A stretch of 64,000 bases of DNA, taken from NCBI GenBank assembly GCA_964291285.2, contig OZ219787.1, positions 1,856,001-1,920,000 on the forward strand, in the 5' to 3' direction. Source of the stretch: Alphaproteobacteria bacterium (lineage in GTDB: Bacteria; Pseudomonadota; Alphaproteobacteria; Bin95). Shown here piece by piece: positions 1 through 64,000 of this stretch; the first letter of the stretch is position 1, and each line of letters begins with the position of its first letter. The notes under the pieces are model-generated. The model saw only the letters and a list, made by a program, of their open reading frames with translations. It was not told the DNA's origin and did no database searches. A program made the translations under genes and the position numbers.

Positions 1-156
1 AAGGGCCTCTACGCCAAGGTGCGCAGGGGCGATCTCGTGAACTTCACCGGGATCGATTCCCCTTACGAACCCCCGGAAGCTCCCGAACTGCGGATCGATA
101 CGGCGACGATGACGGTGGACCTCGCCGCGGACGCAGTAATTCGATTGCTGGATTGA
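1..156 (+). CDS. cysC: Adenylyl-sulfate kinase (CysC or CysNC), C-terminal fragment, truncated by window edge
   Basis: Frame 1 reads [34 protein letters not shown]...LLD*, matching the APS-kinase KGLY..(A/V)R.G...[11 protein letters not shown] motif. Confidence 0.9.
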
Positions 157-250
157 TGTCGGGATTTCCGCTGCCGCTTACCAGACGCGCTCCCCTGCCC
201 GCCGGCTGTCCCGGCGGACGAAGGGCCGCAACACGACCGGGAGGCGTTCG

Positions 251-1297
251 ATGACCGGCCGGGCACTGCGCTATCCACCGGTTATCGTTCTCAGTTCCGG
301 CCGCTGCGGGTCGACGATGTTGTCCAACATGTTGAACCTGCATCCGGATCTCCTCAGCATCTCCGAGTTTTTTACATTTCACAGCACTGCCTTGTTCAGC
401 CGATGGCGCCTGACCGGAAACGGAATGTGGCATGTTCTTACCCATCAACCGCAATTGGTTCGTTATCTTCTGAGAAAAGACTACGAAGAACTGCTGTATC
501 CCTTCGAAGATCCCGATTCCCGGTTTGGACGAAAAACTGTCCCTCCCATTCTATGCGTGACGCTTCCTCACTTGACAAATCACTACGAAAGACTCTTCGA
601 TGAGATGGAACCGGTCGTGCGAAGTTTTCCACGCCAGTCTCCTGCAAAACATTGTCGTGATCTTTTCGAGTGGTTGTGTGACAGATTCGACCGGAAGGTA
701 TGGGTTGAACGCTCCGGCGGGTCTTCCATGTATGCGTCGAGGCTCATGTACAGATTTCCGGAAGCCAAGGTGATCAACATGCACCGGGACGGGCGGGATG
801 TTGCGCTTTCCATGTTTCAACATCATCCATTCAGAGGAATTGCGCCCTACATAATTGCCCTCCAGAAGCGAAGATACGATCCCTTTAGAGTCGAGGCGAA
901 ACATGGCGAATTCTGGGATTCGATGGCGCTGCGCCTGCAACCTTTGAAGTATTTGTCCCGGTTCCCGATCCCCATGTCCGCCGACCGGTTGGAGATCGCG
1001 CACTTCGGCGCAATATGGAGCTCGATGGTAGGAGCAGCTCAGGACTTCATCCAGAACCTGCCGTCGGAACAGGTCCTGGAGGTACGGTTTGACGATTTGC
1101 AGCAAAATGCAGAGTGGGAGCTGCGTCGTATAATCCGGTTTATTTCCAGAGATTTGGAAAACGAGGACTGGATTCACGAAGCAGCCGGGATACCGAGGCC
1201 GTCCCGGTCCAAATTTGGCCGGCTCGATCCGGAAGAACGGGCGACATTGACCGAAGCCTGCCGGCCGGGTCTGGAGCGGCTCGGCTACGCCGTGTAG
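251..1297 (+). CDS. Sulfotransferase family protein (PAPS-dependent)
   Basis: 5'-PSB-like loop SSGRCGSTML; WVERSG; 3'-PB motif HRDGRDVALS; GGAGG RBS; follows cysC. Confidence 0.85.
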   Translation: MTGRALRYPPVIVLSSGRCGSTMLSNMLNLHPDLLSISEFFTFHSTALFSRWRLTGNGMWHVLTHQPQLVRYLLRKDYEELLYPFEDPDSRFGRKTVPPILCVTLPHLTNHYERLFDEMEPVVRSFPRQSPAKHCRDLFEWLCDRFDRKVWVERSGGSSMYASRLMYRFPEAKVINMHRDGRDVALSMFQHHPFRGIAPYIIALQKRRYDPFRVEAKHGEFWDSMALRLQPLKYLSRFPIPMSADRLEIAHFGAIWSSMVGAAQDFIQNLPSEQVLEVRFDDLQQNAEWELRRIIRFISRDLENEDWIHEAAGIPRPSRSKFGRLDPEERATLTEACRPGLERLGYAV

Positions 1298-1311
1298 AGC
1301 GCGGCGTAGCG

Positions 1312-2709
1312 GTGGCGGAGCCGGGAGCGAGGAGCGCGGCCGAGGGCGTCTATACGACCGGCCCGGTCGGGCGCCACCTGCTGCGCATGGCCGGGCCCGC
1401 TTCGACGGCACTGCTGTTCATCTTCCTGGCCGACCTGGTGACCCTCTTCTATGTCTCGCTATTGCGCGACGAGCGGTTGATCGCTGCTGTCGGGCTCGCG
1501 AGATTCATCGAGTATTTCGTCATTGCCATCGGGCTCGCCTTTGCGTCATCGGCGACCGTGCAGGTCAGCCAGTCGCTCGGCGCCGGCGACAAAGCGCTGG
1601 CCGTGCGGCAGGCGACCTCATGCCTGGTCGTCACCCTGGCCGTCCTGTGCGCCGCCGTCGGATTGGCGCAGGTCTTTCGCGGCGCGGCTCTCGCCTCCTT
1701 CGTGGAGCCGGGCGCGGTCTTCGACGCTGCGGACCTCTATCTGGAGATCGCCCTGTATTCCGTCCCCCTGGCAGCGGTGAGCCTGGCGACGGGCGCGATA
1801 TTGCGCGGTGCCGGCGACGTGCGCCGATCCGTGGCGGTGACCGTTTCGGGCAGTCTGGCGGCCCTGGCGGTCAGCCCGGCGCTGATTTTCTGGGCCGGTC
1901 TGGGCCTGGAGGGAGCCGCCTGGGCGCTGCTGGCGGACCGCGCGATCAGCGCGGCGCTCGGCGTCGGGTTCGTCATCCGCAAATACCGTCTCCTGAAGCT
2001 TCCCGACATTTTCGAGACGGTTCGCGACGCCGGGCCCGTTCTGGCAATCGCGGGGCCGGCCGCCCTGTCGGAACTCGCGACGCCCACAATCTGGCTGCTG
2101 GCGACCTGGTGGGTCGCGGCGTTCGGGGACAGCGCGCTTGCCGCATGGGCGCTGCTCGCACGGATCACCTTGCTCGCGGGGTGCGGGATCATGGGACTGA
2201 CCATCGCGCTCAACCCGGTGCTGGGGCAGAATTACGGTGCCGGCGACACCGGCCGGACCGCCGCCAGCCTTCGCAGCGCGGCGGTGTTCTCCATCTGCTA
2301 CGTCATTGCGGTCTGGGCGCTGTTCGCGTCGACCTCCGGCCAGATCTCCCGAATGTTCGATCTGACGGCGGGAGCGTCGGGCCTGGTGCATGTTTACGCC
2401 CTGTACGGTTTCGCCGCGCTCGTCCCGGCAAGCATGGCAGCGCTCTGCAGGCCGGTATTCTACCATTTCGGACGTTCCTTCTGGACGACGGTCCTGGACT
2501 GGACGGCGAACGTCCTGACGCTGCTTGCGCTGGTCCTGCTTGTGGGAATGCCGGATGGGGAGCCGGTCGCGTTCGCGCTTGGCGCGGCGGCGGCAGTGTG
2601 CGCCGTGCCGATCGGCAGAGCTCTCGCCGGTTCTCTCTCGCTCGGGCTTGCCTGGCGCCTTGTTGCGCAAATGAGGGCGCCGGAACCATGGCCGAAGGAT
2701 GCGGCATGA
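1312..2709 (+). CDS. MATE family efflux transporter
   Basis: Multi-TM protein with SQSLGAGD, ILRGAGD and GQNYGAG motifs; start moved to GTG 1312 to avoid overlap with the sulfotransferase. Confidence 0.85.
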   Translation: MAEPGARSAAEGVYTTGPVGRHLLRMAGPASTALLFIFLADLVTLFYVSLLRDERLIAAVGLARFIEYFVIAIGLAFASSATVQVSQSLGAGDKALAVRQATSCLVVTLAVLCAAVGLAQVFRGAALASFVEPGAVFDAADLYLEIALYSVPLAAVSLATGAILRGAGDVRRSVAVTVSGSLAALAVSPALIFWAGLGLEGAAWALLADRAISAALGVGFVIRKYRLLKLPDIFETVRDAGPVLAIAGPAALSELATPTIWLLATWWVAAFGDSALAAWALLARITLLAGCGIMGLTIALNPVLGQNYGAGDTGRTAASLRSAAVFSICYVIAVWALFASTSGQISRMFDLTAGASGLVHVYALYGFAALVPASMAALCRPVFYHFGRSFWTTVLDWTANVLTLLALVLLVGMPDGEPVAFALGAAAAVCAVPIGRALAGSLSLGLAWRLVAQMRAPEPWPKDAA

Positions 2710-3247
2710 GACGAAGAACGAAACTGTGGATTGCTCTGCCGGCGGCGTTCGCCGCCGCGATCCTTCTCGCAGGCGGAGCGGGCTGGTTCTGGCTGCGCAC
2801 ATCGCTGCCGCAGCTCGACGGCGAGATCCGGCTTCCCGGCCTCCAGGAGCGGGGAGAAGTGATCTACGACGCCAACGGCATTCCCCATATCCGGGCGGCG
2901 ACGGTCGACGATGCCTATTTCCTTCTCGGATACGTGCATGCGCGCGACCGGATGTTCCAGATGGACTTCGCGCGCCGGATCGGCAGCGGAACGCTTTCCG
3001 AAGTCGTCGGCGAGCGAACGCTCTCCATAGACCGTATGGCGCGGACGCTCGGGACGGAACGGAATGCGGAGCGGATTCTCTCGCGCCTGCCGGAGGATGC
3101 AGTCGGGATTCTGAATGCCTATACCGCCGGCATCAACGCCTGGCTGGCAACGCGGTCAGGCGCGCTGCCGCCCGAATTCGTCCTGCTCGGCTACGAACCG
3201 AAACCGTGGCGGCCGAAGGATTCGCTGGCACGGAGCGGCGTCAAACT

Positions 3248-5753
3248 CAGACTTCCTGACCTCTGCTAATTTTGTTTGGCACCGGTGCGCGCGGATTTTG
3301 GGGTTATGCCGACCTCGTAGACCATGCGCATACGGTTGCCGGGGAAGTGCGTTTCGGTGGCGTTGAGTTCGGCCAGAAGAGGCTTGATCTGGCGGTCGCA
3401 GGCGTCATTTGCGAGGCCGAGAATGCGGACCCGCAGGACGCCGTTGGCAGGGTCCGGCAGGATGTCGGCATCGGCGGTGAAGAGTGCCTGAAGCAGTTTC
3501 CGTGGGTGGGGCTTGTGGCCCTGCGCCTGCATGACGGGAAGCATCAAGCGGGTTTCAGCGCGGTAGGCGATCATGCGGATGATGTCGAGTAGGAGGCGCT
3601 CGCGTGAGGGCAAGGCATTGAGCTGTCCGGCTTCGTCGAGGTCGCCGGCCCGGCAGTGCGTGGGCACCTCCCTGCGGCTGGATCTGACAATCTCACGGCC
3701 GCCCTCGAGGTCCCTGAGTTCCCTCTTGAGTTCGCCCGTCGGCTGCTTCCTGTGGGCGGCGTCGGCGATGCGGTTGCGCAGGCGGCCAAGCTGGTGGTCG
3801 AGGCGGCGGATTGCCTTGTCGTAGGCCCGCCGCAGCGGGCTGACGACCATGGTATCGGCAGCGAGAGGCTCGATCTCGTGGGTCGGCAGGGCGTCGAGAT
3901 TGAACTCGTCGCGCATGTATTTGAAGAAGTTTTCCTGCGACCAGCGCGAGAACAAGGCGCCTGCGGCCTCCGCCACCGGCTTGTGCGGATCGGTGGTGAC
4001 CAGCGGAACCTGACGGCCGTTGTCGAGCAGGCGGCGGATCTGGCGCACCCTGAAGCCGTTCTTCAACGTCACCGGCTTCTCGGCCAGCAGCATGGTGGCG
4101 CTGGCGTTCGCCGCGGGTCCGTGAATGGGAACGATCATCGCACTGAAGTCCTCGGCCGGCCAGTCCCCGCCCCTGAAGTTCTTGTGCCAGGTCAGGCAGG
4201 CAATGCCGCGCCTGGCCAGCCGGCGAAACAGCTCCGGGCTCCAGCCCTCGCGGTCGAAGACCAGTGTGAGCACGGGCTGGCCGGGCTGCCCGGCGGTCAG
4301 GTCCGCTGTCCCGGCGTCGACGATCCCGAGCGCCTGCAACGCCGGCACCACGTCGGATTCGATCGCGGCGACCATCTTCGGGTCCAGCGGCTTGTGCAGG
4401 CACAGCAGGGGCTTGCCGCCCAAGGCGTTGATCCAGTAGCTGGTGCTCGCCGGCAGGCACAGCTTCTCGCGCGAGACGAAGTGTTTGGGCAGGCGCCCCT
4501 TGCGGCCGGCGTAGACCTTGACGTGCCCGTCAACGGCCAGCGTCGCCCAGAGCTCGGGCTCCTCCTCCTGCCAGCGTCTCGCAAGAGCGAGCTGCCACGC
4601 CTGCACGCTGGCTTCGTCGTTGGCCATGAGCCCGATCTTGCGCCGTAGCGTCTTGACCTCGGGGCAGCGGTCGAGACCGAGAACCGCACCCCATTCGCCC
4701 GGTGCCTGGTAGCGCAGGCTCTCGGGGTTGCGCACCCGCGCCAGGGTCATGAAGGCCAGGAAGAGCAGGATCGTGGGCAGGCCGTAGTAGCCCTTCGACA
4801 GCAACGGCAGGAGGCCGGTCTCGCAGAGCAGGCCTTCCTTCAGCAGGGCCGGCAGGGCGGCGAGAACGCCGCCAAAGCGCACGCCGCGGGCGGCGGCGGT
4901 GAACTGCGGTTCGACCGGTCCCGCCTGCCCGCAGCTGGCCAACACCCGAGCCCGGACATCGCAAGTCGCGCGCCCCATCGGCGCCTGCCGGTCCCGCCGG
5001 TCGCGCGCGCTGCGATCCGTCTGCGCCTCCAGCCCCGCTGCCGTCGCCGGCCCGGCGGCACCGGCACTCTCGTCATCGACACTGCCCTCGGGCGCCCCAC
5101 CCGCGTCAGGCGGCACCGCCACTGCCGCGCTGCCGCGCTCCCGACACGCCTCCGCGTTGCCGATCACCCCCTGCCGCCGCCACTTGTTGACCGACGGCGC
5201 TGACACGCCGAGAACTCGGGCCACCGCAGAGCCGCTCAGGCCCCCTTCCAGCAACGCCGTCGCTTTCTCCGCCAGCTCCGGCGTGAACACCGAAGGTCCC
5301 CGACCGCGCCGGGGCTTCAGAAACTCCGCTTCGCCCTCGGCCAGGTAGCGCCGTCGTGCGCGCTGGACCGTTGCACGCGAGACACCGAAAGCGTCGGCCA
5401 GATCCTGCCGCGAGACCGCGCTGATCGCAGCCAGGCGGCCGATCCGCAACAGCATGGCCGCGCGGTCATCGGCGGCGTGGCTGTCAAAGGGAACGAGGTT
5501 GGAGAAGTAGGTGAAGCTGTCGTCCGAAATCAGAATGGCGAAACAACTGCTGCCGATCGGAACCGCCTCCGGAGGGCTCAGGGGAAGGGTAATCGACATG
5601 GTTGAAATCTCGTATCCAGTGTCAAATTAAAATACCCGAACCTGGACACGGCAGCCAGCGAAAATCAGCCGAAACAGACGAAAAATGAACCGAACTCAAA
5701 AAGTTCCCAGAACGCCGCCCGCAACAAACATCGTCACGAGGTCAGGAAGTCTG
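3248..5753 (-). mobile_element. Insertion sequence, 2506 bp, family not assigned (IS4-superfamily-like DDE)
   Basis: 16-bp TIRs CAGACTTCCTGACCTC / GAGGTCAGGAAGTCTG; 5-bp TSD AAACT at 3243-3247 and 5754-5758. Confidence 0.92.
3266..5599 (-). CDS. Large DDE transposase with N-terminal HTH domains (777 aa)
   Basis: LAVDGH, VFDREGW and RWSQENFFK motifs; fills the TIR-bounded element. Confidence 0.85.
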   Translation of the reverse strand: MSITLPLSPPEAVPIGSSCFAILISDDSFTYFSNLVPFDSHAADDRAAMLLRIGRLAAISAVSRQDLADAFGVSRATVQRARRRYLAEGEAEFLKPRRGRGPSVFTPELAEKATALLEGGLSGSAVARVLGVSAPSVNKWRRQGVIGNAEACRERGSAAVAVPPDAGGAPEGSVDDESAGAAGPATAAGLEAQTDRSARDRRDRQAPMGRATCDVRARVLASCGQAGPVEPQFTAAARGVRFGGVLAALPALLKEGLLCETGLLPLLSKGYYGLPTILLFLAFMTLARVRNPESLRYQAPGEWGAVLGLDRCPEVKTLRRKIGLMANDEASVQAWQLALARRWQEEEPELWATLAVDGHVKVYAGRKGRLPKHFVSREKLCLPASTSYWINALGGKPLLCLHKPLDPKMVAAIESDVVPALQALGIVDAGTADLTAGQPGQPVLTLVFDREGWSPELFRRLARRGIACLTWHKNFRGGDWPAEDFSAMIVPIHGPAANASATMLLAEKPVTLKNGFRVRQIRRLLDNGRQVPLVTTDPHKPVAEAAGALFSRWSQENFFKYMRDEFNLDALPTHEIEPLAADTMVVSPLRRAYDKAIRRLDHQLGRLRNRIADAAHRKQPTGELKRELRDLEGGREIVRSSRREVPTHCRAGDLDEAGQLNALPSRERLLLDIIRMIAYRAETRLMLPVMQAQGHKPHPRKLLQALFTADADILPDPANGVLRVRILGLANDACDRQIKPLLAELNATETHFPGNRMRMVYEVGITPKSARTGAKQN

Positions 5754-8590
5754 AAACTGGCCAACCTGGTTTGGGAGTGGGAGAACGAAGCCCTTCGCGG
5801 CGCGCTCGCGGCAAGATTGTCTCCCGCGCAACTCTCCGACCTTTTCCCCGAGGACGTCGATGGTGCCTTGTCCGGCGCCGGTCGCGCCCTGACGATTGCG
5901 GGACGCACGCCCGTTGCGGCCCAATGGAAGTCCTTGTGGAGGGCCATGTCCGGCGGCTCGCGATCGGAGGCACAGGCGTCCAATGCGTGGGCCGTTGCAG
6001 GCGGCAGGACGGCAAGCGGCCTCCCCATACTGGCCAGCGATCCCCATCTGGCGCTGACAGCGCCGGGACTCTGGTATCTCGCGCGTCTGGAAGCGCCGGG
6101 ACTCAGCCTGGCGGGTGCAACGGTTCCGGGCGGACCCGTTTTCGTTCTGGGCCATAACGACGCCATTGCGTGGGGCGTAACCAATGCAGGCAGCGACTTT
6201 CAGGATTTCTTCATAGAGCGCATAAGCGAAGGCGAGCCGGGCCGTTACGACGCGCCCGGCGGATCACGGCCGTTCGATGAGCGGATCGAAATCATTGCCG
6301 TGAAGGGGCGGGAACCTGTGGAGCTGGTCGTCCGGGAAACGCGCCACGGCCCGGTGGTTTCCGACCTCGCGCCCGATTTCGCCGCCCTCGACGGGCAACA
6401 TCCCGGGAAGCGGGACCGTGTCGTCGCCTTCTCCTCCACGCTTCTTCGCGACGACGACCTGACCTTCCTCGCCTTTCTCAGGTTGAACCGGGCGCGGAAC
6501 TGGGCCGGTTTCACGTCCGCCCTGGAGAGTTTCCATTCTCCTCATGTCACCATCACCTATGCCGACATAGATGGAAATATCGGCTTCCTGTCGCCGGGGC
6601 GGGTTCCGATACGCAGCACCGGCGACGGCTGGCTACCCTCAGCCGGCTGGACCGGCGACGGGGACTGGACCGGGTTCGTGCCGCACGATGCGCTTCCGCG
6701 CGCCTTCAACCCGCCGTCGGGCCTGCTCGTGCATGCCAATCAGCGCATCGTCCCTGCCGATCATCCGTGGTTCCTCGCCCGCCGCTGGCCGCCGCCATAC
6801 CGGGCGGAACGGATCAAGGCGCACATGGAACAGGTCGCTCCGCGCACGGTTGCAACGGAAACGGCGCTGCAGCACGACGAGTTCTCCGGCGCCGCGGCGG
6901 ACCTCGTCCCCCTGTTTCTCACGCTCGCCGAACCCGCCGGGATGGACGAAAACGGGAGACGCGCATTGTCCCTGCTGCGCGGCTGGGACTTGCGTATGGC
7001 GCGCGCATCGGCGGCGCCGTTGATATTTGCGGCCTGGCTCGCGGAAGTGAACCGCGGCCTCTACGCCGACGAACTCGGCGATCTCTTCCAGCCCTTTTTC
7101 GGCCTCCGGCCGGGCACGGTCGCCCACATGCTGACGAGCCGTCGGGCATGGTGCGACGATGTGACGACAACGCAGGTCGAGACTTGCGACCAGACCGTCG
7201 CCGCCGCTCTTTCACGCGCTCTCGACGATCTGGCGCGCCGCTACGGAGACGACATGGACGACTGGCATTGGGGAGAGGCGCACCGGGCCGCATTCGGCCA
7301 TATCCTGCTCGGCCGCATTCCGGTCCTGAAGCGGTTGGCGGATATCCGCATCGAAACGGGAGGCGGCGGCTTCACCGTCAATCGCGGGCGGCACAGCGTA
7401 GCCAATGAGGAGGCGCCCTTCGCCGCCAACCACGGCTCCGGCTATCGCGCGGTTTACGACCTGTCCGATCTCTCGAACTCCGTGTTCTCCGTCGGAACCG
7501 GCGCCAGCGGCAATTTCCTGTCCTGGCGCTACGACAACACGACCCGCCGGTGGCGGGACGGCGACTATATGCGCATTCCCCGAACCCGTGCCGAGGCCTT
7601 GCAGGCGGCGGCAGGGGTGCTGACCCTCCTGCCGGGGTCGTAGCCGTCTCCCGGCGCCATGAGCGATTGACCGCGCTGGACCCCGAAGGGTACGGGCGCG
7701 GAGCCTGACAGCAGTCGAGGCAAGCGGGGGCGTTTCACCCTAAATCCGGCAGTTGACAGGCTTGATCGCTGTCTCGGGGTAGTGTGAACGGTCGGATTTG
7801 GGCGTGGATTTCAGCACGTGGTCGCGGCCCTGGGTGGCGGCAGCCAGGGTTGACGCCCCGGTTCGCGGCCATGGAGGTATTTCCTGAGCGCCTCGGCGAG
7901 GATGCGGCGCCAGCGATCCCCGGCGCTCAACTGCTCCGCAGTTTGCGTCAGCGACCGGAAGAAGCCGGCGATCCGGCGCAGCGCCGCCATCACCGTCTTG
8001 CGACGCCCGTGATGGGAGGTCACCGTCAGCCGGGTCTGGCCGGCGTGGTGGGTCTGGCGGGCGACGCCGTGCAGGAGCAGCGGCCGGCTGGTGATCGCCT
8101 CGCGGTGATGGTCGGGGTCGGCGAGGCGCACGAACAGGCTCCACCAGTTGTAGATGAGCGCGACCAGCCGGGCCATGTGCCGGCAGCGCGTCAGGTCGCG
8201 CGTGGTGAAGCCGCCCCAACCCCACTGGTTCTTCAACTCGTCGAAGCCGTTCTCCGCGTCCGCCCGGTCGCGGTAGAGCTGGGCCAGCGAGCGTATCTCC
8301 AGGTCCAGCGAGGTCGCCAGCACCGCGAACTCCCATACTATAGCGCGACAATCTGGATGAGAGCCGCGCGTCAATCAGGATGAGATTCCCGGCGGCAGCG
8401 ACGAGGGAGAGGATTGTGTCGCGCGGCGGGGATTGCAAGCGGTTTTTGGTTTTGATTGTCGCGGCGCGACAGGTTCCGAGGATTTTTGATTGTCGCGGCG
8501 GTCCGGTGGGCCGGAGATGAAGCGGCCCGCGGAGGCGATCCCCGCGGGCCGTGAGTGTGAGGGCAGTTCGGCCGAGCTGGTGGCCTCGGG

Positions 8591-11040
<2,450 letters not shown>

Positions 11041-12242
11041 CTACGCCCTCCCTCCGTTCCGGGCCGCCGCCTTCCCTCGTCTCATCCTGATTGACGCGGA
11101 AGTCTCAAGTTGATTGTCGCGCCGCACCCATACCCCGGTGCCGGGCTGCGCCTCGGTCCAGAACAGCTCGCCCTGGGCCTTGTCGCCACGCGTCAGCGCC
11201 AGCGTCGCAGGAAGCCGCCGACGCAGCACCACAACCCGGCGCGTCCGGCTCCAGCCCTGCAGACGCAGATCGGCCCCGATCCCCGACCAGCCCTGGCCTG
11301 CATCCTCCCAGCCGTCCCGCGCCATCAGCCGCTCGGCAAGCCGGCGCGCCCCCTTCGTCAGGCGCAGCTTGAACAGATAGTCCGGACCCGCAGCCTCGCA
11401 CGACGCCATGTTGGCCTCGCTGCCCCAGTCCTTGTCGCCCCGCACCAGACGCGGCCAGCGATCCCGCCCAAGACGGTCGAGCAACGCCCACAAGGACGGC
11501 GCCGCGCGCCTCGAATGGTGATGGTTGCCCGGCGCCACCTCGACATCCAGAACAAGCCGCGTGCCCGCCATCAGGAACGCATGGCAGGCGTGCGAGGGGC
11601 GGCCCGGCTTCTTCGGGTTGTAGCTCACAACCGCTCCCTCCTGACGACCGTAAAGCGCCTTGATCGTCGTGTCGCAGTCCAGAACCCACGGCTCCCTCAG
11701 CAGCGGACGGACCACATCGTCCAGATGGCCCTGAAGCCACGATGTGCCTTCATCCGCACCGATCCGCTCCAGACCGCGCCGCACCGAATCCTCGCTCGCA
11801 ACCTTGTCCATACCCAGCAGCGCAGGGTTCACCCCGTCGCCGCGCAGCGACGTGATGTGCGCATAGCGGGACTGCCCCGCCAGAACCGACAGAAGAACCG
11901 TCCCCAGGACATCCCGCTTCGACGGCGCGTTCGGGCTCGTGTAGTGCAGCGGGCAGTCCGCAACCAAAGCGTCAAAGCGACCGCTTACCTTCAGCTATTC
12001 CGAGAAAAACGCCAGATGCCCCAGCGGCGTCACCGCCGCATCAGGGTCCCATTCCACATGAACCGCGCCGCCGAAGGTGTCCACCTTCACCGACGCTCGG
12101 GCGACATCCCGCACAGCGCCAGGATAATCACCCAAAGGGTGAGCCTCTTCGGCCCCTGAAAAGCCGCTCATACCCGCAGACTACAAGGGATTCGGCAAGG
12201 CCAAGCCATCCTCAACTGCCGGATTTAGGTTCACCGCTGTCG

Positions 12243-14684
12243 CTAGGTACCGCCGCCTGACTTCTGTTCCGCAGACAGATATGCAGCGATGCGGGCGGCC
12301 GCCGCCTCCGCCTTCGAAACGACCTCCTCGAAATCCCTGGCGTCGCAGGCCCGGGCCACGGTGGCTTTGACCGTGTCCTCCCAATGCGCCTCGCCGGCCT
12401 GTCCGCCGTTCGCCAGCGACAGGACACACTCCAGGCCCAGCAGGAAACCCGCTGCCTCGGCAAGTTCCTCCGCCGTTTCGGATTCGAGGATTCCGTGTTC
12501 TCCGGCCTTCTTCAGGACAGCCGCCGGGCCGTCCCCGCCTGCCATATCCGGATGGCTCCCACCATATTGCAGACGCAACCCGAGCGCGGCCCGTTCGAGA
12601 TCGCCCAGACCGCCCGGGCCTTCCAGGATCGCAAGGAGCAACCGCTCACCTTCCTCGTCCGGGACGGGGTGAAGAATATCGTCGGCCGACGGGCCCTGCC
12701 GGAGGAGGATCGACCGTCTGGCTTCCTCGAACCGTTCGGCGAACTCGCCGGGGCGGTCGCCGACCACGCACACGACTCTGGCCGACGCCGCATCCCGCAG
12801 AAAATCCGCATCCGGCTTCCCCGCGCCGTCCGCAAAACGCTCCAGCGCCCCGGTAACATTGTGGTTCCCGCTGCCCGGGGGCCGCATATGGACGGACCTG
12901 ACCAGCATGTTGTTGGCCGACCACTGCGCCGCGACCTTGTTGAACCTCCTGCAGAACTCGCCGGCATGGTCTTCCAGGACGAATCCGTTGCCTTCGATCT
13001 CCGATCCGCCATCCGCCAGAGCGATGATCTCGACTTCCGATTCGAAGGTCATCCGGCGTTCGCCGAGCCTGCCGAGAGCCACAAAGGCGATGCCGTCGCA
13101 GGCAACCGGGCCTCGATGAACAACGAATTCGTCGAGAACGGCCCGCGCCAGCAGAGTTATCGCCGCGTCGGCCATGTTGGAAAGCGGCCGGCCGGCGTCC
13201 TGCCCCAGAACGTGCCCCCGCATCATCCTTACGCCGATCTGGAAGGCCTGGTCGTTGCACCATATTTGTGCATTTTCGGCGACTTCCTCGGCCATATCCG
13301 TTTCCGAGAGGTCCATATCTTCAATCATTTCGCCGTAGCCGAACTCATGGCCGTAATGGAGCCGCAGCAACCCCCTCTGGGCAAAGAGCAACTCGTCAGG
13401 CTCCATGTCTATATTGTCGGGAACGGTGATCTGCTGAAATTGCCGGCCGGTAACGCTGTCGATCAGCGGATAACAGACCTCCATATATCGTGCCAGACAT
13501 GGCGCGCCTTGCATAATCTCCGAAATCAAGGGGAGCGACCCAGGCCGGTGGCGGTAGGCTTCGCTGGAAAGCGCCCGCCAATCCTTGACATCGGGATAGA
13601 ATTTGCGCCGCCATTCTTCGACAAGCGGGTTCATTTTCCGAAACCAGGCCGATGGAAAGAGAAGCAGGGTCATCATCGAACCGTAGTGCGACGGAAGGCT
13701 CGGAGCCTTGTCCTCGGGAAGGCCGTGAAGCAATGGGTACGGCCTGGTCGGCTTGTCGTGATGATCCGAGTGCCGCTGTATGGAGAAATACAGATAGTTC
13801 GAAGCACTGGAATGATTCCAGGAATGATGCGGCTGGATCCGTTCGTACTTGCCGTTCGGCCTCAGGACACGCTGCAAACCGTAATGTTGCATATAATCGA
13901 CGGCTCTGATCCCCCAGGCTGCGAACAAGGCAATAAACGCCCAGGCGGCGAGCCCCAGCCATCCTCCGATAGCAAGCGCCAGGGCGGGCCAGGCGGCCCA
14001 CATGGCGGCCCATAGCCAGACCGGATTCGACTTGTGCCAGAACGACAGACCGCGGCGGGCCAACCGGCGATGCTGGACACGAATCGCCTCCGCATAGACA
14101 TAGGGAAGTCCGGTAAAGAAGTAATTGTAATAGCTTTGCCCAAGTCGCGCGGACTCCCTGTCCCGCGGCGTTGCGACATTCGGATGATGCATATAAACAT
14201 GTTCCGTGTACATGTGCGGCATGGCGATTGCGCCCATCGTGAATTCCGCCAGCCGCCGCATCCATAGTTTCGGCCTGTGGATCAGGTCATGCGACGTTAT
14301 GGTTACGAGTCTGCCGAGCATTCCGCAAAATACGAGCAGAACAAGGCGTTCGTAGAGCAGCAGGGTCGGTAAGTTGCATACGGCCCAAAGTATGAAGATC
14401 ACCAACAGAGGATAAAGTACTGCCCATAAAACGAGAATGGCCATATGCCAGAATACCCGGGACTCCGGCGTGTTGCGATCCAGGTTCGGGACATCGTTCT
14501 TGCATAATGTTTCCACAATTTTGATATAGGGAATAAGCGGCAAGATAATCCATGGAACGACCCATGGAATGAAGTCGGGCAGCAAGTCCAGCGCCATGGC
14601 TATAACCAAAGGCACAAGCAGCAGCGTGATTGAAAACGGAAGCGCGCCTCTCAGGCCGGTCCCGGCTGTGCGGGACCGGTTCAT
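12243..14684 (-). CDS. AlkB/fatty-acid-desaturase-like membrane di-iron monooxygenase fused to a degenerate GlnE-like domain (813 aa)
   Basis: His boxes HDLIH, EHVYMHH, DYMQHYG, IQRHSDHH; C-terminal ALGRLGERRMTFESEVE and GPGGLGDLE resemble GlnE; ATG overlaps the upstream TGA. Confidence 0.82.
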   Translation of the reverse strand: MNRSRTAGTGLRGALPFSITLLLVPLVIAMALDLLPDFIPWVVPWIILPLIPYIKIVETLCKNDVPNLDRNTPESRVFWHMAILVLWAVLYPLLVIFILWAVCNLPTLLLYERLVLLVFCGMLGRLVTITSHDLIHRPKLWMRRLAEFTMGAIAMPHMYTEHVYMHHPNVATPRDRESARLGQSYYNYFFTGLPYVYAEAIRVQHRRLARRGLSFWHKSNPVWLWAAMWAAWPALALAIGGWLGLAAWAFIALFAAWGIRAVDYMQHYGLQRVLRPNGKYERIQPHHSWNHSSASNYLYFSIQRHSDHHDKPTRPYPLLHGLPEDKAPSLPSHYGSMMTLLLFPSAWFRKMNPLVEEWRRKFYPDVKDWRALSSEAYRHRPGSLPLISEIMQGAPCLARYMEVCYPLIDSVTGRQFQQITVPDNIDMEPDELLFAQRGLLRLHYGHEFGYGEMIEDMDLSETDMAEEVAENAQIWCNDQAFQIGVRMMRGHVLGQDAGRPLSNMADAAITLLARAVLDEFVVHRGPVACDGIAFVALGRLGERRMTFESEVEIIALADGGSEIEGNGFVLEDHAGEFCRRFNKVAAQWSANNMLVRSVHMRPPGSGNHNVTGALERFADGAGKPDADFLRDAASARVVCVVGDRPGEFAERFEEARRSILLRQGPSADDILHPVPDEEGERLLLAILEGPGGLGDLERAALGLRLQYGGSHPDMAGGDGPAAVLKKAGEHGILESETAEELAEAAGFLLGLECVLSLANGGQAGEAHWEDTVKATVARACDARDFEEVVSKAEAAAARIAAYLSAEQKSGGGT

Positions 14685-15727
14685 GATTCCCTGAGATCGT
14701 AACCGAGGCGTTCGAGGCTTGACCGGCAGGATTCGGTCAAGGCGGCGCGCTCGGCGGGAATGAGGTCTCCCAGCTTCGAGGGTGTCGGGCGGGGGATCCG
14801 CGCCGCCTCCTTCACCCATTCCGGATCTTCGAGAGACGGATCGAGAAACCGCGCGAGGCGCGCAATCTCCTTCTCCGGTTCGCTCTGCATGTCCTCGAAC
14901 CGCACACGCAGCACCTTTTCCGGCGGAAGCGTGTCGAGAAACCGGTCCGCCAAGTCGACTATGTCCGACCAGAATTTCCCGAATTCGGCAAGCGTGAATT
15001 CCCGGTCTCTGGTTCTGCTGAACAGAAAGACGACATACACGAGAAGCTGGGTGCGCAGCATCGCCCAGTCCCGGAACGCATGTCCCGAGACCCCTGTCAT
15101 CGGTTTCAGCGCATCCACGCCATACTCCCTCATGGTCACAATGTAGCGCATGGCTTCGCGGAACACGGGGTGCTTCTTCATCGACATGGCGGTATCGCGC
15201 CCGTCGCGGTAGAGATGGATGAACTTCGCCTCGGGAAACATTTGCGCCAGTCTGGGCGCATACATCCCGGCCCCGCCCGAGCGCTCCACCCAGACCTTTC
15301 GGTCGAACTTCCCGCGCAACCACGCGAACATCGCCCGGTAATGATCGGCCGCATATTGGCGCGGCTGCGAGCGGATCACCGGCTCGAGCTCGTCGAGAAG
15401 GTCGTCGGGCCGGTCGGTGATATGCGGAAGCGTGACCCACGAAATGGGGGGTATCTCCGCGCCGGCATAGCGGCCGCGCGGGGTGCCGACCGGGTACAAG
15501 AGCGCTTCGGAGTGGCTGCCGAGTTGCCGGCGCTGCGCCCTCGTCTGCCTGCTGACGATGCTCCACATCTCGTTGCCGGTCAGGCGCCGGAAGTGAAACA
15601 GGGCGCGACCCTGCAAGATAAACAACTCGGATATGCTGAGAATGTCCGGATGCGAGTTCAGGACGTCGGACAGCATGGTCGAACCGCAGCGTCCGGAACT
15701 GACGACGATTGCTGGAGAGATGTCCAT
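14681..15727 (-). CDS. Sulfotransferase family protein, paralog of 251-1297
   Basis: SSGRCGSTMLS, TLPH, KVWVERSGG, YRDGRDTAMS, LERLGY all shared with the first copy. Confidence 0.85.
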   Translation of the reverse strand: MDISPAIVVSSGRCGSTMLSDVLNSHPDILSISELFILQGRALFHFRRLTGNEMWSIVSRQTRAQRRQLGSHSEALLYPVGTPRGRYAGAEIPPISWVTLPHITDRPDDLLDELEPVIRSQPRQYAADHYRAMFAWLRGKFDRKVWVERSGGAGMYAPRLAQMFPEAKFIHLYRDGRDTAMSMKKHPVFREAMRYIVTMREYGVDALKPMTGVSGHAFRDWAMLRTQLLVYVVFLFSRTRDREFTLAEFGKFWSDIVDLADRFLDTLPPEKVLRVRFEDMQSEPEKEIARLARFLDPSLEDPEWVKEAARIPRPTPSKLGDLIPAERAALTESCRSSLERLGYDLRES

Positions 15728-15919
15728 GGCCTGCCTCAATTTTACCCTCAAGCGGGCTCCGACCCGACCAATACCCCTTTGGACTCGGGGAATCGCCCGC
15801 AACGGCTAGAACAATCAGCTATACTTCGTATAGTAGTTGGCAATACTCATCAAGTCCTTTGTTTTCGAGGGTGAGGGGGCTTGTCGCATTGGCGCTGATG
15901 GCCGCCCGGAGGACGCCGG

Positions 15920-16005
15920 ATCGGGGACCGCTGGAGAATGGCCAGCGCATCGTGCTGACGCGCGTCCCGGAGATCGCTCCCGGCGTCGAGGCCCGGGCGC
16001 CGTGA
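15920..16005 (+). pseudogene. Probable C-terminal remnant of an RND periplasmic adaptor gene (left boundary approximate)
   Basis: RGPLENGQRIVLTRVPEIAPGVEARAP* resembles MFP C-termini, and its stop overlaps the permease GTG. Confidence 0.5.
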
Positions 16006-19000
16006 TCGCGTTGTTCGCCCGCCACCCGACGGCGGCGAACTTGCTGATGGCGGCCATGCTGGTGGTCGGGCTGCTGGCGCTCGGGCGGATGAACAAGCAG
16101 TTCTTCCCGGATTTCGGCATCGATGCGGTCGTCGTCTCCGTGGCCTGGCCCGGCGCCGGCGCGGAGGACGTGGACAACACCATCGTCCAGGCGCTCGATC
16201 CCGAGATCCGCTTCCTCGACCGCGTGAAGCGGGTGATCTCCAACTCCCAGGAGGGTCTCGCGAACATTCGGATCGTTTTCGAGGCCGGGACCGACATGCA
16301 GGCGGCGCTGGCGGACGTGGATGCCGCCGTGTCGCGCGTCGCGACCCTGCCCGAGGACAGCGAGGCGCCCTGGATCCGGCGCGTGGTGCGCTACGAGAAC
16401 CTCTTGCGCATCGTGCTTTCCGGGGACCTGCCGGAGCGCACGATCAAGACCTGGGCGCTCCGCATGCGCGACGGGCTGATCCGCGCTGGCGTCGACGAGG
16501 TGGAGACGGTCGGCGCGCGCGACGAGTGGATCCTGGTCGAGGCGGACCAGCGCGACCTGCTGGCGCTCGACCTGCCGATCTCGGAAATCTCCAGCCGGAT
16601 TGCCGGCGCCTCGCGCGACATTCCGGGCGGCGACACGGGCGGGCGCACGGTCTCGCGCGTGCGTTCGCTCGGGCTTGCGCGCACGGCCGAGGAGGTCGCT
16701 GCGGTCGAGGCGCGTGCGTTTCCGGACGGGCGCAGGCTGACGCTGGGCGAGGTCGCGGAGGTCACGGAAGCGTGGAACGAGGACCAGCCGCGGGTCTGGT
16801 TCGACGGCCGCCCGGCGGTGGAACTCGTCGTCAAGCGGGCCACGACGGCGGATGCGCTCGAAACCGCCAAAGCCGCGGCGCGGTTCCTGGACGAGTTCGT
16901 GCCCACCTTGCCGCCAGGCGTTACGGTACACCGCTATGACGAGTCCGCGGAACTGATCGACCAGCGCATCGACCTTCTGGTGCACAACGGCATCGGCGGG
17001 CTGGTCATCGTGCTGATCGTGCTGTTCCTCTTCCTGAACGCCCGCACGGCGCTGTGGGTGGCCGCCGGCATACCCGCGGCCTTGCTCGCCGCGATGGCGC
17101 TCGCCTGGGGCCTCGGGCATTCCGTCAACATGATCATCCTGTTCGGGACGATCCTCGCCATCGGCCTCGTGGTGGACGACGCCATCGTGGTGGCCGAACA
17201 TGCCGAGACGCGCGCGCGCCGGGGCGACGATCCGCTGCAGGCGGCCATGGAGGGCGCGCGGCGCATGGCGGGGCCGGTGTTCTCGTCGAGCCTGACCACC
17301 ATCGCCGCCTTCCTGCCGCTGGTGCTGATCGGCGGCGTGATGGGGCAGATCATCCGGGAGATCCCGATCATCGTCGTGCTGGCGCTGGCGGCCAGCCTCG
17401 TCGAGTGCTTCCTGGTGCTGCCCGGCCATCTGCGCCATTCGCTGGCCGCAACCGCAGCCGCCGCGGAAGGCCGGGCTTCCCGCTTCCGCCGGAGGTTCGA
17501 CGAAGGCTTCCGCCGGTTCCGCGAAGGGCCGTTCCGGCGCACGGTCGCGCGCGCGCTCGACCACCGCTACCTGGTGCTGGCGCTGGCGGTCGGCTTCTTC
17601 CTCGTCAGCCTCGGCATTGCGGCCAGCGGGCGCATCGGCTTCACCTTTTTCCCGTCGGTCGAGCCGAACAACATCTTCGCGAACCTCCGCATGGTTCCGG
17701 GCACGACCGGCGAGGAAACGCTGGAACGCCTGATGCAGATCGAGCGGGGCGCCCGCGCCACGGCCGAGGACTTCGGCGAGCCCGGCCTGGTGCATACCTC
17801 ACTGGTCGTCCAGGGCATACAGCGCAACCAGGCCCTGTCCGGACTCCACCGGCGCGACGACACGGTGGGCGCCGTGGTCGTGCAGCTCGTCGATTCCGAC
17901 AAGCGCGACGTGCGCACCGAAGCCTTCGTGCAGGCATGGCGGGACCGCAACGGGCCGGTCGTCGGGGCCGATGCTCTGACCATCCGCGCCGCGACCGGCG
18001 GGCCGCCCGGACGCGAGATCGACGTGCGCCTGTCCGGCGACAGCCTCGACGACCTCAAGGCGGCGGCCGGGCGCGTGAAGGCCCTTCTGGCCTCATATCC
18101 GGGCGTGAGCGCCATCGGCGACAACCTCGCCTACGGCAACCGGGAAATGCAGCTTCGGGTGACGCCGGCGGGCCGGGCGATGGGCTTCGACATCTCGCGG
18201 GCGGGCAGCCAGCTTCGCAGCGCACTCCAGGGCGACACGGCGCTCCGCTTCGCCAGGGGCGATGAGGAGGTGGAGGTCAGGGTCCGGCAGACGGAGAACC
18301 CGGGCGGTCTCGGCGCGCTCTACCTGTTCGGCCCGAACGGGACCGAGGTGCCGCTGAGCGCCGTGGTGACCGTGACGCCCTCCAGCGGCTATGACGTGAT
18401 CCGCCGCGAGCGGGGCCGGCGCGAGGTCTCGGTGACGGCGGAGGTGGACGAGACCGTCACCACCAACAACGTGGTGCTCTCCGCGCTCCGGCGGGACGGC
18501 CTGGCGGAGATCGCCGGGGATGCGGGCCTCGAATGGCGTTTCGCGGGCAAGGCGGAGGAGCAGGCCGAGACCTTTGCCGACATGGGCGTCGGCGGGGCGA
18601 TCGGGCTGGCCGGCATGTTCCTGGTGCTTGCCTGGATCTTCGGCAGCTACAGCCGCCCGCTGGCGGTGCTGGCGGTGGTGCCGCTCGGCTTCATCGGCGT
18701 CTCGCTCGGCCATTTCTTCACCGGCTTCGACCTCACCATCCTGTCGATGATCGGCATGATCGGGCTCTCCGGCATCGTCATCAACGATTCGATCGTGCTC
18801 ATCGTGGCGATCACGGACCACGAGCAGGAAGGCAAGCCGCCGCTGCAGGCCATAGAGGACGGGGCCTGCGACCGCCTGCGTGCGGTGATCCTGACCTCGC
18901 TCACCACCATCAGCGGCCTGCTGCCGCTCTGTTTCGAGACCAGCCTGCAGGCGCAGTTCCTGATCCCGGTGGCGCTCACCATCGTGGCCGGCCTGGCTAC

Positions 19001-19079
19001 CGCAACCCTGCTCATCCTGTTCGTCGTGCCGGCCATGCTGGCCGTCGGACACGACCTGAGGCGCCTGAAGATGAACTGA
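16002..19079 (+). CDS. RND efflux permease (AcrB/AcrD/AcrF family)
   Basis: HPTAANLLM, IGLVVDDAIVVAE, GIVINDSIV, RLRAVILTSLTT. Confidence 0.93.
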   Translation: MIALFARHPTAANLLMAAMLVVGLLALGRMNKQFFPDFGIDAVVVSVAWPGAGAEDVDNTIVQALDPEIRFLDRVKRVISNSQEGLANIRIVFEAGTDMQAALADVDAAVSRVATLPEDSEAPWIRRVVRYENLLRIVLSGDLPERTIKTWALRMRDGLIRAGVDEVETVGARDEWILVEADQRDLLALDLPISEISSRIAGASRDIPGGDTGGRTVSRVRSLGLARTAEEVAAVEARAFPDGRRLTLGEVAEVTEAWNEDQPRVWFDGRPAVELVVKRATTADALETAKAAARFLDEFVPTLPPGVTVHRYDESAELIDQRIDLLVHNGIGGLVIVLIVLFLFLNARTALWVAAGIPAALLAAMALAWGLGHSVNMIILFGTILAIGLVVDDAIVVAEHAETRARRGDDPLQAAMEGARRMAGPVFSSSLTTIAAFLPLVLIGGVMGQIIREIPIIVVLALAASLVECFLVLPGHLRHSLAATAAAAEGRASRFRRRFDEGFRRFREGPFRRTVARALDHRYLVLALAVGFFLVSLGIAASGRIGFTFFPSVEPNNIFANLRMVPGTTGEETLERLMQIERGARATAEDFGEPGLVHTSLVVQGIQRNQALSGLHRRDDTVGAVVVQLVDSDKRDVRTEAFVQAWRDRNGPVVGADALTIRAATGGPPGREIDVRLSGDSLDDLKAAAGRVKALLASYPGVSAIGDNLAYGNREMQLRVTPAGRAMGFDISRAGSQLRSALQGDTALRFARGDEEVEVRVRQTENPGGLGALYLFGPNGTEVPLSAVVTVTPSSGYDVIRRERGRREVSVTAEVDETVTTNNVVLSALRRDGLAEIAGDAGLEWRFAGKAEEQAETFADMGVGGAIGLAGMFLVLAWIFGSYSRPLAVLAVVPLGFIGVSLGHFFTGFDLTILSMIGMIGLSGIVINDSIVLIVAITDHEQEGKPPLQAIEDGACDRLRAVILTSLTTISGLLPLCFETSLQAQFLIPVALTIVAGLATATLLILFVVPAMLAVGHDLRRLKMN

Positions 19080-19093
19080 ACCTACTGCCACTA

Positions 19094-19949
19094 GTCACCT
19101 GGCACTGAAGTAGAGTTCATTGTAGGATGGTCTTTCGGGTCGGACAAAGGAGGTCATCTCGATGGGGCGCGGTACGGGACAGCCGCTGGCGGCCTTGGTC
19201 TTGAGCGATGAGGAACGGTCGTTTCTGGAAGCGCAGGTTCGGCGTCACCGTGTGGCGCGCTCGCTGTCGGATCGCTGCCGCATGATCCTGCGTTGCGCTG
19301 ACGGGCTGGGCAACAAGGCGGTAGCCGCAGAACTCGGCATGCACGAGCACACCGTCGGCAAGTGGCGCAGGCGTTTCGTCAAGAACCGCATCGAGGGGCT
19401 TTCGGACGAGCCCCGTCCGGGGCGCCCGCGGAGCATCGCGGACGAGAAAGTGGCGGAAGTGATCGAGCGCACGCTCACCTCGACGCCTGCGGACGCGACC
19501 CACTGGTCGCTGCGCTCGATGGCGAAGGAGGCGGGGCTGTCACACACGTCGATCTGGCGCCTCTGGGGCGCCTTCGGCCTGCAGCCGCACCGGGCTGAGA
19601 CGTTCAAGCTGTCGGCCGATCCGCACTTCGTGGACAAGGTCCGCGACATTGTCGGCCTCTACCTCTCGCCGCCGGACCGCGCGCTGGTGCTCTGCGTCGA
19701 CGAAAAGAGCCGGATCCAGGCCCTCGACCGCACCCAGCCGGTCCTGCCGATGCTGCCCGGCATCCCTGAGCGGCGCACCCACGATTACAAGCGCAACGGC
19801 ACGACCTCGCTGTTCGCGGCGCTCGACATCGCCACCGGTGCGGTGATCGCCAAGTGCTATCGCCGCCACCGGGCCAGGGAGTTCCTCGACTTCCTTTGTC
19901 CGACCCGAAAGACCATCCTACAATGAACTCTACTTCAGTGCCATGTGAC
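19094..19949 (+). mobile_element. IS630-family derivative bounded by two inverted copies of the left end
   Basis: ~61-bp inverted repeat with one mismatch (19091-19151 vs 19892-19952); both ends in CTAG context. Confidence 0.85.
19162..19926 (+). pseudogene. IS630 transposase, C-terminally truncated
   Basis: [29 protein letters not shown]; breaks after EFLDFL, before the 2nd and 3rd catalytic residues. Confidence 0.9.
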
Positions 19950-20016
19950 TAGCTTTTAGGAGTTTGCGTTTTCGATTCACACTCCCGTTTCCGTTTCTGT
20001 TGAGTTGGGGTGTGAG

Positions 20017-20466
20017 ATGGAGGAGTTTTTGTCAGTATTCGAAGGAGTTACGGATCCGCGTCGCAGCAATGCGACGCGCCACTCTCTGCACGAGATGCTT
20101 ATGATCGCGCTGCTCTCGACCTTGTGCGGCGGGGAGGGATGCGCGGACATGGAGCGTTTCGGTCGGGCGAAGGAAGGGTTTCTGCGCCGTTTCATGGAGT
20201 TGAAGCACGGCATCCCGAGCCACGATGCGTTTTCGGACCTGTTCAACGCCCTCGATCCCGACAGCCTGCAGAAAGTGCTGCTGCGGCTTCTGGAGGACTG
20301 GGCGGCGGTTCTGGACGGCGATGTGATCGCGATTGACGGCAAGTCGCTGCGGCGTTCCTTCGCCGATGCCGCGGCGCGCTCGCCGGTGCATCTGGTGCAG
20401 GCCTTCGCCGCCGGGACCCGCCTGATGCTCGGCCAGGTGAAGGTCGATGACAAGTCCAACGAGATT
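20017..20466 (+). pseudogene. ISAs1-family transposase, 5' fragment
   Basis: DPRR, GIPSHD, IAIDGKSLR, KSNEI; homology stops at the next element. Confidence 0.9.
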
Positions 20467-21904
20467 GCGAGAAATTTGCGCTGTGGGGTTTTTCCGGTCG
20501 GATGGGACGTTGGGTCCGGGTGTTGATGTTGTTTGTTCCGGCGTTCGAGGCGGTCGCCGCGGTTGCTTTTCGAACTTGAGCGGCCCAGCCCGGCAGCATC
20601 GCCGGCCTTCGGTCGCGTTTGTCCGTATGCCGGGGTCCGGCGGGTTGGGTCAGCGTTGTCGGCAGTCGGCTGAGGGGTCAGCCGGTATCGAGGTATGGCG
20701 CCGGGCCGACCAGGGAGCGCATGCGTGCGACGCGTCCGGCGCGGGCCTGTGCAAGCGCCATGGCCATCATGACCGCCAGGGCCAGCCCGATGCGGGTCTT
20801 CATCTTCGCGCGTCCGCGGATGTAATGGGTCTCGAAGTTGAAGCTGCGGTCGAGGCGGGCGTTGATCCGCTCCATGGCGGTGCGCCGGTTGTATCCGCGC
20901 CGCCATGACGGGCTGCCCCAGGGCGTGGGCGTGAAGATACGCCGGTCATGGCTGTCGAGGTCGACGCGCAGGATGCGGCCGTATTCGCCGGACTTCACCC
21001 CACCCGCCCGATGGCAGGCCCGGCGTCCCTTGCACTCGAAGCCGAAGGCGGCTGCGGGGCAGCGGTATTTGAGCGTGCCGCAGACGCCGCGCCCGACCTC
21101 GAACCCCTGGAAGGCCATGGCGCGGACCTCGCCGGTCTGCGGGCACACGCAGGACACCCGGCCGCGTTCGTCATGAACGATGACGTCGGCGCGCCCGGGG
21201 AACAGCGGTCGCGTGATCGGCCGGGCCGGGTCATGGCCCGGCTCCTTCTTCTCGACCCGCCACATCAGGCGCGTGTCGATCAGCGGGCGGATATGCCACC
21301 TGTCCCACAACCGCGCCTTCAGGCGGGCGTTGTCGAGACCGCGGTCGGCGCTGAAATCGGCGCAGCGCCCGGCCATCTCCGGCGCCTCGGCGAACAACTC
21401 CTCCAGCATCCCGGACAGCACCCCGGGTTCCGATGCCGACGCCCGCGTCACCTCGAAGGCCACAGGAACCTCGTGGTCCGTGTCGGCGATCAGGTGCAGC
21501 CCGTAGCCGAACCACGACTTCACCTTCTTCCACACCGCGCCGGTCTTCGCGTTCACCCCGCCCGTCTCGTGCCTGCCCCAGTCCGCATCGGGGTCCGAGG
21601 TCTGCCCCCTGGCCCCGGCAACCCGGCCCGTCGAGTGGCTCGCCACCGCCTTGCCGTCGTAGCCGAGATGGCGACCGAAGTCCGGCAACTCCTCGAACAG
21701 CGAGGCGCGCAGACGCCCGATCATCCCCGACACAAGGCCGCGCTCGTCCTCAAGGCGCACCACGCGCCCCAGGAACCGCGAGAAGTTCCAGGCGCCCGGC
21801 ACCGTCGAGCGCAACGGCGCCGGACGCCTCACCGCGCGCCCTGCGCAAAGCGCCACCACCGGCGCACCCTGCAAGGGCAGCGCCTCGAACCCGCAAATCT
21901 CAAG

Positions 21905-23811
21905 CCCAACTTCAACAGTGACGATTAAAAGTATTCGATAGAACAGGGAGTTACACCGGCATCGCCGGGTGTACCCACTACATTTCGTTGATTTTGGGGA
22001 CGGTCAGGCTTTGTGTTCGCGCCAGTTCGGCGGCAGCGCGATGCCGACGGCCTGGAAGACCTTTCCGACCTGGCCCTCGACATGGGTGCGGGTGGTGATG
22101 CGCTTGCCGTCCTTCTCGATGGTGGCCTCTTGCAGGCGGTCGAGATCGCGGATCAGGTCGTCCCATTCGACGTTGACGTTGGCGGCGGCGCAGCGGTCGG
22201 CCAGTTCCTTCTGGAGGACGAGCGCGAGGAAGGAGCAGAAGACGTGGCCGCGGATCGCGGCGTCGCAGGAGTGGTAGATCGGGCGGGTGCGCAACTGGGC
22301 CTTCGCCCGGCGGAACAGGTCTTCCACCGTGAGCAGCTCCCGGTAGCGGAGCACGGCATTGAGCGGCGTCATGCCGGCGTTGGTGCGCAGCACGAAGATG
22401 CCGTCGAAGCCGGCCTCCTCGGCGAGCTTGCCGGCGTCGATCTCGAACGCCTTGCCCGCGCCCGTGCGGCGCAGATAACGCCGGTAGGCGCTGTTGCCGA
22501 TCAGCGCTTTCTCGCCGTCCGCAAGGCGGCGCTGGAGGCCGTCCACCACGGCCTGCCGGTCGGCGCGGTCCTTCTGTGCCTCCGCCTCGTTGCGGCACAC
22601 GATGTAGCGCGCGCCGCCCACCGTGACTTCCTTCACGAACAGCTGCGTCTCGCCGCGCGGACGCTTGAGGAGCAGCGGCACAAAGGGCTTCGTGTCCTTC
22701 AGCACCACCTCGCGGACCACCTTCGTGCGCCGCTCGCGCGCGCCCAGGATGTAGTCCAGCCCCCGCTCTTCCAGCGCCGCTATCGTCGCCGCCGAGATCA
22801 TCCCCCGGTCCGCCACCACGCACACACGACCGATCCCGAAGCGTGACCGAAGACGGTCCACGATCGGCAGCAGCACCCTGGTGTCGGCCGTGTTGCCCGG
22901 CAGCATCTCCGTGCACACAGGCCGGCCCTCGCCGTCCAGCACCACCGCCAGAACCATCTGGCGCAAGTCCGGGCGATGGTCCTTCGAGTAGCCGTGCGCG
23001 CCCAGCGTCTCGCCGCCCGCGCCGTGGAACGACAGCGTCGTGGTGTCCATGAACACCACAGACAGGTCGGTGAACAGGTCCCGCCTGTGCTCGAACAGAC
23101 GCTCCTCGATCCCGTCCTTCACGCAGCGCGGCGCAAGCGCGCCTTCCGCCGGCGCCTCCAGCTCCTCCCCGAGCCAGGCCATCGCCCGATACAGCTGATG
23201 AAGCCGCAACCCCTCGATCCCCTCGATCGCGTAGTCGGCCATCCACTTCTCGCAGGACCGGTCCGAACCCGACACGAACAGACGGTGCAGAACGCTCACA
23301 AACACCGCCCGCTCGACGGCGAACCCGAAGCCGCGACCGTCCAGAAGCTCCTTCACGACAGCGCCCACGCCCAGCCGATCCCACAGCCGACCGAACAGCA
23401 GCGGACCGCCGACCCGCACGCAGGCCAGCGCGCCCGCCTCCATGTCCTCCAGCACCACGGACCGCTCCGAATGGCGCGCCAGGGACGCGATCAGACGGTC
23501 CAGCTCCCCGCTCGCCTGCAACACGTCCTTGCGGCCGAGCGCGCGGATCGTGCGCTGGCGCACCCGCTTGCCCTCGCGCACGCTCTCCACGAGGTAGAGA
23601 TAGCGGTGGCCCCGGGCGGTCGTTTCGCGCACGAACATGACCGCGTTGTATGTCTTCGATATCGACCAATCAAGAAAACAAGGCCAAATCAGCAAAAATG
23701 TTTCACTACATTTTTCTCAACCCGCGCCAATCATCACCTCACTATCCAATCATTTCAACAACTTGGCGAAACCGCGCCCGGCAAAAATCGACACCGACTG
23801 TTCAAGTTGGG
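21905..23811 (-). mobile_element. IS1634-family element, complete copy, 1907 bp
   Basis: TIRs CCCAACTTCAACAGT / ACTGTTCAAGTTGGG; TSD TCAAG at 21900-21904 and 23812-23816. Confidence 0.93.
22004..23638 (-). CDS. IS1634 transposase
   Basis: YLYLVES, FMDTT, GYSKDHRPD, VVADRGM, VEDLFR, RPIYH. Confidence 0.93.
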   Translation of the reverse strand: MFVRETTARGHRYLYLVESVREGKRVRQRTIRALGRKDVLQASGELDRLIASLARHSERSVVLEDMEAGALACVRVGGPLLFGRLWDRLGVGAVVKELLDGRGFGFAVERAVFVSVLHRLFVSGSDRSCEKWMADYAIEGIEGLRLHQLYRAMAWLGEELEAPAEGALAPRCVKDGIEERLFEHRRDLFTDLSVVFMDTTTLSFHGAGGETLGAHGYSKDHRPDLRQMVLAVVLDGEGRPVCTEMLPGNTADTRVLLPIVDRLRSRFGIGRVCVVADRGMISAATIAALEERGLDYILGARERRTKVVREVVLKDTKPFVPLLLKRPRGETQLFVKEVTVGGARYIVCRNEAEAQKDRADRQAVVDGLQRRLADGEKALIGNSAYRRYLRRTGAGKAFEIDAGKLAEEAGFDGIFVLRTNAGMTPLNAVLRYRELLTVEDLFRRAKAQLRTRPIYHSCDAAIRGHVFCSFLALVLQKELADRCAAANVNVEWDDLIRDLDRLQEATIEKDGKRITTRTHVEGQVGKVFQAVGIALPPNWREHKA

Positions 23812-24282
23812 TCAAGCAATGCCGGGTTGCGGCCCAGCTCACGCAGCAGCGACTGCATCGAGGCATGCTGGAACACGATCCCCGCGATCAGAGCCCGCCA
23901 CATCGCCCGCACCGGGTAGTCGTTGCGACCCCGGCCTCGACCCGCCTCAAGCGCAGCCACAACCTTCTCGTCGGGAAGCGTGTCGAGCACCACACGCAGA
24001 CGCTCAAGGTCCGCAAGGCCCTCCACAGACCACCACGAAAAGGCTAACTTCTCCGCTGTCGCCATCACGTTCTCCCAACCAGCGCCGGTGGATGGAACAA
24101 GGGCCGCAGGCCCGATGGCGACACCTTCTACTCAGTCCCGCGCCTCAACGCGACGCGCCCGAAAACCAGCCCGCGCACGGCCATGGGGTGGAAATCCACA
24201 AAACCTTTCCCTTCAAACCGCAAAAACCCCGGAAATCAGCCATCCTGACGGGGTAAGAAAAATCCAGACCCTCCGCAATGCC

Positions 24283-24630
24283 TTGCTCAGAAAGCACTTC
24301 CAAACAGCGCACACGCCTCAGGAGAGGGTCGTGCGGCCGGATGACCTGCTGATGATGAAGCCGGACGAACAGTATGTGGTCGCGGCGTCGAAGGAGTTTC
24401 CGCGGGACGCGATGCGGTTGCGGAATACGCAGTACTGGAAGCACCGCCAGACCGGGGACTTCGCCGACCCGAACCCGTATGTGGAGCGGAAGCTCAAGGC
24501 GGCCGGGCTGTTGAACCGGCGAGAGAGGATGTCGGCGGAGGAGCGCTTCGAGCGGGATTTCGCGAAGGCGAGGGAAGAGGTGCGGGCGCGGCTGGGACCG
24601 GCCGCCTGGAGGCGGCCGGCGCCAGCGTGA
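24283..24630 (+). pseudogene. C-terminal remnant of a TraG/VirD4-type coupling protein
   Basis: RVVRPDDLLMMKPDEQYVV...DPNPY resembles Ti-type TraG C-termini; 5' part replaced by IS. Confidence 0.55.
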
Positions 24631-24649
24631 GGCGTAAACCGAGAATGGC

Positions 24650-25923
24650 TGCCGTGGGAATCCACGACCGTTTCCATGGAGCGCCGTGTGGCGCGAGCGA
24701 GTGTTTCCATGGACCCGCGGTTCGCGCCGTGGAACGCAGGACCGGTCCACGTGACGCCGTGGAAATCCACGGCCGTTTCCATGGATCGTCGTGTGGCGCG
24801 GGCGATCGTTTCCATGGACCCGCGGTTCGCGCCGTGGAACGCAGGACCGGTCCACGTGACGCCGTGGAAATCCACGGCCGTTTCCATGGATCGTCGTGTG
24901 GCGCGGGCGATCGTTTCCACGGGCGCATGGTCCGCGACATGGAACGCAGGACCGGTCCACGTGACGCCCTGGGAATCCACGGCCGTTTCCATGGATCGCG
25001 GTGTGGCGCGAGCGAGCGTTTCCATGGATCCGCGGTTCGCGCCGTGGAACGCAGGACCGGTCCACGTGACGCCGTGGAAATCCACGGCCGTTTCCATGGA
25101 TCGTCGTGTGGCGCGAGCGAGCGTTTCCATGGATCCGCGGTTCGCGCCGTGGAACGCAGGACCGGTCCACGTGACGCCCTGGGAATCCACGGGCGTTTCC
25201 ATGGATCGTCGTGTGGCGCGAGCGAACGTTTCCATGGATCCGCGGTTCGCGCCGTGGAACGCAGGACCGGTCCACGTGACGCCCTGGGAATCCACGGCCG
25301 TTTCCATGGATCGCGGTGTGGCGCGAGCGAGCGTTTCCATGGATCCGCGGTTCGCGCCGTGGAACGCAGGACCGGTCCACGTGACGCCGTGGAAATCCAC
25401 GGGCGTTTCCATGGATCGTCGTGTGGCGCGAGCGAGCGTTTCCATGGATCCGCGGTTCGCGCCGTGGAACGCAGGACCGGTCCACGTGACGCCCTGGGAA
25501 TCCACGGGCGTTTCCATGGATCGTCGTGTGGCGCGAGCGAACGTTTCCATGGATCCGCGGTTCGCGCCGTGGAACGCAGGACCGGTCCACGTGACGCCCT
25601 GGGAATCCACGGGCGTTTCCATGGATCGCGGTGTGGCGCGAGCGAGCGTTTCCATGGATCCGCGGTTCGCGCCGTGGAACGCAGGACCGGTCCACGTGAC
25701 GCCGTGGAAATCCACGGGCGTTTCCATGGATCGTCGTGTGGCGCGAGCGATCGTTTCCATGGATCCGCGGTTCGCGCCGTGGAACGCAGGACCGGCCCAC
25801 GTGACGCCGTGGGAATCCACGGCCGTTTCCATGGATCGTCGTGTGGCGCGGGCGAACGTTTCCATGGATCCGCGGTTCGCACCGTGGAACGCAGGACCGG
25901 TCCACGTGACGCCGTGGGAATCC
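24650..25923. repeat. Tandem array of about 12 x 105-bp units
   Basis: Unit ~GGAATCCACGGCCGTTTCCATGGATCGTCGTGTGGCGCGAGCGAGCGTTTCCATGGATCCGCGGTTCGCGCCGTGGAACGCAGGACCGGTCCACGTGACGCC; 35-aa period in the ORF track. Confidence 0.97.
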
Positions 25924-25997
25924 GGAGATGGCTGGAAGGACCGGGTGGACATGAGTCCCTTGGGTGCCGGCGATGGTGGCGGAGCGGAGGAAGTGAG

Positions 25998-27419
25998 ATG
26001 AAGGCGTCCAACAAATTCCTGTTCGACATGAGGTCGGTCGAGGCGATCGAGCCCGGGGAAAAGGAGAGGATCGCCTGGGACGAGGAGGTGGAAGGATTCG
26101 GGCTTCGCGTTCTGCCTTCAGGGACCCGGTCGTGGATCGCGAGCCGCAGGGTGAGGGGCGAGGACGGGAAGGTCCGGCGTCGGCGGGTGACGATCGGCCG
26201 GTTTGAGGATGTGGGGCTCGAGGAGGCGAGGAAGGAGGCGAGGAGAGTGTTGTCCGGTTCAGAGGAGGCGGCTGGTGCGGTGCAGGAGGAAGACGTTGGG
26301 GCGCCGGCGGAAGGAGCGACTGCGGGAATGCCGCAGGACATGAAGGATGCGGGGGAAGGCGCGGTGTGGGTGAATCCCGATGACGACGTGGAGCCGCGGG
26401 AGGCGGAGCATTTCCATCCGGAGACGGGCGAGATCCTGTCAGGATTTGGAGGGGAGGACGACGGCGGTTGGGTAGACGAAGGGCTCGATCTCGATGACTT
26501 GAGCCGGTCGGCGGCCGCAGGGGAGAGAGTTGCGGCTCGTGAAGAGGAGGCAGGACCGGACAGGGTAGCCATGGCGGACGTGCTGGGTGGGGTTCTGCAA
26601 GGGGTTGATGGCGACGGCCGTGAAAGGAGGGAGGGCGGTACCGGGCGAGGCGAAGGACCGGAACTCGGTGCGGACGAGAGCGAGCATGAAGGGATCGTAT
26701 CGGAAGCTGCCGATGTCACGGATGGGGATTCTTCGAAGTCGCCGGTAGGGGACGACGGGTCTGTCCGGTCCGGGCCAGGCGTTGGTGCGGAGATGGTTCG
26801 GAAGGTGGGAGGAGCCGTGGCGACGGTTGCGGGTCAGGCAGCGAGGTTGGGAAGAAAGGCGAGGACGGACCGTGGAAACGGCAGCGAGCCGGAGGATGAG
26901 GCGGCAAGCCGGCCTGCCGAAGTGGCGGACGTGCATGACGCCGGCATCGAGGAGGTGCCGCCGCCGGCGCGTCTTGTGAAGCGGCAGCGGCGCGGCGAGG
27001 GAACGGAGGGGGGAAATCGGGAGGGGATGGAAGTCAGTGACGAGACGGCAGCGGGGGTGGCGCGGAATCTTGACGAAGCGGGGGGCCTGCTGGACCGGAT
27101 CGCGGAGACCGGCGAGAAGCTGATGCCGCTGTTGGAGGACGTGTCGAGCTCGCTGACCCTGTTTTCGAAGGATGTCCGGAACTGGCGTCGTCGCTGGGTA
27201 GGGCCTGTGGTCGTGTTGGTGGTCCTGGCGCCGGTGCTGGTTGGGGCGGGACTGTTGATCCAGAGCCGGTTCCCGCTGCTGCCCAGGGCGGACCCGACAG
27301 GCGGGTGGAAGGACCATGTCTGGGAGCAGTACGGGCCCGCCCTCGTGGAATGCTACCGGCGCGCGCAGGCGACCGAAGCGGGGCGCACGGACTGCGCGGT
27401 GGAGGTGCGGGCCAGGTAA
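25998..27419 (+). CDS. Integrase arm-type DNA-binding domain protein with acidic linker and C-terminal TM; no catalytic domain
   Basis: WDEEVEGFGLRVLPSGTRSW...TIGRF..VGLEEARKEAR; TM VGPVVVLVVLAPVLVGAGLLI; GGAGG RBS. Confidence 0.75.
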   Translation: MKASNKFLFDMRSVEAIEPGEKERIAWDEEVEGFGLRVLPSGTRSWIASRRVRGEDGKVRRRRVTIGRFEDVGLEEARKEARRVLSGSEEAAGAVQEEDVGAPAEGATAGMPQDMKDAGEGAVWVNPDDDVEPREAEHFHPETGEILSGFGGEDDGGWVDEGLDLDDLSRSAAAGERVAAREEEAGPDRVAMADVLGGVLQGVDGDGRERREGGTGRGEGPELGADESEHEGIVSEAADVTDGDSSKSPVGDDGSVRSGPGVGAEMVRKVGGAVATVAGQAARLGRKARTDRGNGSEPEDEAASRPAEVADVHDAGIEEVPPPARLVKRQRRGEGTEGGNREGMEVSDETAAGVARNLDEAGGLLDRIAETGEKLMPLLEDVSSSLTLFSKDVRNWRRRWVGPVVVLVVLAPVLVGAGLLIQSRFPLLPRADPTGGWKDHVWEQYGPALVECYRRAQATEAGRTDCAVEVRAR

Positions 27420-27438
27420 GGCCCGCGGAGGTTGGCGC

Positions 27439-28464
27439 ATGTACAGCGACGCCGAGATCGATGCGGCAGTCCGGGACGGCGCGCTCGCGCCGGAGGCCGC
27501 ACTTGCGTTCCGTGCGCATGTGGCCCGGGCGCGCGCGGGGCCGGTCGGCGGCGAGGAGCACGTCCGCCTCGTGACCGGCTTCAACGACATCTTCACGGGG
27601 ACCGCCGCGGCGCTGGCGCTGGCCGGCCTGGCCTGGCTCGCCGGCAGCCTGCATGCCGCCCTCGGCGGCGCGGCGGTGGCGCTCGCCTCATGGGCGCTGG
27701 CGGAGTATTTCACCCGCCGCCGGCGCATGGCGTTCCCCTCCCTGCTGCTGCTGGCGGGGTTCGCCGGCGGCGTCTTCCAGGCCGCGTTCGAGGCCGCCGG
27801 CGCGGCCGGGCTCGATGCCGCGGACCCGGCCGCCGCCCTGGCGGGCGCCTGCGCGGCGCTGGCGGCCGGCCTGCACTGGCGGCGCTTCCGGGTGCCGGCG
27901 ACGGTGGCGGCCGGCGCGGGCGCGCTGGTCGCGGTTGCACTGGCCCTGACCGCCGCGGCCGTCCCGGAGGCCCATGCGGAGGCGGCGGTGCTCGCGGCCA
28001 TGTTCCTCGCCGGCGCCGGGGTGTTCGCCCTTGCCATGCGCCGGGACCTCTCCGACCGCGAGCGCGCCACCCGCAGGGCCGATACCGCGTTCTGGCTCCA
28101 CCTGCTGGCCGCGCCGCTCATCGTCCACCCGGCGTTCTCGCTCCTCGGCGAGGGCGGCGGCGCGCCCGGGCCGACCGCCGCGGTCGCCCTGCTCTACGCG
28201 CTGCTGGCCGTCATCGCGCTGGCGGTGGACCGGCGCTCGCTGCTGTTCGCGGCGCTCGCCTACCTGCTGACCGCGATCTACGACCTCACCCGGGGGGTGG
28301 AGTCCGTCGGGTCCCGCCTCGCGCTCGCCATCCTGGTCGCGGGCGCCGCGCTGCTGCTGCTCTCCGCCTTCTGGCGCCGCGCCCGCAGCGCCGTGCTGCG
28401 CGCCCTGCCGGCCTCATGGCAGGCCGCGTTGCCCGCATCGGCCCCGCCAGCACCGGCGCCGTGA
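27439..28464 (+). CDS. Conserved hypothetical polytopic membrane protein
   Basis: MYSDAEIDAAV...EEHVRLVTGFNDIF, AFWLHLLAAP, VDRR motifs; many TM segments; GGAGG RBS. Confidence 0.8.
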   Translation: MYSDAEIDAAVRDGALAPEAALAFRAHVARARAGPVGGEEHVRLVTGFNDIFTGTAAALALAGLAWLAGSLHAALGGAAVALASWALAEYFTRRRRMAFPSLLLLAGFAGGVFQAAFEAAGAAGLDAADPAAALAGACAALAAGLHWRRFRVPATVAAGAGALVAVALALTAAAVPEAHAEAAVLAAMFLAGAGVFALAMRRDLSDRERATRRADTAFWLHLLAAPLIVHPAFSLLGEGGGAPGPTAAVALLYALLAVIALAVDRRSLLFAALAYLLTAIYDLTRGVESVGSRLALAILVAGAALLLLSAFWRRARSAVLRALPASWQAALPASAPPAPAP

Positions 28465-28537
28465 CACGCCCGGACGGCCAGGAACCCGGAGCGGAAGGAA
28501 AGCCCCCGGGGCGCGAACCGGCCCGGAAGGAGAGACG

Positions 28538-28723
28538 ATGACCGGAAAACCGACAATGACAGCGACAGACTCCCGGCGCGCCGCCTGCGCCTTCGAGACG
28601 CTGAACGACATCGCCAGGCACTCAGGCGACAAGGGCCTGCTGATCGACATGGAACGCTTCGCGCTTGAGCTGTGCGAGACGCTGAAAACCTCGCTGCGGC
28701 TCATGCCTGGCAACGACTGCTGA
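28538..28723 (+). CDS. Small hypothetical protein
   Basis: AAGGAG RBS; natural-looking composition. Confidence 0.45.
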   Translation: MTGKPTMTATDSRRAACAFETLNDIARHSGDKGLLIDMERFALELCETLKTSLRLMPGNDC

Positions 28724-28783
28724 AACCGGAAGGGACCGGGCGGCTGACGCCGACCGCGCCAGGAGGAACGCCTGAAATGTGGA

Positions 28784-29437
28784 TCAGGACCGACAGGCGT
28801 CAGCGGAAGGTTTGTACGCAGGATTACTCCAGGCCCTTCCGGACCGGTTTCGTTTGACGATGTCGGCGACGGTATTTTTGGAGATCTGGAGGTCTCTGGC
28901 TATCCACCGGTAGCTCCGCCCGTCTTCGACGGCCTTGAGGACGGCGGGGGCGAGGCGGTCGGACTTGGGTCTCTGGCCGGGCTGGCGCCCGAGCTTTTTT
29001 CCACGGGCTCTGGCGGCGGCGAGTCCGGACTTGACGCGTTCGGAGATCAGGTCGCGTTCGAACTGGGCGATTCCGGCCAGCAGCGTGGCCATCATGCGCC
29101 CGTGGGGCGTATCGAGTTCGAAGGTCATGCCGTTCATGGCGACGAGGGAGACGTTCCATCCGGCGAGGCGGTGCAGGGTTTCGAGGAGGTCCTGCGTCGA
29201 GCGGCCCCATCGGGAGAGTTCGGTGACGAGCACGGCGTCGATCGAGCGGGCCTGGGCGAGGGCGATCACGCGGTTTCGCTCGCGCCGTGCGTTTCGGGTT
29301 CCGGAGGCGGTCTCGAGGAAGGTTCCGGCGACGTCGAACCCGGCGCGTCCCGCGAACGCCTCCAGGTCGCGGACCTGCCGTTCGCAGGACTGGTCGGCGG
29401 TCGAGACCCGTGCGTAGATGGCGGCGTTGCGTCCCAT
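28784..29437 (-). CDS. Serine resolvase/invertase
   Basis: YARVST, LSRWGRS, ERVKSGLAAARARGKKLGR, C-terminal HTH. Confidence 0.93.
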   Translation of the reverse strand: MGRNAAIYARVSTADQSCERQVRDLEAFAGRAGFDVAGTFLETASGTRNARRERNRVIALAQARSIDAVLVTELSRWGRSTQDLLETLHRLAGWNVSLVAMNGMTFELDTPHGRMMATLLAGIAQFERDLISERVKSGLAAARARGKKLGRQPGQRPKSDRLAPAVLKAVEDGRSYRWIARDLQISKNTVADIVKRNRSGRAWSNPAYKPSADACRS

Positions 29438-29631
29438 TTGAACCTACCCGGCCGGAGCATGGATAAACCGTTGATTCCACGGGGGCGTGTATTGTGCAGA
29501 ATATACACCTGTTCAACAGGGACACGTCAGGATGCCGCGCCGCCTCTCTCGCCCTCGTCCCGTGAGAGCGTTCCCGGAATCCCGTCCGACACGGCCTCCC
29601 TGGAGCGCTGCTACAGCCTTCCGGACGACGA

Positions 29632-29970
29632 TCAGGACGGGCAAGAGTTCGGGTTCGGGCCGAAGTGGAACCCCCGGACGCGCGGGAAGGCGTCCGCGTA
29701 ATCCCAGGTCTCGTCTTCCGTGCCCAGACAGGCGACCAGGATGGACGAGCCGTCCTTCCAGGTGACGGTGAGGCTGTTCGGGTTCGAGGAGCCGGTGTAG
29801 TCGACGACGCGGCTGGCCGGGGCCAGGGCGATACGGTGTTCGTCCTCGTCGACCATCCAGCGCTTTTCGACGTCTTCCCAGAATGAGTCCTCGGCACCGT
29901 AGCGTGCGACGAAGCGGTCGGCGGCAGGGGCGTTTGCGGTAACGGCAGGTGGCGGGTCGCCGGCGCTCAT
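29632..29970 (-). CDS. Hypothetical protein (112 aa)
   Basis: ATGA overlap with the upstream large gene. Confidence 0.55.
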   Translation of the reverse strand: MSAGDPPPAVTANAPAADRFVARYGAEDSFWEDVEKRWMVDEDEHRIALAPASRVVDYTGSSNPNSLTVTWKDGSSILVACLGTEDETWDYADAFPRVRGFHFGPNPNSCPS

Positions 29971-32900
29971 GCCGAGAGTCCCCTGCCCTGGTCCCGCACG
30001 GCCTGGCGCCGTGTGATCGCGGCGGCCTGGCGGGTCCAGACTTCCTCGTTGATGTGGGCGATGCCGTCAGCGAAGCCCGGAGGAAGGCCCTGGGCGATGC
30101 GTCGCGTTGATATGGGTTCGCGGGTCTGGGCGGCGTGGTCGAGGAAAGCGCGGACCATGGAGAGCGATTGCTTTGGCCATGCGCGGCTCTGGCGGGCGAA
30201 CTCGTAGACCGCCTCCGGATTGCGTTCGTCTTCCGGCAGGAAAGTCTGGCGGATGAGGCCGGCGAACTCGCCGGGGTCGAAGCGCTGGTCCTGGACGATG
30301 TCGTCGGAGCCGGGGCGCAGCGCGACCTGGTGGGGCTCCCGGTTGGCAGAGCGGGCCGCCTGGCGGATCGCGCGGAGTTCCTCGGCGATATCGACCAGGT
30401 CGACCCTCTTGCGGTCGATGTGGTCGCGGTGGGCGGGATCCTCGTTGGCGAACCAGTTGTCGAAGGTCTGGACGATCTTCTCGGCGCGGACGTCCCAGCG
30501 GCGGTATTCGGGGCTGATGTTCTTGAGGGGCGTTCCGGGTTCCGTTGGTCCATGGCGCTCGAGGATGGCCTGGTAGTGGGCGAGATGTTCGCGGCCCCGG
30601 GAGACCGCGCCGACGATTTCGTCGCGGACACGGGTCTCGCTTTCCAGGACAGCCTTGAGGCTCGTGAGGAAGCTGCGGTCGCCGGGGGTGAGATGCGGGC
30701 TTGTGAGGACGCGGTTGATGTCGGGTTTGAGTGCTTCGATGCCGGGCTGGTAGATGAGGGCGGTTTCGCCGGCGGCGATGTCGGCGTCTTCCCAGGCCTC
30801 CCGGATACGGGCGCACTCCCGGTCCACGATCTCCGGAGGGTCGATGAGGATGTCGTGCGAAAGCGGTCCGTCCATGTCGGGCTCCATGTTCCGGATTTCG
30901 ATCGGATGAGGAGCGTTGCGGGCGGCTTCGACGAGTTCGGACGCGGCGCGGTCCTTGCCGGCGCCGAAAGTCCAGAGAGTGGCGGGAGGGATGCCGATCA
31001 GGAGCGTGTCGCGGTCCTGGAGGTGGTGTGCGGCGTAGGTGGTCGGGCGGTGCGTAACGCAGGCGACCCCGTGCATGGCGGCCCATTCGGCAGCGTGCAG
31101 CCCGGCTCCTTCGTGGTTTATGCAGTGGATGACGAGGGGGGTGTCGGGCGTGCGGGCGCGCTCGGCGTTGAGCAGCTCGGCGACGCGGTGACCGTGCTCA
31201 CGTCCGAGGGAACGGCCTCCGACGATGGCCAGATGGCGGCCGTCAGGGGCGAGGGTTTCGGTCTTGTGGAGATCGCGTGCGCGCTTCTGGCGCTCCATGA
31301 GCCAGTCGCCGGCGCTCTGCGTGGTGGCGGGCGCCCGGGCATGCGGGCGAAGACCGGTCCATTTGGAAACGGCCTTCTCCGCGTATCCCGACAGTTCCCG
31401 AAGGTAGGAGGCGGTCTCCCGGAGACGGGGCAGGCGATTGGCGCCCTTGCCGGTCCGGGATATGTGCTGCAGGGACTTGTCCACCTCGCGCTGAAGGGTG
31501 CGGAAGATGGCCGCGAACCGCGAGAGCAGCATGTCGCGGTCGGAGGGGACGAGGTCGGAGGGTTCGACGGCGCTGGGATGGTCGTCGGGACAGAGCGTGG
31601 CGATATTCGTGTAGATGGTGTCGATCAGCTGGCGATGCGCAGCGCGAAGCTCGGAGTGGCGTTGCCGGATTTCTTCGGGGGTGTTGGCGCCGTCGAGGTG
31701 CCGGGTGCGCCTCCGGTCCCGCTGGTCGAAACGCCGGGACATATCGACCGTCCCGGCCTTTGCGAAGATGTCGGCGGTCGATGCGGCAAGGCTGAGATGT
31801 TCGCTGCGGGCGACGAGGTCCTGGTAGGCCTGGTCTCGCTCGTGAAGTTCGGCTGGCGAGAGCATGTACTCGAAGGCCTCGCCGCTCTGTTCCCGGTCTG
31901 GTTCGCTTCGGGCGAGCGCAAGGTGCTCCCGCTCGGACCCGGGAGTGTTTTCGAGGTTCAGGCCCGCGCGCTCGCGGCGTTCGGTTGCGAGGCGCTCGTC
32001 GACGGATCGGTGCTGGGCGTTGAAGGCTTTTGCGGCTTCGCGCAGAAGGCGGTTGGGTTCGGTTGCAAGGGGGCCTTCTTCGGTCAGGCGCCAGAGGGAG
32101 TGCATTGCCGTGAGTGCGCGCTCCCTGGTGATGGAATCGGGCGGACGGTGGGCGAGGGCTTCGGCTTCGCGCTCCTGGCGACGTTCCTCGCCGACTTTGT
32201 GGATGAGGGCCTGCGTGGTGTGAATATAGGTCTCCTTCAGCGCAGCGAGCCGGACAGGAATGTCGGTATCGACCGGGTGGTGAGGAGCGCGGGCGTTCTG
32301 TGCCCGGTCGAGGGAGACCATTTGTTCAGTGATGCGGGTGAGGGCCGTCTCGAGCTGATCGGAAGTGAGCTGGTACAGTCGGCCGAACCGGGCGCGGCGC
32401 TCGCTGTCCTCGTGCTGCCGGGCGAGTTCGGCCCGGGACGGGGTCAGCTGGCCGGTTCGCATCGCGCGCACCTCGGCGACGGCATGCCGGTTTCGCAGGG
32501 CGTGGCGCTGCTCGCGGTCTGCGTGGCGGGCGGCGCGTTCGGTCGCCGATACGGTGCGCTCGGGAGCAGGAGACTGGTGCAGGCGCTGGAGCCGGGTCCA
32601 TGCCTGTTGCCTGGAGAGCGTGGCGAGGTTGAAGACGGGGATCTTCCATTCCCGGGCTATCAGAAGGCCGAGGCCGGTGCCGCCCTGGATTTTTCCGTCC
32701 AAGGTCCAGCAGACGACGGCGTCGACGGGATTGTCGAGATTGGGGCCAAGAAGTATCGCGACGTTGCGGGCATGGGCCTTGCGGGCGAAGTCTTCGCATC
32801 TGTGCCAGGCGGGGTGAAGCCGCCCGGCGATCCTGATGCATTCCTGCAGGCGGTCGGGCGGCAGAGTGTGGCAGTCGGGGCCCCGGAGGCCCTCGAAGCC

Positions 32901-34676
32901 GGGCCGGGGCAGCCATATGGTCCGTTGATCGGCCGGAGTACCGGCGGCGAAAGCCGTATCGGCGCCCCTGGCGCCTCCAGAATGGAGGTGGAAGCCGGCG
33001 GCCGCCATCTGTCGGGAGAGTTCCGTCATGTCCTGAAGGACAGCATCGGGCGTTTCGCGGGAGCCGATGCCGGCCCAGCGCAGGGGGCTCGTCTGTGAAA
33101 GTGGCGGAGCGGCAGCCAGCGCCTGATCCTGCGCAGGATGGGCGGCGTGGGCGCGGGCAGGTGCGGTGCGCACGGGAATTCCGTTGTTGTCGGCAAGCGC
33201 CAGCAAGCGGTTGTGGGCGTTGCCGCGACCGCCGAAATCGACGATCAGGTCGGGCTTCAAGGCAATCCAGGCGTCGTCTCGGGCGTGGATATTGTAACGC
33301 TTGTGCTCGGGGTCCCACCGGGGCGGATTGGGTATGAGGGGGACCCGGCGACCGGTTGCCCAGCGGCGGACCGCGGGATCGACGCCCTCGATGCGCGATT
33401 TGCCGCCCTTGCCTTGCAGGCGGGCGCCGTAGTGCAGCACCATTTCCGGAATTCGCTCGCGGAGACGATTGAGGGCGGGGACGACTGTCTCGCGGGCGAT
33501 CCGGGGAGCGAGGTCCCCATCGCCCACGACGAGGATATGCGGTCCATCAAGGGGCGTAGGGGCGGGGTGTCCGAGTTCTGCGGCGCGCCGGGCGGAGGCG
33601 TAGTCGGCTCCTGTGAGGGTCGTTCTCGTGCGCGGGCCGCCAGCGGCGCTCATGGCGGGATCGTCGCGCTGCCATTCGCGTTCGGTGGTTTCGAGGTAGA
33701 GCGCGGCGGCGGCGTCGGTTGCCTGGGCGAGACACTCGGTTCTGACCAGGGAGGCCCGGGTGGCGTCGTCGAAGTCCTGGACGGCCCGATCGTCGGGGGA
33801 TTGGCCGAAGGCCGGGTGATGGCGCATGCGGCGGAAGACGTCGTCGGATGAGAGTTCGGCGTTCGCGTCGAGCATGCGCACGATGCGCCAGGCGCCTGCG
33901 GTGCGCTCGTCCTGGAGCTGGGTGCCGTCCGGGTAGATCCGCGTGAGGGCGTGGAACATCTGGCCGGCCGCGTCGAGCGAGCGGCCGGCGTCTGTAGCGG
34001 GAATCTCTTCGGTCGGGGAATCCGGGGCGGACGCGGAGGCGCGCAGCGCGCTGCGCTTGTCGCGGGCCCCGTCCGCGGCTTCCTGGACGCGGGTCAGGGT
34101 TTCGGGCGCGGGCTTCCAGCGATCCTCGCGGGTTGCGAAGAAGGTGGCTGCGTCGATCTGGGCGCCGTAGGAGGCGTCGGTGAACTGTGCGTCGAGAGAA
34201 CCCTGCCGCGCGAGCCAGGGGCGACCGACCGTCTGCCCGTAGAGGTTGAGGCCGTGTTCGAGAGCTTCGCGCAGGACGCCGATCTGGTTCCGGATGTTCT
34301 CGGCCTGATGGGCCGGGAGGAACTCGGCGTCGTGGGCGTCCATGTCGTCGTCGGATGATGGCGTCCGGTTGTCTTCGTCCTCAGGAGGCTCGAGGCGATG
34401 GTCGAGACGGGCCTCGAGGCGTGCAACATGGCTGCGGAGCTGGTCGACCGCGCCCCATAGAAGGCGGTCTCGATCGAGGGCCAGCGGCGAGGCATCCGAG
34501 CAGAGGGTGGAGCCGATGGCGGTAAAGAGGAGATCGACGCCTGCCCGGGCCGATTCGACGTCGCCAGGGTCGCGGCCGTCATATTCGCGTGAGGAAGGGG
34601 AAGCGCCGGGGCCCATGTGGTCCATGACCTGGGAAGTGCCGGTGGCGGGACTCGCGAGGCCTTCGATCTCGGACAT
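29967..34676 (-). CDS. Polyvalent protein with three SLOG-fold domains (two DUF2493-like, one DprA-like) and a relaxase-like C-terminal region
   Basis: DGPHILVVG...GIPV; WAGIGSRETP...SGGARGADTAF...GGTG; DGRHLAIVGG; C-terminus aligns with 34973-35970. Confidence 0.75.
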   Translation of the reverse strand: MSEIEGLASPATGTSQVMDHMGPGASPSSREYDGRDPGDVESARAGVDLLFTAIGSTLCSDASPLALDRDRLLWGAVDQLRSHVARLEARLDHRLEPPEDEDNRTPSSDDDMDAHDAEFLPAHQAENIRNQIGVLREALEHGLNLYGQTVGRPWLARQGSLDAQFTDASYGAQIDAATFFATREDRWKPAPETLTRVQEAADGARDKRSALRASASAPDSPTEEIPATDAGRSLDAAGQMFHALTRIYPDGTQLQDERTAGAWRIVRMLDANAELSSDDVFRRMRHHPAFGQSPDDRAVQDFDDATRASLVRTECLAQATDAAAALYLETTEREWQRDDPAMSAAGGPRTRTTLTGADYASARRAAELGHPAPTPLDGPHILVVGDGDLAPRIARETVVPALNRLRERIPEMVLHYGARLQGKGGKSRIEGVDPAVRRWATGRRVPLIPNPPRWDPEHKRYNIHARDDAWIALKPDLIVDFGGRGNAHNRLLALADNNGIPVRTAPARAHAAHPAQDQALAAAPPLSQTSPLRWAGIGSRETPDAVLQDMTELSRQMAAAGFHLHSGGARGADTAFAAGTPADQRTIWLPRPGFEGLRGPDCHTLPPDRLQECIRIAGRLHPAWHRCEDFARKAHARNVAILLGPNLDNPVDAVVCWTLDGKIQGGTGLGLLIAREWKIPVFNLATLSRQQAWTRLQRLHQSPAPERTVSATERAARHADREQRHALRNRHAVAEVRAMRTGQLTPSRAELARQHEDSERRARFGRLYQLTSDQLETALTRITEQMVSLDRAQNARAPHHPVDTDIPVRLAALKETYIHTTQALIHKVGEERRQEREAEALAHRPPDSITRERALTAMHSLWRLTEEGPLATEPNRLLREAAKAFNAQHRSVDERLATERRERAGLNLENTPGSEREHLALARSEPDREQSGEAFEYMLSPAELHERDQAYQDLVARSEHLSLAASTADIFAKAGTVDMSRRFDQRDRRRTRHLDGANTPEEIRQRHSELRAAHRQLIDTIYTNIATLCPDDHPSAVEPSDLVPSDRDMLLSRFAAIFRTLQREVDKSLQHISRTGKGANRLPRLRETASYLRELSGYAEKAVSKWTGLRPHARAPATTQSAGDWLMERQKRARDLHKTETLAPDGRHLAIVGGRSLGREHGHRVAELLNAERARTPDTPLVIHCINHEGAGLHAAEWAAMHGVACVTHRPTTYAAHHLQDRDTLLIGIPPATLWTFGAGKDRAASELVEAARNAPHPIEIRNMEPDMDGPLSHDILIDPPEIVDRECARIREAWEDADIAAGETALIYQPGIEALKPDINRVLTSPHLTPGDRSFLTSLKAVLESETRVRDEIVGAVSRGREHLAHYQAILERHGPTEPGTPLKNISPEYRRWDVRAEKIVQTFDNWFANEDPAHRDHIDRKRVDLVDIAEELRAIRQAARSANREPHQVALRPGSDDIVQDQRFDPGEFAGLIRQTFLPEDERNPEAVYEFARQSRAWPKQSLSMVRAFLDHAAQTREPISTRRIAQGLPPGFADGIAHINEEVWTRQAAAITRRQAVRDQGRGLSA

Positions 34677-34972
34677 GTTCGGGGTGCCCTTTTTCACTCG
34701 TTTACCCGGTCGCCGAACGTTGTCCGACAGGTGGATTTTGACACAGGAGGGGTTCAACGGCCATGCGCAGAAAGGCGGCAGTGGAGGCCGAAGTCGAAGG
34801 GGAAAGGCAGTTGCGGTGGTTTGGAGAAAACCACGGACATGTCGAGGAGAACGGAAGGGATTGTTCGTGGCGGTCAGGAAAAAGGTGGAAGGGAAGGCAG
34901 GAACAGGTGTGAAGAAGTGGTGCGAAGAAGTGGTGCGGGTTGCGCCCGTTTCCGGGGTTGGCGCAGAGGTGG

Positions 34973-37900
34973 TCAGTATGAGATGCCGCGATCCTGGATG
35001 AGGGTCTGCTGGCGGATGAGGACCTCGGCTTCGCGCCGGTAGACCTCCCGGGACAGGCCGGAGAGAGCTGACGCCAGTCCTGGCGGGAGGCCTGCGGCCA
35101 GGCGGGCGGTAGAGACTTCATGGGGGAACTCGGCGGCCCGGTCGAGGAAGCGCCGGAATGAGGTGAGGGTTTCCTTCGGATACGCGCGGTTCCAGCGGGC
35201 GAGTTCGGCAACCGCTTCGGGATCGCGTTCATCCCGGGGCTTGAGGGCGCTTTTGAGGATCGGGAGAAGGCGATCCGGATCGAAGCGCTGATCCTGGATG
35301 GCGGACGCGCCGGCGTCGGGGACTTCGATCCGGTGGGGGGCGCGGAGCGAGTCGAGACCGGCAGAGCGGATGGCTGCGAGCTCGCTTCGCAGGTCGACGA
35401 TGTCGAGGCGGCGCCGGTCGACGTGTGCCCGGTGGTTCTCGGTTTCGGCGGCGAGGGAGGCGTCGAGGGTGGCAATGAGGCGCTGGGCACGCCTGTCCCA
35501 GGATCGGTAATCGGGGTCTGAACGGTAGAGGGATTGCGGCTGGGTCTCGCGTTCGCGGCGCCGACGGTCGATTTCGACCTTGAGCGGGTCCATGGCATCG
35601 ATGCGGCGTTGCGCGGCTTCGCGCGCGCGTCGGGCCGCGCCCCGGATGCCGCCGGGCCTCGGTTGCGGGGCGGAGGGTTGTTCGGCGCTGCGGGCGGAGT
35701 GGCGTTCGAGGATTGCAGCGTAGTCCTGCAGGTGCGTGCGGGCGCGCTCGATGTTGAGGTGGATGCTGTCGCGCACCCGGGTTTCGCTCTCGACGATCCG
35801 GCTGAGCATCGAGAAGTACTCGCAGTCGGAGGAAGACAGGAGTTCGGTGTCGAGCAGGGGACCGATGCGGGGGAGCAGACTGGCGGTGCCGGGGTGGTAG
35901 ATGAGGGGTGTCTCGCCGGCTTCCTCGTCGAGGCGGTCGAAAGCTGTACGGAGACGCCGGCTCTCTGCGGCGACGGCCCCGGCGGCGGTGGGCGGCCATT
36001 CATGGTCCGTGTCGGTTACGCCGGCGGCGGTGCGGGCGGCGTGGTGGCGTTCGAGGATCGAGAGAACGCCGGCCTTTTGCTCCGGGGTGGCTTCGTCGCG
36101 GGCGGCGAGGAGTTCGAGGGCGGCCATATGGTCCGCGAGGCGCCGTGTCGGGAGGGTCGAGCCGGGCAGGAGTCGTTCGCGTTCTTCGAGGATTTGCTTC
36201 TCGGCCGGGATGGTCCGGATGACGGACACGGCGGCGGTTTCGACGGACGGTGCGGACCGAAGGCGGGCGCGCCAGGTTCGGGCATCGACAGAGTCGGGGC
36301 GCAAGGGGCCGGGCAATTTCCGGATGATGTCCGAGAAGGCGCGGACGCGGTCCCGGAGCTGGGTATATTCGCGCAGTCTGGCGACGGTCCAGGGCGCAGA
36401 GCCGGTATCGGGCTGAAGGTTGCGCCATTGCGCATCGAGGGCCGAGTGCAGGGCATCGATGTGGCTGCGAAGCTGGACCGTCGCCGCGCGCGCGGGCACC
36501 GTGTGGCTGCGAAGCTGGACCGTCGCCGCGCGCGCGGGCACCGTGTTCCGGATGAAGGCCGCCGTGCGGGCGACGAGGTCGCCGTGGTCGGGACGGTCGA
36601 GCGCCGCAAGGCGATGAGGAAGGGCGCCCCTGAACTGGCTCCAGGCTTGGGCGAGGGCGTGTGCTTCGGCCCTGTGCGCGGCGGCGCTGTCGGTGAGCCA
36701 CCGGCCGTCCGTGCGGGTGACGCCGGCGGCCTCGCGCGCCTTCTCCCAGCTCTCCAGCCGTTCCATGAACCCGGCGCGCTCGTCGTCTCTCAGGAACGCG
36801 GCGCTGTTTTCAAACGAAGCGACCGCGCGCAGGTTCTCCATGTGCTCGTGGAGGCGCCGGGTCGGCAGGGTCGAGCCCGGAAGCAGGGCCTCGCGGTCCC
36901 GGATCATGGCGTCCTCGGCCTCGATGGACCGGACGAGCATGCCGAACGCCTCCAGCGTATCCGGCGTGGCGCCGAGCCAGTCCCGCCATTTGCGTCCGGA
37001 GAATCCCGGGACGACGAACCCCTCGGGAAGCCCCCTGAGGTCGCCGGTCAGTGTGTAGGCGCGCCACCGGAGGCGGTCATATTGCCTGAACGCCGCCCAG
37101 CCGTATCCCGGTGCGGCGGTCGGCTGGCGGACGGCGGCCCGGGCCTCCTCCAGGGCCGTGTCCAGCTGCCGGAGATGGCCGGCGAGGAAGGCCGCCTGCT
37201 TCCTCGCGGTATCGGCGTCGAGCGAGGGGTCGGCGGCGTGCCGGGCGGTGCTGGCGATTACCTGCCAATGCCGGGGGTATTCGAGCGCGGCCAGCGGGTC
37301 GCCGCGCATCGCCGCGCGGATCGCGCGCCAGTCCTCGCGGAGCCGGGCTTCGGTCGCGATCCGGTTTTCGAGCTGTTCGTCGCTCGGCCAGGGCGCGTCG
37401 GTGCGCGTGACGCCGGCGTCCCTGCGCGCCTGGCGGTGCTGGCGGATGAACTGGCGGATTTTCTTGCGCGCTCCGTCGTCGAACCCGTCGAGGGCGAGAG
37501 CGCCGTTCATCGTGGCCATGTGGTCGGCCAGCCGCCGGGTCGGCAGCGTCGAGCCGGGAAGCCGTTCCTCCCGGCGCCGCATGAGCGCTTCCTCCGCGTC
37601 CCGCTGCTCGGTGAAGGCTGTCAGGATGTCCCGATAGGCCGGCGCGGCCTGGAGGCGCCGGCGCCAGAGTGCGGTTTCGGCCCTGCGGTCGCCCTGGAGT
37701 CCGGAAGCGGCATCGAGCACGGCCGGGAACGCATGGGCCTGGCGCATGAGGCGGCCATAGCCGGACACGCTCCCGGGCGAGAGGCGCTCGACGGTATTCT
37801 GCCGCAGCGGGGTTGCCTGTTTCCAGGCGCGCGTGAGCGCGGCCCCGAGCGCGGCGTGATGGCCGTCCAGGAACGCGCGCCAGCTGTGCGCGGTATCGCG

Positions 37901-40900
37901 GTCGATCTCCGGGTCGGTCGCGATCGCGACCGTCCGGCGCAGCAGTCCGGCATGCTCCGGGTCTTCAAGGAACCCGAGGATGTCGGGGCCGGTGCGGGAG
38001 CGCAGCGCGCTCCAGTCCCGTTCGAGGGGCCCGGCGAGGCTCCGGGTCCGGGCCTCCCTTGCGAGCCTGGCTTCGGCGTCGAGCGGGCCCGCCCAGCGGC
38101 GCTTCATCCGGCGCCGGAACAGCGCGAAGGCGCGGGCGCCTTCTCCGGAGACGCCGGGCCAGCGCTCGCCGGCGGTGTGTGCGCCGCTGCGCAGGAACAC
38201 GCGGACCCGGGCGAGGACGTCGCGGTGGCGGTCGAGCGTGCGGCGCACCCGCTCTGCGGCATCCGGCGCGGCGGCGGGCTCGGCCGGGGCGGGGATCGCG
38301 CTCCACTCGCGCTCGACCGCCTCCATGTCGGCGGCGAGTGCGAAGGCTTCGGCCCGGTTGGCGTTTTGGGAGAGTTGTCGGTTGGACGCGGCAATGATGC
38401 GCTGGACGGCGGCGCGGTCGGCGTGCCGGCGGACGGAGAGGCCGGGGCTTTCCCCGGGGCGGCGCGGCCCGCTGCCGGCGGTGCCGGGCTCCAATGCGTC
38501 GTTGGCAGGGATGGCGGGCTCGATCGGGTCGCGCCCGAGCTCCAGTTCGCCCTGTGCGAGGTATTCCTGCTCATTGGCGGCCAGGATGTAGTCGGTCGCG
38601 GCCTCCTTGGGCTGCGAGCGCCCGCAGAGCCGCCCCAGCGTCATCAGCACCTCGTCGTCGGAGACCTCGCGCCCGGGCTCGCCGTCGGGCGTGGCGCCGG
38701 CGATCGCGATCGCGACCGGAAGCCGGTCGGCGACGACCTGCAGGTGGTCGGTGTGCCGGGTGCAGGCCGGATAGGCGGTCTCCCGGGCCATGCCCTCGTC
38801 CAGCAGGACGAAGCCGGCGTCGATGGTGAGGCCCTGGGCGGCGGTGCAGGTTGCGGCATATGCGTAGTCGATGGTGATCTCGCCGAGCCAGTTCCGTATG
38901 TCTCCGGGCTCGAACCGGATCGTGCGCCTGTCCCCGGTGCGGGCCGTGATGAGGACCTGCGTCTTGCCGTCTTCGGTCTCGCGCTTTTCGAGGCCGGTGA
39001 CGGTGACGACGTCGCGGTTGTAGAGGCCGAGCCGCGAAACGGTGGAGCCGATCCGCAGGCGGTCGCCGACGCGGACCTCGAAATCGTCTTCCAGGGCCTT
39101 GCCGCGGTCGCGCAGGCGGTGGATGCGGATGACGGCGGTGTCCCTCGCGGGATCATGGCCGGGAGACCCGGTCGCGGCGTGGTGCCGGGCGCGGAGCAGG
39201 GCGTTGAGCGCGCGCACGTCGGCGCGGGTCCGGGCCATGACGACGGCGTCATGCTCCGGGTTCTCGGCCATGTATGCGGACCAGTGCGCGACCAGGCGAA
39301 GCAGGGCGTCCTCCTTGCCTTCCGCCAGCGCCAGGCGGCCGCGCTTGTGGAGCTCGGTGAAGGCCTGGTGCATGGCGCCCGTGCGAAGCAGGGCGGATAC
39401 GCCGAGCTGCCAGGGCCGTTCGATACGCAGGGGCTTTTCGCCGGCGGCCTTGCGTTCCCGGTTCATGGCCGTGTAGCGCTTGCGGGCGGCAGCGCGGTCC
39501 TCGCGGGTCATCGCCGCTGCCCTTTCCATGGCTTCCCCGGCCGGCAGGCCGTCGACCTCCCGAAGGAAGTCTTCCGGCGTCGCTTTCTGGCGGCGGATGC
39601 GGTCGATGCGCACGCCCTTCACGCGGTCCCTGACGATGCGCATGCCCGGACCGGCCTCGATCGGCTGCTGCTGCCGGGTGTCGCCGACGAGGACGAGCTT
39701 GCAGCCGGTCCGCTCGCTCAACCGGACGAGCTGCAGCGTCTGGCGCGTGGACAGCATGCCGGCCTCGTCCACGACCAGGACGTTGTCGGGACCGATATCG
39801 ACGGCTCCCTTGTTGACCTTGCGCAGGAAGGGGTGGACGGCGCTCGGCGGCGCGTCGATGTCGCTCGCAAGTTCGACCGCGACGGACCAGGCGACGGCGA
39901 GCGCGCGGACTGTGCGGCCTTCGGCGCGCCAGAGGTCGGCAAGGGGGCCGAGCACGTGGGACTTGCCGCTGCCGGCGGCGCCTTCGATGAGGGCGATACG
40001 ACCGGACTCCGCGGCGGCGTGGTCGATGGCCTTGCGCTGCTCGGCGCTGAAGCGCTTGCCCTTGCTGGCGAGTTCCTCGAGCAGCCGGGCGACCTTGCCA
40101 GGTTCGACGGCGTGGGTGCGGTCCGAAACCGAAAGGGCCGAGACGTGGCGCAGCGTGTGCTCGGCGCGGAGCGTGTCCCCGGTCGTGAAGATCCTCTTGT
40201 GCGCCATGCCGGCCTGCGCCTCGATGCCGGGCTCCGGATACTGGAGGGAGACCAGCTCGGCATTGCCGAGGGCGACCTCGCGCCAGCGCGCCATGGCCTC
40301 GCGGTCGACCGCGCCGGCGAGAGCGTTCTCGAGCTTCTCGATGATGTTCGGGACGTTGAAGATCGCCTCCATCTGCGCAAGCTTCCCGGGAATGGCGATG
40401 ATCTCGGCGTGGATCTCCTCGATGCGTTCGCGGGTGAGCTCCTCGATCCCGGCAGCGTGGATGCGGTCCCGGAGCTCCTCGACATCGACGACCTCCGCGG
40501 CCTCCTCCAGGAAGCGCTCAATGTCCTCCTCGGTGGTGGGGCCGCCTTCGGGCTTGTGCGAGCGGGTCGCGAGCGTCGCGGCCGCCATCTGCGCCGGGTT
40601 CGAGAGTGCTTCCTCGCCCAGATGTTCGGCGACGGCCGCGACGATCGCGGCGCGGCGCTTGCTCCAGACCTGTTCCAGCTCCGGGTCCATCTCGCGCACG
40701 CGGCTGTATTGGCCCTCCGGCCCGTGGCGCTCCATGGCGATGCCGAGGCGTTCCTGCATGATGTGGGCCAGGTGGCCCCGGAACGCCGCGCCGGCGGCCT
40801 TCTTCCAGGAGTAGAGCGGATAGCCGTGCAGGGCGCGGTATTTGCCGTCGCAATGCGTCTTCACGGCATTGAAGATCGTCGCGTGGACATGCAGCTGGGG

Positions 40901-41392
40901 ATCGCCCTCGCGCGAAGTGCGGTGCAGGAACGTCGCCGCCAGCATGTCGCCGGTCTCGATGCGGCGATCCACCCCGGCCTTTCCGACGCGTGTCGTGGCG
41001 CAGTGCTGGAACACGGTTTCGTCGAGAGCGCAGCGCGCGGCGTCGATGACGGCGCGCTCGATCTTCTCGCGATCCTCGGCCCTGGGCGTGATCGCCCATA
41101 ACGCGGAGATCGACTTGTCGGCGGAGAAGGTCATGTCGAAGCCCGGCGAGCGTTTCTCGGAGCCGGCGTTCTGCACGAGCGAGGTGCCGTCGAGGTCGGG
41201 CGAATGGCCGGCGCAGAGCGCGTAGAACTTCTTCTCCCAGACGATCCCGCCGTTCTTCAGGCCGAAAAGGCCGGCCGGGTTGTGCCACTCGCCCGGACGC
41301 TCCTTGCCGCCGCCCGTGTAGTATCCTTCATGGGCCGCCTGACTCTCGATGTAGTAGGTCGGCACGGCCATCTTCGCGAGCGTCGCTACCAC
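34973..41392 (-). CDS. MOBF (TrwC-type) relaxase-helicase with repetitive C-terminal extension (2139 aa)
   Basis: YY..GYY, FDMTFSADKSIS, HRTSREGDPQLHVH; Walker A GAAGSGKS, VDEAGM, VGDTRQ, QGLT. Confidence 0.93.
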   Translation of the reverse strand: MVATLAKMAVPTYYIESQAAHEGYYTGGGKERPGEWHNPAGLFGLKNGGIVWEKKFYALCAGHSPDLDGTSLVQNAGSEKRSPGFDMTFSADKSISALWAITPRAEDREKIERAVIDAARCALDETVFQHCATTRVGKAGVDRRIETGDMLAATFLHRTSREGDPQLHVHATIFNAVKTHCDGKYRALHGYPLYSWKKAAGAAFRGHLAHIMQERLGIAMERHGPEGQYSRVREMDPELEQVWSKRRAAIVAAVAEHLGEEALSNPAQMAAATLATRSHKPEGGPTTEEDIERFLEEAAEVVDVEELRDRIHAAGIEELTRERIEEIHAEIIAIPGKLAQMEAIFNVPNIIEKLENALAGAVDREAMARWREVALGNAELVSLQYPEPGIEAQAGMAHKRIFTTGDTLRAEHTLRHVSALSVSDRTHAVEPGKVARLLEELASKGKRFSAEQRKAIDHAAAESGRIALIEGAAGSGKSHVLGPLADLWRAEGRTVRALAVAWSVAVELASDIDAPPSAVHPFLRKVNKGAVDIGPDNVLVVDEAGMLSTRQTLQLVRLSERTGCKLVLVGDTRQQQPIEAGPGMRIVRDRVKGVRIDRIRRQKATPEDFLREVDGLPAGEAMERAAAMTREDRAAARKRYTAMNRERKAAGEKPLRIERPWQLGVSALLRTGAMHQAFTELHKRGRLALAEGKEDALLRLVAHWSAYMAENPEHDAVVMARTRADVRALNALLRARHHAATGSPGHDPARDTAVIRIHRLRDRGKALEDDFEVRVGDRLRIGSTVSRLGLYNRDVVTVTGLEKRETEDGKTQVLITARTGDRRTIRFEPGDIRNWLGEITIDYAYAATCTAAQGLTIDAGFVLLDEGMARETAYPACTRHTDHLQVVADRLPVAIAIAGATPDGEPGREVSDDEVLMTLGRLCGRSQPKEAATDYILAANEQEYLAQGELELGRDPIEPAIPANDALEPGTAGSGPRRPGESPGLSVRRHADRAAVQRIIAASNRQLSQNANRAEAFALAADMEAVEREWSAIPAPAEPAAAPDAAERVRRTLDRHRDVLARVRVFLRSGAHTAGERWPGVSGEGARAFALFRRRMKRRWAGPLDAEARLAREARTRSLAGPLERDWSALRSRTGPDILGFLEDPEHAGLLRRTVAIATDPEIDRDTAHSWRAFLDGHHAALGAALTRAWKQATPLRQNTVERLSPGSVSGYGRLMRQAHAFPAVLDAASGLQGDRRAETALWRRRLQAAPAYRDILTAFTEQRDAEEALMRRREERLPGSTLPTRRLADHMATMNGALALDGFDDGARKKIRQFIRQHRQARRDAGVTRTDAPWPSDEQLENRIATEARLREDWRAIRAAMRGDPLAALEYPRHWQVIASTARHAADPSLDADTARKQAAFLAGHLRQLDTALEEARAAVRQPTAAPGYGWAAFRQYDRLRWRAYTLTGDLRGLPEGFVVPGFSGRKWRDWLGATPDTLEAFGMLVRSIEAEDAMIRDREALLPGSTLPTRRLHEHMENLRAVASFENSAAFLRDDERAGFMERLESWEKAREAAGVTRTDGRWLTDSAAAHRAEAHALAQAWSQFRGALPHRLAALDRPDHGDLVARTAAFIRNTVPARAATVQLRSHTVPARAATVQLRSHIDALHSALDAQWRNLQPDTGSAPWTVARLREYTQLRDRVRAFSDIIRKLPGPLRPDSVDARTWRARLRSAPSVETAAVSVIRTIPAEKQILEERERLLPGSTLPTRRLADHMAALELLAARDEATPEQKAGVLSILERHHAARTAAGVTDTDHEWPPTAAGAVAAESRRLRTAFDRLDEEAGETPLIYHPGTASLLPRIGPLLDTELLSSSDCEYFSMLSRIVESETRVRDSIHLNIERARTHLQDYAAILERHSARSAEQPSAPQPRPGGIRGAARRAREAAQRRIDAMDPLKVEIDRRRRERETQPQSLYRSDPDYRSWDRRAQRLIATLDASLAAETENHRAHVDRRRLDIVDLRSELAAIRSAGLDSLRAPHRIEVPDAGASAIQDQRFDPDRLLPILKSALKPRDERDPEAVAELARWNRAYPKETLTSFRRFLDRAAEFPHEVSTARLAAGLPPGLASALSGLSREVYRREAEVLIRQQTLIQDRGISY
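36461..36544. repeat. Perfect in-frame 42-bp tandem duplication within the relaxase
   Basis: TVPARAATVQLRSH twice. Confidence 0.9.
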
Positions 41393-42642
41393 CGCGGCGG
41401 CTCCCTGGCCGGGTCCTGCGCCGACAGTCCGGAGAGGCGCCTGTGGTCCGGATTGGCGTCCAGGATGTCGCGCGTCGTGAACAGGCGCTTGTGCGCCATG
41501 CCGGCGACGGCGTCCGGGTTGGGGTCGTCGTATTCAAGCGGGAGCAGGTTGATGGTGGAGAGGGCGTATTCCAGCCACTGATCCATCGCAGTGTCGTCGA
41601 AGAGGCCGGCGGCGGCGTTCTCCACACGGGTGACGATATCGGCCGTGTTGAAGACCAGGTCCGCCGCGGCGAGAGTGCGGGGAATGTCCTCGAGCTCCCG
41701 GCGGAGCTTGTCGCGCTCCTGTTCGGTTACGTCATTGAAGGAGGATCGGACGATCCGCGCGTGCAGGGCGTCGGGATCGACGATCCCCGCTGCTTCGGCC
41801 CTGAACCGCGCGATATCGCTTTCCGTGGCCGTTCGCTTGAGGCGCAGGGCAGCGGTCGTGGACGCGCCGGCGCCGGAAGCGGCCGGATCGGGTGTCCTCC
41901 AGGCAGCGTGAACGGCGTTGACATGGGCTTGCAGCCTCGCATTACGCTTGCTCCAGAGTCCCTCGAGACCGCGGTCCATGCGGCGGACGCGGGTGTATTC
42001 GCCATGCGCGCCGTGACGCTCGATCTCCACCCCGAGGCGGCTGCGCAGCCGGCAGGCCAGGCGGTTGCGGAAGGCGGCGCCGATGGCCTTCTTCCAGGAA
42101 TACAGCGGATAGCCGTGAAGGGTACGGAAGCGGCCGTCTGAATGGGTTCTGACAAGATTGAAGACGACGCAGCTGACGTCCAGTTGGGGGTCGAGTTCGC
42201 GGGAAATGTGAAACGGGGCAATCGCGGCGAGGATGTCGCCGGTCTCGACGCGAAGCCCGCTTGCTGCTCTCCCGATGCGTGTGGTGGCGCAGTGGCGGAA
42301 GACGATCGCGGTGAGAGCGATCCTGGCGGCGTCCATGACCGCGCGCTCGATGCGCTTGCGGTCGAAGTCGGGAGAGGTGGCCCAGAGCGCGGAAATCGAC
42401 TTGTCGGGCGAGAGGACGATATCGAAGCCGGGCGTGTGTGTCCCGGATATGGCCCTGCGGGTAAGCGGGCCCGCGTTCTGCGGTGCAAATCCCCTCCATA
42501 AGGCGAGCAAGTCCTTGTCGGGAACCGTCGCCCCGTCCGGGAGATGCAGCAAACCGGCCGGATTGCGCCATGTGGCAGCGTAGGCTCGTTGGCGGTTGGT
42601 ATAGAGGGCCGGGTCGGCCAGCTTGTTGATTCTCGCTACCAC
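41386..42642 (-). CDS. Relaxase-domain-only paralog with degenerate active site
   Basis: GFDIVLSPDKSISALWA and LHGYPLYSWKKA conserved; HUH motif changed to FHISRELDPQLDVS. Confidence 0.82.
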   Translation of the reverse strand: MVARINKLADPALYTNRQRAYAATWRNPAGLLHLPDGATVPDKDLLALWRGFAPQNAGPLTRRAISGTHTPGFDIVLSPDKSISALWATSPDFDRKRIERAVMDAARIALTAIVFRHCATTRIGRAASGLRVETGDILAAIAPFHISRELDPQLDVSCVVFNLVRTHSDGRFRTLHGYPLYSWKKAIGAAFRNRLACRLRSRLGVEIERHGAHGEYTRVRRMDRGLEGLWSKRNARLQAHVNAVHAAWRTPDPAASGAGASTTAALRLKRTATESDIARFRAEAAGIVDPDALHARIVRSSFNDVTEQERDKLRRELEDIPRTLAAADLVFNTADIVTRVENAAAGLFDDTAMDQWLEYALSTINLLPLEYDDPNPDAVAGMAHKRLFTTRDILDANPDHRRLSGLSAQDPAREPPRW

Positions 42643-42948
42643 CTGAAGAGCCTCTGGGGTCCGTGCTCGACTCGCATGGAAAAAGCAGGATGACCCCGCA
42701 AATGAGCGGTGCCAGGTAGAGTCTCCGCTGTGGTCATGCGCCCCACTTCCGCGCGTGATGCCGTCATCTGCCGTGGCGATCCGTAACCCGTTGAAATCAT
42801 TGTGTATTCCGTCGTGCTATTATTTGCACCGCAGGGGCACCGGTGTGCTGACTCCGATCCGCGACCTCAACACGGTTCCATGAGGATAGGCCGCGATCCG
42901 GAAGCTGGCAACCGTCGGGGCAGCCGGGGGATCGGAAATCGGCGGGGC

Positions 42949-43355
42949 GCGGAGGCGTAGTCTTCCGGGTTCCTGCCGGAACCGGAGCTTGCGGAGGGCC
43001 CGGCAGGGTTCCGGATAGCGGAGCCGGTCTCGCGGCCGGTACGGGCGCCAGGGGTCATGCGGGGAGGGCAGGAACGCGAAGCGGGCGAGGGATCGCCGCA
43101 TGACCGGGAAAGGGAAACGGCCCGGGTCGGAGGCCGGTACGGAAAGGAAGCCCGACGCCTCAGGGCGCCGGGAGCATGGCCGCGACCGTCCGTCTTCCTC
43201 CTTCCCGGCCCGGGAGCGAAGCGACCTGGCGCTATGCTCCAGGCATCGCCGGCAGGCCTGCGAGGCGCAGTCTTCCGGGTTCCTGGCAGGGCCGGAGCCT
43301 GCGGAGGGCCTGGCAGGGTTCCGGATAGCGGAGCCGGTCTCGCGGCCGCTACGGG
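42949..43355. repeat. Two ~95-bp imperfect direct repeats (about 42949-43045 and 43260-43355)
   Basis: Shared AGTCTTCCGGGTTCCTG...GGCAGGGTTCCGGATAGCGGAGCCGGTCTCGCGGCCG. Confidence 0.8.
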
Positions 43356-43413
43356 ACGGCGGGAGCGGTACAGGGAAGAAGCCCCGGCGCGGGCGGCGCC
43401 GGGGCTCCGGGAA

Positions 43414-43671
43414 TCAGAACGGGACCGTGTCCGGGAGCGCATCCTCCGGCTGGCGGGCCGGGGCCGCCTCGGCGAGGTCGAACTCCTCGTCGGCGTCGAC
43501 CACCTCCGGCGTCCAGCTGCGCAGGCGCGCCCGGTGGCCCGCGCGGCGCTCGGCGGCCAGCACGCGCCGCGCGAGCTGCTCGCTCTCGCCGTAGTGGGTG
43601 ACCCGCCAGCGGGTCCCTCCAGTGTACCAGGGCAGCAGGATATCCACGGTCCAGCAAGCGTCGGCGCTCAT
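43414..43671 (-). CDS. Hypothetical protein (85 aa), acidic tail ending in PF
   Basis: AGGAG RBS, upstream conserved motif, downstream hairpin. Confidence 0.6.
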   Translation of the reverse strand: MSADACWTVDILLPWYTGGTRWRVTHYGESEQLARRVLAAERRAGHRARLRSWTPEVVDADEEFDLAEAAPARQPEDALPDTVPF

Positions 43672-43895
43672 CGTCTCTCTCCTGTTCGGGATTTGCCCCG
43701 ATCGGCCCCTTCCCCGCCTTTCGCGCCTGGCGGCCGGCACGGCGCCGGGAGCATGGCCGCTATCGCCCGCCTTTCCCTTCCCGGCCGCCCGCCGCAGGCG
43801 CTCTCCCGGCGCATCCGGCCAGGCCGGGAAGGCGCCAGGCCCCGCACCGGTACGCGGGAGATACCCGACGCCGGACGGCGTCGGGTATCCGTGGC

Positions 43896-44924
43896 TCAAG
43901 CCGGCAATCCCGCGGCATGCAGCCGGCGGCGATATTCCGGCGGGCCGAGCCGGAGGAGCTCGTCATTGGCGTCCTTCGCGCCGGGGACGATGCGCTCCAC
44001 CCGCAGCCCGGTGTCCCGGTGCGCCTTGCGGAGCGCGGCCCAGGCCTCCTCGCCGGCGCGGTCGCGGTCCTGCACCAGCGTGACGCGCTCGATGCCCGGC
44101 GGCAGGGCGACCCGGTGGATGCGCCCGGCGGACACGGCGGCCGCGATGGCGACGTGGCGGCGGCCCTCCGGTCCGAGCGCCCGGCAGACCGCGAGCGCGT
44201 CCTCCACGCCCTCGGTCAGCACCGCATGCCGCGCGCCGGCGGAAGCGGACCACCGCACGGCGCCGGAGAACAGCCGCCCGCTGGTGCGCTTCGGGTCCGC
44301 GATCCGGGCCTTGCCGCCATCCGGGGCGACGAAGATCCGCTGCAGCCCCTCCAGCGTGCCGTCCGGCGCGCGGACGGGCGCCAGCAGGGCCGGCAGCTCC
44401 CGCCTCCGCCCGTCCACCTGCACCCAGGCGTCGGGGCGGAACCGCAGGCCGGCCTCCCGCGCGTCCTCCGCCGACAGCCCGCGCGAGGCCAGATAGCGCC
44501 CGGCCGGGTCGTCGCTGCGGACCGCGCGCGAACGGGCCAGCACCGTCTCCAGGCCGGCGCTGCTCACCGGGCGGCAGGCCGCGGCGGACACCGGCGGCGC
44601 CGGGCGCTCGGCGGCGGGCAGGGCCAGGAAGCGCCGGGCCTCGCGCGCGGCCTCCCCGATCGAGCCCAGGTCGCGGGCCGCGCGGATCAGGTCCAGCGCG
44701 TCGCCGCGGTCGCGGCCGTTCGCCCAGTCCTTCCAGCGCCCGCGCAGGCGGCCCTCCAGGTTGACGCGCAGCGAACTGCCCGGCTCGCCCGCGACGCTGC
44801 CCACCTGCCAGAACGGACCCTCGCGCCGCCCGTTCGGCAGATAGCAGGCGCAGACCGCCTCGATCTCCCCCGCCAGCCGCGCCGCCAGCTCCTGCAGCGA
44901 AATCCCTCCATGCATCGCAGCCAT
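43896..44924 (-). CDS. Plasmid primase-like Toprim domain protein, copy 1
   Basis: YLPNGRR, GDALDLI, YLASRGL, LTEGVEDALA, QDRD, KDANDEL. Confidence 0.85.
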   Translation of the reverse strand: MAAMHGGISLQELAARLAGEIEAVCACYLPNGRREGPFWQVGSVAGEPGSSLRVNLEGRLRGRWKDWANGRDRGDALDLIRAARDLGSIGEAAREARRFLALPAAERPAPPVSAAACRPVSSAGLETVLARSRAVRSDDPAGRYLASRGLSAEDAREAGLRFRPDAWVQVDGRRRELPALLAPVRAPDGTLEGLQRIFVAPDGGKARIADPKRTSGRLFSGAVRWSASAGARHAVLTEGVEDALAVCRALGPEGRRHVAIAAAVSAGRIHRVALPPGIERVTLVQDRDRAGEEAWAALRKAHRDTGLRVERIVPGAKDANDELLRLGPPEYRRRLHAAGLPA

Positions 44925-45181
44925 GTCCGATCCTCCTTCCGGGCCGGGGTTCCGGAGCCGCGCCTGGCGGGCGTCAGCCCCGATATCGCCCCGACCAACC
45001 CCTTCCCGGCCTTTCGTGCCTCGCGGCCGGCACGGCGCCGGGAGCATGGCCGCGAGCGCCCGCCTCCCTGTCCCGGCCCGGCTCCACGCCTCCGGCTGCC
45101 TCCGCCCCCGATCGGGCGCGCGCGGCGGAGGGCAGGTACAGAACGATCGCCCCGACGCCGGGGGGCATCGGGGCGATCGGA

Positions 45182-45358
45182 TCAGCCGGCGTCTCCGGCG
45201 TGGTCGGGCTCCCAGGGGAACAGTGTCGCCTGGTCTCCCCAGCGGGGCAGGCTGTCCTCCAGGACGCTGTCGCGGAGGGGGAGCGCATCGAGGCCGAGCT
45301 CGGCAACGGCGTGGCGGGCGTCGAGCGCGTCGAAGGCGGGGTCCAGCAGGGCGGTCAT
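45182..45358 (-). CDS. Small hypothetical protein (58 aa, MTALLDPAF...; below the ORF-track cutoff)
   Basis: GAGG/AGGA RBS; conserved motif 61 bp upstream. Confidence 0.45.
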   Translation of the reverse strand: MTALLDPAFDALDARHAVAELGLDALPLRDSVLEDSLPRWGDQATLFPWEPDHAGDAG

Positions 45359-45407
45359 GTCCTAAATCCTCTCGGTTCGCGGTCGCGGACCGGGATGGCC
45401 GCGATTC

Positions 45408-46157
45408 CGCCCGGACAACCCCTTCCCCGCCTTTCCTGCCTTGCGGCCGGCACGGCGCCGGGCCATGGGGCAACGGCCGGCCGCCGCGGAACCGTTCCGG
45501 GCCGCCCGGCAGCGGGGACGGCCCGGCACGGGGCAACGAAAAACGCCCCGGGCCGGAGCCTCGGGGCGCTGAACGGGGGCAAGGAAAAACCCCGGCGCGG
45601 AGGCCGGGGTCGGGGGGACGGCTATTCGGCGGCGGCCGGCGGCGGGCCGCTGTCGGGGGCGTTCCGCCTCAGGAAGTAGCGCTCGAGCAGGTCGAGCTTG
45701 GCCGCCATGGCGCTGACGGCGACCTCCAGGGCGCGCAGGCGCTGATCGAAGCCGTCCATGCGCTGGTCAAGCCGGTCCATGCGCTGGTCAAGCCGGTCCA
45801 TGCGCTGGTCAAGCCGGTCGATGCGCTTGCCGAGGTCCATGCGGAGCCAGGCGATGAGCGCGATGGTGATCGCGGGCGTCGCCCATGGGGCGAGTTCGGC
45901 TGCGGTCATGGTGCCGCTCCTTTCGGTGGGGGATTGTAGCACGGCGGGACGCCGGAGCGAGGCCCGCAATACTGCCCGGACAAGCCCTTCCCCGCCTTTC
46001 CTGCCTCGCGGCCGGCACGGCGCCGGGACCGTGGCAACGGCCGGCCGCCGCGGAACCGTTCCGGGCCGCCGGCAGCGGGGACGGCCGGCACGGGGCAACG
46101 AGAAACGCCCCGGGCCGGAGCCTCGGGGCGCTGAACGGGGGAACGAAGAAACCCCGG
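45408..46157. repeat. Two ~185-bp direct repeats (about 45408-45595 and 45974-46157) flanking one gene
   Basis: Near-identical sequence from GCCCGGACAA to AAACCCCGG. Confidence 0.88.
45622..45909 (-). CDS. Small TM plus heptad-repeat coiled-coil protein (95 aa)
   Basis: AAGGAG RBS; RLDQRMD x3 from a 21-bp tandem repeat at 45754-45816. Confidence 0.75.
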   Translation of the reverse strand: MTAAELAPWATPAITIALIAWLRMDLGKRIDRLDQRMDRLDQRMDRLDQRMDGFDQRLRALEVAVSAMAAKLDLLERYFLRRNAPDSGPPPAAAE

Positions 46158-46177
46158 AACCCGAAGGTTCCGGGGTG
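46146..46177 (-). terminator. Intrinsic terminator-like hairpin; similar ones near 43375, 45585, 47612 and 49031
   Basis: ACCCCGGAACC-loop-GGTTCCGGGGT followed by TTCTT on the minus strand. Confidence 0.65.
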
Positions 46178-46187
46178 GGTGACAGCA

Positions 46188-47399
46188 TCACCAGCTGGCG
46201 AAGCGGGCCATGGGGGCGGCGTCGGTGACGATCTCGACATCCTCGAGCGTGAGCTTTGCATAGGCGAGTGCGGCCGCGAGTTCCTGCAAGGTGTCCCAGG
46301 TGCCGTGATCGGTACCGGTCGCGATCTCGATCACGGTGTACCGGGACGGCAGATCGGGCATGCCGCGATACTCACGGGAGCGCTGCCTGTCCCGGCACGG
46401 CCCGCAGTCCAGCGTGCCGCGTTCCGGGGGCCGTTCGCCGCAGCGGACGCAGAGGCCGGCGGCCCTTCTGCGGGCGGACCGGCGGCGCCAGTTGCGAAGC
46501 GAGGTCAGCCGGGTGTGCTGCCGGCAGCTTTCGCAGGTGTCGAATTCGGGAAGCGCCGGGGTATCGCCGCAACGCGTGCAGAGCCCCCGGGCGCGGCGCG
46601 CGGCTGCCATGCGGTGGTATCCGGCGAGGCTTTGCTTGCGGCGCCGGTCCCGGCAAGGGGCGCAATAGGGGCTGTCCGGAAACGGGGGCCGTTCGCCGCA
46701 GCGGACGCAGAGGCCGGCTGCCCTTCTGCGGGCCGACCGGCGGCGCCAGTTGCGAAGCGAGGTCAGCCGGTCGTGCTGACGACAGCTTTCGCAGGTGTCG
46801 AATTCGGGAAGCGCCGGGGTATTGCCGCATCTCTTGCAGAGCCCGGCCGTGGCGCGCTGTTCGGCGAGCTTGCGGGGGCGGTCTTCGGAGCAGTCCGGGC
46901 ACAGCCGGATCCCCGCTTGCAGCACCGGGATGCCGCAGCCCTGGCAGAAGCGGCGTTTCTCCCGGGGGACGCGGGTCTTGCGGTCGTATTTCTTCCGGTT
47001 GTCGAGACACGGCTGGCACGCGGAACGATCCGGAGCCGGCGGCCGGTCGCCGCATCGCGGACACAGCCCCTTCGACGCGCGTTCGGCGCGGCGGGCGCGG
47101 AGCATGTCCCGCGTCCGGCGGGCGTGGATGTCGCCGCAGGGCTTGCAGCGGCGCCGCCCGGGCGCCGGGGGCGTCATGCCGCAATCGAGGCACAGGCGCA
47201 GCAGGGAGCGGCGAAGCTTCCGGCGCCGGTTGCCCTCACGGGCTGCGTCGAGGCAGGGGCGGCAGTTCACGCGGCCGGCCTCGGGCGGACGGTCGCCGCA
47301 ATGGGAACACAGGCCCGCCGCCCGGCGCGCGTTGCGCGTCCGGTCGCTGCGGCGGACAGGGTTCCCGGTGTCGGCGGGTGGATGCGGTTTGCTGGTCAT
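46188..47399 (-). CDS. Tandem C4 zinc-ribbon repeat protein (8 fingers)
   Basis: Eight CxxCG-x10-CxxC units separated by Arg-rich linkers. Confidence 0.8.
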   Translation of the reverse strand: MTSKPHPPADTGNPVRRSDRTRNARRAAGLCSHCGDRPPEAGRVNCRPCLDAAREGNRRRKLRRSLLRLCLDCGMTPPAPGRRRCKPCGDIHARRTRDMLRARRAERASKGLCPRCGDRPPAPDRSACQPCLDNRKKYDRKTRVPREKRRFCQGCGIPVLQAGIRLCPDCSEDRPRKLAEQRATAGLCKRCGNTPALPEFDTCESCRQHDRLTSLRNWRRRSARRRAAGLCVRCGERPPFPDSPYCAPCRDRRRKQSLAGYHRMAAARRARGLCTRCGDTPALPEFDTCESCRQHTRLTSLRNWRRRSARRRAAGLCVRCGERPPERGTLDCGPCRDRQRSREYRGMPDLPSRYTVIEIATGTDHGTWDTLQELAAALAYAKLTLEDVEIVTDAAPMARFASW

Positions 47400-47654
47400 C
47401 GCGGCTCCCGGCGTGTCGGTAGCGGGCGCGGCCCGGGCCGAACGGGGGGAAGCCGATCGGACGGCCGGGCGCAGGACTCACGCTGCAAACCCCTTCCCGA
47501 CCTTGGGGCTGCAAGGAGCGCCGCCGCGGGAGCGGTGGCCAGCGGAGAGCAATGGCGCCGGCGAAGACAGACGGGTTCCCCGCCCCGGGACGGCATGCGA
47601 GGGGAAAACGGAAAAGCCCCGGAACCCGCAGGCTCCGGGGCGGAGGGCGCGCCA

Positions 47655-48068
47655 TCAGGCGGAGAAGTCCTCGTAGGCTTCCGGGGGCGGCGCCGGCGGC
47701 CGGTTGCCGCCGCCGTCCGGCTTCCTGTCGAGGAAGTTGATGCAGCCGCGCGGGCCGACGACGATCTCGGTGGCGAACCGGTCGCTGTCCTCGCCGTCCT
47801 TGCGCCAGCTCCGGGTGCGCAGCATCCCGGTGATGTGCGCCAGGCGGCCCTTGGCGGCGTGCTTGCGCAGCATCTTCACCAGGCCGTCCTGGTAGACGGC
47901 GATCCGGTGCCACTCGGTCCGCTCGACATACTCGCCGCTCTGGCGGTCCTTGTAGACCGTGTTGGTGGCGAGGGAGAAATTGGCGACGTCGCCGCCGCCG
48001 GGCAGGCTGCGGAACTCGGGGTCGCCGCCCAGGTTGCCGATCAGGTCGACGCGATTGAGGCCGTTCAT
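47655..48068 (-). CDS. ssb: Single-stranded DNA-binding protein
   Basis: LNRVDLIGNLGGDPE, FSLAT, TEWHRI, G.LRTRSW; AGGGAG RBS. Confidence 0.93.
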   Translation of the reverse strand: MNGLNRVDLIGNLGGDPEFRSLPGGGDVANFSLATNTVYKDRQSGEYVERTEWHRIAVYQDGLVKMLRKHAAKGRLAHITGMLRTRSWRKDGEDSDRFATEIVVGPRGCINFLDRKPDGGGNRPPAPPPEAYEDFSA

Positions 48069-48177
48069 GGCGTTTGCTCCCTGCAGGAGGTTGATTGCGA
48101 GCTGTTGCAACTCACCGCGAAAAGCCCCTTCCCGACCTTTGCGGCGTCGATGCCGCCGAAGGCCGGGAAGGAGGAGC

Positions 48178-48389
48178 AGGCACAGTCGCAGGAGGGAGCG
48201 GCGCCGCCTCCGGCGCCGGTCTTTTTCGTTGTGGATGTCCAGACAGGGACGGCAGGACGTGCGGCCCTCTTCGGGCGCGCGGTTGCCGCAAGTGCCGCAG
48301 AGGCCGGCAGCCAGGCGGGCATTGCGCTTGCGGGGGGCGAGGCCCGGCCGACTGGCGCAATCGTCCGGCGCGCGGGCGGTGCAGGTCAT
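48178..48389 (-). pseudogene. Truncated paralog of the zinc-ribbon repeat gene, reading in frame into ssb
   Basis: AAGLCGTCG...CRPCLD...RRSLLRLCL matches the N-terminus of 46188-47399, then breaks. Confidence 0.65.
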
Positions 48390-48470
48390 GGCAATACCCC
48401 GTGGAACGGAACGATGGAAGGGGAGCGGGCCGCGCGGCGCCCCCGGAGGAGCGCCGCCCGAAGGACCGGC

Positions 48471-48782
48471 TCAGGACCGCTTGCGCCGGGCCTCGGCGAA
48501 GAGGCCGGTCGCCAGGTCGCCCCAGTACTGGATGCCGGAGCCGGCGGTCTTCTCGCCCTTGCAGATCAGGATCTCGTTGCGCGCCGGACGCAGCGCGCGC
48601 ACGGTCGCCAGCGACAGGGTGAGCGGGTGGCCCTTGCCGCCCGGCAGCCGGCGGATCTCGCCGTCGATCGTCGTGCGGTAGCGCTCGACCACATAGTGCC
48701 TGTCCTGCAGGCCGCGGCCGAAGACGTGCGTGAGGAAGGTGTTCGCATCGGGGCGAAGGACGGACGCATTGGCAGCGCTCAT
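48471..48782 (-). CDS. Hypothetical protein (103 aa)
   Basis: AGGAG RBS and upstream motif. Confidence 0.65.
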   Translation of the reverse strand: MSAANASVLRPDANTFLTHVFGRGLQDRHYVVERYRTTIDGEIRRLPGGKGHPLTLSLATVRALRPARNEILICKGEKTAGSGIQYWGDLATGLFAEARRKRS

Positions 48783-49091
48783 GTGCGATTTCTCCTGTTC
48801 GGGAAACGGGCGCGGGAGCCGGTCGGACGGCCGCCCGCGGGAATCGCACCGAAAACCCCTTCCCGACCTTTCGGACGGCAGGCCGGCAACGCCGCCCGCC
48901 GGGAAACGGCAGCCGGTCGCACAGGGGAGGCCGCAACGGCCCGGAACGCCGGGGGCGGATTGCGGGAGATGGCAGCCGGGATGCCGGCGGAAAGCCCGAT
49001 GGCGGATCGATGCCGCGGGCAGGCCACCATGAAAAACCCCTCCCCGGCCTGTCGCCGGGGAGGGGCGGGAACGGCGCCAGCAGAGACCCGG

Positions 49092-49601
49092 CTACTGCGC
49101 CGGAGCGGACTCCGGGGCGGCAGGCGCCGGTTGCGGCGCCCCGGGGAAACGGGCGCGCACGAAACCGAGAAGTTCGCGATGGTTGGCGCGGTTTTCGGCG
49201 ACGCCGGCGGCCAGACGCTCCATGGCGGCCGCCTGTCGCGCCTCCGCCGCCTCGCGCTTCGCCTCGCCCGCCGCAAGGTCCGCCTTCACCCCGTCAATCC
49301 GGGCAGACAGGCGTTTCTCGGTTTCCGTCAGGTCCGCCTTCACCTCGTCGATCCGGTCGGTCAGGCGCTTTTCCACCCGGTCGATCCGGGCGCTGAGGCC
49401 GGTCTCGACCCCACCGATCTGAACGGTGAGACGCCGTTCGACCCCGTCGATGCGGATGTCGAACCAGGCCAGCATGCCGACCAGAAAGGCCAGGAAGACG
49501 CCCAGCACGGTGGCGGAGGGCAGGATCGCCTTCCAGCTGCCGTCGCCAACGACGAAAATGCCGCGCTGCGGGGCCGGGGGGGTGGTATCGGGAGAGGTCA
49601 T
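49092..49601 (-). CDS. TM plus coiled-coil repeat protein (169 aa)
   Basis: TM helix followed by RIDxVExxL repeats; AGGAG RBS. Confidence 0.72.
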   Translation of the reverse strand: MTSPDTTPPAPQRGIFVVGDGSWKAILPSATVLGVFLAFLVGMLAWFDIRIDGVERRLTVQIGGVETGLSARIDRVEKRLTDRIDEVKADLTETEKRLSARIDGVKADLAAGEAKREAAEARQAAAMERLAAGVAENRANHRELLGFVRARFPGAPQPAPAAPESAPAQ

Positions 49602-49773
49602 GGCCTCGTCTCCTGTCTGTCGGGAGTATGGGATCGGAACGCGCCGAAGGCAAGCCGCGCGCGCCCCGGCGCACCCGGAAAAACCCCTTCCCGACCTTCC
49701 GGCGCCGGACCGGGAACCGACGCGCCGGCGGGGAGGCTCCGGACTTCGCGGCCGCGGCGCTGCCGCCCGCCTG

Positions 49774-50790
49774 TCAGTCGAACAGCCCGCTGGCCGCGAG
49801 CCAGGCGCGGAACCGGGCGGGCCCGAGCGCCAGCAGCTCGTCATTGGCGTCCTTCGCGCGGGGGACGATCCGGTCGAGCAGCATGGCGGAACCGGCATGC
49901 TCCCGGCAGAGCGCGACCCAGGCGCTCTCGCCCGCCGGGTCGCGGTCCTGGACGAGGGTCGCGCGCCGGACGCCCGCGGGCAGGCCGACGCGGTGGACGC
50001 GCCCGGCGGAGAGCGCGGCGGCAACGGCGATATCCCGGCGCCCGCCCGCGCCGAGCGCCCCCGCCATGGCGAGCGCGTCCTCGACGCCCTCGGTCAGCAC
50101 CAGGCGGCGCGCGTCGTCCGCCGGCCACCAGACGGCGCCCGTAGATAGGCGCCCGCTGGTGCGCTTCGGCCCCTCGATCGGGGCCTTGCGCCCCTCGCCG
50201 GTCAGGAATATTCGCTGCAGGCCCTCCAGCGTGCCGTCAAGGGCGCGGACCGGCGCGAGCAGGGCCGGCAGCTCGCGCTTCCCGCCGTCCACCTGCACCC
50301 AGACATCGGGGCGGAACCGGAGGCCTGCGGCATGGGCGGCCTCCGGGGCCAGGCCGCGGGAGGCCAGATAGCGCCCGGCCGGATCGTCGGGCCGGACCGG
50401 CGCCGCGCCCTCGAGAACCCGTTCGAGTCCCCTCTGCCTCTCCGGCGGCGCGCCGTCCTGCCGGCGGGGGCGCTCATACTCCGGCAGGGCGAGGAAGCGG
50501 CGCGCCTCGTCGGCCGCCTCGCCGATCGTGGCGAGGCTGCGGACGGCGCGGATCAGGTCCAGCGGGCTGCCCCGGTCCTTCGGGCTCGCCCAGTCCCTCC
50601 AGTAGCCGCGCCAGCGTCCGGCGAGGTTCACCCGCAGCGAGGCGCCCTCCTCGCCGGCCGTGCTGCCCACCTGCCAGAAGTTGCCGTTGCGCCTGCCGTT
50701 CGGAAGGTAGTGGCGGCAGACCGCCTCGATATCGGCCGCGAGCAGGGCGGACAGTTCCTTCAGGCTGTGGGTTGTCGGATCGGAGGGCAA
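49774..50790 (-). CDS. Plasmid primase-like Toprim domain protein, copy 2
   Basis: Full-length paralog of 43896-44924. Confidence 0.85.
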   Translation of the reverse strand: MPSDPTTHSLKELSALLAADIEAVCRHYLPNGRRNGNFWQVGSTAGEEGASLRVNLAGRWRGYWRDWASPKDRGSPLDLIRAVRSLATIGEAADEARRFLALPEYERPRRQDGAPPERQRGLERVLEGAAPVRPDDPAGRYLASRGLAPEAAHAAGLRFRPDVWVQVDGGKRELPALLAPVRALDGTLEGLQRIFLTGEGRKAPIEGPKRTSGRLSTGAVWWPADDARRLVLTEGVEDALAMAGALGAGGRRDIAVAAALSAGRVHRVGLPAGVRRATLVQDRDPAGESAWVALCREHAGSAMLLDRIVPRAKDANDELLALGPARFRAWLAASGLFD

Positions 50791-50854
50791 GGCGCGGCCT
50801 CCCCTTTCCCCGGCCGTCCCGGCGCTGTCGCCGGGACGGCCTTGCGCGCGGCGC

Positions 50855-51217
50855 TCAGAACGGACGGATCCTGCAGAGTTCCGGATCGCGGCGCCCGCGC
50901 TCGTAGTTGAGCACCGCCCAGGCCGCGATCTCGAGCGCGGCCAACAGCGGGATTTCCATGCGCCCGGCCTGCTCCTTCGCGAAATGGAACGCCGCCTCGA
51001 GCGCGGTCTCGTCGATGGCGAGGTTGAAGCCGGACTCCCGCCCGAGCCTGGCGGTCAACTCGGAGAGCTTCTGGAGGTCACAGGTCCGCGGGCGAGGCTC
51101 GAAAGCCGGGCCCGGATCGGGCAGCGGCTCGTAGTCGTACTCGTGGAAGTCCTCGTCCGGATCCTCCCAGGCGTGCCAGTCCCGGCAGTAGCCCTCGAAG
51201 TCGATGACGTTGGACAT
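50855..51217 (-). CDS. Hypothetical protein (120 aa)
   Basis: AGGAGG RBS; acidic N-terminus. Confidence 0.6.
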   Translation of the reverse strand: MSNVIDFEGYCRDWHAWEDPDEDFHEYDYEPLPDPGPAFEPRPRTCDLQKLSELTARLGRESGFNLAIDETALEAAFHFAKEQAGRMEIPLLAALEIAAWAVLNYERGRRDPELCRIRPF

Positions 51218-51296
51218 GCGCGTGTTCCTCCTGCGAAGTTGAGACGCCGGCCGGTCGGGGCCGGCACAGGGGCCGGGCTTTCCTTGTCTGCGGCGT

Positions 51297-52880
51297 TCAT
51301 GCGCCCTCGTCTGCGGCATGGCGCGAGATCAGCTCGAGGATCGCCGCAATGTCGGGAACCGTCTCCACCTCGACGCGTCCGCGGCCCTTTGACGGGCGGA
51401 CCTCGATCCGGGCGACCAGGTCCCGGATGGCGAGCAGGGCCTGCTCGCGCCGCCCGGCCCGCGCGCCGCCCGCGATGGCGCGCCGGAGCCCGGCGACCCG
51501 GTCGCGCATGAACTTCTCCACGCTGAAGCCCGCGGGCGGCGGCGGTCCCGGCAGCCGCTCCAGTTCGGCGAGCGCCTCGTTGCGCGCGCGCTCGAGGGCC
51601 AGAAGGCGCTCGCCGATGCCCGTCGAGGGGATGCCGCTCTCGATCGCGGCAACCAGGCGGGAGATCCCGGCGCCGGCGGCCCCGGCCCTCTCCCGGAGTT
51701 CCTCGCGCCGGACCGCGGTCCCGCGTTCGGCGGCGGCGAACAGGCCGCGCCAGTCGCGCTCGCGCGACAGCATCCAGGCGAAGAGCCGCCGCACGCCAAG
51801 GTCTTCCAGCATGTCCAGCCGGATCCCGCGGTTGTTGGTGCAGCTGTCCGGGTCGCGCCGGCGGGCGAGGCAACGGTAGTAGCCCATCCCGGCGATCGTC
51901 ATGCGCTCGCCGCAAACGCCGCAGCGGACCCGCGCCGTCAGCGGATAGGCCGCCTTGCGGTAGCGGGTCACCACGGTGTGGTGGCGGTTCCTGCGGCGCC
52001 CGACCTCGTCCTGGACGGCCTGCCAGGCCGTGTCGTCCACGATCCGCAGTTCGGGGGCTTCCACGACGGTCCAGTCCTCGCGGGGGACGGCAACGAAATG
52101 GCGCCGCCCGGTGCCCGGGTGACGCCGGGAGCGGGTGCGCCCGTAGACAAGCCGCCCGCAGTAGATGTCGTTGCGCAGCACGCCGCTTCCTTCCCGGCCG
52201 CGCACGGCGCCAGCGGTCCAGGGCTTGCCGCCGGGCCCGGCCACGCCTTCCCGGTTGAGCAGCACGGCAATCTGCTGCGGGCTCATGCCGTCGAGATAGA
52301 GCCGGTAGATGCGCCGGACCGTCCCGGCCTCGTCGGGGTCGATCGTGCGCTGGCCCCGGACGGGCTTGCCGCTCTCGGAGATGTAGTTGGCTATCCTGTA
52401 GCCGTATATGCAGGAGCCGATCATTCGCAGGTCGTGGAGGGCTTCGATCTGCCCCCGGCGCGTCTTGGCGCCGATATTGTCGATGACCATCTCGCTCACA
52501 ACCCCCTTGATGTGCGCATGGAGGGAGTCGACCCGACCGTCCTCCAGGCTGTACAGATTGATCCCCAGAAACCGCAGTTCGCGGTAGAGCCAAGCCATGT
52601 CGGCGGTGCTCCTGGCGAGCCGGTCCAGGCCCTCGACGCAGACGCCGTCGAACCGGCGCGCCCGGGCGTCGTCGAGCAGACGGCGAAGCCCCGGGCGCAG
52701 CTGCATGGCCGCGCCGGTGAGTTCCGGATCGGTGTATTCGCCCGCGATCACGCCGCCAAGTGCGGCGACGCGGTCGCGGCACAGGCGCAACTGGCCCGCG
52801 ATCGAGGTCATCTCCTGCAGGGGCGAGGAGTAGCGCGCATAGATCGCGAAGCGCGCGATGGCGCCGGGCGGTCCGTTCAT
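51297..52880 (-). CDS. Large serine recombinase (resolvase, recombinase and Zn-ribbon domains)
   Basis: YARYSS, DRLAR, YGYR, LNREG, CGVCG...YYRC...C. Confidence 0.9.
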   Translation of the reverse strand: MNGPPGAIARFAIYARYSSPLQEMTSIAGQLRLCRDRVAALGGVIAGEYTDPELTGAAMQLRPGLRRLLDDARARRFDGVCVEGLDRLARSTADMAWLYRELRFLGINLYSLEDGRVDSLHAHIKGVVSEMVIDNIGAKTRRGQIEALHDLRMIGSCIYGYRIANYISESGKPVRGQRTIDPDEAGTVRRIYRLYLDGMSPQQIAVLLNREGVAGPGGKPWTAGAVRGREGSGVLRNDIYCGRLVYGRTRSRRHPGTGRRHFVAVPREDWTVVEAPELRIVDDTAWQAVQDEVGRRRNRHHTVVTRYRKAAYPLTARVRCGVCGERMTIAGMGYYRCLARRRDPDSCTNNRGIRLDMLEDLGVRRLFAWMLSRERDWRGLFAAAERGTAVRREELRERAGAAGAGISRLVAAIESGIPSTGIGERLLALERARNEALAELERLPGPPPPAGFSVEKFMRDRVAGLRRAIAGGARAGRREQALLAIRDLVARIEVRPSKGRGRVEVETVPDIAAILELISRHAADEGA

Positions 52881-52984
52881 GGCCGGTCCTTCGGGTATCG
52901 GATGACCGCACACTCTGGCAACGGGCGCCCCGCCGCGGCAACCGGGACGGCTTCCGCTCCCGGCAGACAACCGGCCGCTCGCCG

Positions 52985-53692
52985 TCATCGCCGCGCCCGG
53001 CGCCATCCGGCGGCCCGGGCGTCCGCCTCGCTGCAGAACCAGCGCTCGCCCTTCGAGGTGTTTATGCGGGTCCGGTCGTAATGCTCGGCCCCGGGCACAT
53101 GGTAGATGCGCCCGTGCCGCGAGATGTTGCCCTTGATGAGGCAGGAGGAACCCGCCTGCGGGGGAGGGGTGGCCCCGTGCCGCCGGTGTATCTCCGCCCG
53201 GCGGTTCCGGTCCTGCCTGCGCCAGCGCCAGGGCGCGGTGAAGTCGCCGGACCACAGGCCGAGCCGCCCGGCGCGGGCCGCGTCCTCGTCCGGGACATAC
53301 CGCATCGACCAGCGCCGGTATGCCAGCGCCAGGCCCTGGCGCACGAGGTCCTGCTGCACGTCCCGCCCGGCCGCGAAGCAGGCCGCGACCGCGCGCCCGT
53401 AGCGGTCGCGGTCCCGGACCTCGCAGCGGACCGGGGTCCGCCCGACGAGCCTGCGCATCGCCCGCGTCGCCGCCCGCCCGCAGGCCCATCGGCGCCCGCC
53501 GCGCGAGCAGGTCTGGCGGGCCTCCGGCGCGTCGATCCCGTGAAGGCGCACACGCCGGCCCTGCACGGCAAGCGTGTCGCCGTCCACGACCCGGGCCTTG
53601 CCGGTGAGGGTTTCGGCTTCAGCCGGCAGGGCGAAGGCAAGCAGCGCGGCTGCCGCGAGAACGGAGGCGAGGCGTCGGAAAAGGCATGGCAT
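52985..53692 (-). CDS. Secreted thermonuclease (SNase family) with C-terminal IKGNIS domain
   Basis: Signal peptide, VVDGDTL, RLHGIDAPE, DRYGR, GLW. Confidence 0.9.
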   Translation of the reverse strand: MPCLFRRLASVLAAAALLAFALPAEAETLTGKARVVDGDTLAVQGRRVRLHGIDAPEARQTCSRGGRRWACGRAATRAMRRLVGRTPVRCEVRDRDRYGRAVAACFAAGRDVQQDLVRQGLALAYRRWSMRYVPDEDAARAGRLGLWSGDFTAPWRWRRQDRNRRAEIHRRHGATPPPQAGSSCLIKGNISRHGRIYHVPGAEHYDRTRINTSKGERWFCSEADARAAGWRRARR

Positions 53693-53759
53693 CGGGGTGG
53701 TTGACTCCTGGAGAGGCGCCGCGCTTTGACGAGCGCGTTCGGATAGGGCCTGTCGTTTG

Positions 53760-54038
53760 TCAGCCATTCGTCAGCAGCTCCCTGATGCGCGCCTTCGCGG
53801 CGCGGAGATCGGCGCGATACATGTCCTTCGCGCCTTTCGGGAGATGGGCGCGCAGCACCTTGCAGGGCTCCCAGACAGCGGAACCGCGGCCGATCTTCAC
53901 GAGCTCGCCCAGAACGTCGCGACGCCGGCCCTTCGCGGCACTGTGCCATTCATGTGCGACGGCAACGGTCCGGCGATCGCTGGCCGAATGGAATGCGTCC
54001 GGCTGCGTGAAGACGCGCCCGAAAACGATCCTGGACAT
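53760..54038 (-). CDS. Hypothetical protein (92 aa)
   Basis: Co-oriented with neighbours; GAGGGG RBS. Confidence 0.5.
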   Translation of the reverse strand: MSRIVFGRVFTQPDAFHSASDRRTVAVAHEWHSAAKGRRRDVLGELVKIGRGSAVWEPCKVLRAHLPKGAKDMYRADLRAAKARIRELLTNG

Positions 54039-54136
54039 CGATCGCCTACCCCTCGCCCGCGTGCCTGGGCCCGGACGTTGCGGGTAACGGGATACGGGTG
54101 TCGGTCATCATTGTCTCCGGTCGATCGAGGTTCCGG

Positions 54137-54316
54137 TCAGGCGCCGCTTGCGATCCCGGCGTCGATTTCGGCCTGCTCGCGCAGCCAGTGCTCCCTGTCG
54201 GTCAGGAGCCGCTGGACGTATCCACAGCCCTGGTATTCCCTGGCCCGGGGCTCGATCCGGCTCCAGGTCTGCGCGTCGCAGTTCGGGCATCGGGGGTCCT
54301 CCGGCAGTATGATCAT
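54137..54316 (-). CDS. Small CxxC protein (59 aa, MIILPEDPRCPNC...)
   Basis: AAGGAGG RBS; translated by hand. Confidence 0.5.
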   Translation of the reverse strand: MIILPEDPRCPNCDAQTWSRIEPRAREYQGCGYVQRLLTDREHWLREQAEIDAGIASGA

Positions 54317-54382
54317 GTGGGACAGGCCTCCTTGGGTCAGTGGGGGGCGGCAGCAGGGGCCAGCGCCGGGTCATTCAGGGCC

Positions 54383-55675
<1,293 letters not shown>

Positions 55676-55840
55676 GGGGCCACGACCGGGTTCGAGGCTG
55701 GCGGCGCCGGCGGATGAGCGCGGCCGTCAGGACCGTGACGATAAACATGGCGACGAGAGCCGGGTAGGCGGTAAAGGCGAATGCGTCGATGAGCACGAGC
55801 AGGTCCGGCGGGGGCTCCCTGGACGGCGTGGCATACCGGG

Positions 55841-56305
55841 TCATGCCGGCTTCTCCGGGTCGGGGCCTCCGGCGCCCGCGGTCCCGGCGGAGCTCGCGGC
55901 CGGCATATCCGCCATTGCCGGGGTTTCGGGGATCAACGCGGCCGCAACCACTGCCGCGCGCTCTTCTCCGAGCACCTCCCGAAGGAGTTCGACCGCCCGC
56001 TCGCGCTTGCCTTCGCGGACCATCGCCCTGAGCTTAGCCTCCAGCAGGGCGCGCATGCTGTCAGCGAGATCCGACGGCGCTTCCGCGCCGGAACCCATGT
56101 CGCGGGCGGCAGACGCCAGGGCAAGGGAGAGGCCGCGCTGTTCCCCTGCATCCAGCACCAGCGGCCGGGCAGAAGCCGTCTCCGCAAACGGGTCCACGGT
56201 CAGCGCGCATTCCCGAAGGAACCGGGCGGCCGACATGCCCCGTTCGGCGGCCCAGGTCTTGATCTGCGCCCATTCCTCCCCGGTCATGGAGACCGTGCGG
56301 TTCAT
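55841..56305 (-). CDS. Putative ribbon-helix-helix protein, paralog B
   Basis: RTVSMTGEEWAQIK..A...GMS..RF; C-terminus close to paralog A. Confidence 0.6.
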   Translation of the reverse strand: MNRTVSMTGEEWAQIKTWAAERGMSAARFLRECALTVDPFAETASARPLVLDAGEQRGLSLALASAARDMGSGAEAPSDLADSMRALLEAKLRAMVREGKRERAVELLREVLGEERAAVVAAALIPETPAMADMPAASSAGTAGAGGPDPEKPA

Positions 56306-56331
56306 GCCGGGCTAGCGGTTGCGCGGTTTCT

Positions 56332-56844
56332 TCATGCGTCCTCTCCGAACCCGGGGCGGCCGGCGTCCGCGGTCCCGGCGGGGCTCACGGCCGGCAAATC
56401 CGCCATTGCCGGGGTTTCGGGGATCAACGCGGCAGCGATCGCCGCCGCACGCTCCTCGCCGAATACTTCCCGCAGCAGTTCCATCGCCCTTTCGCGCTTG
56501 CCCTGGCGGACCATCGCCCTGAGCGGTTCCTCCAGCATCGCGCGGATGTCGTCCCGGTACTGCGCCAGCGCCTCCTCGTCGGCAGCATCGAGCCCGCGCG
56601 CCAGTGCCGACACGCCATCCGCGAGGCTGTGTTGCCGCCCGGCGTCCAGGACCGGCGCCCGCGCCTTGCCGCCCTTCGCCGACAGGTCCACGTTCAGCGC
56701 GCATTCGAACCACCAGGCCGATACCGACATGCCGGCGCGGCGCGCGCCATCCCGGACCATTTCCCAGTCCTCGCCGGTGGCGCAGACAGTGCGGTGGCCA
56801 GCTTTCGACCGGCCCGCCCCCGGTCTCGTCCGCATCTTCTTCAT
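56332..56844 (-). CDS. Putative ribbon-helix-helix protein, paralog A
   Basis: RTVCATGEDWEMVR..ARRAGMSVS; stop/start coupling on both sides. Confidence 0.6.
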   Translation of the reverse strand: MKKMRTRPGAGRSKAGHRTVCATGEDWEMVRDGARRAGMSVSAWWFECALNVDLSAKGGKARAPVLDAGRQHSLADGVSALARGLDAADEEALAQYRDDIRAMLEEPLRAMVRQGKRERAMELLREVFGEERAAAIAAALIPETPAMADLPAVSPAGTADAGRPGFGEDA

Positions 56845-57113
56845 GTCGGTTCCCCTCGCGGCTCGCCGGCGGTCTTTGCCGGGCGCCTGCACCGCCGGCC
56901 TTCTGCCGGGCCGGCTTCCGGTGGCTGGCCGAGGGCGCCGTGCAGGCGGAATACAACCATGAACCGGGGCGCCTCCGGAATCTTCCTGACGGCCAGCCAC
57001 CGGCTACGGGGATCGACGGCAATCCTCTCCAGGTAATGCCTCTGCTCCGCTCCGGAGGCCGGCCAGCGTTCGCGCCGCGCAATGCGGCGCACGGTTTCGG
57101 CCAGGTCGCTCAT
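56841..57113 (-). CDS. Hypothetical protein (90 aa)
   Basis: ATGA-coupled to parB and to the next gene. Confidence 0.55.
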   Translation of the reverse strand: MSDLAETVRRIARRERWPASGAEQRHYLERIAVDPRSRWLAVRKIPEAPRFMVVFRLHGALGQPPEAGPAEGRRCRRPAKTAGEPRGEPT

Positions 57114-58183
57114 CGCCCGGCCTCGGGGCAGGCCGCGTGACTCCTGTCCGCGATCAGCAGCCCGCGCAGGGCCTCGGCGAGCTCGTCGCGCTGCCGTCGG
57201 TCGATCAGCAGGCAGAGACGGTGGAGCGCCGTGACCCGGTCGCGCGGCGCGATCTGCGACCAGGCGTTTTCCAGGCGGCCGAATTGCTGCGCGCGCGTCG
57301 GCTCCTTCGGGGGCGCAGGCGGCGCGTCCGTCTTCTGCAGCAGCGCGGCGAGGGTTTCGGGAGGCTCATCGGTCTCGCGCAGCCGTTCAAGGGTGCGTTG
57401 TTGCTGGGCTTCCGAAAGGCCCGCGATCCGGTAGAGGTCCCCTTCCCGGCGCGCGATCGGGGTGCCTTCCAGCTCGTCCTGCAGTTCGGGCAGGATACGC
57501 TTTCCTATGCGCAGCGCGCGCGCGACCGTGCCCCTGGACAACGAGGTCAGGTCTGCCGTCTCTTCAACGAACGAAAGAGGCGGCGATAAATCAAGATCGA
57601 AGCATTCGATGTTGATTTTCTCCTGGTATTCTGCGCTCTTGCGGTCGCCGCCGTGGCGGGCGTCCGGGTGCAGTCTTCTATGAAGTTCCTCGCGCCTGGC
57701 AACGAAGCGGCCGCGGTGCAGCGGCGTGAGTTCCGATCGGATCAGGTTCTCGTCGACCTCCACCAGGGCGAGCATGTCCGGGCTCGGATCGTCGAGCACG
57801 AGGGCCTCGATCCGGCCCCATCCGAGACGCCGGGCCGCCTCCATACGGTGGGCGCCGGCAACGAGGGCGAAGCCTCCCCGGTCCAGGCCGCGCTCGTATT
57901 CGCCGGTATCGGGGTCGATGCCGAAATTGTGGCGGACCTGGATCGGGTTCTGGAGGCCGATCCGGTCCATCGACTCCGCGAGGCGTTCGACGACGGCTTC
58001 GTCGACCTCGCGCAGCCGCGGCCCGACGGCGATCTGCTCCAGGGCGATGGGCCAGGTGCTCCGCTGCCGCGCCGTCGACGGATCGAGGCGGGAAACCCCG
58101 GCGACCGCGGCGGGATTGCGGCGGCGCCAGTCCTCGATGCGCTCGATGAACGCCCCGCCGCTGTTCTTCGGGGCCCGGCTCAT
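57110..58183 (-). CDS. parB: ParB N-terminal domain protein
   Basis: LAESM..IGLQNPI, LVAGAHR, DENLIRSEL, GGDRKS, HTH. Confidence 0.85.
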   Translation of the reverse strand: MSRAPKNSGGAFIERIEDWRRRNPAAVAGVSRLDPSTARQRSTWPIALEQIAVGPRLREVDEAVVERLAESMDRIGLQNPIQVRHNFGIDPDTGEYERGLDRGGFALVAGAHRMEAARRLGWGRIEALVLDDPSPDMLALVEVDENLIRSELTPLHRGRFVARREELHRRLHPDARHGGDRKSAEYQEKINIECFDLDLSPPLSFVEETADLTSLSRGTVARALRIGKRILPELQDELEGTPIARREGDLYRIAGLSEAQQQRTLERLRETDEPPETLAALLQKTDAPPAPPKEPTRAQQFGRLENAWSQIAPRDRVTALHRLCLLIDRRQRDELAEALRGLLIADRSHAACPEAGR

Positions 58184-58857
58184 GCGACTGCCCTCAGCGC
58201 GCGCACCGGCCAGGCCAGCAGCGCGTCCGCCACGGCGCCGATCTCGGCCGCCGCCGCCCCGTGCGGATCGGACTCCACCACGCCCAGCCCGGCCCGGGTG
58301 GACCGCACGAAGGCGACGCGGTTGCGCACCGCGGCAGGCAGCATCTGCACCCCCTGTCGGGAGAGCAGGTCCCTGGCCTCGGTCTCCCAGTGCGCGGCCC
58401 GTGTCGGAACCGCGTTCAGCACCGCGACGGCCGGCGTCCCGGCCAGCGCGGCGACATCGAGGCTCGCGCGGACCGCGGCGAGGTCGAACAGCGACTGCCG
58501 GCAGGGCACGACCACGAGGTCCGCATGCCGCGCGCCGGCCACAGGACCGCCATCGGCCCCCATCGGGGTGTCGATAAGGATCAGGTCGGAGCCCTTCGCC
58601 AGGGCCCGCCCGATCTCCCGGTCGAGGCGGAGATACGGGCAATAGCGGATATCAGGCGCCGGGTCAGTGCGGAGATCGCCCCACACGACGGCCGAGCAGT
58701 TGGGGTCGCAGTCGAGGACGGTGACCCGGCGGCCGGCCCGGACGGCATGGGCCGCGACATTGAGCGCCAGCGTCGTCTTCCCGGCCCCGCCCTTCTGGCT
58801 CACGAAGGCGAGGATGCGGGGCGCTGCAAACGCGGCGGAGTGCGATCGGTCATGCAT
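58180..58857 (-). CDS. parA: ParA family ATPase
   Basis: QKGGAGKTT, DCDP, IDTP. Confidence 0.92.
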   Translation of the reverse strand: MHDRSHSAAFAAPRILAFVSQKGGAGKTTLALNVAAHAVRAGRRVTVLDCDPNCSAVVWGDLRTDPAPDIRYCPYLRLDREIGRALAKGSDLILIDTPMGADGGPVAGARHADLVVVPCRQSLFDLAAVRASLDVAALAGTPAVAVLNAVPTRAAHWETEARDLLSRQGVQMLPAAVRNRVAFVRSTRAGLGVVESDPHGAAAAEIGAVADALLAWPVRALRAVA

Positions 58858-58871
58858 GGGAGTGCTCCCTC

Positions 58872-60275
58872 CTAACGGCGGCGTCCCGCCGCCAGCGCTT
58901 GCGATGGCGGGCGGCGGGACGGCGCGGTTTCATTATCTGTTTCTTTCGGGTTAAGGGTGTCATGACCGTCACCCATGGGGGTGTCATGACTGTCACCCCT
59001 GGCCGCCGCTGGTGTCGCCCCGGAGGTGTCATGACCGTCACCCGCCGACGGGCGGGCGGCGGCGCTTTCGGCCGCCTCGCGCGCGGCCGCCTCGCGGTTC
59101 AGGTCCATGATGCGCAGCAGCGTCATCCGGTGCTGGCGCGGGTAGTCGAGGCCGGACGGGAAGGCGTGGTAGCGGTTGGCCCGGTTCCGGCGCGGGACCA
59201 CCTGCAAATAGCCGGCCTCCCTGCACTTCTCGGTCCAGCGCTGGATCCGCCGTGCGGGCACTCCGAAGATCGCCTGCAGCTCCCTCACCGTGACGACCCA
59301 GCCGTCGATGTTCGGGCCGTCCCGGTAGGCGATGAACGACAGGAACGCGCGCGCGGCGACATCCTTGATGTCGTGGAGCATCATGCACGACGCCATCCGG
59401 TCTCCCGCCATCTTCGGATCGAACTTCTCCGGCTCGGGAACCATGTAAAGCCTGGCCTCGGGATCGGCGGCGGCGCCCTCCGGCAGCGCCAGCTCCGGGG
59501 CGGGCGCCGCCTCGGCAACGCCGTATTCCAGCGCGACGCCCGGAAGTTCCTGCTCCAGGAAGCGCGCGATGCGCTCGCCATGGTCCTGGCGAACCCGGTC
59601 CCGGATGAACGCGCTCGGGGCCAGCAGCACGACGCCGGTGCCGCGGGCCTCCATGCCAAGACCGGCGAGCCAGGCATCGAACGCCGTCTCGCCGACCGCC
59701 TCCCGCAGGCGCTCGCGGACGGCGTCCCACGCCCGCTTCACCGGCTGGGCCGGTGCTTCGGCGGGCTCGTCAAATTTGGCGCCGGCGCCAAATTCGGCCT
59801 CCCCGGCCTCGCGCTCCACCCGCGCCGGTGGTTCGGCAGGCCCGCCGGTTCCTGCAGCACCGCCGGATCCGGTGTCTGCCGGATCGACGTCCGCGCCCTC
59901 GGGCGCCGCCTCCGGGGACGGGTCAAAATTGACGCCGGCGCCAAATTCGGCCTCGCCGGCCTCCGCCAGCTTGCGCGGCCGCGCAAGCCGTTTGAGAACG
60001 GCCTTCCCGCCCTCGAGCGAAAGCTCGGCGGCCGAAACCCCGGAGCGGTGCAGCTTCATGGACCGGTTGCAGACGCTGTACGACCAGCCGGCGGTTTTCA
60101 GCGTCTTCATCCAGACGCCGTGCGCACACTCGCCTCTGAGCTCGGTCAGCCAGGCGCCGAAATCGAGCAGCCTGCTGAAATATGCGACCGAGCCGCGCGC
60201 CGCGAACTCGTAGCTGTCCTGTCTTTCCCGCAGGATTTCGGCGAGCGCGCTCGGATCGCAATACAGGGCCGTCAT
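58872..60275 (-). CDS. Putative replication initiator: DUF3102-like N-terminus, DnaA N-terminal-like domain, wHTH
   Basis: G.WL....HGVW; WDAVRERLREAVGETAFDAWL...APSAFIRDRV; wHTH ending in RRNRANRY; internal repeats. Confidence 0.6.
   Translation of the reverse strand: MTALYCDPSALAEILRERQDSYEFAARGSVAYFSRLLDFGAWLTELRGECAHGVWMKTLKTAGWSYSVCNRSMKLHRSGVSAAELSLEGGKAVLKRLARPRKLAEAGEAEFGAGVNFDPSPEAAPEGADVDPADTGSGGAAGTGGPAEPPARVEREAGEAEFGAGAKFDEPAEAPAQPVKRAWDAVRERLREAVGETAFDAWLAGLGMEARGTGVVLLAPSAFIRDRVRQDHGERIARFLEQELPGVALEYGVAEAAPAPELALPEGAAADPEARLYMVPEPEKFDPKMAGDRMASCMMLHDIKDVAARAFLSFIAYRDGPNIDGWVVTVRELQAIFGVPARRIQRWTEKCREAGYLQVVPRRNRANRYHAFPSGLDYPRQHRMTLLRIMDLNREAAAREAAESAAARPSAGDGHDTSGATPAAARGDSHDTPMGDGHDTLNPKETDNETAPSRRPPSQALAAGRRR
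58956..59043. repeat. Three 19-bp iteron-like repeats GGTGTCATGACYGTCACCC
   Basis: At 58956, 58980 and 59025, next to an AT-rich patch at 58928-58954. Confidence 0.85.
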
Positions 60276-60769
60276 GGCCGCTCTCCGCTGCCGGGCCGCT
60301 CCCGGAACACGAATGCGTCAATCCGCCGCAGAATATTTGTCCGGTTCCGGACCGTCCGGGACCTGCGGCCGGGGCCCGCGGCAGGCTTGCCCGCCAGAGG
60401 CCGGGCCCCCGGCCGGCTGGCGAATCGCCGCCCCCCGGAGCGGGCGAACGCCGGCAGACATGCGCAGGACCCGGCCGGTCCCGCGGCATTTCCGGGCAAG
60501 CCGGCGGCGTCCGCAACGCCCGCCCGCCCAAGCGGAAAGTCCGCCCCTTTCCGGCGAATGCCGTCCGCCGGACCCGCGAAACCGCCGTCGGGCGCCCGGA
60601 GGCGGCCGGGGGCCGGGTGCTGTCTGCCCCTTCGCCCGGAATTCGGGGAAAGGCTGTCCGGTATCGATACGCGGGCGTTCAGCGCGCGGCCTGGAAAGTT
60701 CCCTGTTTCCATAGAGTTGCGGTGAAACCGGCAGCGGCGGAAAAATCCCCCGCTCTACCGACCCGGCGC

Positions 60770-60798
60770 TTGACATTGCAGCGGCGGCAGCCGATTAT
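60770..60798 (+). promoter_or_regulatory. Sigma70-like promoter
   Basis: TTGACA-17 bp-GATTAT. Confidence 0.6.
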
Positions 60799-60809
60799 CC
60801 GGACACACG

Positions 60810-60851
60810 ATGAACGGATATCGGACTGCTGTTTGCTGCTGCGCTGGGTAG
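60810..60851 (+). CDS. Putative Cys-rich leader peptide MNGYRTAVCCCAG
   Basis: Three tandem TGC codons between a promoter and a terminator. Confidence 0.55.
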   Translation: MNGYRTAVCCCAG

Positions 60852-60884
60852 GTGGCATCGAACCAGGGACCGAACCGCATCCCC

Positions 60885-60922
60885 GAAGGCCGCCGGACCA
60901 GAACCGGCGGCCTTCATTTTTT
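60885..60922 (+). terminator. Intrinsic terminator or attenuator
   Basis: 12-bp stem GAAGGCCGCCGG/CCGGCGGCCTTC followed by ATTTTTT. Confidence 0.8.
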
Positions 60923-62494
60923 ATGCGCTTGCCCCTTGACCTCGACATGCCCGGCAAATACCGTCTCCCTCGAACGTGCTTCGTTGAACAATCTTCCGAA
61001 TGCGTCGGTCGGCGTGTCAGCACGTTCGTGCGCGAAACGACCGCCCGGGGCCACCGCTATCTCTACCTCGTGGAGAGCGTGCGCGAGGGCAAGCGGGTGC
61101 GCCAGCGCACGATCCGCGCGCTCGGCCGCAAGGACGTGTTGCAGGCGAGCGGGGAGCTGGACCGTCTGATCGCGTCCCTGGCGCGCCATTCGGAGCGGTC
61201 CGTGGTGCTGGAGGACATGGAGGCGGGCGCGCTGGCCTGCGTGCGGGTCGGCGGTCCGCTGCTGTTCGGTCGGCTGTGGGATCGGCTGGGCGTGGGCGCT
61301 GTCGTGAAGGAGCTTCTGGACGGTCGCGGCTTCGGGTTCGCCGTCGAGCGGGCGGTGTTTGTGAGCGTTCTGCACCGTCTGTTCGTGTCGGGTTCGGACC
61401 GGTCCTGCGAGAAGTGGATGGCCGACTACGCGATCGAGGGGATCGAGGGGTTGCGGCTTCATCAGCTGTATCGGGCGATGGCCTGGCTCGGGGAGGAGCT
61501 GGAGGCGCCGGCGGAAGGCGCGCTTGCGCCGCGCTGCGTGAAGGACGGGATCGAGGAGCGTCTGTTCGAGCACAGGCGGGACCTGTTCACCGACCTGTCT
61601 GTGGTGTTCATGGACACCACGACGCTGTCGTTCCACGGCGCGGGCGGCGAGACGCTGGGCGCGCACGGCTACTCGAAGGACCATCGCCCGGACTTGCGCC
61701 AGATGGTTCTGGCGGTGGTGCTGGACGGCGAGGGCCGGCCTGTGTGCACGGAGATGCTGCCGGGCAACACGGCCGACACCAGGGTGCTGCTGCCGATCGT
61801 GGACCGTCTTCGGTCACGCTTCGGGATCGGTCGTGTGTGCGTGGTGGCGGACCGGGGGATGATCTCGGCGGCGACGATAGCGGCGCTGGAAGAGCGGGGG
61901 CTGGACTACATCCTGGGCGCGCGCGAGCGGCGCACGAAGGTGGTCCGCGAGGTGGTGCTGAAGGACACGAAGCCCTTTGTGCCGCTGCTCCTCAAGCGTC
62001 CGCGCGGCGAGACGCAGCTGTTCGTGAAGGAAGTCACGGTGGGCGGCGCGCGCTACATCGTGTGCCGCAACGAGGCGGAGGCACAGAAGGACCGCGCCGA
62101 CCGGCAGGCCGTGGTGGACGGCCTCCAGCGCCGCCTTGCGGACGGCGAGAAAGCGCTGATCGGCAACAGCGCCTACCGGCGTTATCTGCGCCGCACGGGC
62201 GCGGGCAAGGCGTTCGAGATCGACGCCGGCAAGCTCGCCGAGGAGGCCGGCTTCGACGGCATCTTCGTGCTGCGCACCAACGCCGGCATGACGCCGCTCA
62301 ATGCCGTGCTCCGCTACCGGGAGCTGCTCACGGTGGAAGACCTGTTCCGCCGGGCGAAGGCCCAGTTGCGCACCCGCCCGATCTACCACTCCTGCGACGC
62401 CGCGATCCGCGGCCACGTCTTCTGCTCCTTCCTCGCGCTCGTCCTCCAGAAGGAACTGGCCGACCGCTGCGCCGCCGCCAACGTCAACGTCGAA

Positions 62495-63521
62495 CCTGCT
62501 TATTCTCAAGGATCATCCTGCAATGAGTAGTTGATATGGGATGGGTTGTGTTCTGACGGCGCTGTGAAGGAAGCGTGGGATCATGGAGTTGAGTTGGTAT
62601 CGTCGGTTGTATCGCCATGCGAAGCTGGCGAGGTAGCGTTCGGCATGGTCGGGACCGAGCTTTCGGTAGGTTCCGGCGATGGCGCTCTTGATGTTGCCGA
62701 GGGTCGTGTTGACCCATTTGAAGGGGGCCATGCGGGCTGCCCGGCGGCCTGAGCCGGTACGGATGGCGCTGTGGCTTGCGGCGATGCCGTCGAGGGCGTT
62801 CCAGCAGTGCAGGGCATCGGTGACGACCTCCGTCCCCGGGGCCAGCCAGCGTTTGGCGCCGCGCGCGATCTCGCGCTTGCGGAAGCCCCTGACCGGGACG
62901 AGCTTGACCTTGCGCGGAGCCCCTTCGGCGCTGGTCGAGACCGCCGCCACGAAGGGCGTCTTGCCCGGCGCGCCCCGGCCGCGCTTGCCGCCGGAGCGCG
63001 ACCCGCCGAGATAGGCGTCGTCCATCTCGACCCGTCCTTCGAGCCGCGTGTCGGCTTCGCGCCGGGCCATCACCGCCATGATCTTCTGCTTCATGCTCCA
63101 GGCGGTCGGCTGCCTGACCCCGAGGCGGCGACCGAGTTCCACCGACGAAATGCCGTTCTTCGCCGTCACCACAAGGTGGATCGCCGCAAACCACAACGTC
63201 AGGGGCAGCTTGGTCGAGTGGAAGATCGTCCCCGACGTCACCGAAACCTGCTTCTTGCAGCGGTTGCACTGGTAAAGCCTGCGCCCGGCAAGAATGCAGT
63301 GCCCCCGATGCCCGCAGGAGCCGCACTCGAAACCGTTCGGCCAGCGCAATCGGGCTAGCACCGCCCGGCACTGATCCTCCGTGCCGAACGACGCTCGGAA
63401 CGCATCGTCGCTCAAGCCACGAACACGCGATGCAACCTTGAATGCCATATCCATGACCTCCCGATAACAGAAACCCTTCCAAACCTACAATCTCACAAGA
63501 TGACTCTCAAGAATAAGCAGG
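62495..63521 (-). mobile_element. IS1595-family element, 1027 bp
   Basis: TIR CCTGCTTATTCT / AGAATAAGCAGG; 8-bp TSD ACGTCGAA at 62487-62494 and 63522-63529. Confidence 0.93.
62513..63454 (-). CDS. IS1595 transposase
   Basis: RWPNGF Zn ribbon, GTIFHSTKLPL, VEMDDAY, VTD, RYNRR. Confidence 0.93.
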   Translation of the reverse strand: MDMAFKVASRVRGLSDDAFRASFGTEDQCRAVLARLRWPNGFECGSCGHRGHCILAGRRLYQCNRCKKQVSVTSGTIFHSTKLPLTLWFAAIHLVVTAKNGISSVELGRRLGVRQPTAWSMKQKIMAVMARREADTRLEGRVEMDDAYLGGSRSGGKRGRGAPGKTPFVAAVSTSAEGAPRKVKLVPVRGFRKREIARGAKRWLAPGTEVVTDALHCWNALDGIAASHSAIRTGSGRRAARMAPFKWVNTTLGNIKSAIAGTYRKLGPDHAERYLASFAWRYNRRYQLNSMIPRFLHSAVRTQPIPYQLLIAG

Positions 63522-63957
63522 ACGTCGAATGGGACGACCTGATCCGCGATCTCGACCGCCTGCAAGAGGCCACCATCGAGAAGGACGGCAAGCGCATCAC
63601 CACCCGCACCCATGTCGAGGGCCAGGTCGGAAAGGTCTTCCAGGCCGTCGGCATCGCGCTGCCGCCGAACTGGCGCGAACACAAAGCCTGACCGTCCCCA
63701 AAATCAACGAAATGTAGTGGGTACACCCGGCGATGCCGGTGTAACTCCCTGTTCTATCGAATACTTTTAATCGTCACTGTTGAAGTTGGGTCTGAAAACC
63801 CGTGAGAAGCCGACGGGAGACGTGCGCCCTCTGCCTCGCGCGCGCAATCAGGCGCGCGAACCGCGCCGGCGCCGACCCGCGCCCGGGCAGGCGCGGGCGC
63901 CCGCGCAGGATATGCGCGGAAACAGGGACCCGCTCCCCGTCGGAGCAAGGAGGAACG

Positions 63958-64000
63958 ATGAGGGCAACCGACCCCCGCCCCGGGCCGCCGCCGGAGGACG
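63958..64000 (+). CDS. Start of an unknown gene, truncated by window edge
   Basis: AAGGAGG followed by ATG. Confidence 0.4.
   Translation, partial: MRATDPRPGPPPED

Follow-up and report, generated by a model that had tools for sequence, protein, structure and literature searches.

The locus raises the question of why a large SLOG-domain protein and the conjugative relaxase encoded next to it end in the same stretch of amino acids. The window, a 64,000-nucleotide stretch of an alphaproteobacterial contig (OZ219787.1), had been given a sequence-only reading, according to which a triple-SLOG protein carries the C-terminus of the relaxase and is a candidate conjugation-delivered effector with a possibly new translocation domain. 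The gene of the SLOG protein and its parts were located as follows:

29967..34757, minus strand: polyvalent SLOG protein gene (P0001), longest open reading frame, start TTG 34757
33576..34676, minus strand: N-terminal ~370 aa, 0 Pfam families at E <= 1
33312..33494, minus strand: first YAcAr (PF10686) SLOG domain, residues 422-482, 30.6 bits (cut-off 28.2)
32553..33125, minus strand: DprA-like SLOG-type domain, sub-threshold, residues 545-735, PF02481 19.7 bits (cut-off 29.6)
31266..32552, minus strand: middle region, residues 736-1164, 0 Pfam families at E <= 1
31044..31232, minus strand: second YAcAr (PF10686) SLOG domain, residues 1176-1238, 31.0 bits (cut-off 28.2)
29970..30860, minus strand: C-terminal domain (CTD), residues 1300-1596 (P0003), ending in RGLSA, BLASTP E 1e-56

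The probable start of the gene is ATG 34676, which yields a protein of 1569 aa identical to the database protein P0005. Two PF10686 matches above the curated cut-off place the product in the SLOG superfamily. The earlier description as a triple-SLOG protein held for the two YAcAr domains, whereas the third, DprA-like domain stayed below its cut-off. It contains the motif GSRETP...SGGARGAD, scored 19.9 bits against TIGR00732 dprA (E 3.4e-4; cut-off 191), and matched DprA chains in the PDB weakly (E 0.42-0.45). The middle region was the least conserved part of the SLOG proteins (median identity of 49% for 36 pairs). Two YAcAr domains, a DprA-like domain, and the CTD lie in one polypeptide whose gene adjoins the relaxase gene, and we classified it as a polyvalent protein.

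The relaxase gene and its parts were located as follows:

34973..41392, minus strand: MOBF relaxase-helicase (P0002, 2139 aa), PF08751 TrwC plus AAA_30
36026..38056, minus strand: three tandem ~230-aa repeats, residues ~1113-1789, pairwise E 1e-16 to 1e-25
34976..36004, minus strand: relaxase CTD, residues 1797-2139 (P0004), ending in DRGISY, BLASTP alignment

PF08751 (TrwC) matched relaxase residues 12-282 with 200.9 bits (cut-off 25), followed by an SF1 helicase (AAA_30, residues 448-622, 134.3 bits; also AAA_19 and Viral_helicase1). The active site was read as DPQLHVHATIFN plus YY near the N-terminus, which we take to be the histidine triad (HVH) and the N-terminal active-site tyrosines, respectively; in an upstream relaxase paralogue, HVH is replaced by DVS. 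Judged by these matches, the adjacent gene product is a MOBF (TrwC/TraI-type) relaxase. An HMM of the 230-aa repeat detected three copies in each of the long relaxases and had no match in the SLOG proteins. The possibility that the CTD is a fourth copy of this repeat was rejected, as no relationship between repeat and CTD was detectable by hhalign (probability of 0.4%) and the repeat HMM matched weakly, over the first ~37 residues only.

When the two translated open reading frames were compared by BLASTP, residues 1311-1595 of P0001 were aligned with residues 1807-2138 of P0002 (window 34979-35974), with 125 of 333 columns identical (38%), 53% positives, and E = 1e-56. The matched tract thus comprises ~285 aa at the end of the SLOG protein (1569 or 1596 aa, depending on the start) and ~330 aa at the end of the 2139-aa relaxase, with a single insertion of ~48 residues on the relaxase side, where a charged linker separates two sub-domains. 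All remaining HSPs had E >= 0.23. The C-terminal homology noticed by eye is therefore real: the blocks AGETALIYQPG/AGETPLIYHPG, ESETRVRD, AILERH, YRRWD/YRSWD, QDQRFDP, DERNPEAV/DERDPEAV, and GLPPG all fall within the alignment, as do the tails GRGLSA (SLOG protein) and DRGISY (relaxase). By pairwise identity, the SLOG-type and relaxase-type CTDs formed separate groups (SLOG-SLOG at least 49%, relaxase-relaxase at least 38%, SLOG-relaxase at most 47%), and the comparisons support a homology that is ancient as well as real. Concerted evolution of the two CTDs within an element was not seen, with same-element SLOG-relaxase identities of 37-46% against 34-47% overall.

The CTD comprises ~290 aa and is predicted to be all-helical with two helical sub-domains; the AlphaFold2 model of the SLOG-protein CTD had 12 helices, a pLDDT of 85.2, and a pTM of 0.80. 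Ten columns were invariant across 24 CTD sequences, and the second sub-domain has many charged and aromatic residues that vary little or not at all (W122, W136, D149-R150-R151, E161, Q192, R223, R226, and W228). The dN/dS was 0.20-0.64 for eight close pairs (0.20-0.35 for the SLOG CTDs), and by this measure the domain is under purifying selection. It is less conserved than the catalytic domains, with median identities of 44% versus 68% in the relaxases and 54% versus 63-64% in the SLOG proteins. The suggestion that the domain might be new was borne out in searches of Pfam (no family common to eight CTDs at E <= 10), of PDB sequences with a profile (best E 0.55, to Cas12f), and with Foldseek (no match), none of which returned a known family or solved fold. 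Pfam and the PDB contain entries for the BID domain, and no similarity to it was found in the Pfam search of the eight CTDs (E <= 10) or the PDB-sequence profile search. A reading of the HRDHxDRR block as an HD-type phosphohydrolase was dropped because its histidines are not conserved and no such fold match was seen. A positively charged C-terminal tail, which in BID domains completes a bipartite signal, was not consistent among the 24 CTDs, whose last 30 residues have net charges of -3 to +4. No published description of the domain was found, by searches that could not establish its absence from print, and titles and abstracts of the DUF2493 papers retrieved had nothing on conjugation.

The position of the CTD was constant. 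It lay at the extreme C-terminus in all 19 matches found among 1.84e9 representatives and was C-terminal in 17 of 17 open reading frames extracted from nine sister loci, where the SLOG proteins end in RGxGxSA and the relaxases in GxG/DxS[YMH]. The domain does not tag many kinds of cargo: only two carrier types occurred among 34 matching proteins (E <= 1e-5), divided equally between YAcAr proteins (PF10686, 17/34) and TrwC relaxases (PF08751, 17/34). Because only one non-relaxase cargo type carries it, the CTD is no more than a candidate portable tag, which counts against the docking explanation given below. Seven of the 17 PF10686 proteins also contained NADAR (PF08719), and these inserts are compatible with a counter-defence cargo, as combinations of SLOG, NADAR, and Macro domains are proposed counter-defence modules (PMC9503650). 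The CTD relaxases differed in architecture, some having ~2100-2250 aa and the repeats, others ~1570-1670 aa, and others being of the P0016 type. Counted by coordinates, a second large CTD-bearing open reading frame followed within ~13 kb of each of 12 long CTD relaxases. The domain was found in one genus only, which limits the scope of its significance, and the relaxase CTD had no tblastn match in PLSDB (72,556 plasmids). A search for related loci with P0003 gave two matches of 40-44% over ~40-50 residues in Treponemataceae MAGs, which were considered spurious.

The element in the window was then set against its sister copies, and two further features are needed here:

24316..24630, plus strand: 3'-end remnant of a coupling protein (T4CP) gene including the C-terminal tail, 76% identity to residues 582-676 of the T4CP on contig C2
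28798..38288, no strand assigned: divergent cassette of relaxase C-terminal half, SLOG gene, and resolvase gene, delimited by blastn and the protein identity profile

Intact sister copies in the same genome adjoin a TraG/VirD4-type T4CP (PF02534 150.6 bits, TraG-D_C) and a type IVB system, together with T2SSE ATPases and pilus-type genes. In the copy on C2, DotA/TraY (TIGR04346, 226.7 bits versus 100) and DotI/IcmL (PF11393, 83.4 bits) stand beside the T4CP, which assigns the system to type IVB (MPF-I); PF03135 (VirB4) had no match in the genome. T4CPs at least 76% identical to that of C2 were found ~4-15 kb from six CTD pairs in G000, G001, G009, and G010. The window copy has no coupling protein gene of its own apart from the remnant, and no secretion system; it is a decayed element and could therefore act only in trans with the intact C2 and C5 copies. 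The proposal of a conjugation-delivered effector is supported in part: the homology and the recurrent pairing beside T4CP and type IVB genes speak for it, the decay of the window copy against it.

The divergent cassette had no blastn match in the otherwise 98% identical sister element on C2: identity was 30-55% for the C-terminal half of the relaxase and for the SLOG gene, against 98-100% for the surrounding backbone. When the C3 and C2 copies were compared, the catalytic half of the relaxase was 99-100% identical, the repeats and CTD 30-53%, and the SLOG protein ~50%. The accessory genes of the elements encode a conserved relaxase paralogue predicted to be catalytically dead, a NikA-like protein, an SSB, and two primase-like proteins.

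The final ~35-42 residues of the T4CP (34-42 aa) varied in step with the CTD type. For 15 pairs of six elements, which represent two or three lineages of related elements, tail identity followed that of the CTD of the relaxase (Spearman 0.84) and of the SLOG protein (0.83), whereas core identity did not (0.09 and 0.45, respectively). For example, elements E3 and E7 were 94% identical in the T4CP core and 29% in the tail, with 39% identity in the relaxase CTD and 56% in the SLOG CTD. Between these two, one continuous divergent tract extends from the T4CP tail across the SLOG gene into the middle of the relaxase, and physical linkage alone could therefore yield the co-variation. As the T4CP core remains 76-98% identical while the CTDs drop to 38-56%, docking would need the tail or the few invariant CTD residues.

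The explanation that we tentatively prefer, while stopping a little short of calling it probable, is that the CTD is a docking or translocation module common to both proteins, resembling BID in function and unrelated to it in sequence. Through it, relaxase and SLOG/NADAR polyvalent protein would both dock at one component of the conjugation machine, most likely the variable tail at the C-terminus of the TraG/VirD4-type coupling protein that would feed the type IVB secretion system (DotA/TraY, DotI/IcmL). Export of the polyvalent protein to the recipient, along with the relaxase-bound T-strand, would follow, and there its YAcAr and DprA-like SLOG domains (and NADAR in relatives) may bind ssDNA or nucleotide- or ADP-ribose-derived molecules and weaken the recipient's defences ahead of plasmid gene expression. 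The homology, its constant C-terminal place, the limitation to two carriers, the repeated pairing of the genes, their association with T4CP and type IVB genes, and the cassette-like co-variation are observations; coupling-protein binding, export, and recipient activity we infer. A more specific version, in which the CTD is a structurally new type IVB substrate-recognition domain read by a swappable ~35-42-aa T4CP tail, and in which tail, relaxase C-terminal half, and escort anti-defence protein jointly form an exchangeable specificity cassette, is possible and rather doubtful as a whole.

The CTD might instead be a donor-side domain for relaxosome assembly, with an accessory Dtr protein or oriT DNA as its binding partner, so that the SLOG protein joins the relaxosome through it, handles the T-strand in the donor, and is not exported. 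The C-terminal region of F TraI, which is said to work with TraM, would be a model for this. Possible partners are present among the accessory products listed above, and in one complete genome (G014) a CTD relaxase is accompanied by an SSB and two conserved unknown proteins but by neither a CTD partner nor a T4CP match (E <= 1e-30), a case that also counts against docking. The translocation signals of the best-studied MOBF relaxases are internal rather than C-terminal (PMC3912908), which likewise counts against docking and suits a donor-side role for a domain that ends a MOBF relaxase. However, what co-varies with CTD type is the T4CP tail and not an accessory gene, the accessory-gene backbone of C2 and C3 is 98% identical while their CTDs are only 42-52% identical, and the NADAR/SLOG cargo has no obvious donor role; we consider this alternative unlikely, yet the most serious of those weighed here.

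Less credible still is an effector-type CTD that acts in the recipient or on the T-strand, for instance by binding ssDNA, SSB, RecA, or a replication factor, while other signals drive export. The many conserved charged and aromatic residues of the second sub-domain would fit, as would an evolution faster than that of the catalytic domains, which is usual for parts facing a changing partner; such a domain would nevertheless leave the co-variation with the T4CP tail unexplained, its place at the extreme C-terminus never varies, its terminal G-x-S-x tail is conserved, and the fold searches returned no nucleic-acid-binding or other known fold. Finally, the two genes are adjacent in a recombination hot spot, and terminal reassortment between neighbours could have left a common end that is functionless in the SLOG protein. 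This is highly improbable, as the fusion is old and retained in 17 SLOG-type proteins, the two CTD types group separately, and both the low dN/dS of the SLOG CTDs and the ten invariant columns speak for a maintained function. The hot spot has undergone cassette replacement and contains a resolvase and many IS elements.

For the docking module, the closest precedent is the BID domain, and the sharing of a signal domain between relaxase and effector that the sequence-only reading had cited for it is in print: PMC5675462 describes BID as common to TraA, a relaxase, and to VbhT, which is transferred along with it and encoded immediately downstream. In both systems, the C-terminal domain of the relaxase recurs at the C-terminus of the protein encoded just downstream; for BID, the second protein reaches recipients during conjugation (PMC5675462), whereas transfer is only predicted here. 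Unlike BID, the present domain has ~290 aa in two sub-domains with no Pfam, PDB-sequence, or Foldseek match, its machine is type IVB rather than the type IVA VirB/Vbh of VbhT, its cargo is a SLOG/NADAR polyvalent protein of 1570-2250 aa rather than a FIC toxin, and its two copies are 34-47% identical rather than nearly identical.

According to a published proposal (Iyer et al. 2017, PMC5512222), polyvalent proteins of conjugative elements accompany the DNA into the recipient and act there against its defences. The SLOG protein resembles them in being very large, multidomain, and encoded beside relaxase and transfer genes. The passages of that survey that were searched contained no YAcAr or DUF2493, DprA once in another context, and no relaxase-derived C-terminal module as a delivery handle. 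T4CP C-terminal domains bind relaxosome or adaptor proteins, the F TraD tail recognising TraM and the Legionella DotL tail IcmSW (PMC7434980). In these systems, a short, variable, acidic T4CP tail determines substrate or relaxosome specificity, and in the present elements tail types follow CTD type; unlike TraD and DotL, the partner here would be a substrate-borne domain instead of a separate adaptor, as suggested by co-variation only.

Knowledge of the proteins that accompany conjugative DNA, and of how they are selected, hardly extends beyond the relaxase and a few primases and toxins. If the more specific version with an exchangeable specificity cassette holds, the BID principle would have arisen a second time, independently, with an ssDNA- or ADP-ribose-directed counter-defence protein delivered together with the T-strand. 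Confirmation of the docking module would provide a natural case in which the sequence itself reveals the selection handle: a relaxase-derived domain, borne by a giant SLOG/NADAR protein of a type IVB system, with the coupling-protein tail as candidate receptor. Substrate choice by MPF-I, protein-level delivery of anti-defence functions, and cassette exchange of transfer specificity would then be directly testable.

Relatives of the DprA-like domain also occur on plasmids. Stand-alone or Macro-fused homologues, 32-44% identical to this middle domain of the window protein, were found on 27 plasmids, including pNL1 of Novosphingobium aromaticivorans; 12 of the 27 are typed conjugative, which accords with the proposed counter-defence cargo. 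The two genes inspected were without a relaxase-type CTD and encode a small separate protein (~170 aa) or a Macro fusion (~415 aa), and the neighbours of such genes include those for SSB, an SOS-response-associated peptidase, a nuclease, and a methyltransferase.

The window has a G+C content of ~68% and carries an SLOG protein (P0001) and a relaxase (P0002), which are encoded head to tail among the following features:

24316-24630, plus strand: truncated gene of a TraG/VirD4-type coupling protein (T4CP), last ~100 codons only
28784-29443, minus strand: resolvase-type serine recombinase, directly after the SLOG gene, in the divergent cassette
29967-34757, minus strand: SLOG protein P0001, long ORF, 1596 aa from TTG
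34973-41392, minus strand: relaxase P0002, long ORF, 2139 aa
36026-38056, minus strand: three tandem ~230-aa repeats (P0002 residues ~1113-1789), pairwise E of 1e-16 to 1e-25
41386-42642, minus strand: relaxase-domain paralogue, 418 aa, directly upstream of P0002
43896-45668 and 49774-51054, minus strand: two DUF7146-Toprim (primase-like) proteins, upstream of the relaxase
47655-48470, minus strand: SSB, upstream of the relaxase

From the ATG at 34676, P0001 is 1569 aa long and corresponds to the database protein P0005. In BLASTP, P0001 residues 1311-1595 aligned with P0002 residues 1807-2138 (125 of 333 columns identical, 38%; E of 1e-56), with a single ~48-residue insertion on the P0002 side. 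No similar segment was found between the two proteins outside this C-terminal domain (CTD), the next best E being 0.23. This confirmed the sequence-only reading, which had placed a relaxase C-terminus on the SLOG protein, and all the blocks it had matched by eye fall inside the alignment. The neighbor was also correctly recognized as a MOBF relaxase, as P0002 matched TrwC/MOBF relaxase-helicase families in Pfam (PF08751, 200.9 bits; AAA_30, 134.3 bits).

The best-supported reading is that the CTD is a recruitment module common to the relaxase and a polyvalent SLOG/NADAR protein, and it would carry both to one part of the transfer machine. The precedent named in the sequence-only reading, a signal domain common to VbhT and a relaxase, is published; excerpts of PMC5675462 describe a BID domain common to the pVbh TraA relaxase and the downstream-encoded VbhT, and the transfer of VbhT into recipients. 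In BID systems, a co-transferred protein with a C-terminal module derived from a relaxase is a known principle. The present pair resembles this, with transfer here putative. It differs in four respects: no relative of the CTD could be detected by sequence or fold, secretion is of type IVB, a giant SLOG/NADAR polyvalent protein is the putative cargo, and the T4CP tail, relaxase C-terminal half, and SLOG gene are apparently exchangeable as a cassette.

Separate pieces of P0001 were searched against Pfam, giving three matches and none for residues 28-394 and 736-1164:

P0001 residues ~422-482: first YAcAr domain (PF10686, SLOG family), 30.6 bits (cut-off of 28.2)
P0001 residues ~560-606: sub-threshold DprA match (PF02481), 19.7 bits (cut-off of 29.6)
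P0001 residues 1176-1238: second YAcAr domain (PF10686), 31.0 bits (cut-off of 28.2)

Of the three SLOG domains originally proposed, the two YAcAr domains therefore exceed the threshold, and the third, DprA-like domain is a probable SLOG domain below it, with other weak matches to NCBIfam dprA (E of 3.4e-4) and PDB DprA chains (E of ~0.4). Many homologues (among them L046, L050, L052, and P0007) carry a NADAR domain (PF08719, 71-83 bits) as an insert that separates the first YAcAr domain from the DprA-like one; the window protein has no such insert. The homologue P0006 has a ~400-aa insert of undefined kind at this position. A counter-defence role would fit the SLOG/NADAR cargo because SLOG proteins bind nucleotides, ligands, or nucleic acids (excerpts of PMC6459960), SLOG/NADAR/Macro combinations were proposed as a counter to DNA ADP-ribosylation or to signals derived from ADP-ribose (excerpts of PMC9503650), and the DprA-like module is present on 27 other plasmids. 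On the two plasmids inspected, an Erythrobacter aureus plasmid (L066) and pNL1 (L067), the module is a ~170-aa stand-alone gene or a Macro-domain fusion, in neighborhoods with ImmA/IrrE, SocA, RNase H, SSB, nuclease, SOS-response-associated peptidase, and DNA methyltransferase genes.

Among 1.84e9 representative proteins, exhaustive scanning with HMMER retrieved only 19 at E ≤ 1e-3, and the CTD was C-terminal in all 19. Of the 17 non-window proteins, the seven longer than 278 aa were run in Pfam; these were two YAcAr proteins (one also with NADAR), three TrwC/helicase proteins, and two without a family, which by eye are relaxase C-terminal fragments. A collection clustered at 90% identity (lengths of 877-2793 aa, E ≤ 1e-5) gave 34 matches, 17 with PF10686 (seven of them also with PF08719) and 17 with PF08751. 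No third carrier type was found there. Ten of the family's 37 genomes carried the CTD, all from the window's genus, where nine of the 16 other genomes matched (two only with fragments of ≤97 aa). It was found in none of the 20 genomes of two other genera of the family, none of 400 other genomes of the class (five candidates scored per genome), and none of the 72,556 plasmids of PLSDB. This one-genus distribution limits the reach of the finding. In the family genomes, each of the 12 long CTD relaxases counted (at least ~2100 aa or contig-truncated) was followed within ~13 kb by a second large CTD-bearing ORF of 1590-2255 aa, one of which is interrupted by a TAG codon. For shorter or broken CTD relaxases, four or five in number, the partner ORF was missing on the same contig. 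The only one of these checked in Pfam, from the complete genome G014, is a 1571-aa TrwC protein, and that genome had neither a CTD partner protein nor a T4CP match.

The last 297 aa of P0001, modeled with confidence in AlphaFold2 from an 8-sequence alignment (mean pLDDT of 85.2, pTM of 0.80), were all-helical, with 12 helices in two predicted sub-domains (residues ~9-103 and ~112-292). In relaxase CTDs, the sub-domains are joined by a linker of ~35-60 aa, variable and Pro-rich or charged, and SLOG-protein CTDs have none. Known relatives were sought and none was detected: no Pfam family at E ≤ 10 was common to eight CTDs, the best E of a profile search against all PDB sequences was only 0.55, and Foldseek gave 0 matches in the PDB at E ≤ 1e-3, nearly all of the matches listed being 14-3-3 entries or complexes (TM of 0.15-0.25). 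Ten columns were invariant in 24 CTDs (E161, A164, Q192, P209, A222, R223, R226, A227, P229, and L259), all in the second sub-domain, and ~28 more were at least 90% conserved. The extreme tails were also conserved, reading ...RGxGxSA in SLOG proteins and, in relaxases, ...GxG/DxS[YMH]; the net charge of the last 30 residues ranged from -3 to +4 and was not consistently basic. The CTD is considered constrained because dN/dS was 0.20-0.64 in eight close pairs, yet by median identity it is faster-evolving than the catalytic parts (44% versus 68% for the catalytic half in 28 relaxase pairs; 54% versus 63-64% for the SLOG domains in 36 SLOG-protein pairs).

The genome holds two further copies of the module, one on contig C2 and one on C5, with ~99.4% identity between them; the two contigs have >60 kb in common at ~99.4% identity. 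After the SLOG gene, both copies have genes for a membrane protein, a T4CP (PF02534, 150.6 bits; TraG-D_C), DotA/TraY (TIGR04346, 226.7 bits), DotI/IcmL (PF11393), T2SSE ATPases, SSB, and a nuclease, and pilus-type genes. Such gene content marks a conjugation system of type IVB (MPF-I-like); VirB4 (PF03135) had no match in the genome. C2 matched the window at 38289-58373 (98.2% nucleotide identity) and 27277-28797 (98.4%), and had no nucleotide match at ~28.8-38.3 kb, which comprises the relaxase C-terminal half, SLOG gene, and resolvase gene. At the resolvase position, C2 has only ~460 bp; the resolvase may have a part in cassette exchange or be a transposon remnant. The two relaxases were 99-100% identical over residues 1-1000 and 30-53% over residues 1100-2186, and the two SLOG proteins were ~50% identical.

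The CTDs of the genus fall into three groups, namely A, B, and that of the window, with the same grouping for relaxase and SLOG CTDs. The T4CP core is far better conserved, at 76-98%, and the last 34-42 residues of the T4CP fall into types matching the CTD groups. Across 15 pairs from six elements, which are non-independent and effectively represent two or three lineages, Spearman correlations with relaxase and SLOG CTD identity were 0.84 and 0.83 for the T4CP tail, compared with 0.09 and 0.45 for the core. Physical linkage could account for this pattern because, between elements E3 and E7, the divergent tract is unbroken from the T4CP tail to mid-relaxase; however, between the window and C2, 1.5 kb at 98.4% identity separates the diverged SLOG gene from the diverged T4CP 3' end. 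The T4CP tail, relaxase C-terminal half, and SLOG gene appear to form an exchangeable cassette. For a CTD acting as a recruitment module, the T4CP tail would be the most specific candidate docking part, by analogy with TraD-TraM and DotL-IcmSW (excerpts of PMC7434980). The rival explanations would assign the CTD to the relaxosome on the donor side or to a role in the recipient.

In P0002, residues ~1-1050 form the catalytic and helicase half. All long relaxases of the genus have the three ~230-aa repeats, which are missing from the SLOG proteins; a relationship between the repeats and the CTD was not detectable (hhalign probability of 0.4%). The third repeat contains a duplicated 42-nt unit at 36451-36546 (2.3 copies, 96% matches), with the repeating peptide TVPARAATVQLRSH. 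The 418-aa paralogue shares 45% identity with P0002 residues 1-363 (E of 7e-97), has the histidine triad DVS, not HVH, and is missing the N-terminal YY region. Each of the genome's three modules keeps this degenerate paralogue, which may be a catalytically dead relaxase serving as an accessory DNA-binding protein.

The window has no secretion system among its genes and holds many transposases, a large serine recombinase, and a NikA-like protein. Its T4CP is cut to the last ~100 codons, and the element is therefore considered decayed and transferable only in trans. The abutting region (24627-27419) matched Arm-DNA-binding (integrase N-terminal) and gave odd low-complexity matches in Pfam. SSB and two uncharacterized proteins (46188-47477 and 48471-49091) likewise accompany the short CTD relaxase of G014. 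The window's genome, 6.1 Mb in five contigs, has 21 TrwC-domain matches, an unusually heavy MOBF load, and contigs C1 and C4 have identical relaxases in common. A second type IVB locus on C2 adjoins a TrwC relaxase of 1548 aa that lacks the CTD; the T4CP of this locus (C2:256611-258809, minus strand) is 88-89% identical as far as residue 587 and apparently out of frame beyond, and is probably frameshifted or disrupted.

Follow-up and report, generated by a model that had tools for sequence, protein, structure and literature searches.

One of the systems closest to the locus described here is CUP/ArdK of the IncN plasmid pKM101, for which the original paper is said to be that of Delver and Belogurov, from 1997. 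A 13-nt ArdK-site consensus lies at a few promoters there (PMC6289460). Another is Reg576 of the Bacillus plasmid p576. Its description places heptamers in direct repeat, 2 bp apart, at four establishment promoters, and has the establishment genes transiently derepressed after transfer through an autoregulated RHH repressor (PMC6294495). Two further sources state that leading-region gene families, SSBs included, are all oriented for transcription from the T strand (PMC11541004), and that MOBF systems have a recognition hairpin 5' of the nick (PMC9868005). Other plasmids thus offer examples of 'first genes in' control that is coordinated, and the array analysed here may be a lineage-specific version of it, a tentative reading by analogy.

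The window (the whole 64,000-nt stretch analysed) holds an array of genes that are all on the minus strand and point toward two TrwC relaxase genes, with a large serine recombinase gene adjoining (Table 1). A sequence-only reading had described this orientation toward the relaxase and the neighbouring recombinase. That reading had also placed a conserved motif before eight of the genes. The window contains 14 matches to the 15-mer AAGGNNGGGAAGGGG at up to two mismatches, against 2.20 expected (sd 1.38; the largest shuffled count was 7, and 0/100 shuffles reached 14). Eight minus-strand matches at up to one mismatch, far above chance, span 43706-49698; each lies 5' of a minus-strand gene, with 34-90 nt from motif end to ATG. 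The remaining six matches are one degenerate copy, one offset overlap, two hairpin arms and two sites outside the region. Nor is the motif common genome-wide: the 6.1-Mb genome of origin has 25 exact copies, every one of them within four element copies or arrays, and a reversed-pattern control gives 1.

Identifiable cargo is devoted to replication and ssDNA handling (an SSB and two phage-type primases), to which the arrays of relatives add a sliding clamp, in one relative, and a ParB-like protein. Cargo types recur as proposed from sequence: the Toprim pair is 66% identical, the TM/coiled-coil pair A1 and A2 is weakly similar, and the zinc-ribbon gene D, which contains an internal 207-nt repeat, has a truncated copy, D', with 51% identity over 55 aa. 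The unknown array ORFs, for which the sequence-only reading suggested a so far putative anti-defence role, matched no family in Pfam, NCBIfam or PHROGs. The family of gene C comprises 132 database clusters and is multi-copy in a few alphaproteobacterial genomes.

Table 1. Features of the array and its surroundings, in window coordinates.
Feature	Position	Strand	Remark
TrwC relaxase + helicase gene, 2139 aa	34973..41392	-	
TrwC relaxase-domain-only gene, 418 aa	41386..42642	-	
Predicted oriT core	42815..42850	+	short hairpin, then 7 nt ending GGTGT/G (42842-47)
Non-coding stretch	42940..43355	-	two 106-nt direct repeats, 42940-43045 and 43250-43355, 88% identical
Remnant of lost gene I's upstream block	~43161-43230	-	inside the non-coding stretch
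Gene G, 85 aa	43414..43671	-	no family
Motif copy 8	43706-43720	-	34 nt 5' of G
Gene F, 342 aa, phage-type DNA primase	43896..44924	-	DUF7146 + Toprim; phrog_510, E 3e-35
Motif copy 7	44999-45013	-	5' of F
Gene E, 58 aa, acidic	45182..45358	-	no family
Motif copy 6	45419-45433	-	5' of E
Direct-repeat block copy 2	45394..45595	-	90-93% identical to copy 1; holds motif 6
Offset overlapping motif match	45428-45442		
Two terminator-like hairpins after A2	45545..45611	-	
Gene A2, 95 aa, TM + coiled coil	45622..45909	-	21-nt tandem repeats
Extended -10 TGCTACAAT	45933-45941	-	downstream of motif copy 5, A2
Motif copy 5 (AAGGCGGGGAAGGGC)	45984-45998	-	1 mismatch; 5' of A2
Direct-repeat block copy 1	45959..46157	-	second terminator after D, G+C-rich spacer, motif 5
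Two terminator-like hairpins after D	46107..46176	-	
Gene D, 403 aa, Arg-rich	46188..47399	-	about eight CxxC...CxxC zinc-ribbon repeats
Motif copy 4	47490-47504	-	5' of D
Terminator-like hairpin after ssb	47616..47641	-	
Gene B, ssb	47655..48068	-	single-strand DNA-binding protein, PF00436
D', truncated zinc-ribbon ORF	48069..48389	-	breaks at 5' arm of ssb motif hairpin; in frame into ssb
Motif copy 3 + complementary 5' arm	48125-48139 + 48159-48173	-	hairpin, then CTTTTCG; 5' of ssb
Plus-strand motif matches	48159-48173, 43820-43834	+	complementary hairpin arms
Gene C, 103 aa	48471..48782	-	unannotated family
Motif copy 2	48856-48870	-	5' of C
Intrinsic-terminator-like hairpin after A1	49036..49066	-	3' arm is a degenerate motif copy
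Degenerate motif copy	49037-49051		inside terminator after A1
Gene A1, 169 aa, TM + coiled coil	49092..49601	-	
Sigma-70-like promoter TTGCCT-17-CATACT	49625..49653	-	downstream of motif 1; conserved in all A1 blocks
Motif copy 1 (AAGGTCGGGAAGGGG)	49684-49698	-	5' of A1; 3' arm of hairpin, then TTTTTCC
Second primase gene, Toprim2	49774..50790	-	no motif 5'
Conserved 120-aa ORF	50855..51217	-	between recombinase and Toprim2
Large serine recombinase	51297..52880	-	Resolvase + Recombinase + Zn_ribbon_recom
RHH (NikA-like) genes	55841-57000		
2-mismatch motif matches outside array	39932, 56662		

A motif match occurs in 13 of 37 genomes of the family, and six other genomes of the genus carry same-strand arrays of 4-11 copies. 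Across 19 sequences, 123/124 sites precede an ORF with a Shine-Dalgarno sequence and ATG, and the spacing is 33-101 nt at all sites but one, whose start call is suspect. Flanks diverge around 106 unique sites while the motif stays constant, its identity at the 13 specified positions being so by construction; proteins differ by 20-30% between elements. Downstream, the composite shows a T-rich patch at +15 to +19, a GC-only stretch at +20 to +24 and an A/T fraction that peaks at 0.67 at +27 (background about 0.25), and the A/T window begins 7-11 nt past the motif in 38 of 48 non-redundant sites. Array genes without the motif exist: in two loci, for example, D follows C with none between them. 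The same genome also holds five copies of a second element family, every site of which has the variant GGGAAAGGG, again before D, C and ssb genes. The repeated upstream element behaves like a shared control sequence, as the earlier reading had suggested.

A scan of 41000-56000 returned 15 terminator-like sites against 5.7 expected (sd 2.5). The proposed hairpins at gene ends are strong after the genes ending at 49092, 47655, 46188 and 45622; at the three remaining genes the 3' hairpins are G+C-rich, with a weak or absent T run. The ~185-bp direct repeats between genes were likewise recovered, as segments 45394-45462 and 45959-46027 (90% identical) and 45523-45595 and 46085-46157 (93%). In the array's origin-distal half the motif is itself the 3' arm of a terminator-like hairpin (54 of 105 unique sites); these sites include 13/13 ssb, 10/10 C and 7/7 H sites. 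Of the origin-proximal sites, those of E, F, G and I, 0/37 show a complementary arm nearby and yet the motif stays intact, which argues for selection on sequence rather than pairing.

Nine aligned elements share CA(C/G)ACC and a covarying 5-6-bp hairpin ~190 nt 5' of TrwC. Read on the other strand, this covarying hairpin with GGT(G/C)TG after it is conserved and, on comparison with the R388 and F nick sequences, looks like a MOBF nick region with a GT(G/C)T-type box. From this resemblance and conservation, the nick, in position and strand, is predicted near 42846/42847. Because the oriT-like hairpin and nick-like box sit between the array and the relaxase genes, the array block is supported as the leading region, the part transferred first, of a mobile element of MOBF type (TrwC), in line with the plasmid-type leading region first proposed; its cargo includes ssb and the two primases. 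Given the orientation of the array genes, the predicted transferred strand would be their template.

Sigma-70-like promoters were identified downstream of the motif only at A1, A2 and two H blocks, and no known sigma-factor -35/-10 pair fits within the motif composite. At A1 and A2 the motif starts 38-54 nt 5' of the identifiable -35, at variable distance, so it is not part of that promoter. Since every gene ends in a hairpin, most genes need another initiation signal. Our preferred reading, with a probability of about 0.4 and by analogy with CUP/ArdK or Reg576, is that terminator and promoter/operator together form a module that defines an establishment regulon. Such a module starts with the invariant 15-mer, the T-rich stretch YTKTTCGGG and, at a fixed distance, a weak A/T patch; a short leader with a Shine-Dalgarno sequence comes next, and a G+C-rich hairpin closes a unit of mostly one gene. 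The 25-35-nt composite would be the shared promoter/operator core, recognised by a sequence-specific DNA-binding factor. The ssb, primase, zinc-ribbon and small unknown genes would stay off while the element is resident and be switched on jointly once it enters a new cell. Where the origin-distal 15-mer doubles as 3' arm of the preceding gene's terminator, units would be insulated. Recombination between motif copies would add, remove or move whole modules, as the motif is the only sequence common to them.

The anatomy, its conservation, the rules of strand and position and the module junctions are observed; that the composite acts as promoter/operator, that a factor exists and what it might be, we infer from this arrangement. 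The element-specific variant suggests that the factor comes from the element and not from the host, and a putative element-encoded, motif-recognising protein is most likely; alternatively, gene conversion could keep the variant uniform within an element. No regulator-like gene has the motif before it. A signal at the level of RNA or ssDNA would also be compatible with the 100% sense-strand orientation.

In the ssDNA case, the motif's complement on the incoming transferred (+) strand would be the start site of a primer RNA or transcript, with a hairpin at distal sites. The starter could be one of the element's primases, a co-transferred protein or a host enzyme, and gene and promoter would be made double-stranded or expressed once entered. 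This would resemble Frpo/ssi of F, and ssiA/ssiB with RepB' of RSF1010. The strict strand specificity suits it, as do confinement of the motif to the 6-10 kb adjoining the predicted nick, its place 5' even of the A1/A2 promoters, where a priming site could precede promoter and gene, cargo comprising SSB and two phage-type primases, joined by a sliding clamp in one relative, and the co-residence of an element-specific variant in one cell. Several Frpo-like elements per leading region or island are known (PMC11541004). Yet the Frpo-type ssDNA promoter of the sequence-only reading is not supported, because hairpins are absent at half of the sites, cover only the 15-mer where present, and permit a -35/-10 duplex at none. 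In addition, the second element family and another species' D-C-ssb loci have the motif with no primase gene nearby, and the motif constantly occupies the gene-proximal end of the intergenic space, past the terminators, a placement that a priming site does not need. DnaG/P4-type primases are known to recognise trinucleotides, not 15-mers. We consider initiation on the single strand unlikely. The motif could instead act in the transcript, as 3' arm of regulated intergenic terminators or as a leader operator for an array protein such as D, with transcription from a few sigma-70-like promoters, read-through and perhaps an RNA-binding antiterminator. This is, in our judgement, quite unlikely. It would account for T-rich tails at the hairpin sites and for the scarcity of identifiable promoters, and in other genera a single leader, conserved and bearing a conserved hairpin, precedes gene C, its 5' part resembling the motif composite. 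Processive antitermination is reportedly one way in which the pLS20 family controls establishment genes. That family is reported to regulate them 'in two different ways' (PMC8708921). A strand test on 40 hairpins counted 50 G-T against 33 A-C mismatches, a difference too small to favour either strand clearly. But the 15-mer is intact at 37/37 E, F, G and I sites despite the missing 5' arm; invariance falls on the 3' arm, the last part to emerge and a poor antiterminator target; transcripts started at the A1/A2 promoters lack the motif; and no Rfam family matches.

Modules are indeed gained and lost at the motif. Array homology switches there: among pairs alike upstream and different downstream, identity directly after the motif is 0.68 against a background of 0.66, while pairs alike downstream reach 0.80. 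Module J is found in two contexts, D follows ssb only in the genome of origin, and the truncated copy of D breaks off where a motif hairpin arm lies. The integron-like shuffling proposed earlier thus stands in so far as modules come and go and occasionally change place, the junctions lying at the motif; in the comparison of cassette order across related elements, the contexts of J and D vary, but the rest is collinear. That a site-specific system, perhaps the adjacent serine recombinase, uses the motif for crossover and makes the array an integron-like cassette platform is very improbable, even though every related element of the same type that extends that far has the recombinase in synteny. 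Motif-bearing D-C-ssb sets occur without it (five copies in the same genome, three loci in another species), and the switch point is an asymmetric 15-mer, whereas serine recombinases use dyad-symmetric sites with crossover at the centre. Homologous recombination can occasionally use 25-45 bp of near-identity. Tyrosine integrase and attC features are absent, and nothing ties module exchange to the serine recombinase.

Setting the establishment-regulon reading beside described systems, the array shares with integrons same-strand small genes, a repeated junction element, a recombinase at one end and variable content among relatives. It differs in that the recombinase is of the serine rather than tyrosine type, the element lies 5' of each gene without attC-type structure or core sites, terminators separate the genes, order is largely collinear and related arrays lack the recombinase. 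As with Frpo/ssi of F-like plasmids, the genes lie in a leading region and are readable from the transferred strand, an element stands 5' of ssb and there are several per island (PMC11541004); here, in contrast, there is no long imperfect hairpin with -35/-10 boxes, and half of the sites are hairpin-free. As at the MOBF origins of R388 TrwC, F TraI and pKM101 TraI, a TrwC-family relaxase adjoins a short recognition hairpin with a conserved GT(G/C)T-type box ~7 nt past it, and the array is on the first-entering side (PMC9868005), although the nick here is predicted, this copy has two tandem relaxase genes and NikA-like accessory genes are 13 kb away. CUP/ArdK likewise has repeated upstream sequences in a leading region, where one plasmid-encoded DNA-binding protein co-regulates establishment genes; sequence or protein homology to it was not found, and here the copies come one to a gene, strictly in the same orientation, and behave as module boundaries. 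Relative to Reg576, the motif has an unrelated sequence, the units number 8-11 as opposed to four promoters, most units have no identifiable sigmaA/sigma-70 promoter, no RHH gene has the motif before it, the repressor is putative only and half of the sites also serve as arms of terminators. Like p576, however, this element repeats a short conserved motif before several clustered establishment genes; half-sites there are direct repeats 9 bp apart, and here AAGG stands at motif positions 1 and 10; and the RHH repressor there has a possible counterpart in the RHH genes of the element here.

Each of the eight minus-strand genes of the array (A1, C, B, D, A2, E, F and G, B being ssb) is preceded by a conserved 15-mer, AAGGNNGGGAAGGGG, so that upstream sequence is shared by 8/8 genes, as in establishment regulons. 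The window contains 14 matches to this motif at up to two mismatches, whereas 2.2 would be expected and none of 100 shuffles attained so many, and the eight copies with at most one mismatch are those upstream of the array genes. Other parts of the sequence-only reading are also borne out. A scan found 15 terminator-like sites where 5.7 were expected, the direct repeats upstream of A2 and E span ~185-200 bp at 90-93% identity, and protein comparisons confirm the Toprim, TM/coiled-coil and zinc-ribbon paralogue pairs among the recurring cargo. That the motif might be a genome-wide word is excluded: the 6.1-Mb genome has 25 exact copies, every one of them inside one of four arrays, and a reversed-pattern control gave one match in the same genome. 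The arrays belong to four copies of one IS-flanked segment (window 38289-62494, 97-99.9% identity). The genome is very rich in IS elements.

At least one motif match is present in 13 of 37 family genomes, this genome counted: within the same genus 10 of the 16 other genomes have one, in a second genus none of 10 and in a third genus 2 of 10; the order-level scan covered the same 37 genomes. Same-strand arrays of 4-11 copies occur in six other genomes, and 15 loci of relatives were taken for comparison. In the 19 sequences of the site analysis, 123 of 124 motif sites are followed by a Shine-Dalgarno-like sequence, an ATG and an ORF of high third-position G+C, at a motif-to-ATG distance of 33-101 nt with the exception of one site whose start call is suspect. 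The 13 specified positions are invariant in 106 unique sites, by construction of the search, and the flanks diverge. A pattern scan of the whole collection gave, among the matches listed, a single match per locus with one exception, in unrelated taxa, and is uninformative on arrays. A distant blastn of 42600-50000 against PLSDB returned 74 records, in which the 25 matches listed are to ssb only (66-68% identity), and no related annotated plasmid was found in that search.

Because the DNA is ~70% G+C, genes were called by third-position G+C and by reading of the minus strand. The large serine recombinase has the domains typical of its class (PF00239, 3.9e-22; PF07508, 3.4e-24; PF13408, 3.6e-08), and both Toprim proteins match the phage DNA-primase family phrog_510 over most of their length (E 1e-30 and 3e-35). 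The relaxase domains of the tandem TrwC genes are 45% identical, and the long TrwC protein has ~1500 residues with no Pfam match; related elements carry one TrwC gene or both. Pfam, NCBIfam and PHROGs runs, in which not each ORF was set against each library, named no family for C, E, G, H, I, J, L, M, the 120-aa ORF or a 92-aa ORF. For protein D, Atlas leads other than its own cluster are just 'double zinc ribbon', at <0.9. A truncated zinc-ribbon gene copy (48069-48389, minus strand), 51% identical to the N-terminus of D, breaks off precisely at the 5' arm of the hairpin formed by the ssb motif. It is in frame with ssb, and the lack of a stop codon between them yields a 244-aa fused reading frame.

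Coordinates of window features, repeated segments and related loci
Feature	Position	Strand	Remarks
Large serine recombinase	52880-51297	minus	Resolvase + Recombinase + zinc ribbon
Conserved 120-aa ORF	50855-51217	minus	between serine recombinase and DUF7146 + Toprim gene
DUF7146 + Toprim gene	50790-49774	minus	
A1, TM/coiled coil	49601-49092	minus	motif upstream
C, 103 aa	48782-48471	minus	motif upstream
B, SSB	48068-47655	minus	motif upstream
D, multi-zinc-ribbon protein, 403 aa	47399-46188	minus	motif upstream
A2, TM/coiled coil	45909-45622	minus	motif upstream
E, 58 aa	45358-45182	minus	motif upstream
F, second Toprim protein	44924-43896	minus	motif upstream
G, 85 aa	43671-43414	minus	motif upstream
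Non-coding DNA, 770 nt			between G and relaxase-domain-only TrwC gene
TrwC gene, relaxase domain only, 418 aa	42642-41386	minus	
TrwC-helicase gene, 2139 aa	41392-34973	minus	
A1 promoter (predicted)			downstream of motif; TTGCCT-17-CATACT
A2 promoter (predicted)			downstream of motif; TGCTACAAT
Other copies of leading-region segment, same genome	C2:1-14149; C2:455880-480094; C5:7904-34071		
Second-family loci (L136, L137)	C2:248068-250053; C2:443064-445054; C2:1213719-1215709; C1:191222-193212; C4:599424-601083		
C leader, example	L148:1815-1939	minus	
C leader, example	L151:1388-1512	plus	

Related elements share a conserved architecture, at 67-87% protein identity, of nuclease, serine recombinase, 120-aa ORF, primase, array, non-coding DNA and TrwC. 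The nuclease, a secreted-type staphylococcal-nuclease homologue, lies upstream of the recombinase at 52985-53767 (minus strand), with synteny kept in related elements. A DUF5131 (phage Gp37/Gp68-like) gene is also found upstream of the recombinase (54383-55675, minus strand), and downstream of the relaxase genes 29967-34757 (minus strand) encodes a protein of 1596 aa that combines DprA-like (phrog_768, E 2e-48) and YAcAr/SLOG domains.

The genes downstream of motifs fall into families A to O, which extend beyond those of the window to a DnaN-like sliding clamp and a ParB-like protein. The order in this genome is A C B D A E F G; relatives have D C D H B A E F G I, A D C D A E F G, A D C K H B A E F G I, A D C J H B E, and A J N O. 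These orders are largely collinear and differ by whole modules. Downstream of one and the same unit, the end of D plus hairpin arm, lies C, H, K or A2, and the DNA upstream of gene J is unrelated in two loci; for both the D-end unit and J, the switch point is at the motif. Since an ungapped breakpoint count was confounded by indels, we relied on gapped comparison of the junctions. In pairs with like upstream and different downstream genes, identity drops directly after the motif to 0.68 at +15..+29 and 0.62 at +30..+89, the level of the background (0.66 and 0.60), while pairs with like downstream genes stay at 0.80; with a background of ~0.6, this contrast is modest. The proposal that the array is shuffled at its repeats thus survives in part: comparison with relatives reveals module differences and cassette variation with junctions at the motif, but most differences are modules that one array has and another lacks, and only one module has clearly moved.

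A weight matrix built from the sites of other genomes revealed five further loci in this genome in which AAGGTSGGGAAAGGG or AAGTTTGGGAAAGGG precedes D, C and ssb. This second family has a one-letter variant of the motif, GGGAAAGGG, and its D, C and ssb genes lie directly downstream of a different TrwC relaxase (1444-1518 aa, ~30% identical to that of the window); the 18-kb stretches examined contain no serine recombinase or primase gene. D-C-ssb sets that carry the exact motif also occur in a third species, where the stretches covered include none of the genes queried. D, C and ssb thus form a conserved core. Protein C represents an unannotated family of 132 database clusters; of 401 genomes sampled from the class, 9 have it, with up to 13 matches per genome. 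Its AlphaFold model (pLDDT 67.8) has no Foldseek match in the PDB at E <=0.001, the best being E 0.19. In other genera, a single conserved leader, rGAGG-N5-G..GGCCGTGAGCGGGGCGGCGG, a variable inner hairpin and then CCGCCGTTC, is located ~100 nt upstream of C homologues (L138-L167). The purine and pyrimidine boxes around this hairpin look complementary in some sequences. The leader has no Rfam match at E up to 0.1 in 12 loci, and may represent a cis-regulatory element not described before. The composite in which the motif is embedded is similar to the 5' part of this leader, a likeness by which an ancestral leader element seems to have been copied before nearly every leading gene of this genus.

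A predicted oriT bears on whether the array is a leading region. In nine elements, an invariant CA(C/G)ACC ~190 nt upstream of the first TrwC gene adjoins a 5-6-bp hairpin with covarying arms (TGCACC/GGTGCA, TGCATT/AATGCA, TGCAAT/ATTGCA). On the plus strand of the window, this reads as the hairpin and then 7 nt ending in GGT(G/C)T/G. The R388 relaxase cuts after GTCT and that of F after GTGT. This hairpin and conserved segment beside a TrwC relaxase (domain E 1e-39 and 4e-59) are the features expected of a MOBF (TrwC) oriT. The hairpin bound by MOBF relaxases lies 5' of the nick (PMC9868005). On the opposite strand, the stretch 3' of the hairpin is A/T-rich and without conservation; we therefore predict a nick near 42846/42847 of the plus strand. 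Such a nick would bring the array in first and the relaxase genes last, and all array genes would have the transferred strand as their template. The location expected of Frpo-type elements, a leading region whose genes are templated by the transferred strand, is found on this inferred nick strand only. Samuel et al. describe the same orientation for SSBs and other leading-region families (PMC11541004). A coupling-protein gene (PF02534) is absent from the window's copy and accompanies the copies on contigs 2 and 5, 14-16 kb past the end of the shared segment. A search of the variant elements for the oriT-like pattern seen here found no match. The block upstream of gene I in five related arrays remains at 43161-43230 (minus strand) without motif or gene, and looks like a deletion beside the oriT-side direct repeats.

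The composite has the order AAAGG(T/C)SGGGAAGGGG, YTKTTCGGG, a G+C-only stretch and an A/T patch. Across 48 non-redundant sites, A/T accounts for a fraction of 0.52-0.83 at +15..+19, falls to 0.04-0.19 at +20..+24 and then peaks at 0.67 at +27 (background ~0.25); an A/T-rich 5-mer starts 7-11 nt past the motif in 38 of the 48. In motif-aligned sites from 0 to +30, A/T positions fall at about 0-1, 9-10, 16-19 and 26-29, with G+C only elsewhere. This spacing is close to one helical turn, as if a protein were in contact with one side of the double helix.

Two classes of site can be distinguished. At 54 of the 105 unique sites, the GGGAAGGGG core forms a hairpin with an arm of the CCCCTTCCC type up to 60 nt upstream, and a T-rich tail comes next (mean 2.7-5.3 T within the next 8 nt per gene family; 6 in a single-site family). 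This class comprises 13/13 B (ssb), 10/10 C, 7/7 H and 9/12 D sites and half of A, and occupies the origin-distal half of the arrays. The bare class, families E, F, G and I, occupies the proximal half and has the complementary arm in 0 of 37 sites; the 3' arm is therefore kept for its sequence and not for pairing. With a G+C-rich hairpin followed by a T run, the distal class has the form of putative Rho-independent terminators, and most likely acts in termination too. Separate terminator-like hairpins lie 3' of four genes, and there is a hairpin at the end of every gene. Folding of all intergenic blocks on both strands yielded a hairpin that spans the 15-mer alone. The suggestion of an Frpo/ssi-type single-stranded promoter fails on structure, given this class division. 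Nor is there a TTGACA/TATAAT-like pair in or beside the stem to serve as an Frpo duplex promoter. Mismatch counts in 40 hairpins (G-T 50 versus A-C 33) are indecisive as to which strand folds, and Rfam gave no match in the window at gathering thresholds. A sigma-70-type weight matrix found convincing promoters only at A1, A2 and two H blocks, downstream of the motif. It did not fit the composite, nor did sigma-54, ECF, RpoH or FliA patterns, compared by eye with consensus sequences.

Our leading interpretation, to which we assign a probability of roughly 0.4, is that the composite is a transcription-initiation and control module read by an element-specific DNA-binding factor. The composite is a fixed unit of ~35 nt with two to three boxes; its co-orientation with the gene is obligatory and its distance to the start codon variable; most genes have no other promoter and every gene has a hairpin at its 3' end; and an element-specific one-letter variant shares the same cell. 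These features all fit such a module. If the A/T patch served as a -10-like box, the 15-mer would lie at about -37 to -23, where a bound repressor would block RNA polymerase. Against this reading, no known sigma pattern fits, and at A1 and A2 the motif is upstream of a recognizable promoter at variable distance. The latter arrangement would better suit a priming or single-strand initiation signal, with which a cargo of two primases, SSB and clamp also agrees. We nevertheless consider priming doubtful, as the hairpin is absent at half of the sites and motif arrays are known without any primase gene. A quite improbable form of it is gene-by-gene priming, in which a sequence-specific initiator would start RNA at the motif just behind each leading gene as it enters on the transferred strand. 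The role of initiator would fall to one of the two primases of the element, or to protein D acting as loader, and each promoter-plus-gene unit would be made duplex, or transcribed, separately within seconds. This would amount to an element-encoded, addressable priming system for the leading region.

A role at the RNA level, as terminator, antiterminator or leader operator, fits the distal class but neither the bare class nor the A1 and A2 transcripts, and is unlikely. That module junctions coincide with the motif could alternatively mean that it is a dedicated site of the serine recombinase. This is the least credible reading: some arrays have no recombinase, the crossover point is asymmetric, gene order is collinear, and homologous exchange between 25-45-bp repeats would be enough.

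To our knowledge, detailed understanding of leading-region control is limited to a few enterobacterial and Bacillus plasmids. Co-regulation of leading-region genes that share repeated upstream elements is itself already known. Beside the literature covered, that on leading-region regulation, what is new here is one motif per gene over 8-11 units; an invariant purine-rich 15-mer with double use as a putative terminator arm and a role as module joint; two co-resident specificity variants; and an unannotated D-C-ssb core. A high-G+C alphaproteobacterial element family shows an unusually regular solution, a 15-mer per gene that is a putative terminator arm at half of its sites. The 15-mer provides a compact tag by which leading regions, with their unknown early genes, could be located in a group that has no such annotation, and the arrays offer a natural test of the level, double-strand, single-strand or RNA, at which early genes are switched. 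The two co-resident families with one-letter variants are a ready-made specificity experiment.

The closest worked example is p576 (Reg576). In that plasmid, four establishment promoters carry heptamers in direct repeat, 2 bp apart, which are bound by an RHH repressor that regulates its own gene, and expression of the establishment genes is transient after transfer (PMC6294495). Here, AAGG recurs 9 bp apart in the motif, and the element has RHH genes: two NikA-like genes at 55841-57000, with another beside the variant arrays, none of them preceded by the motif. The CUP/ArdK system of IncN plasmids follows the same regulon logic (PMC6289460). Like integrons, related arrays vary in cassette content and order with junctions at a repeated site. 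Unlike integrons, which combine a tyrosine integrase (IntI) with attC sites 3' of cassettes, these elements have a recombinase of the serine type and an asymmetric, purine-rich 15-mer 5' of their genes.
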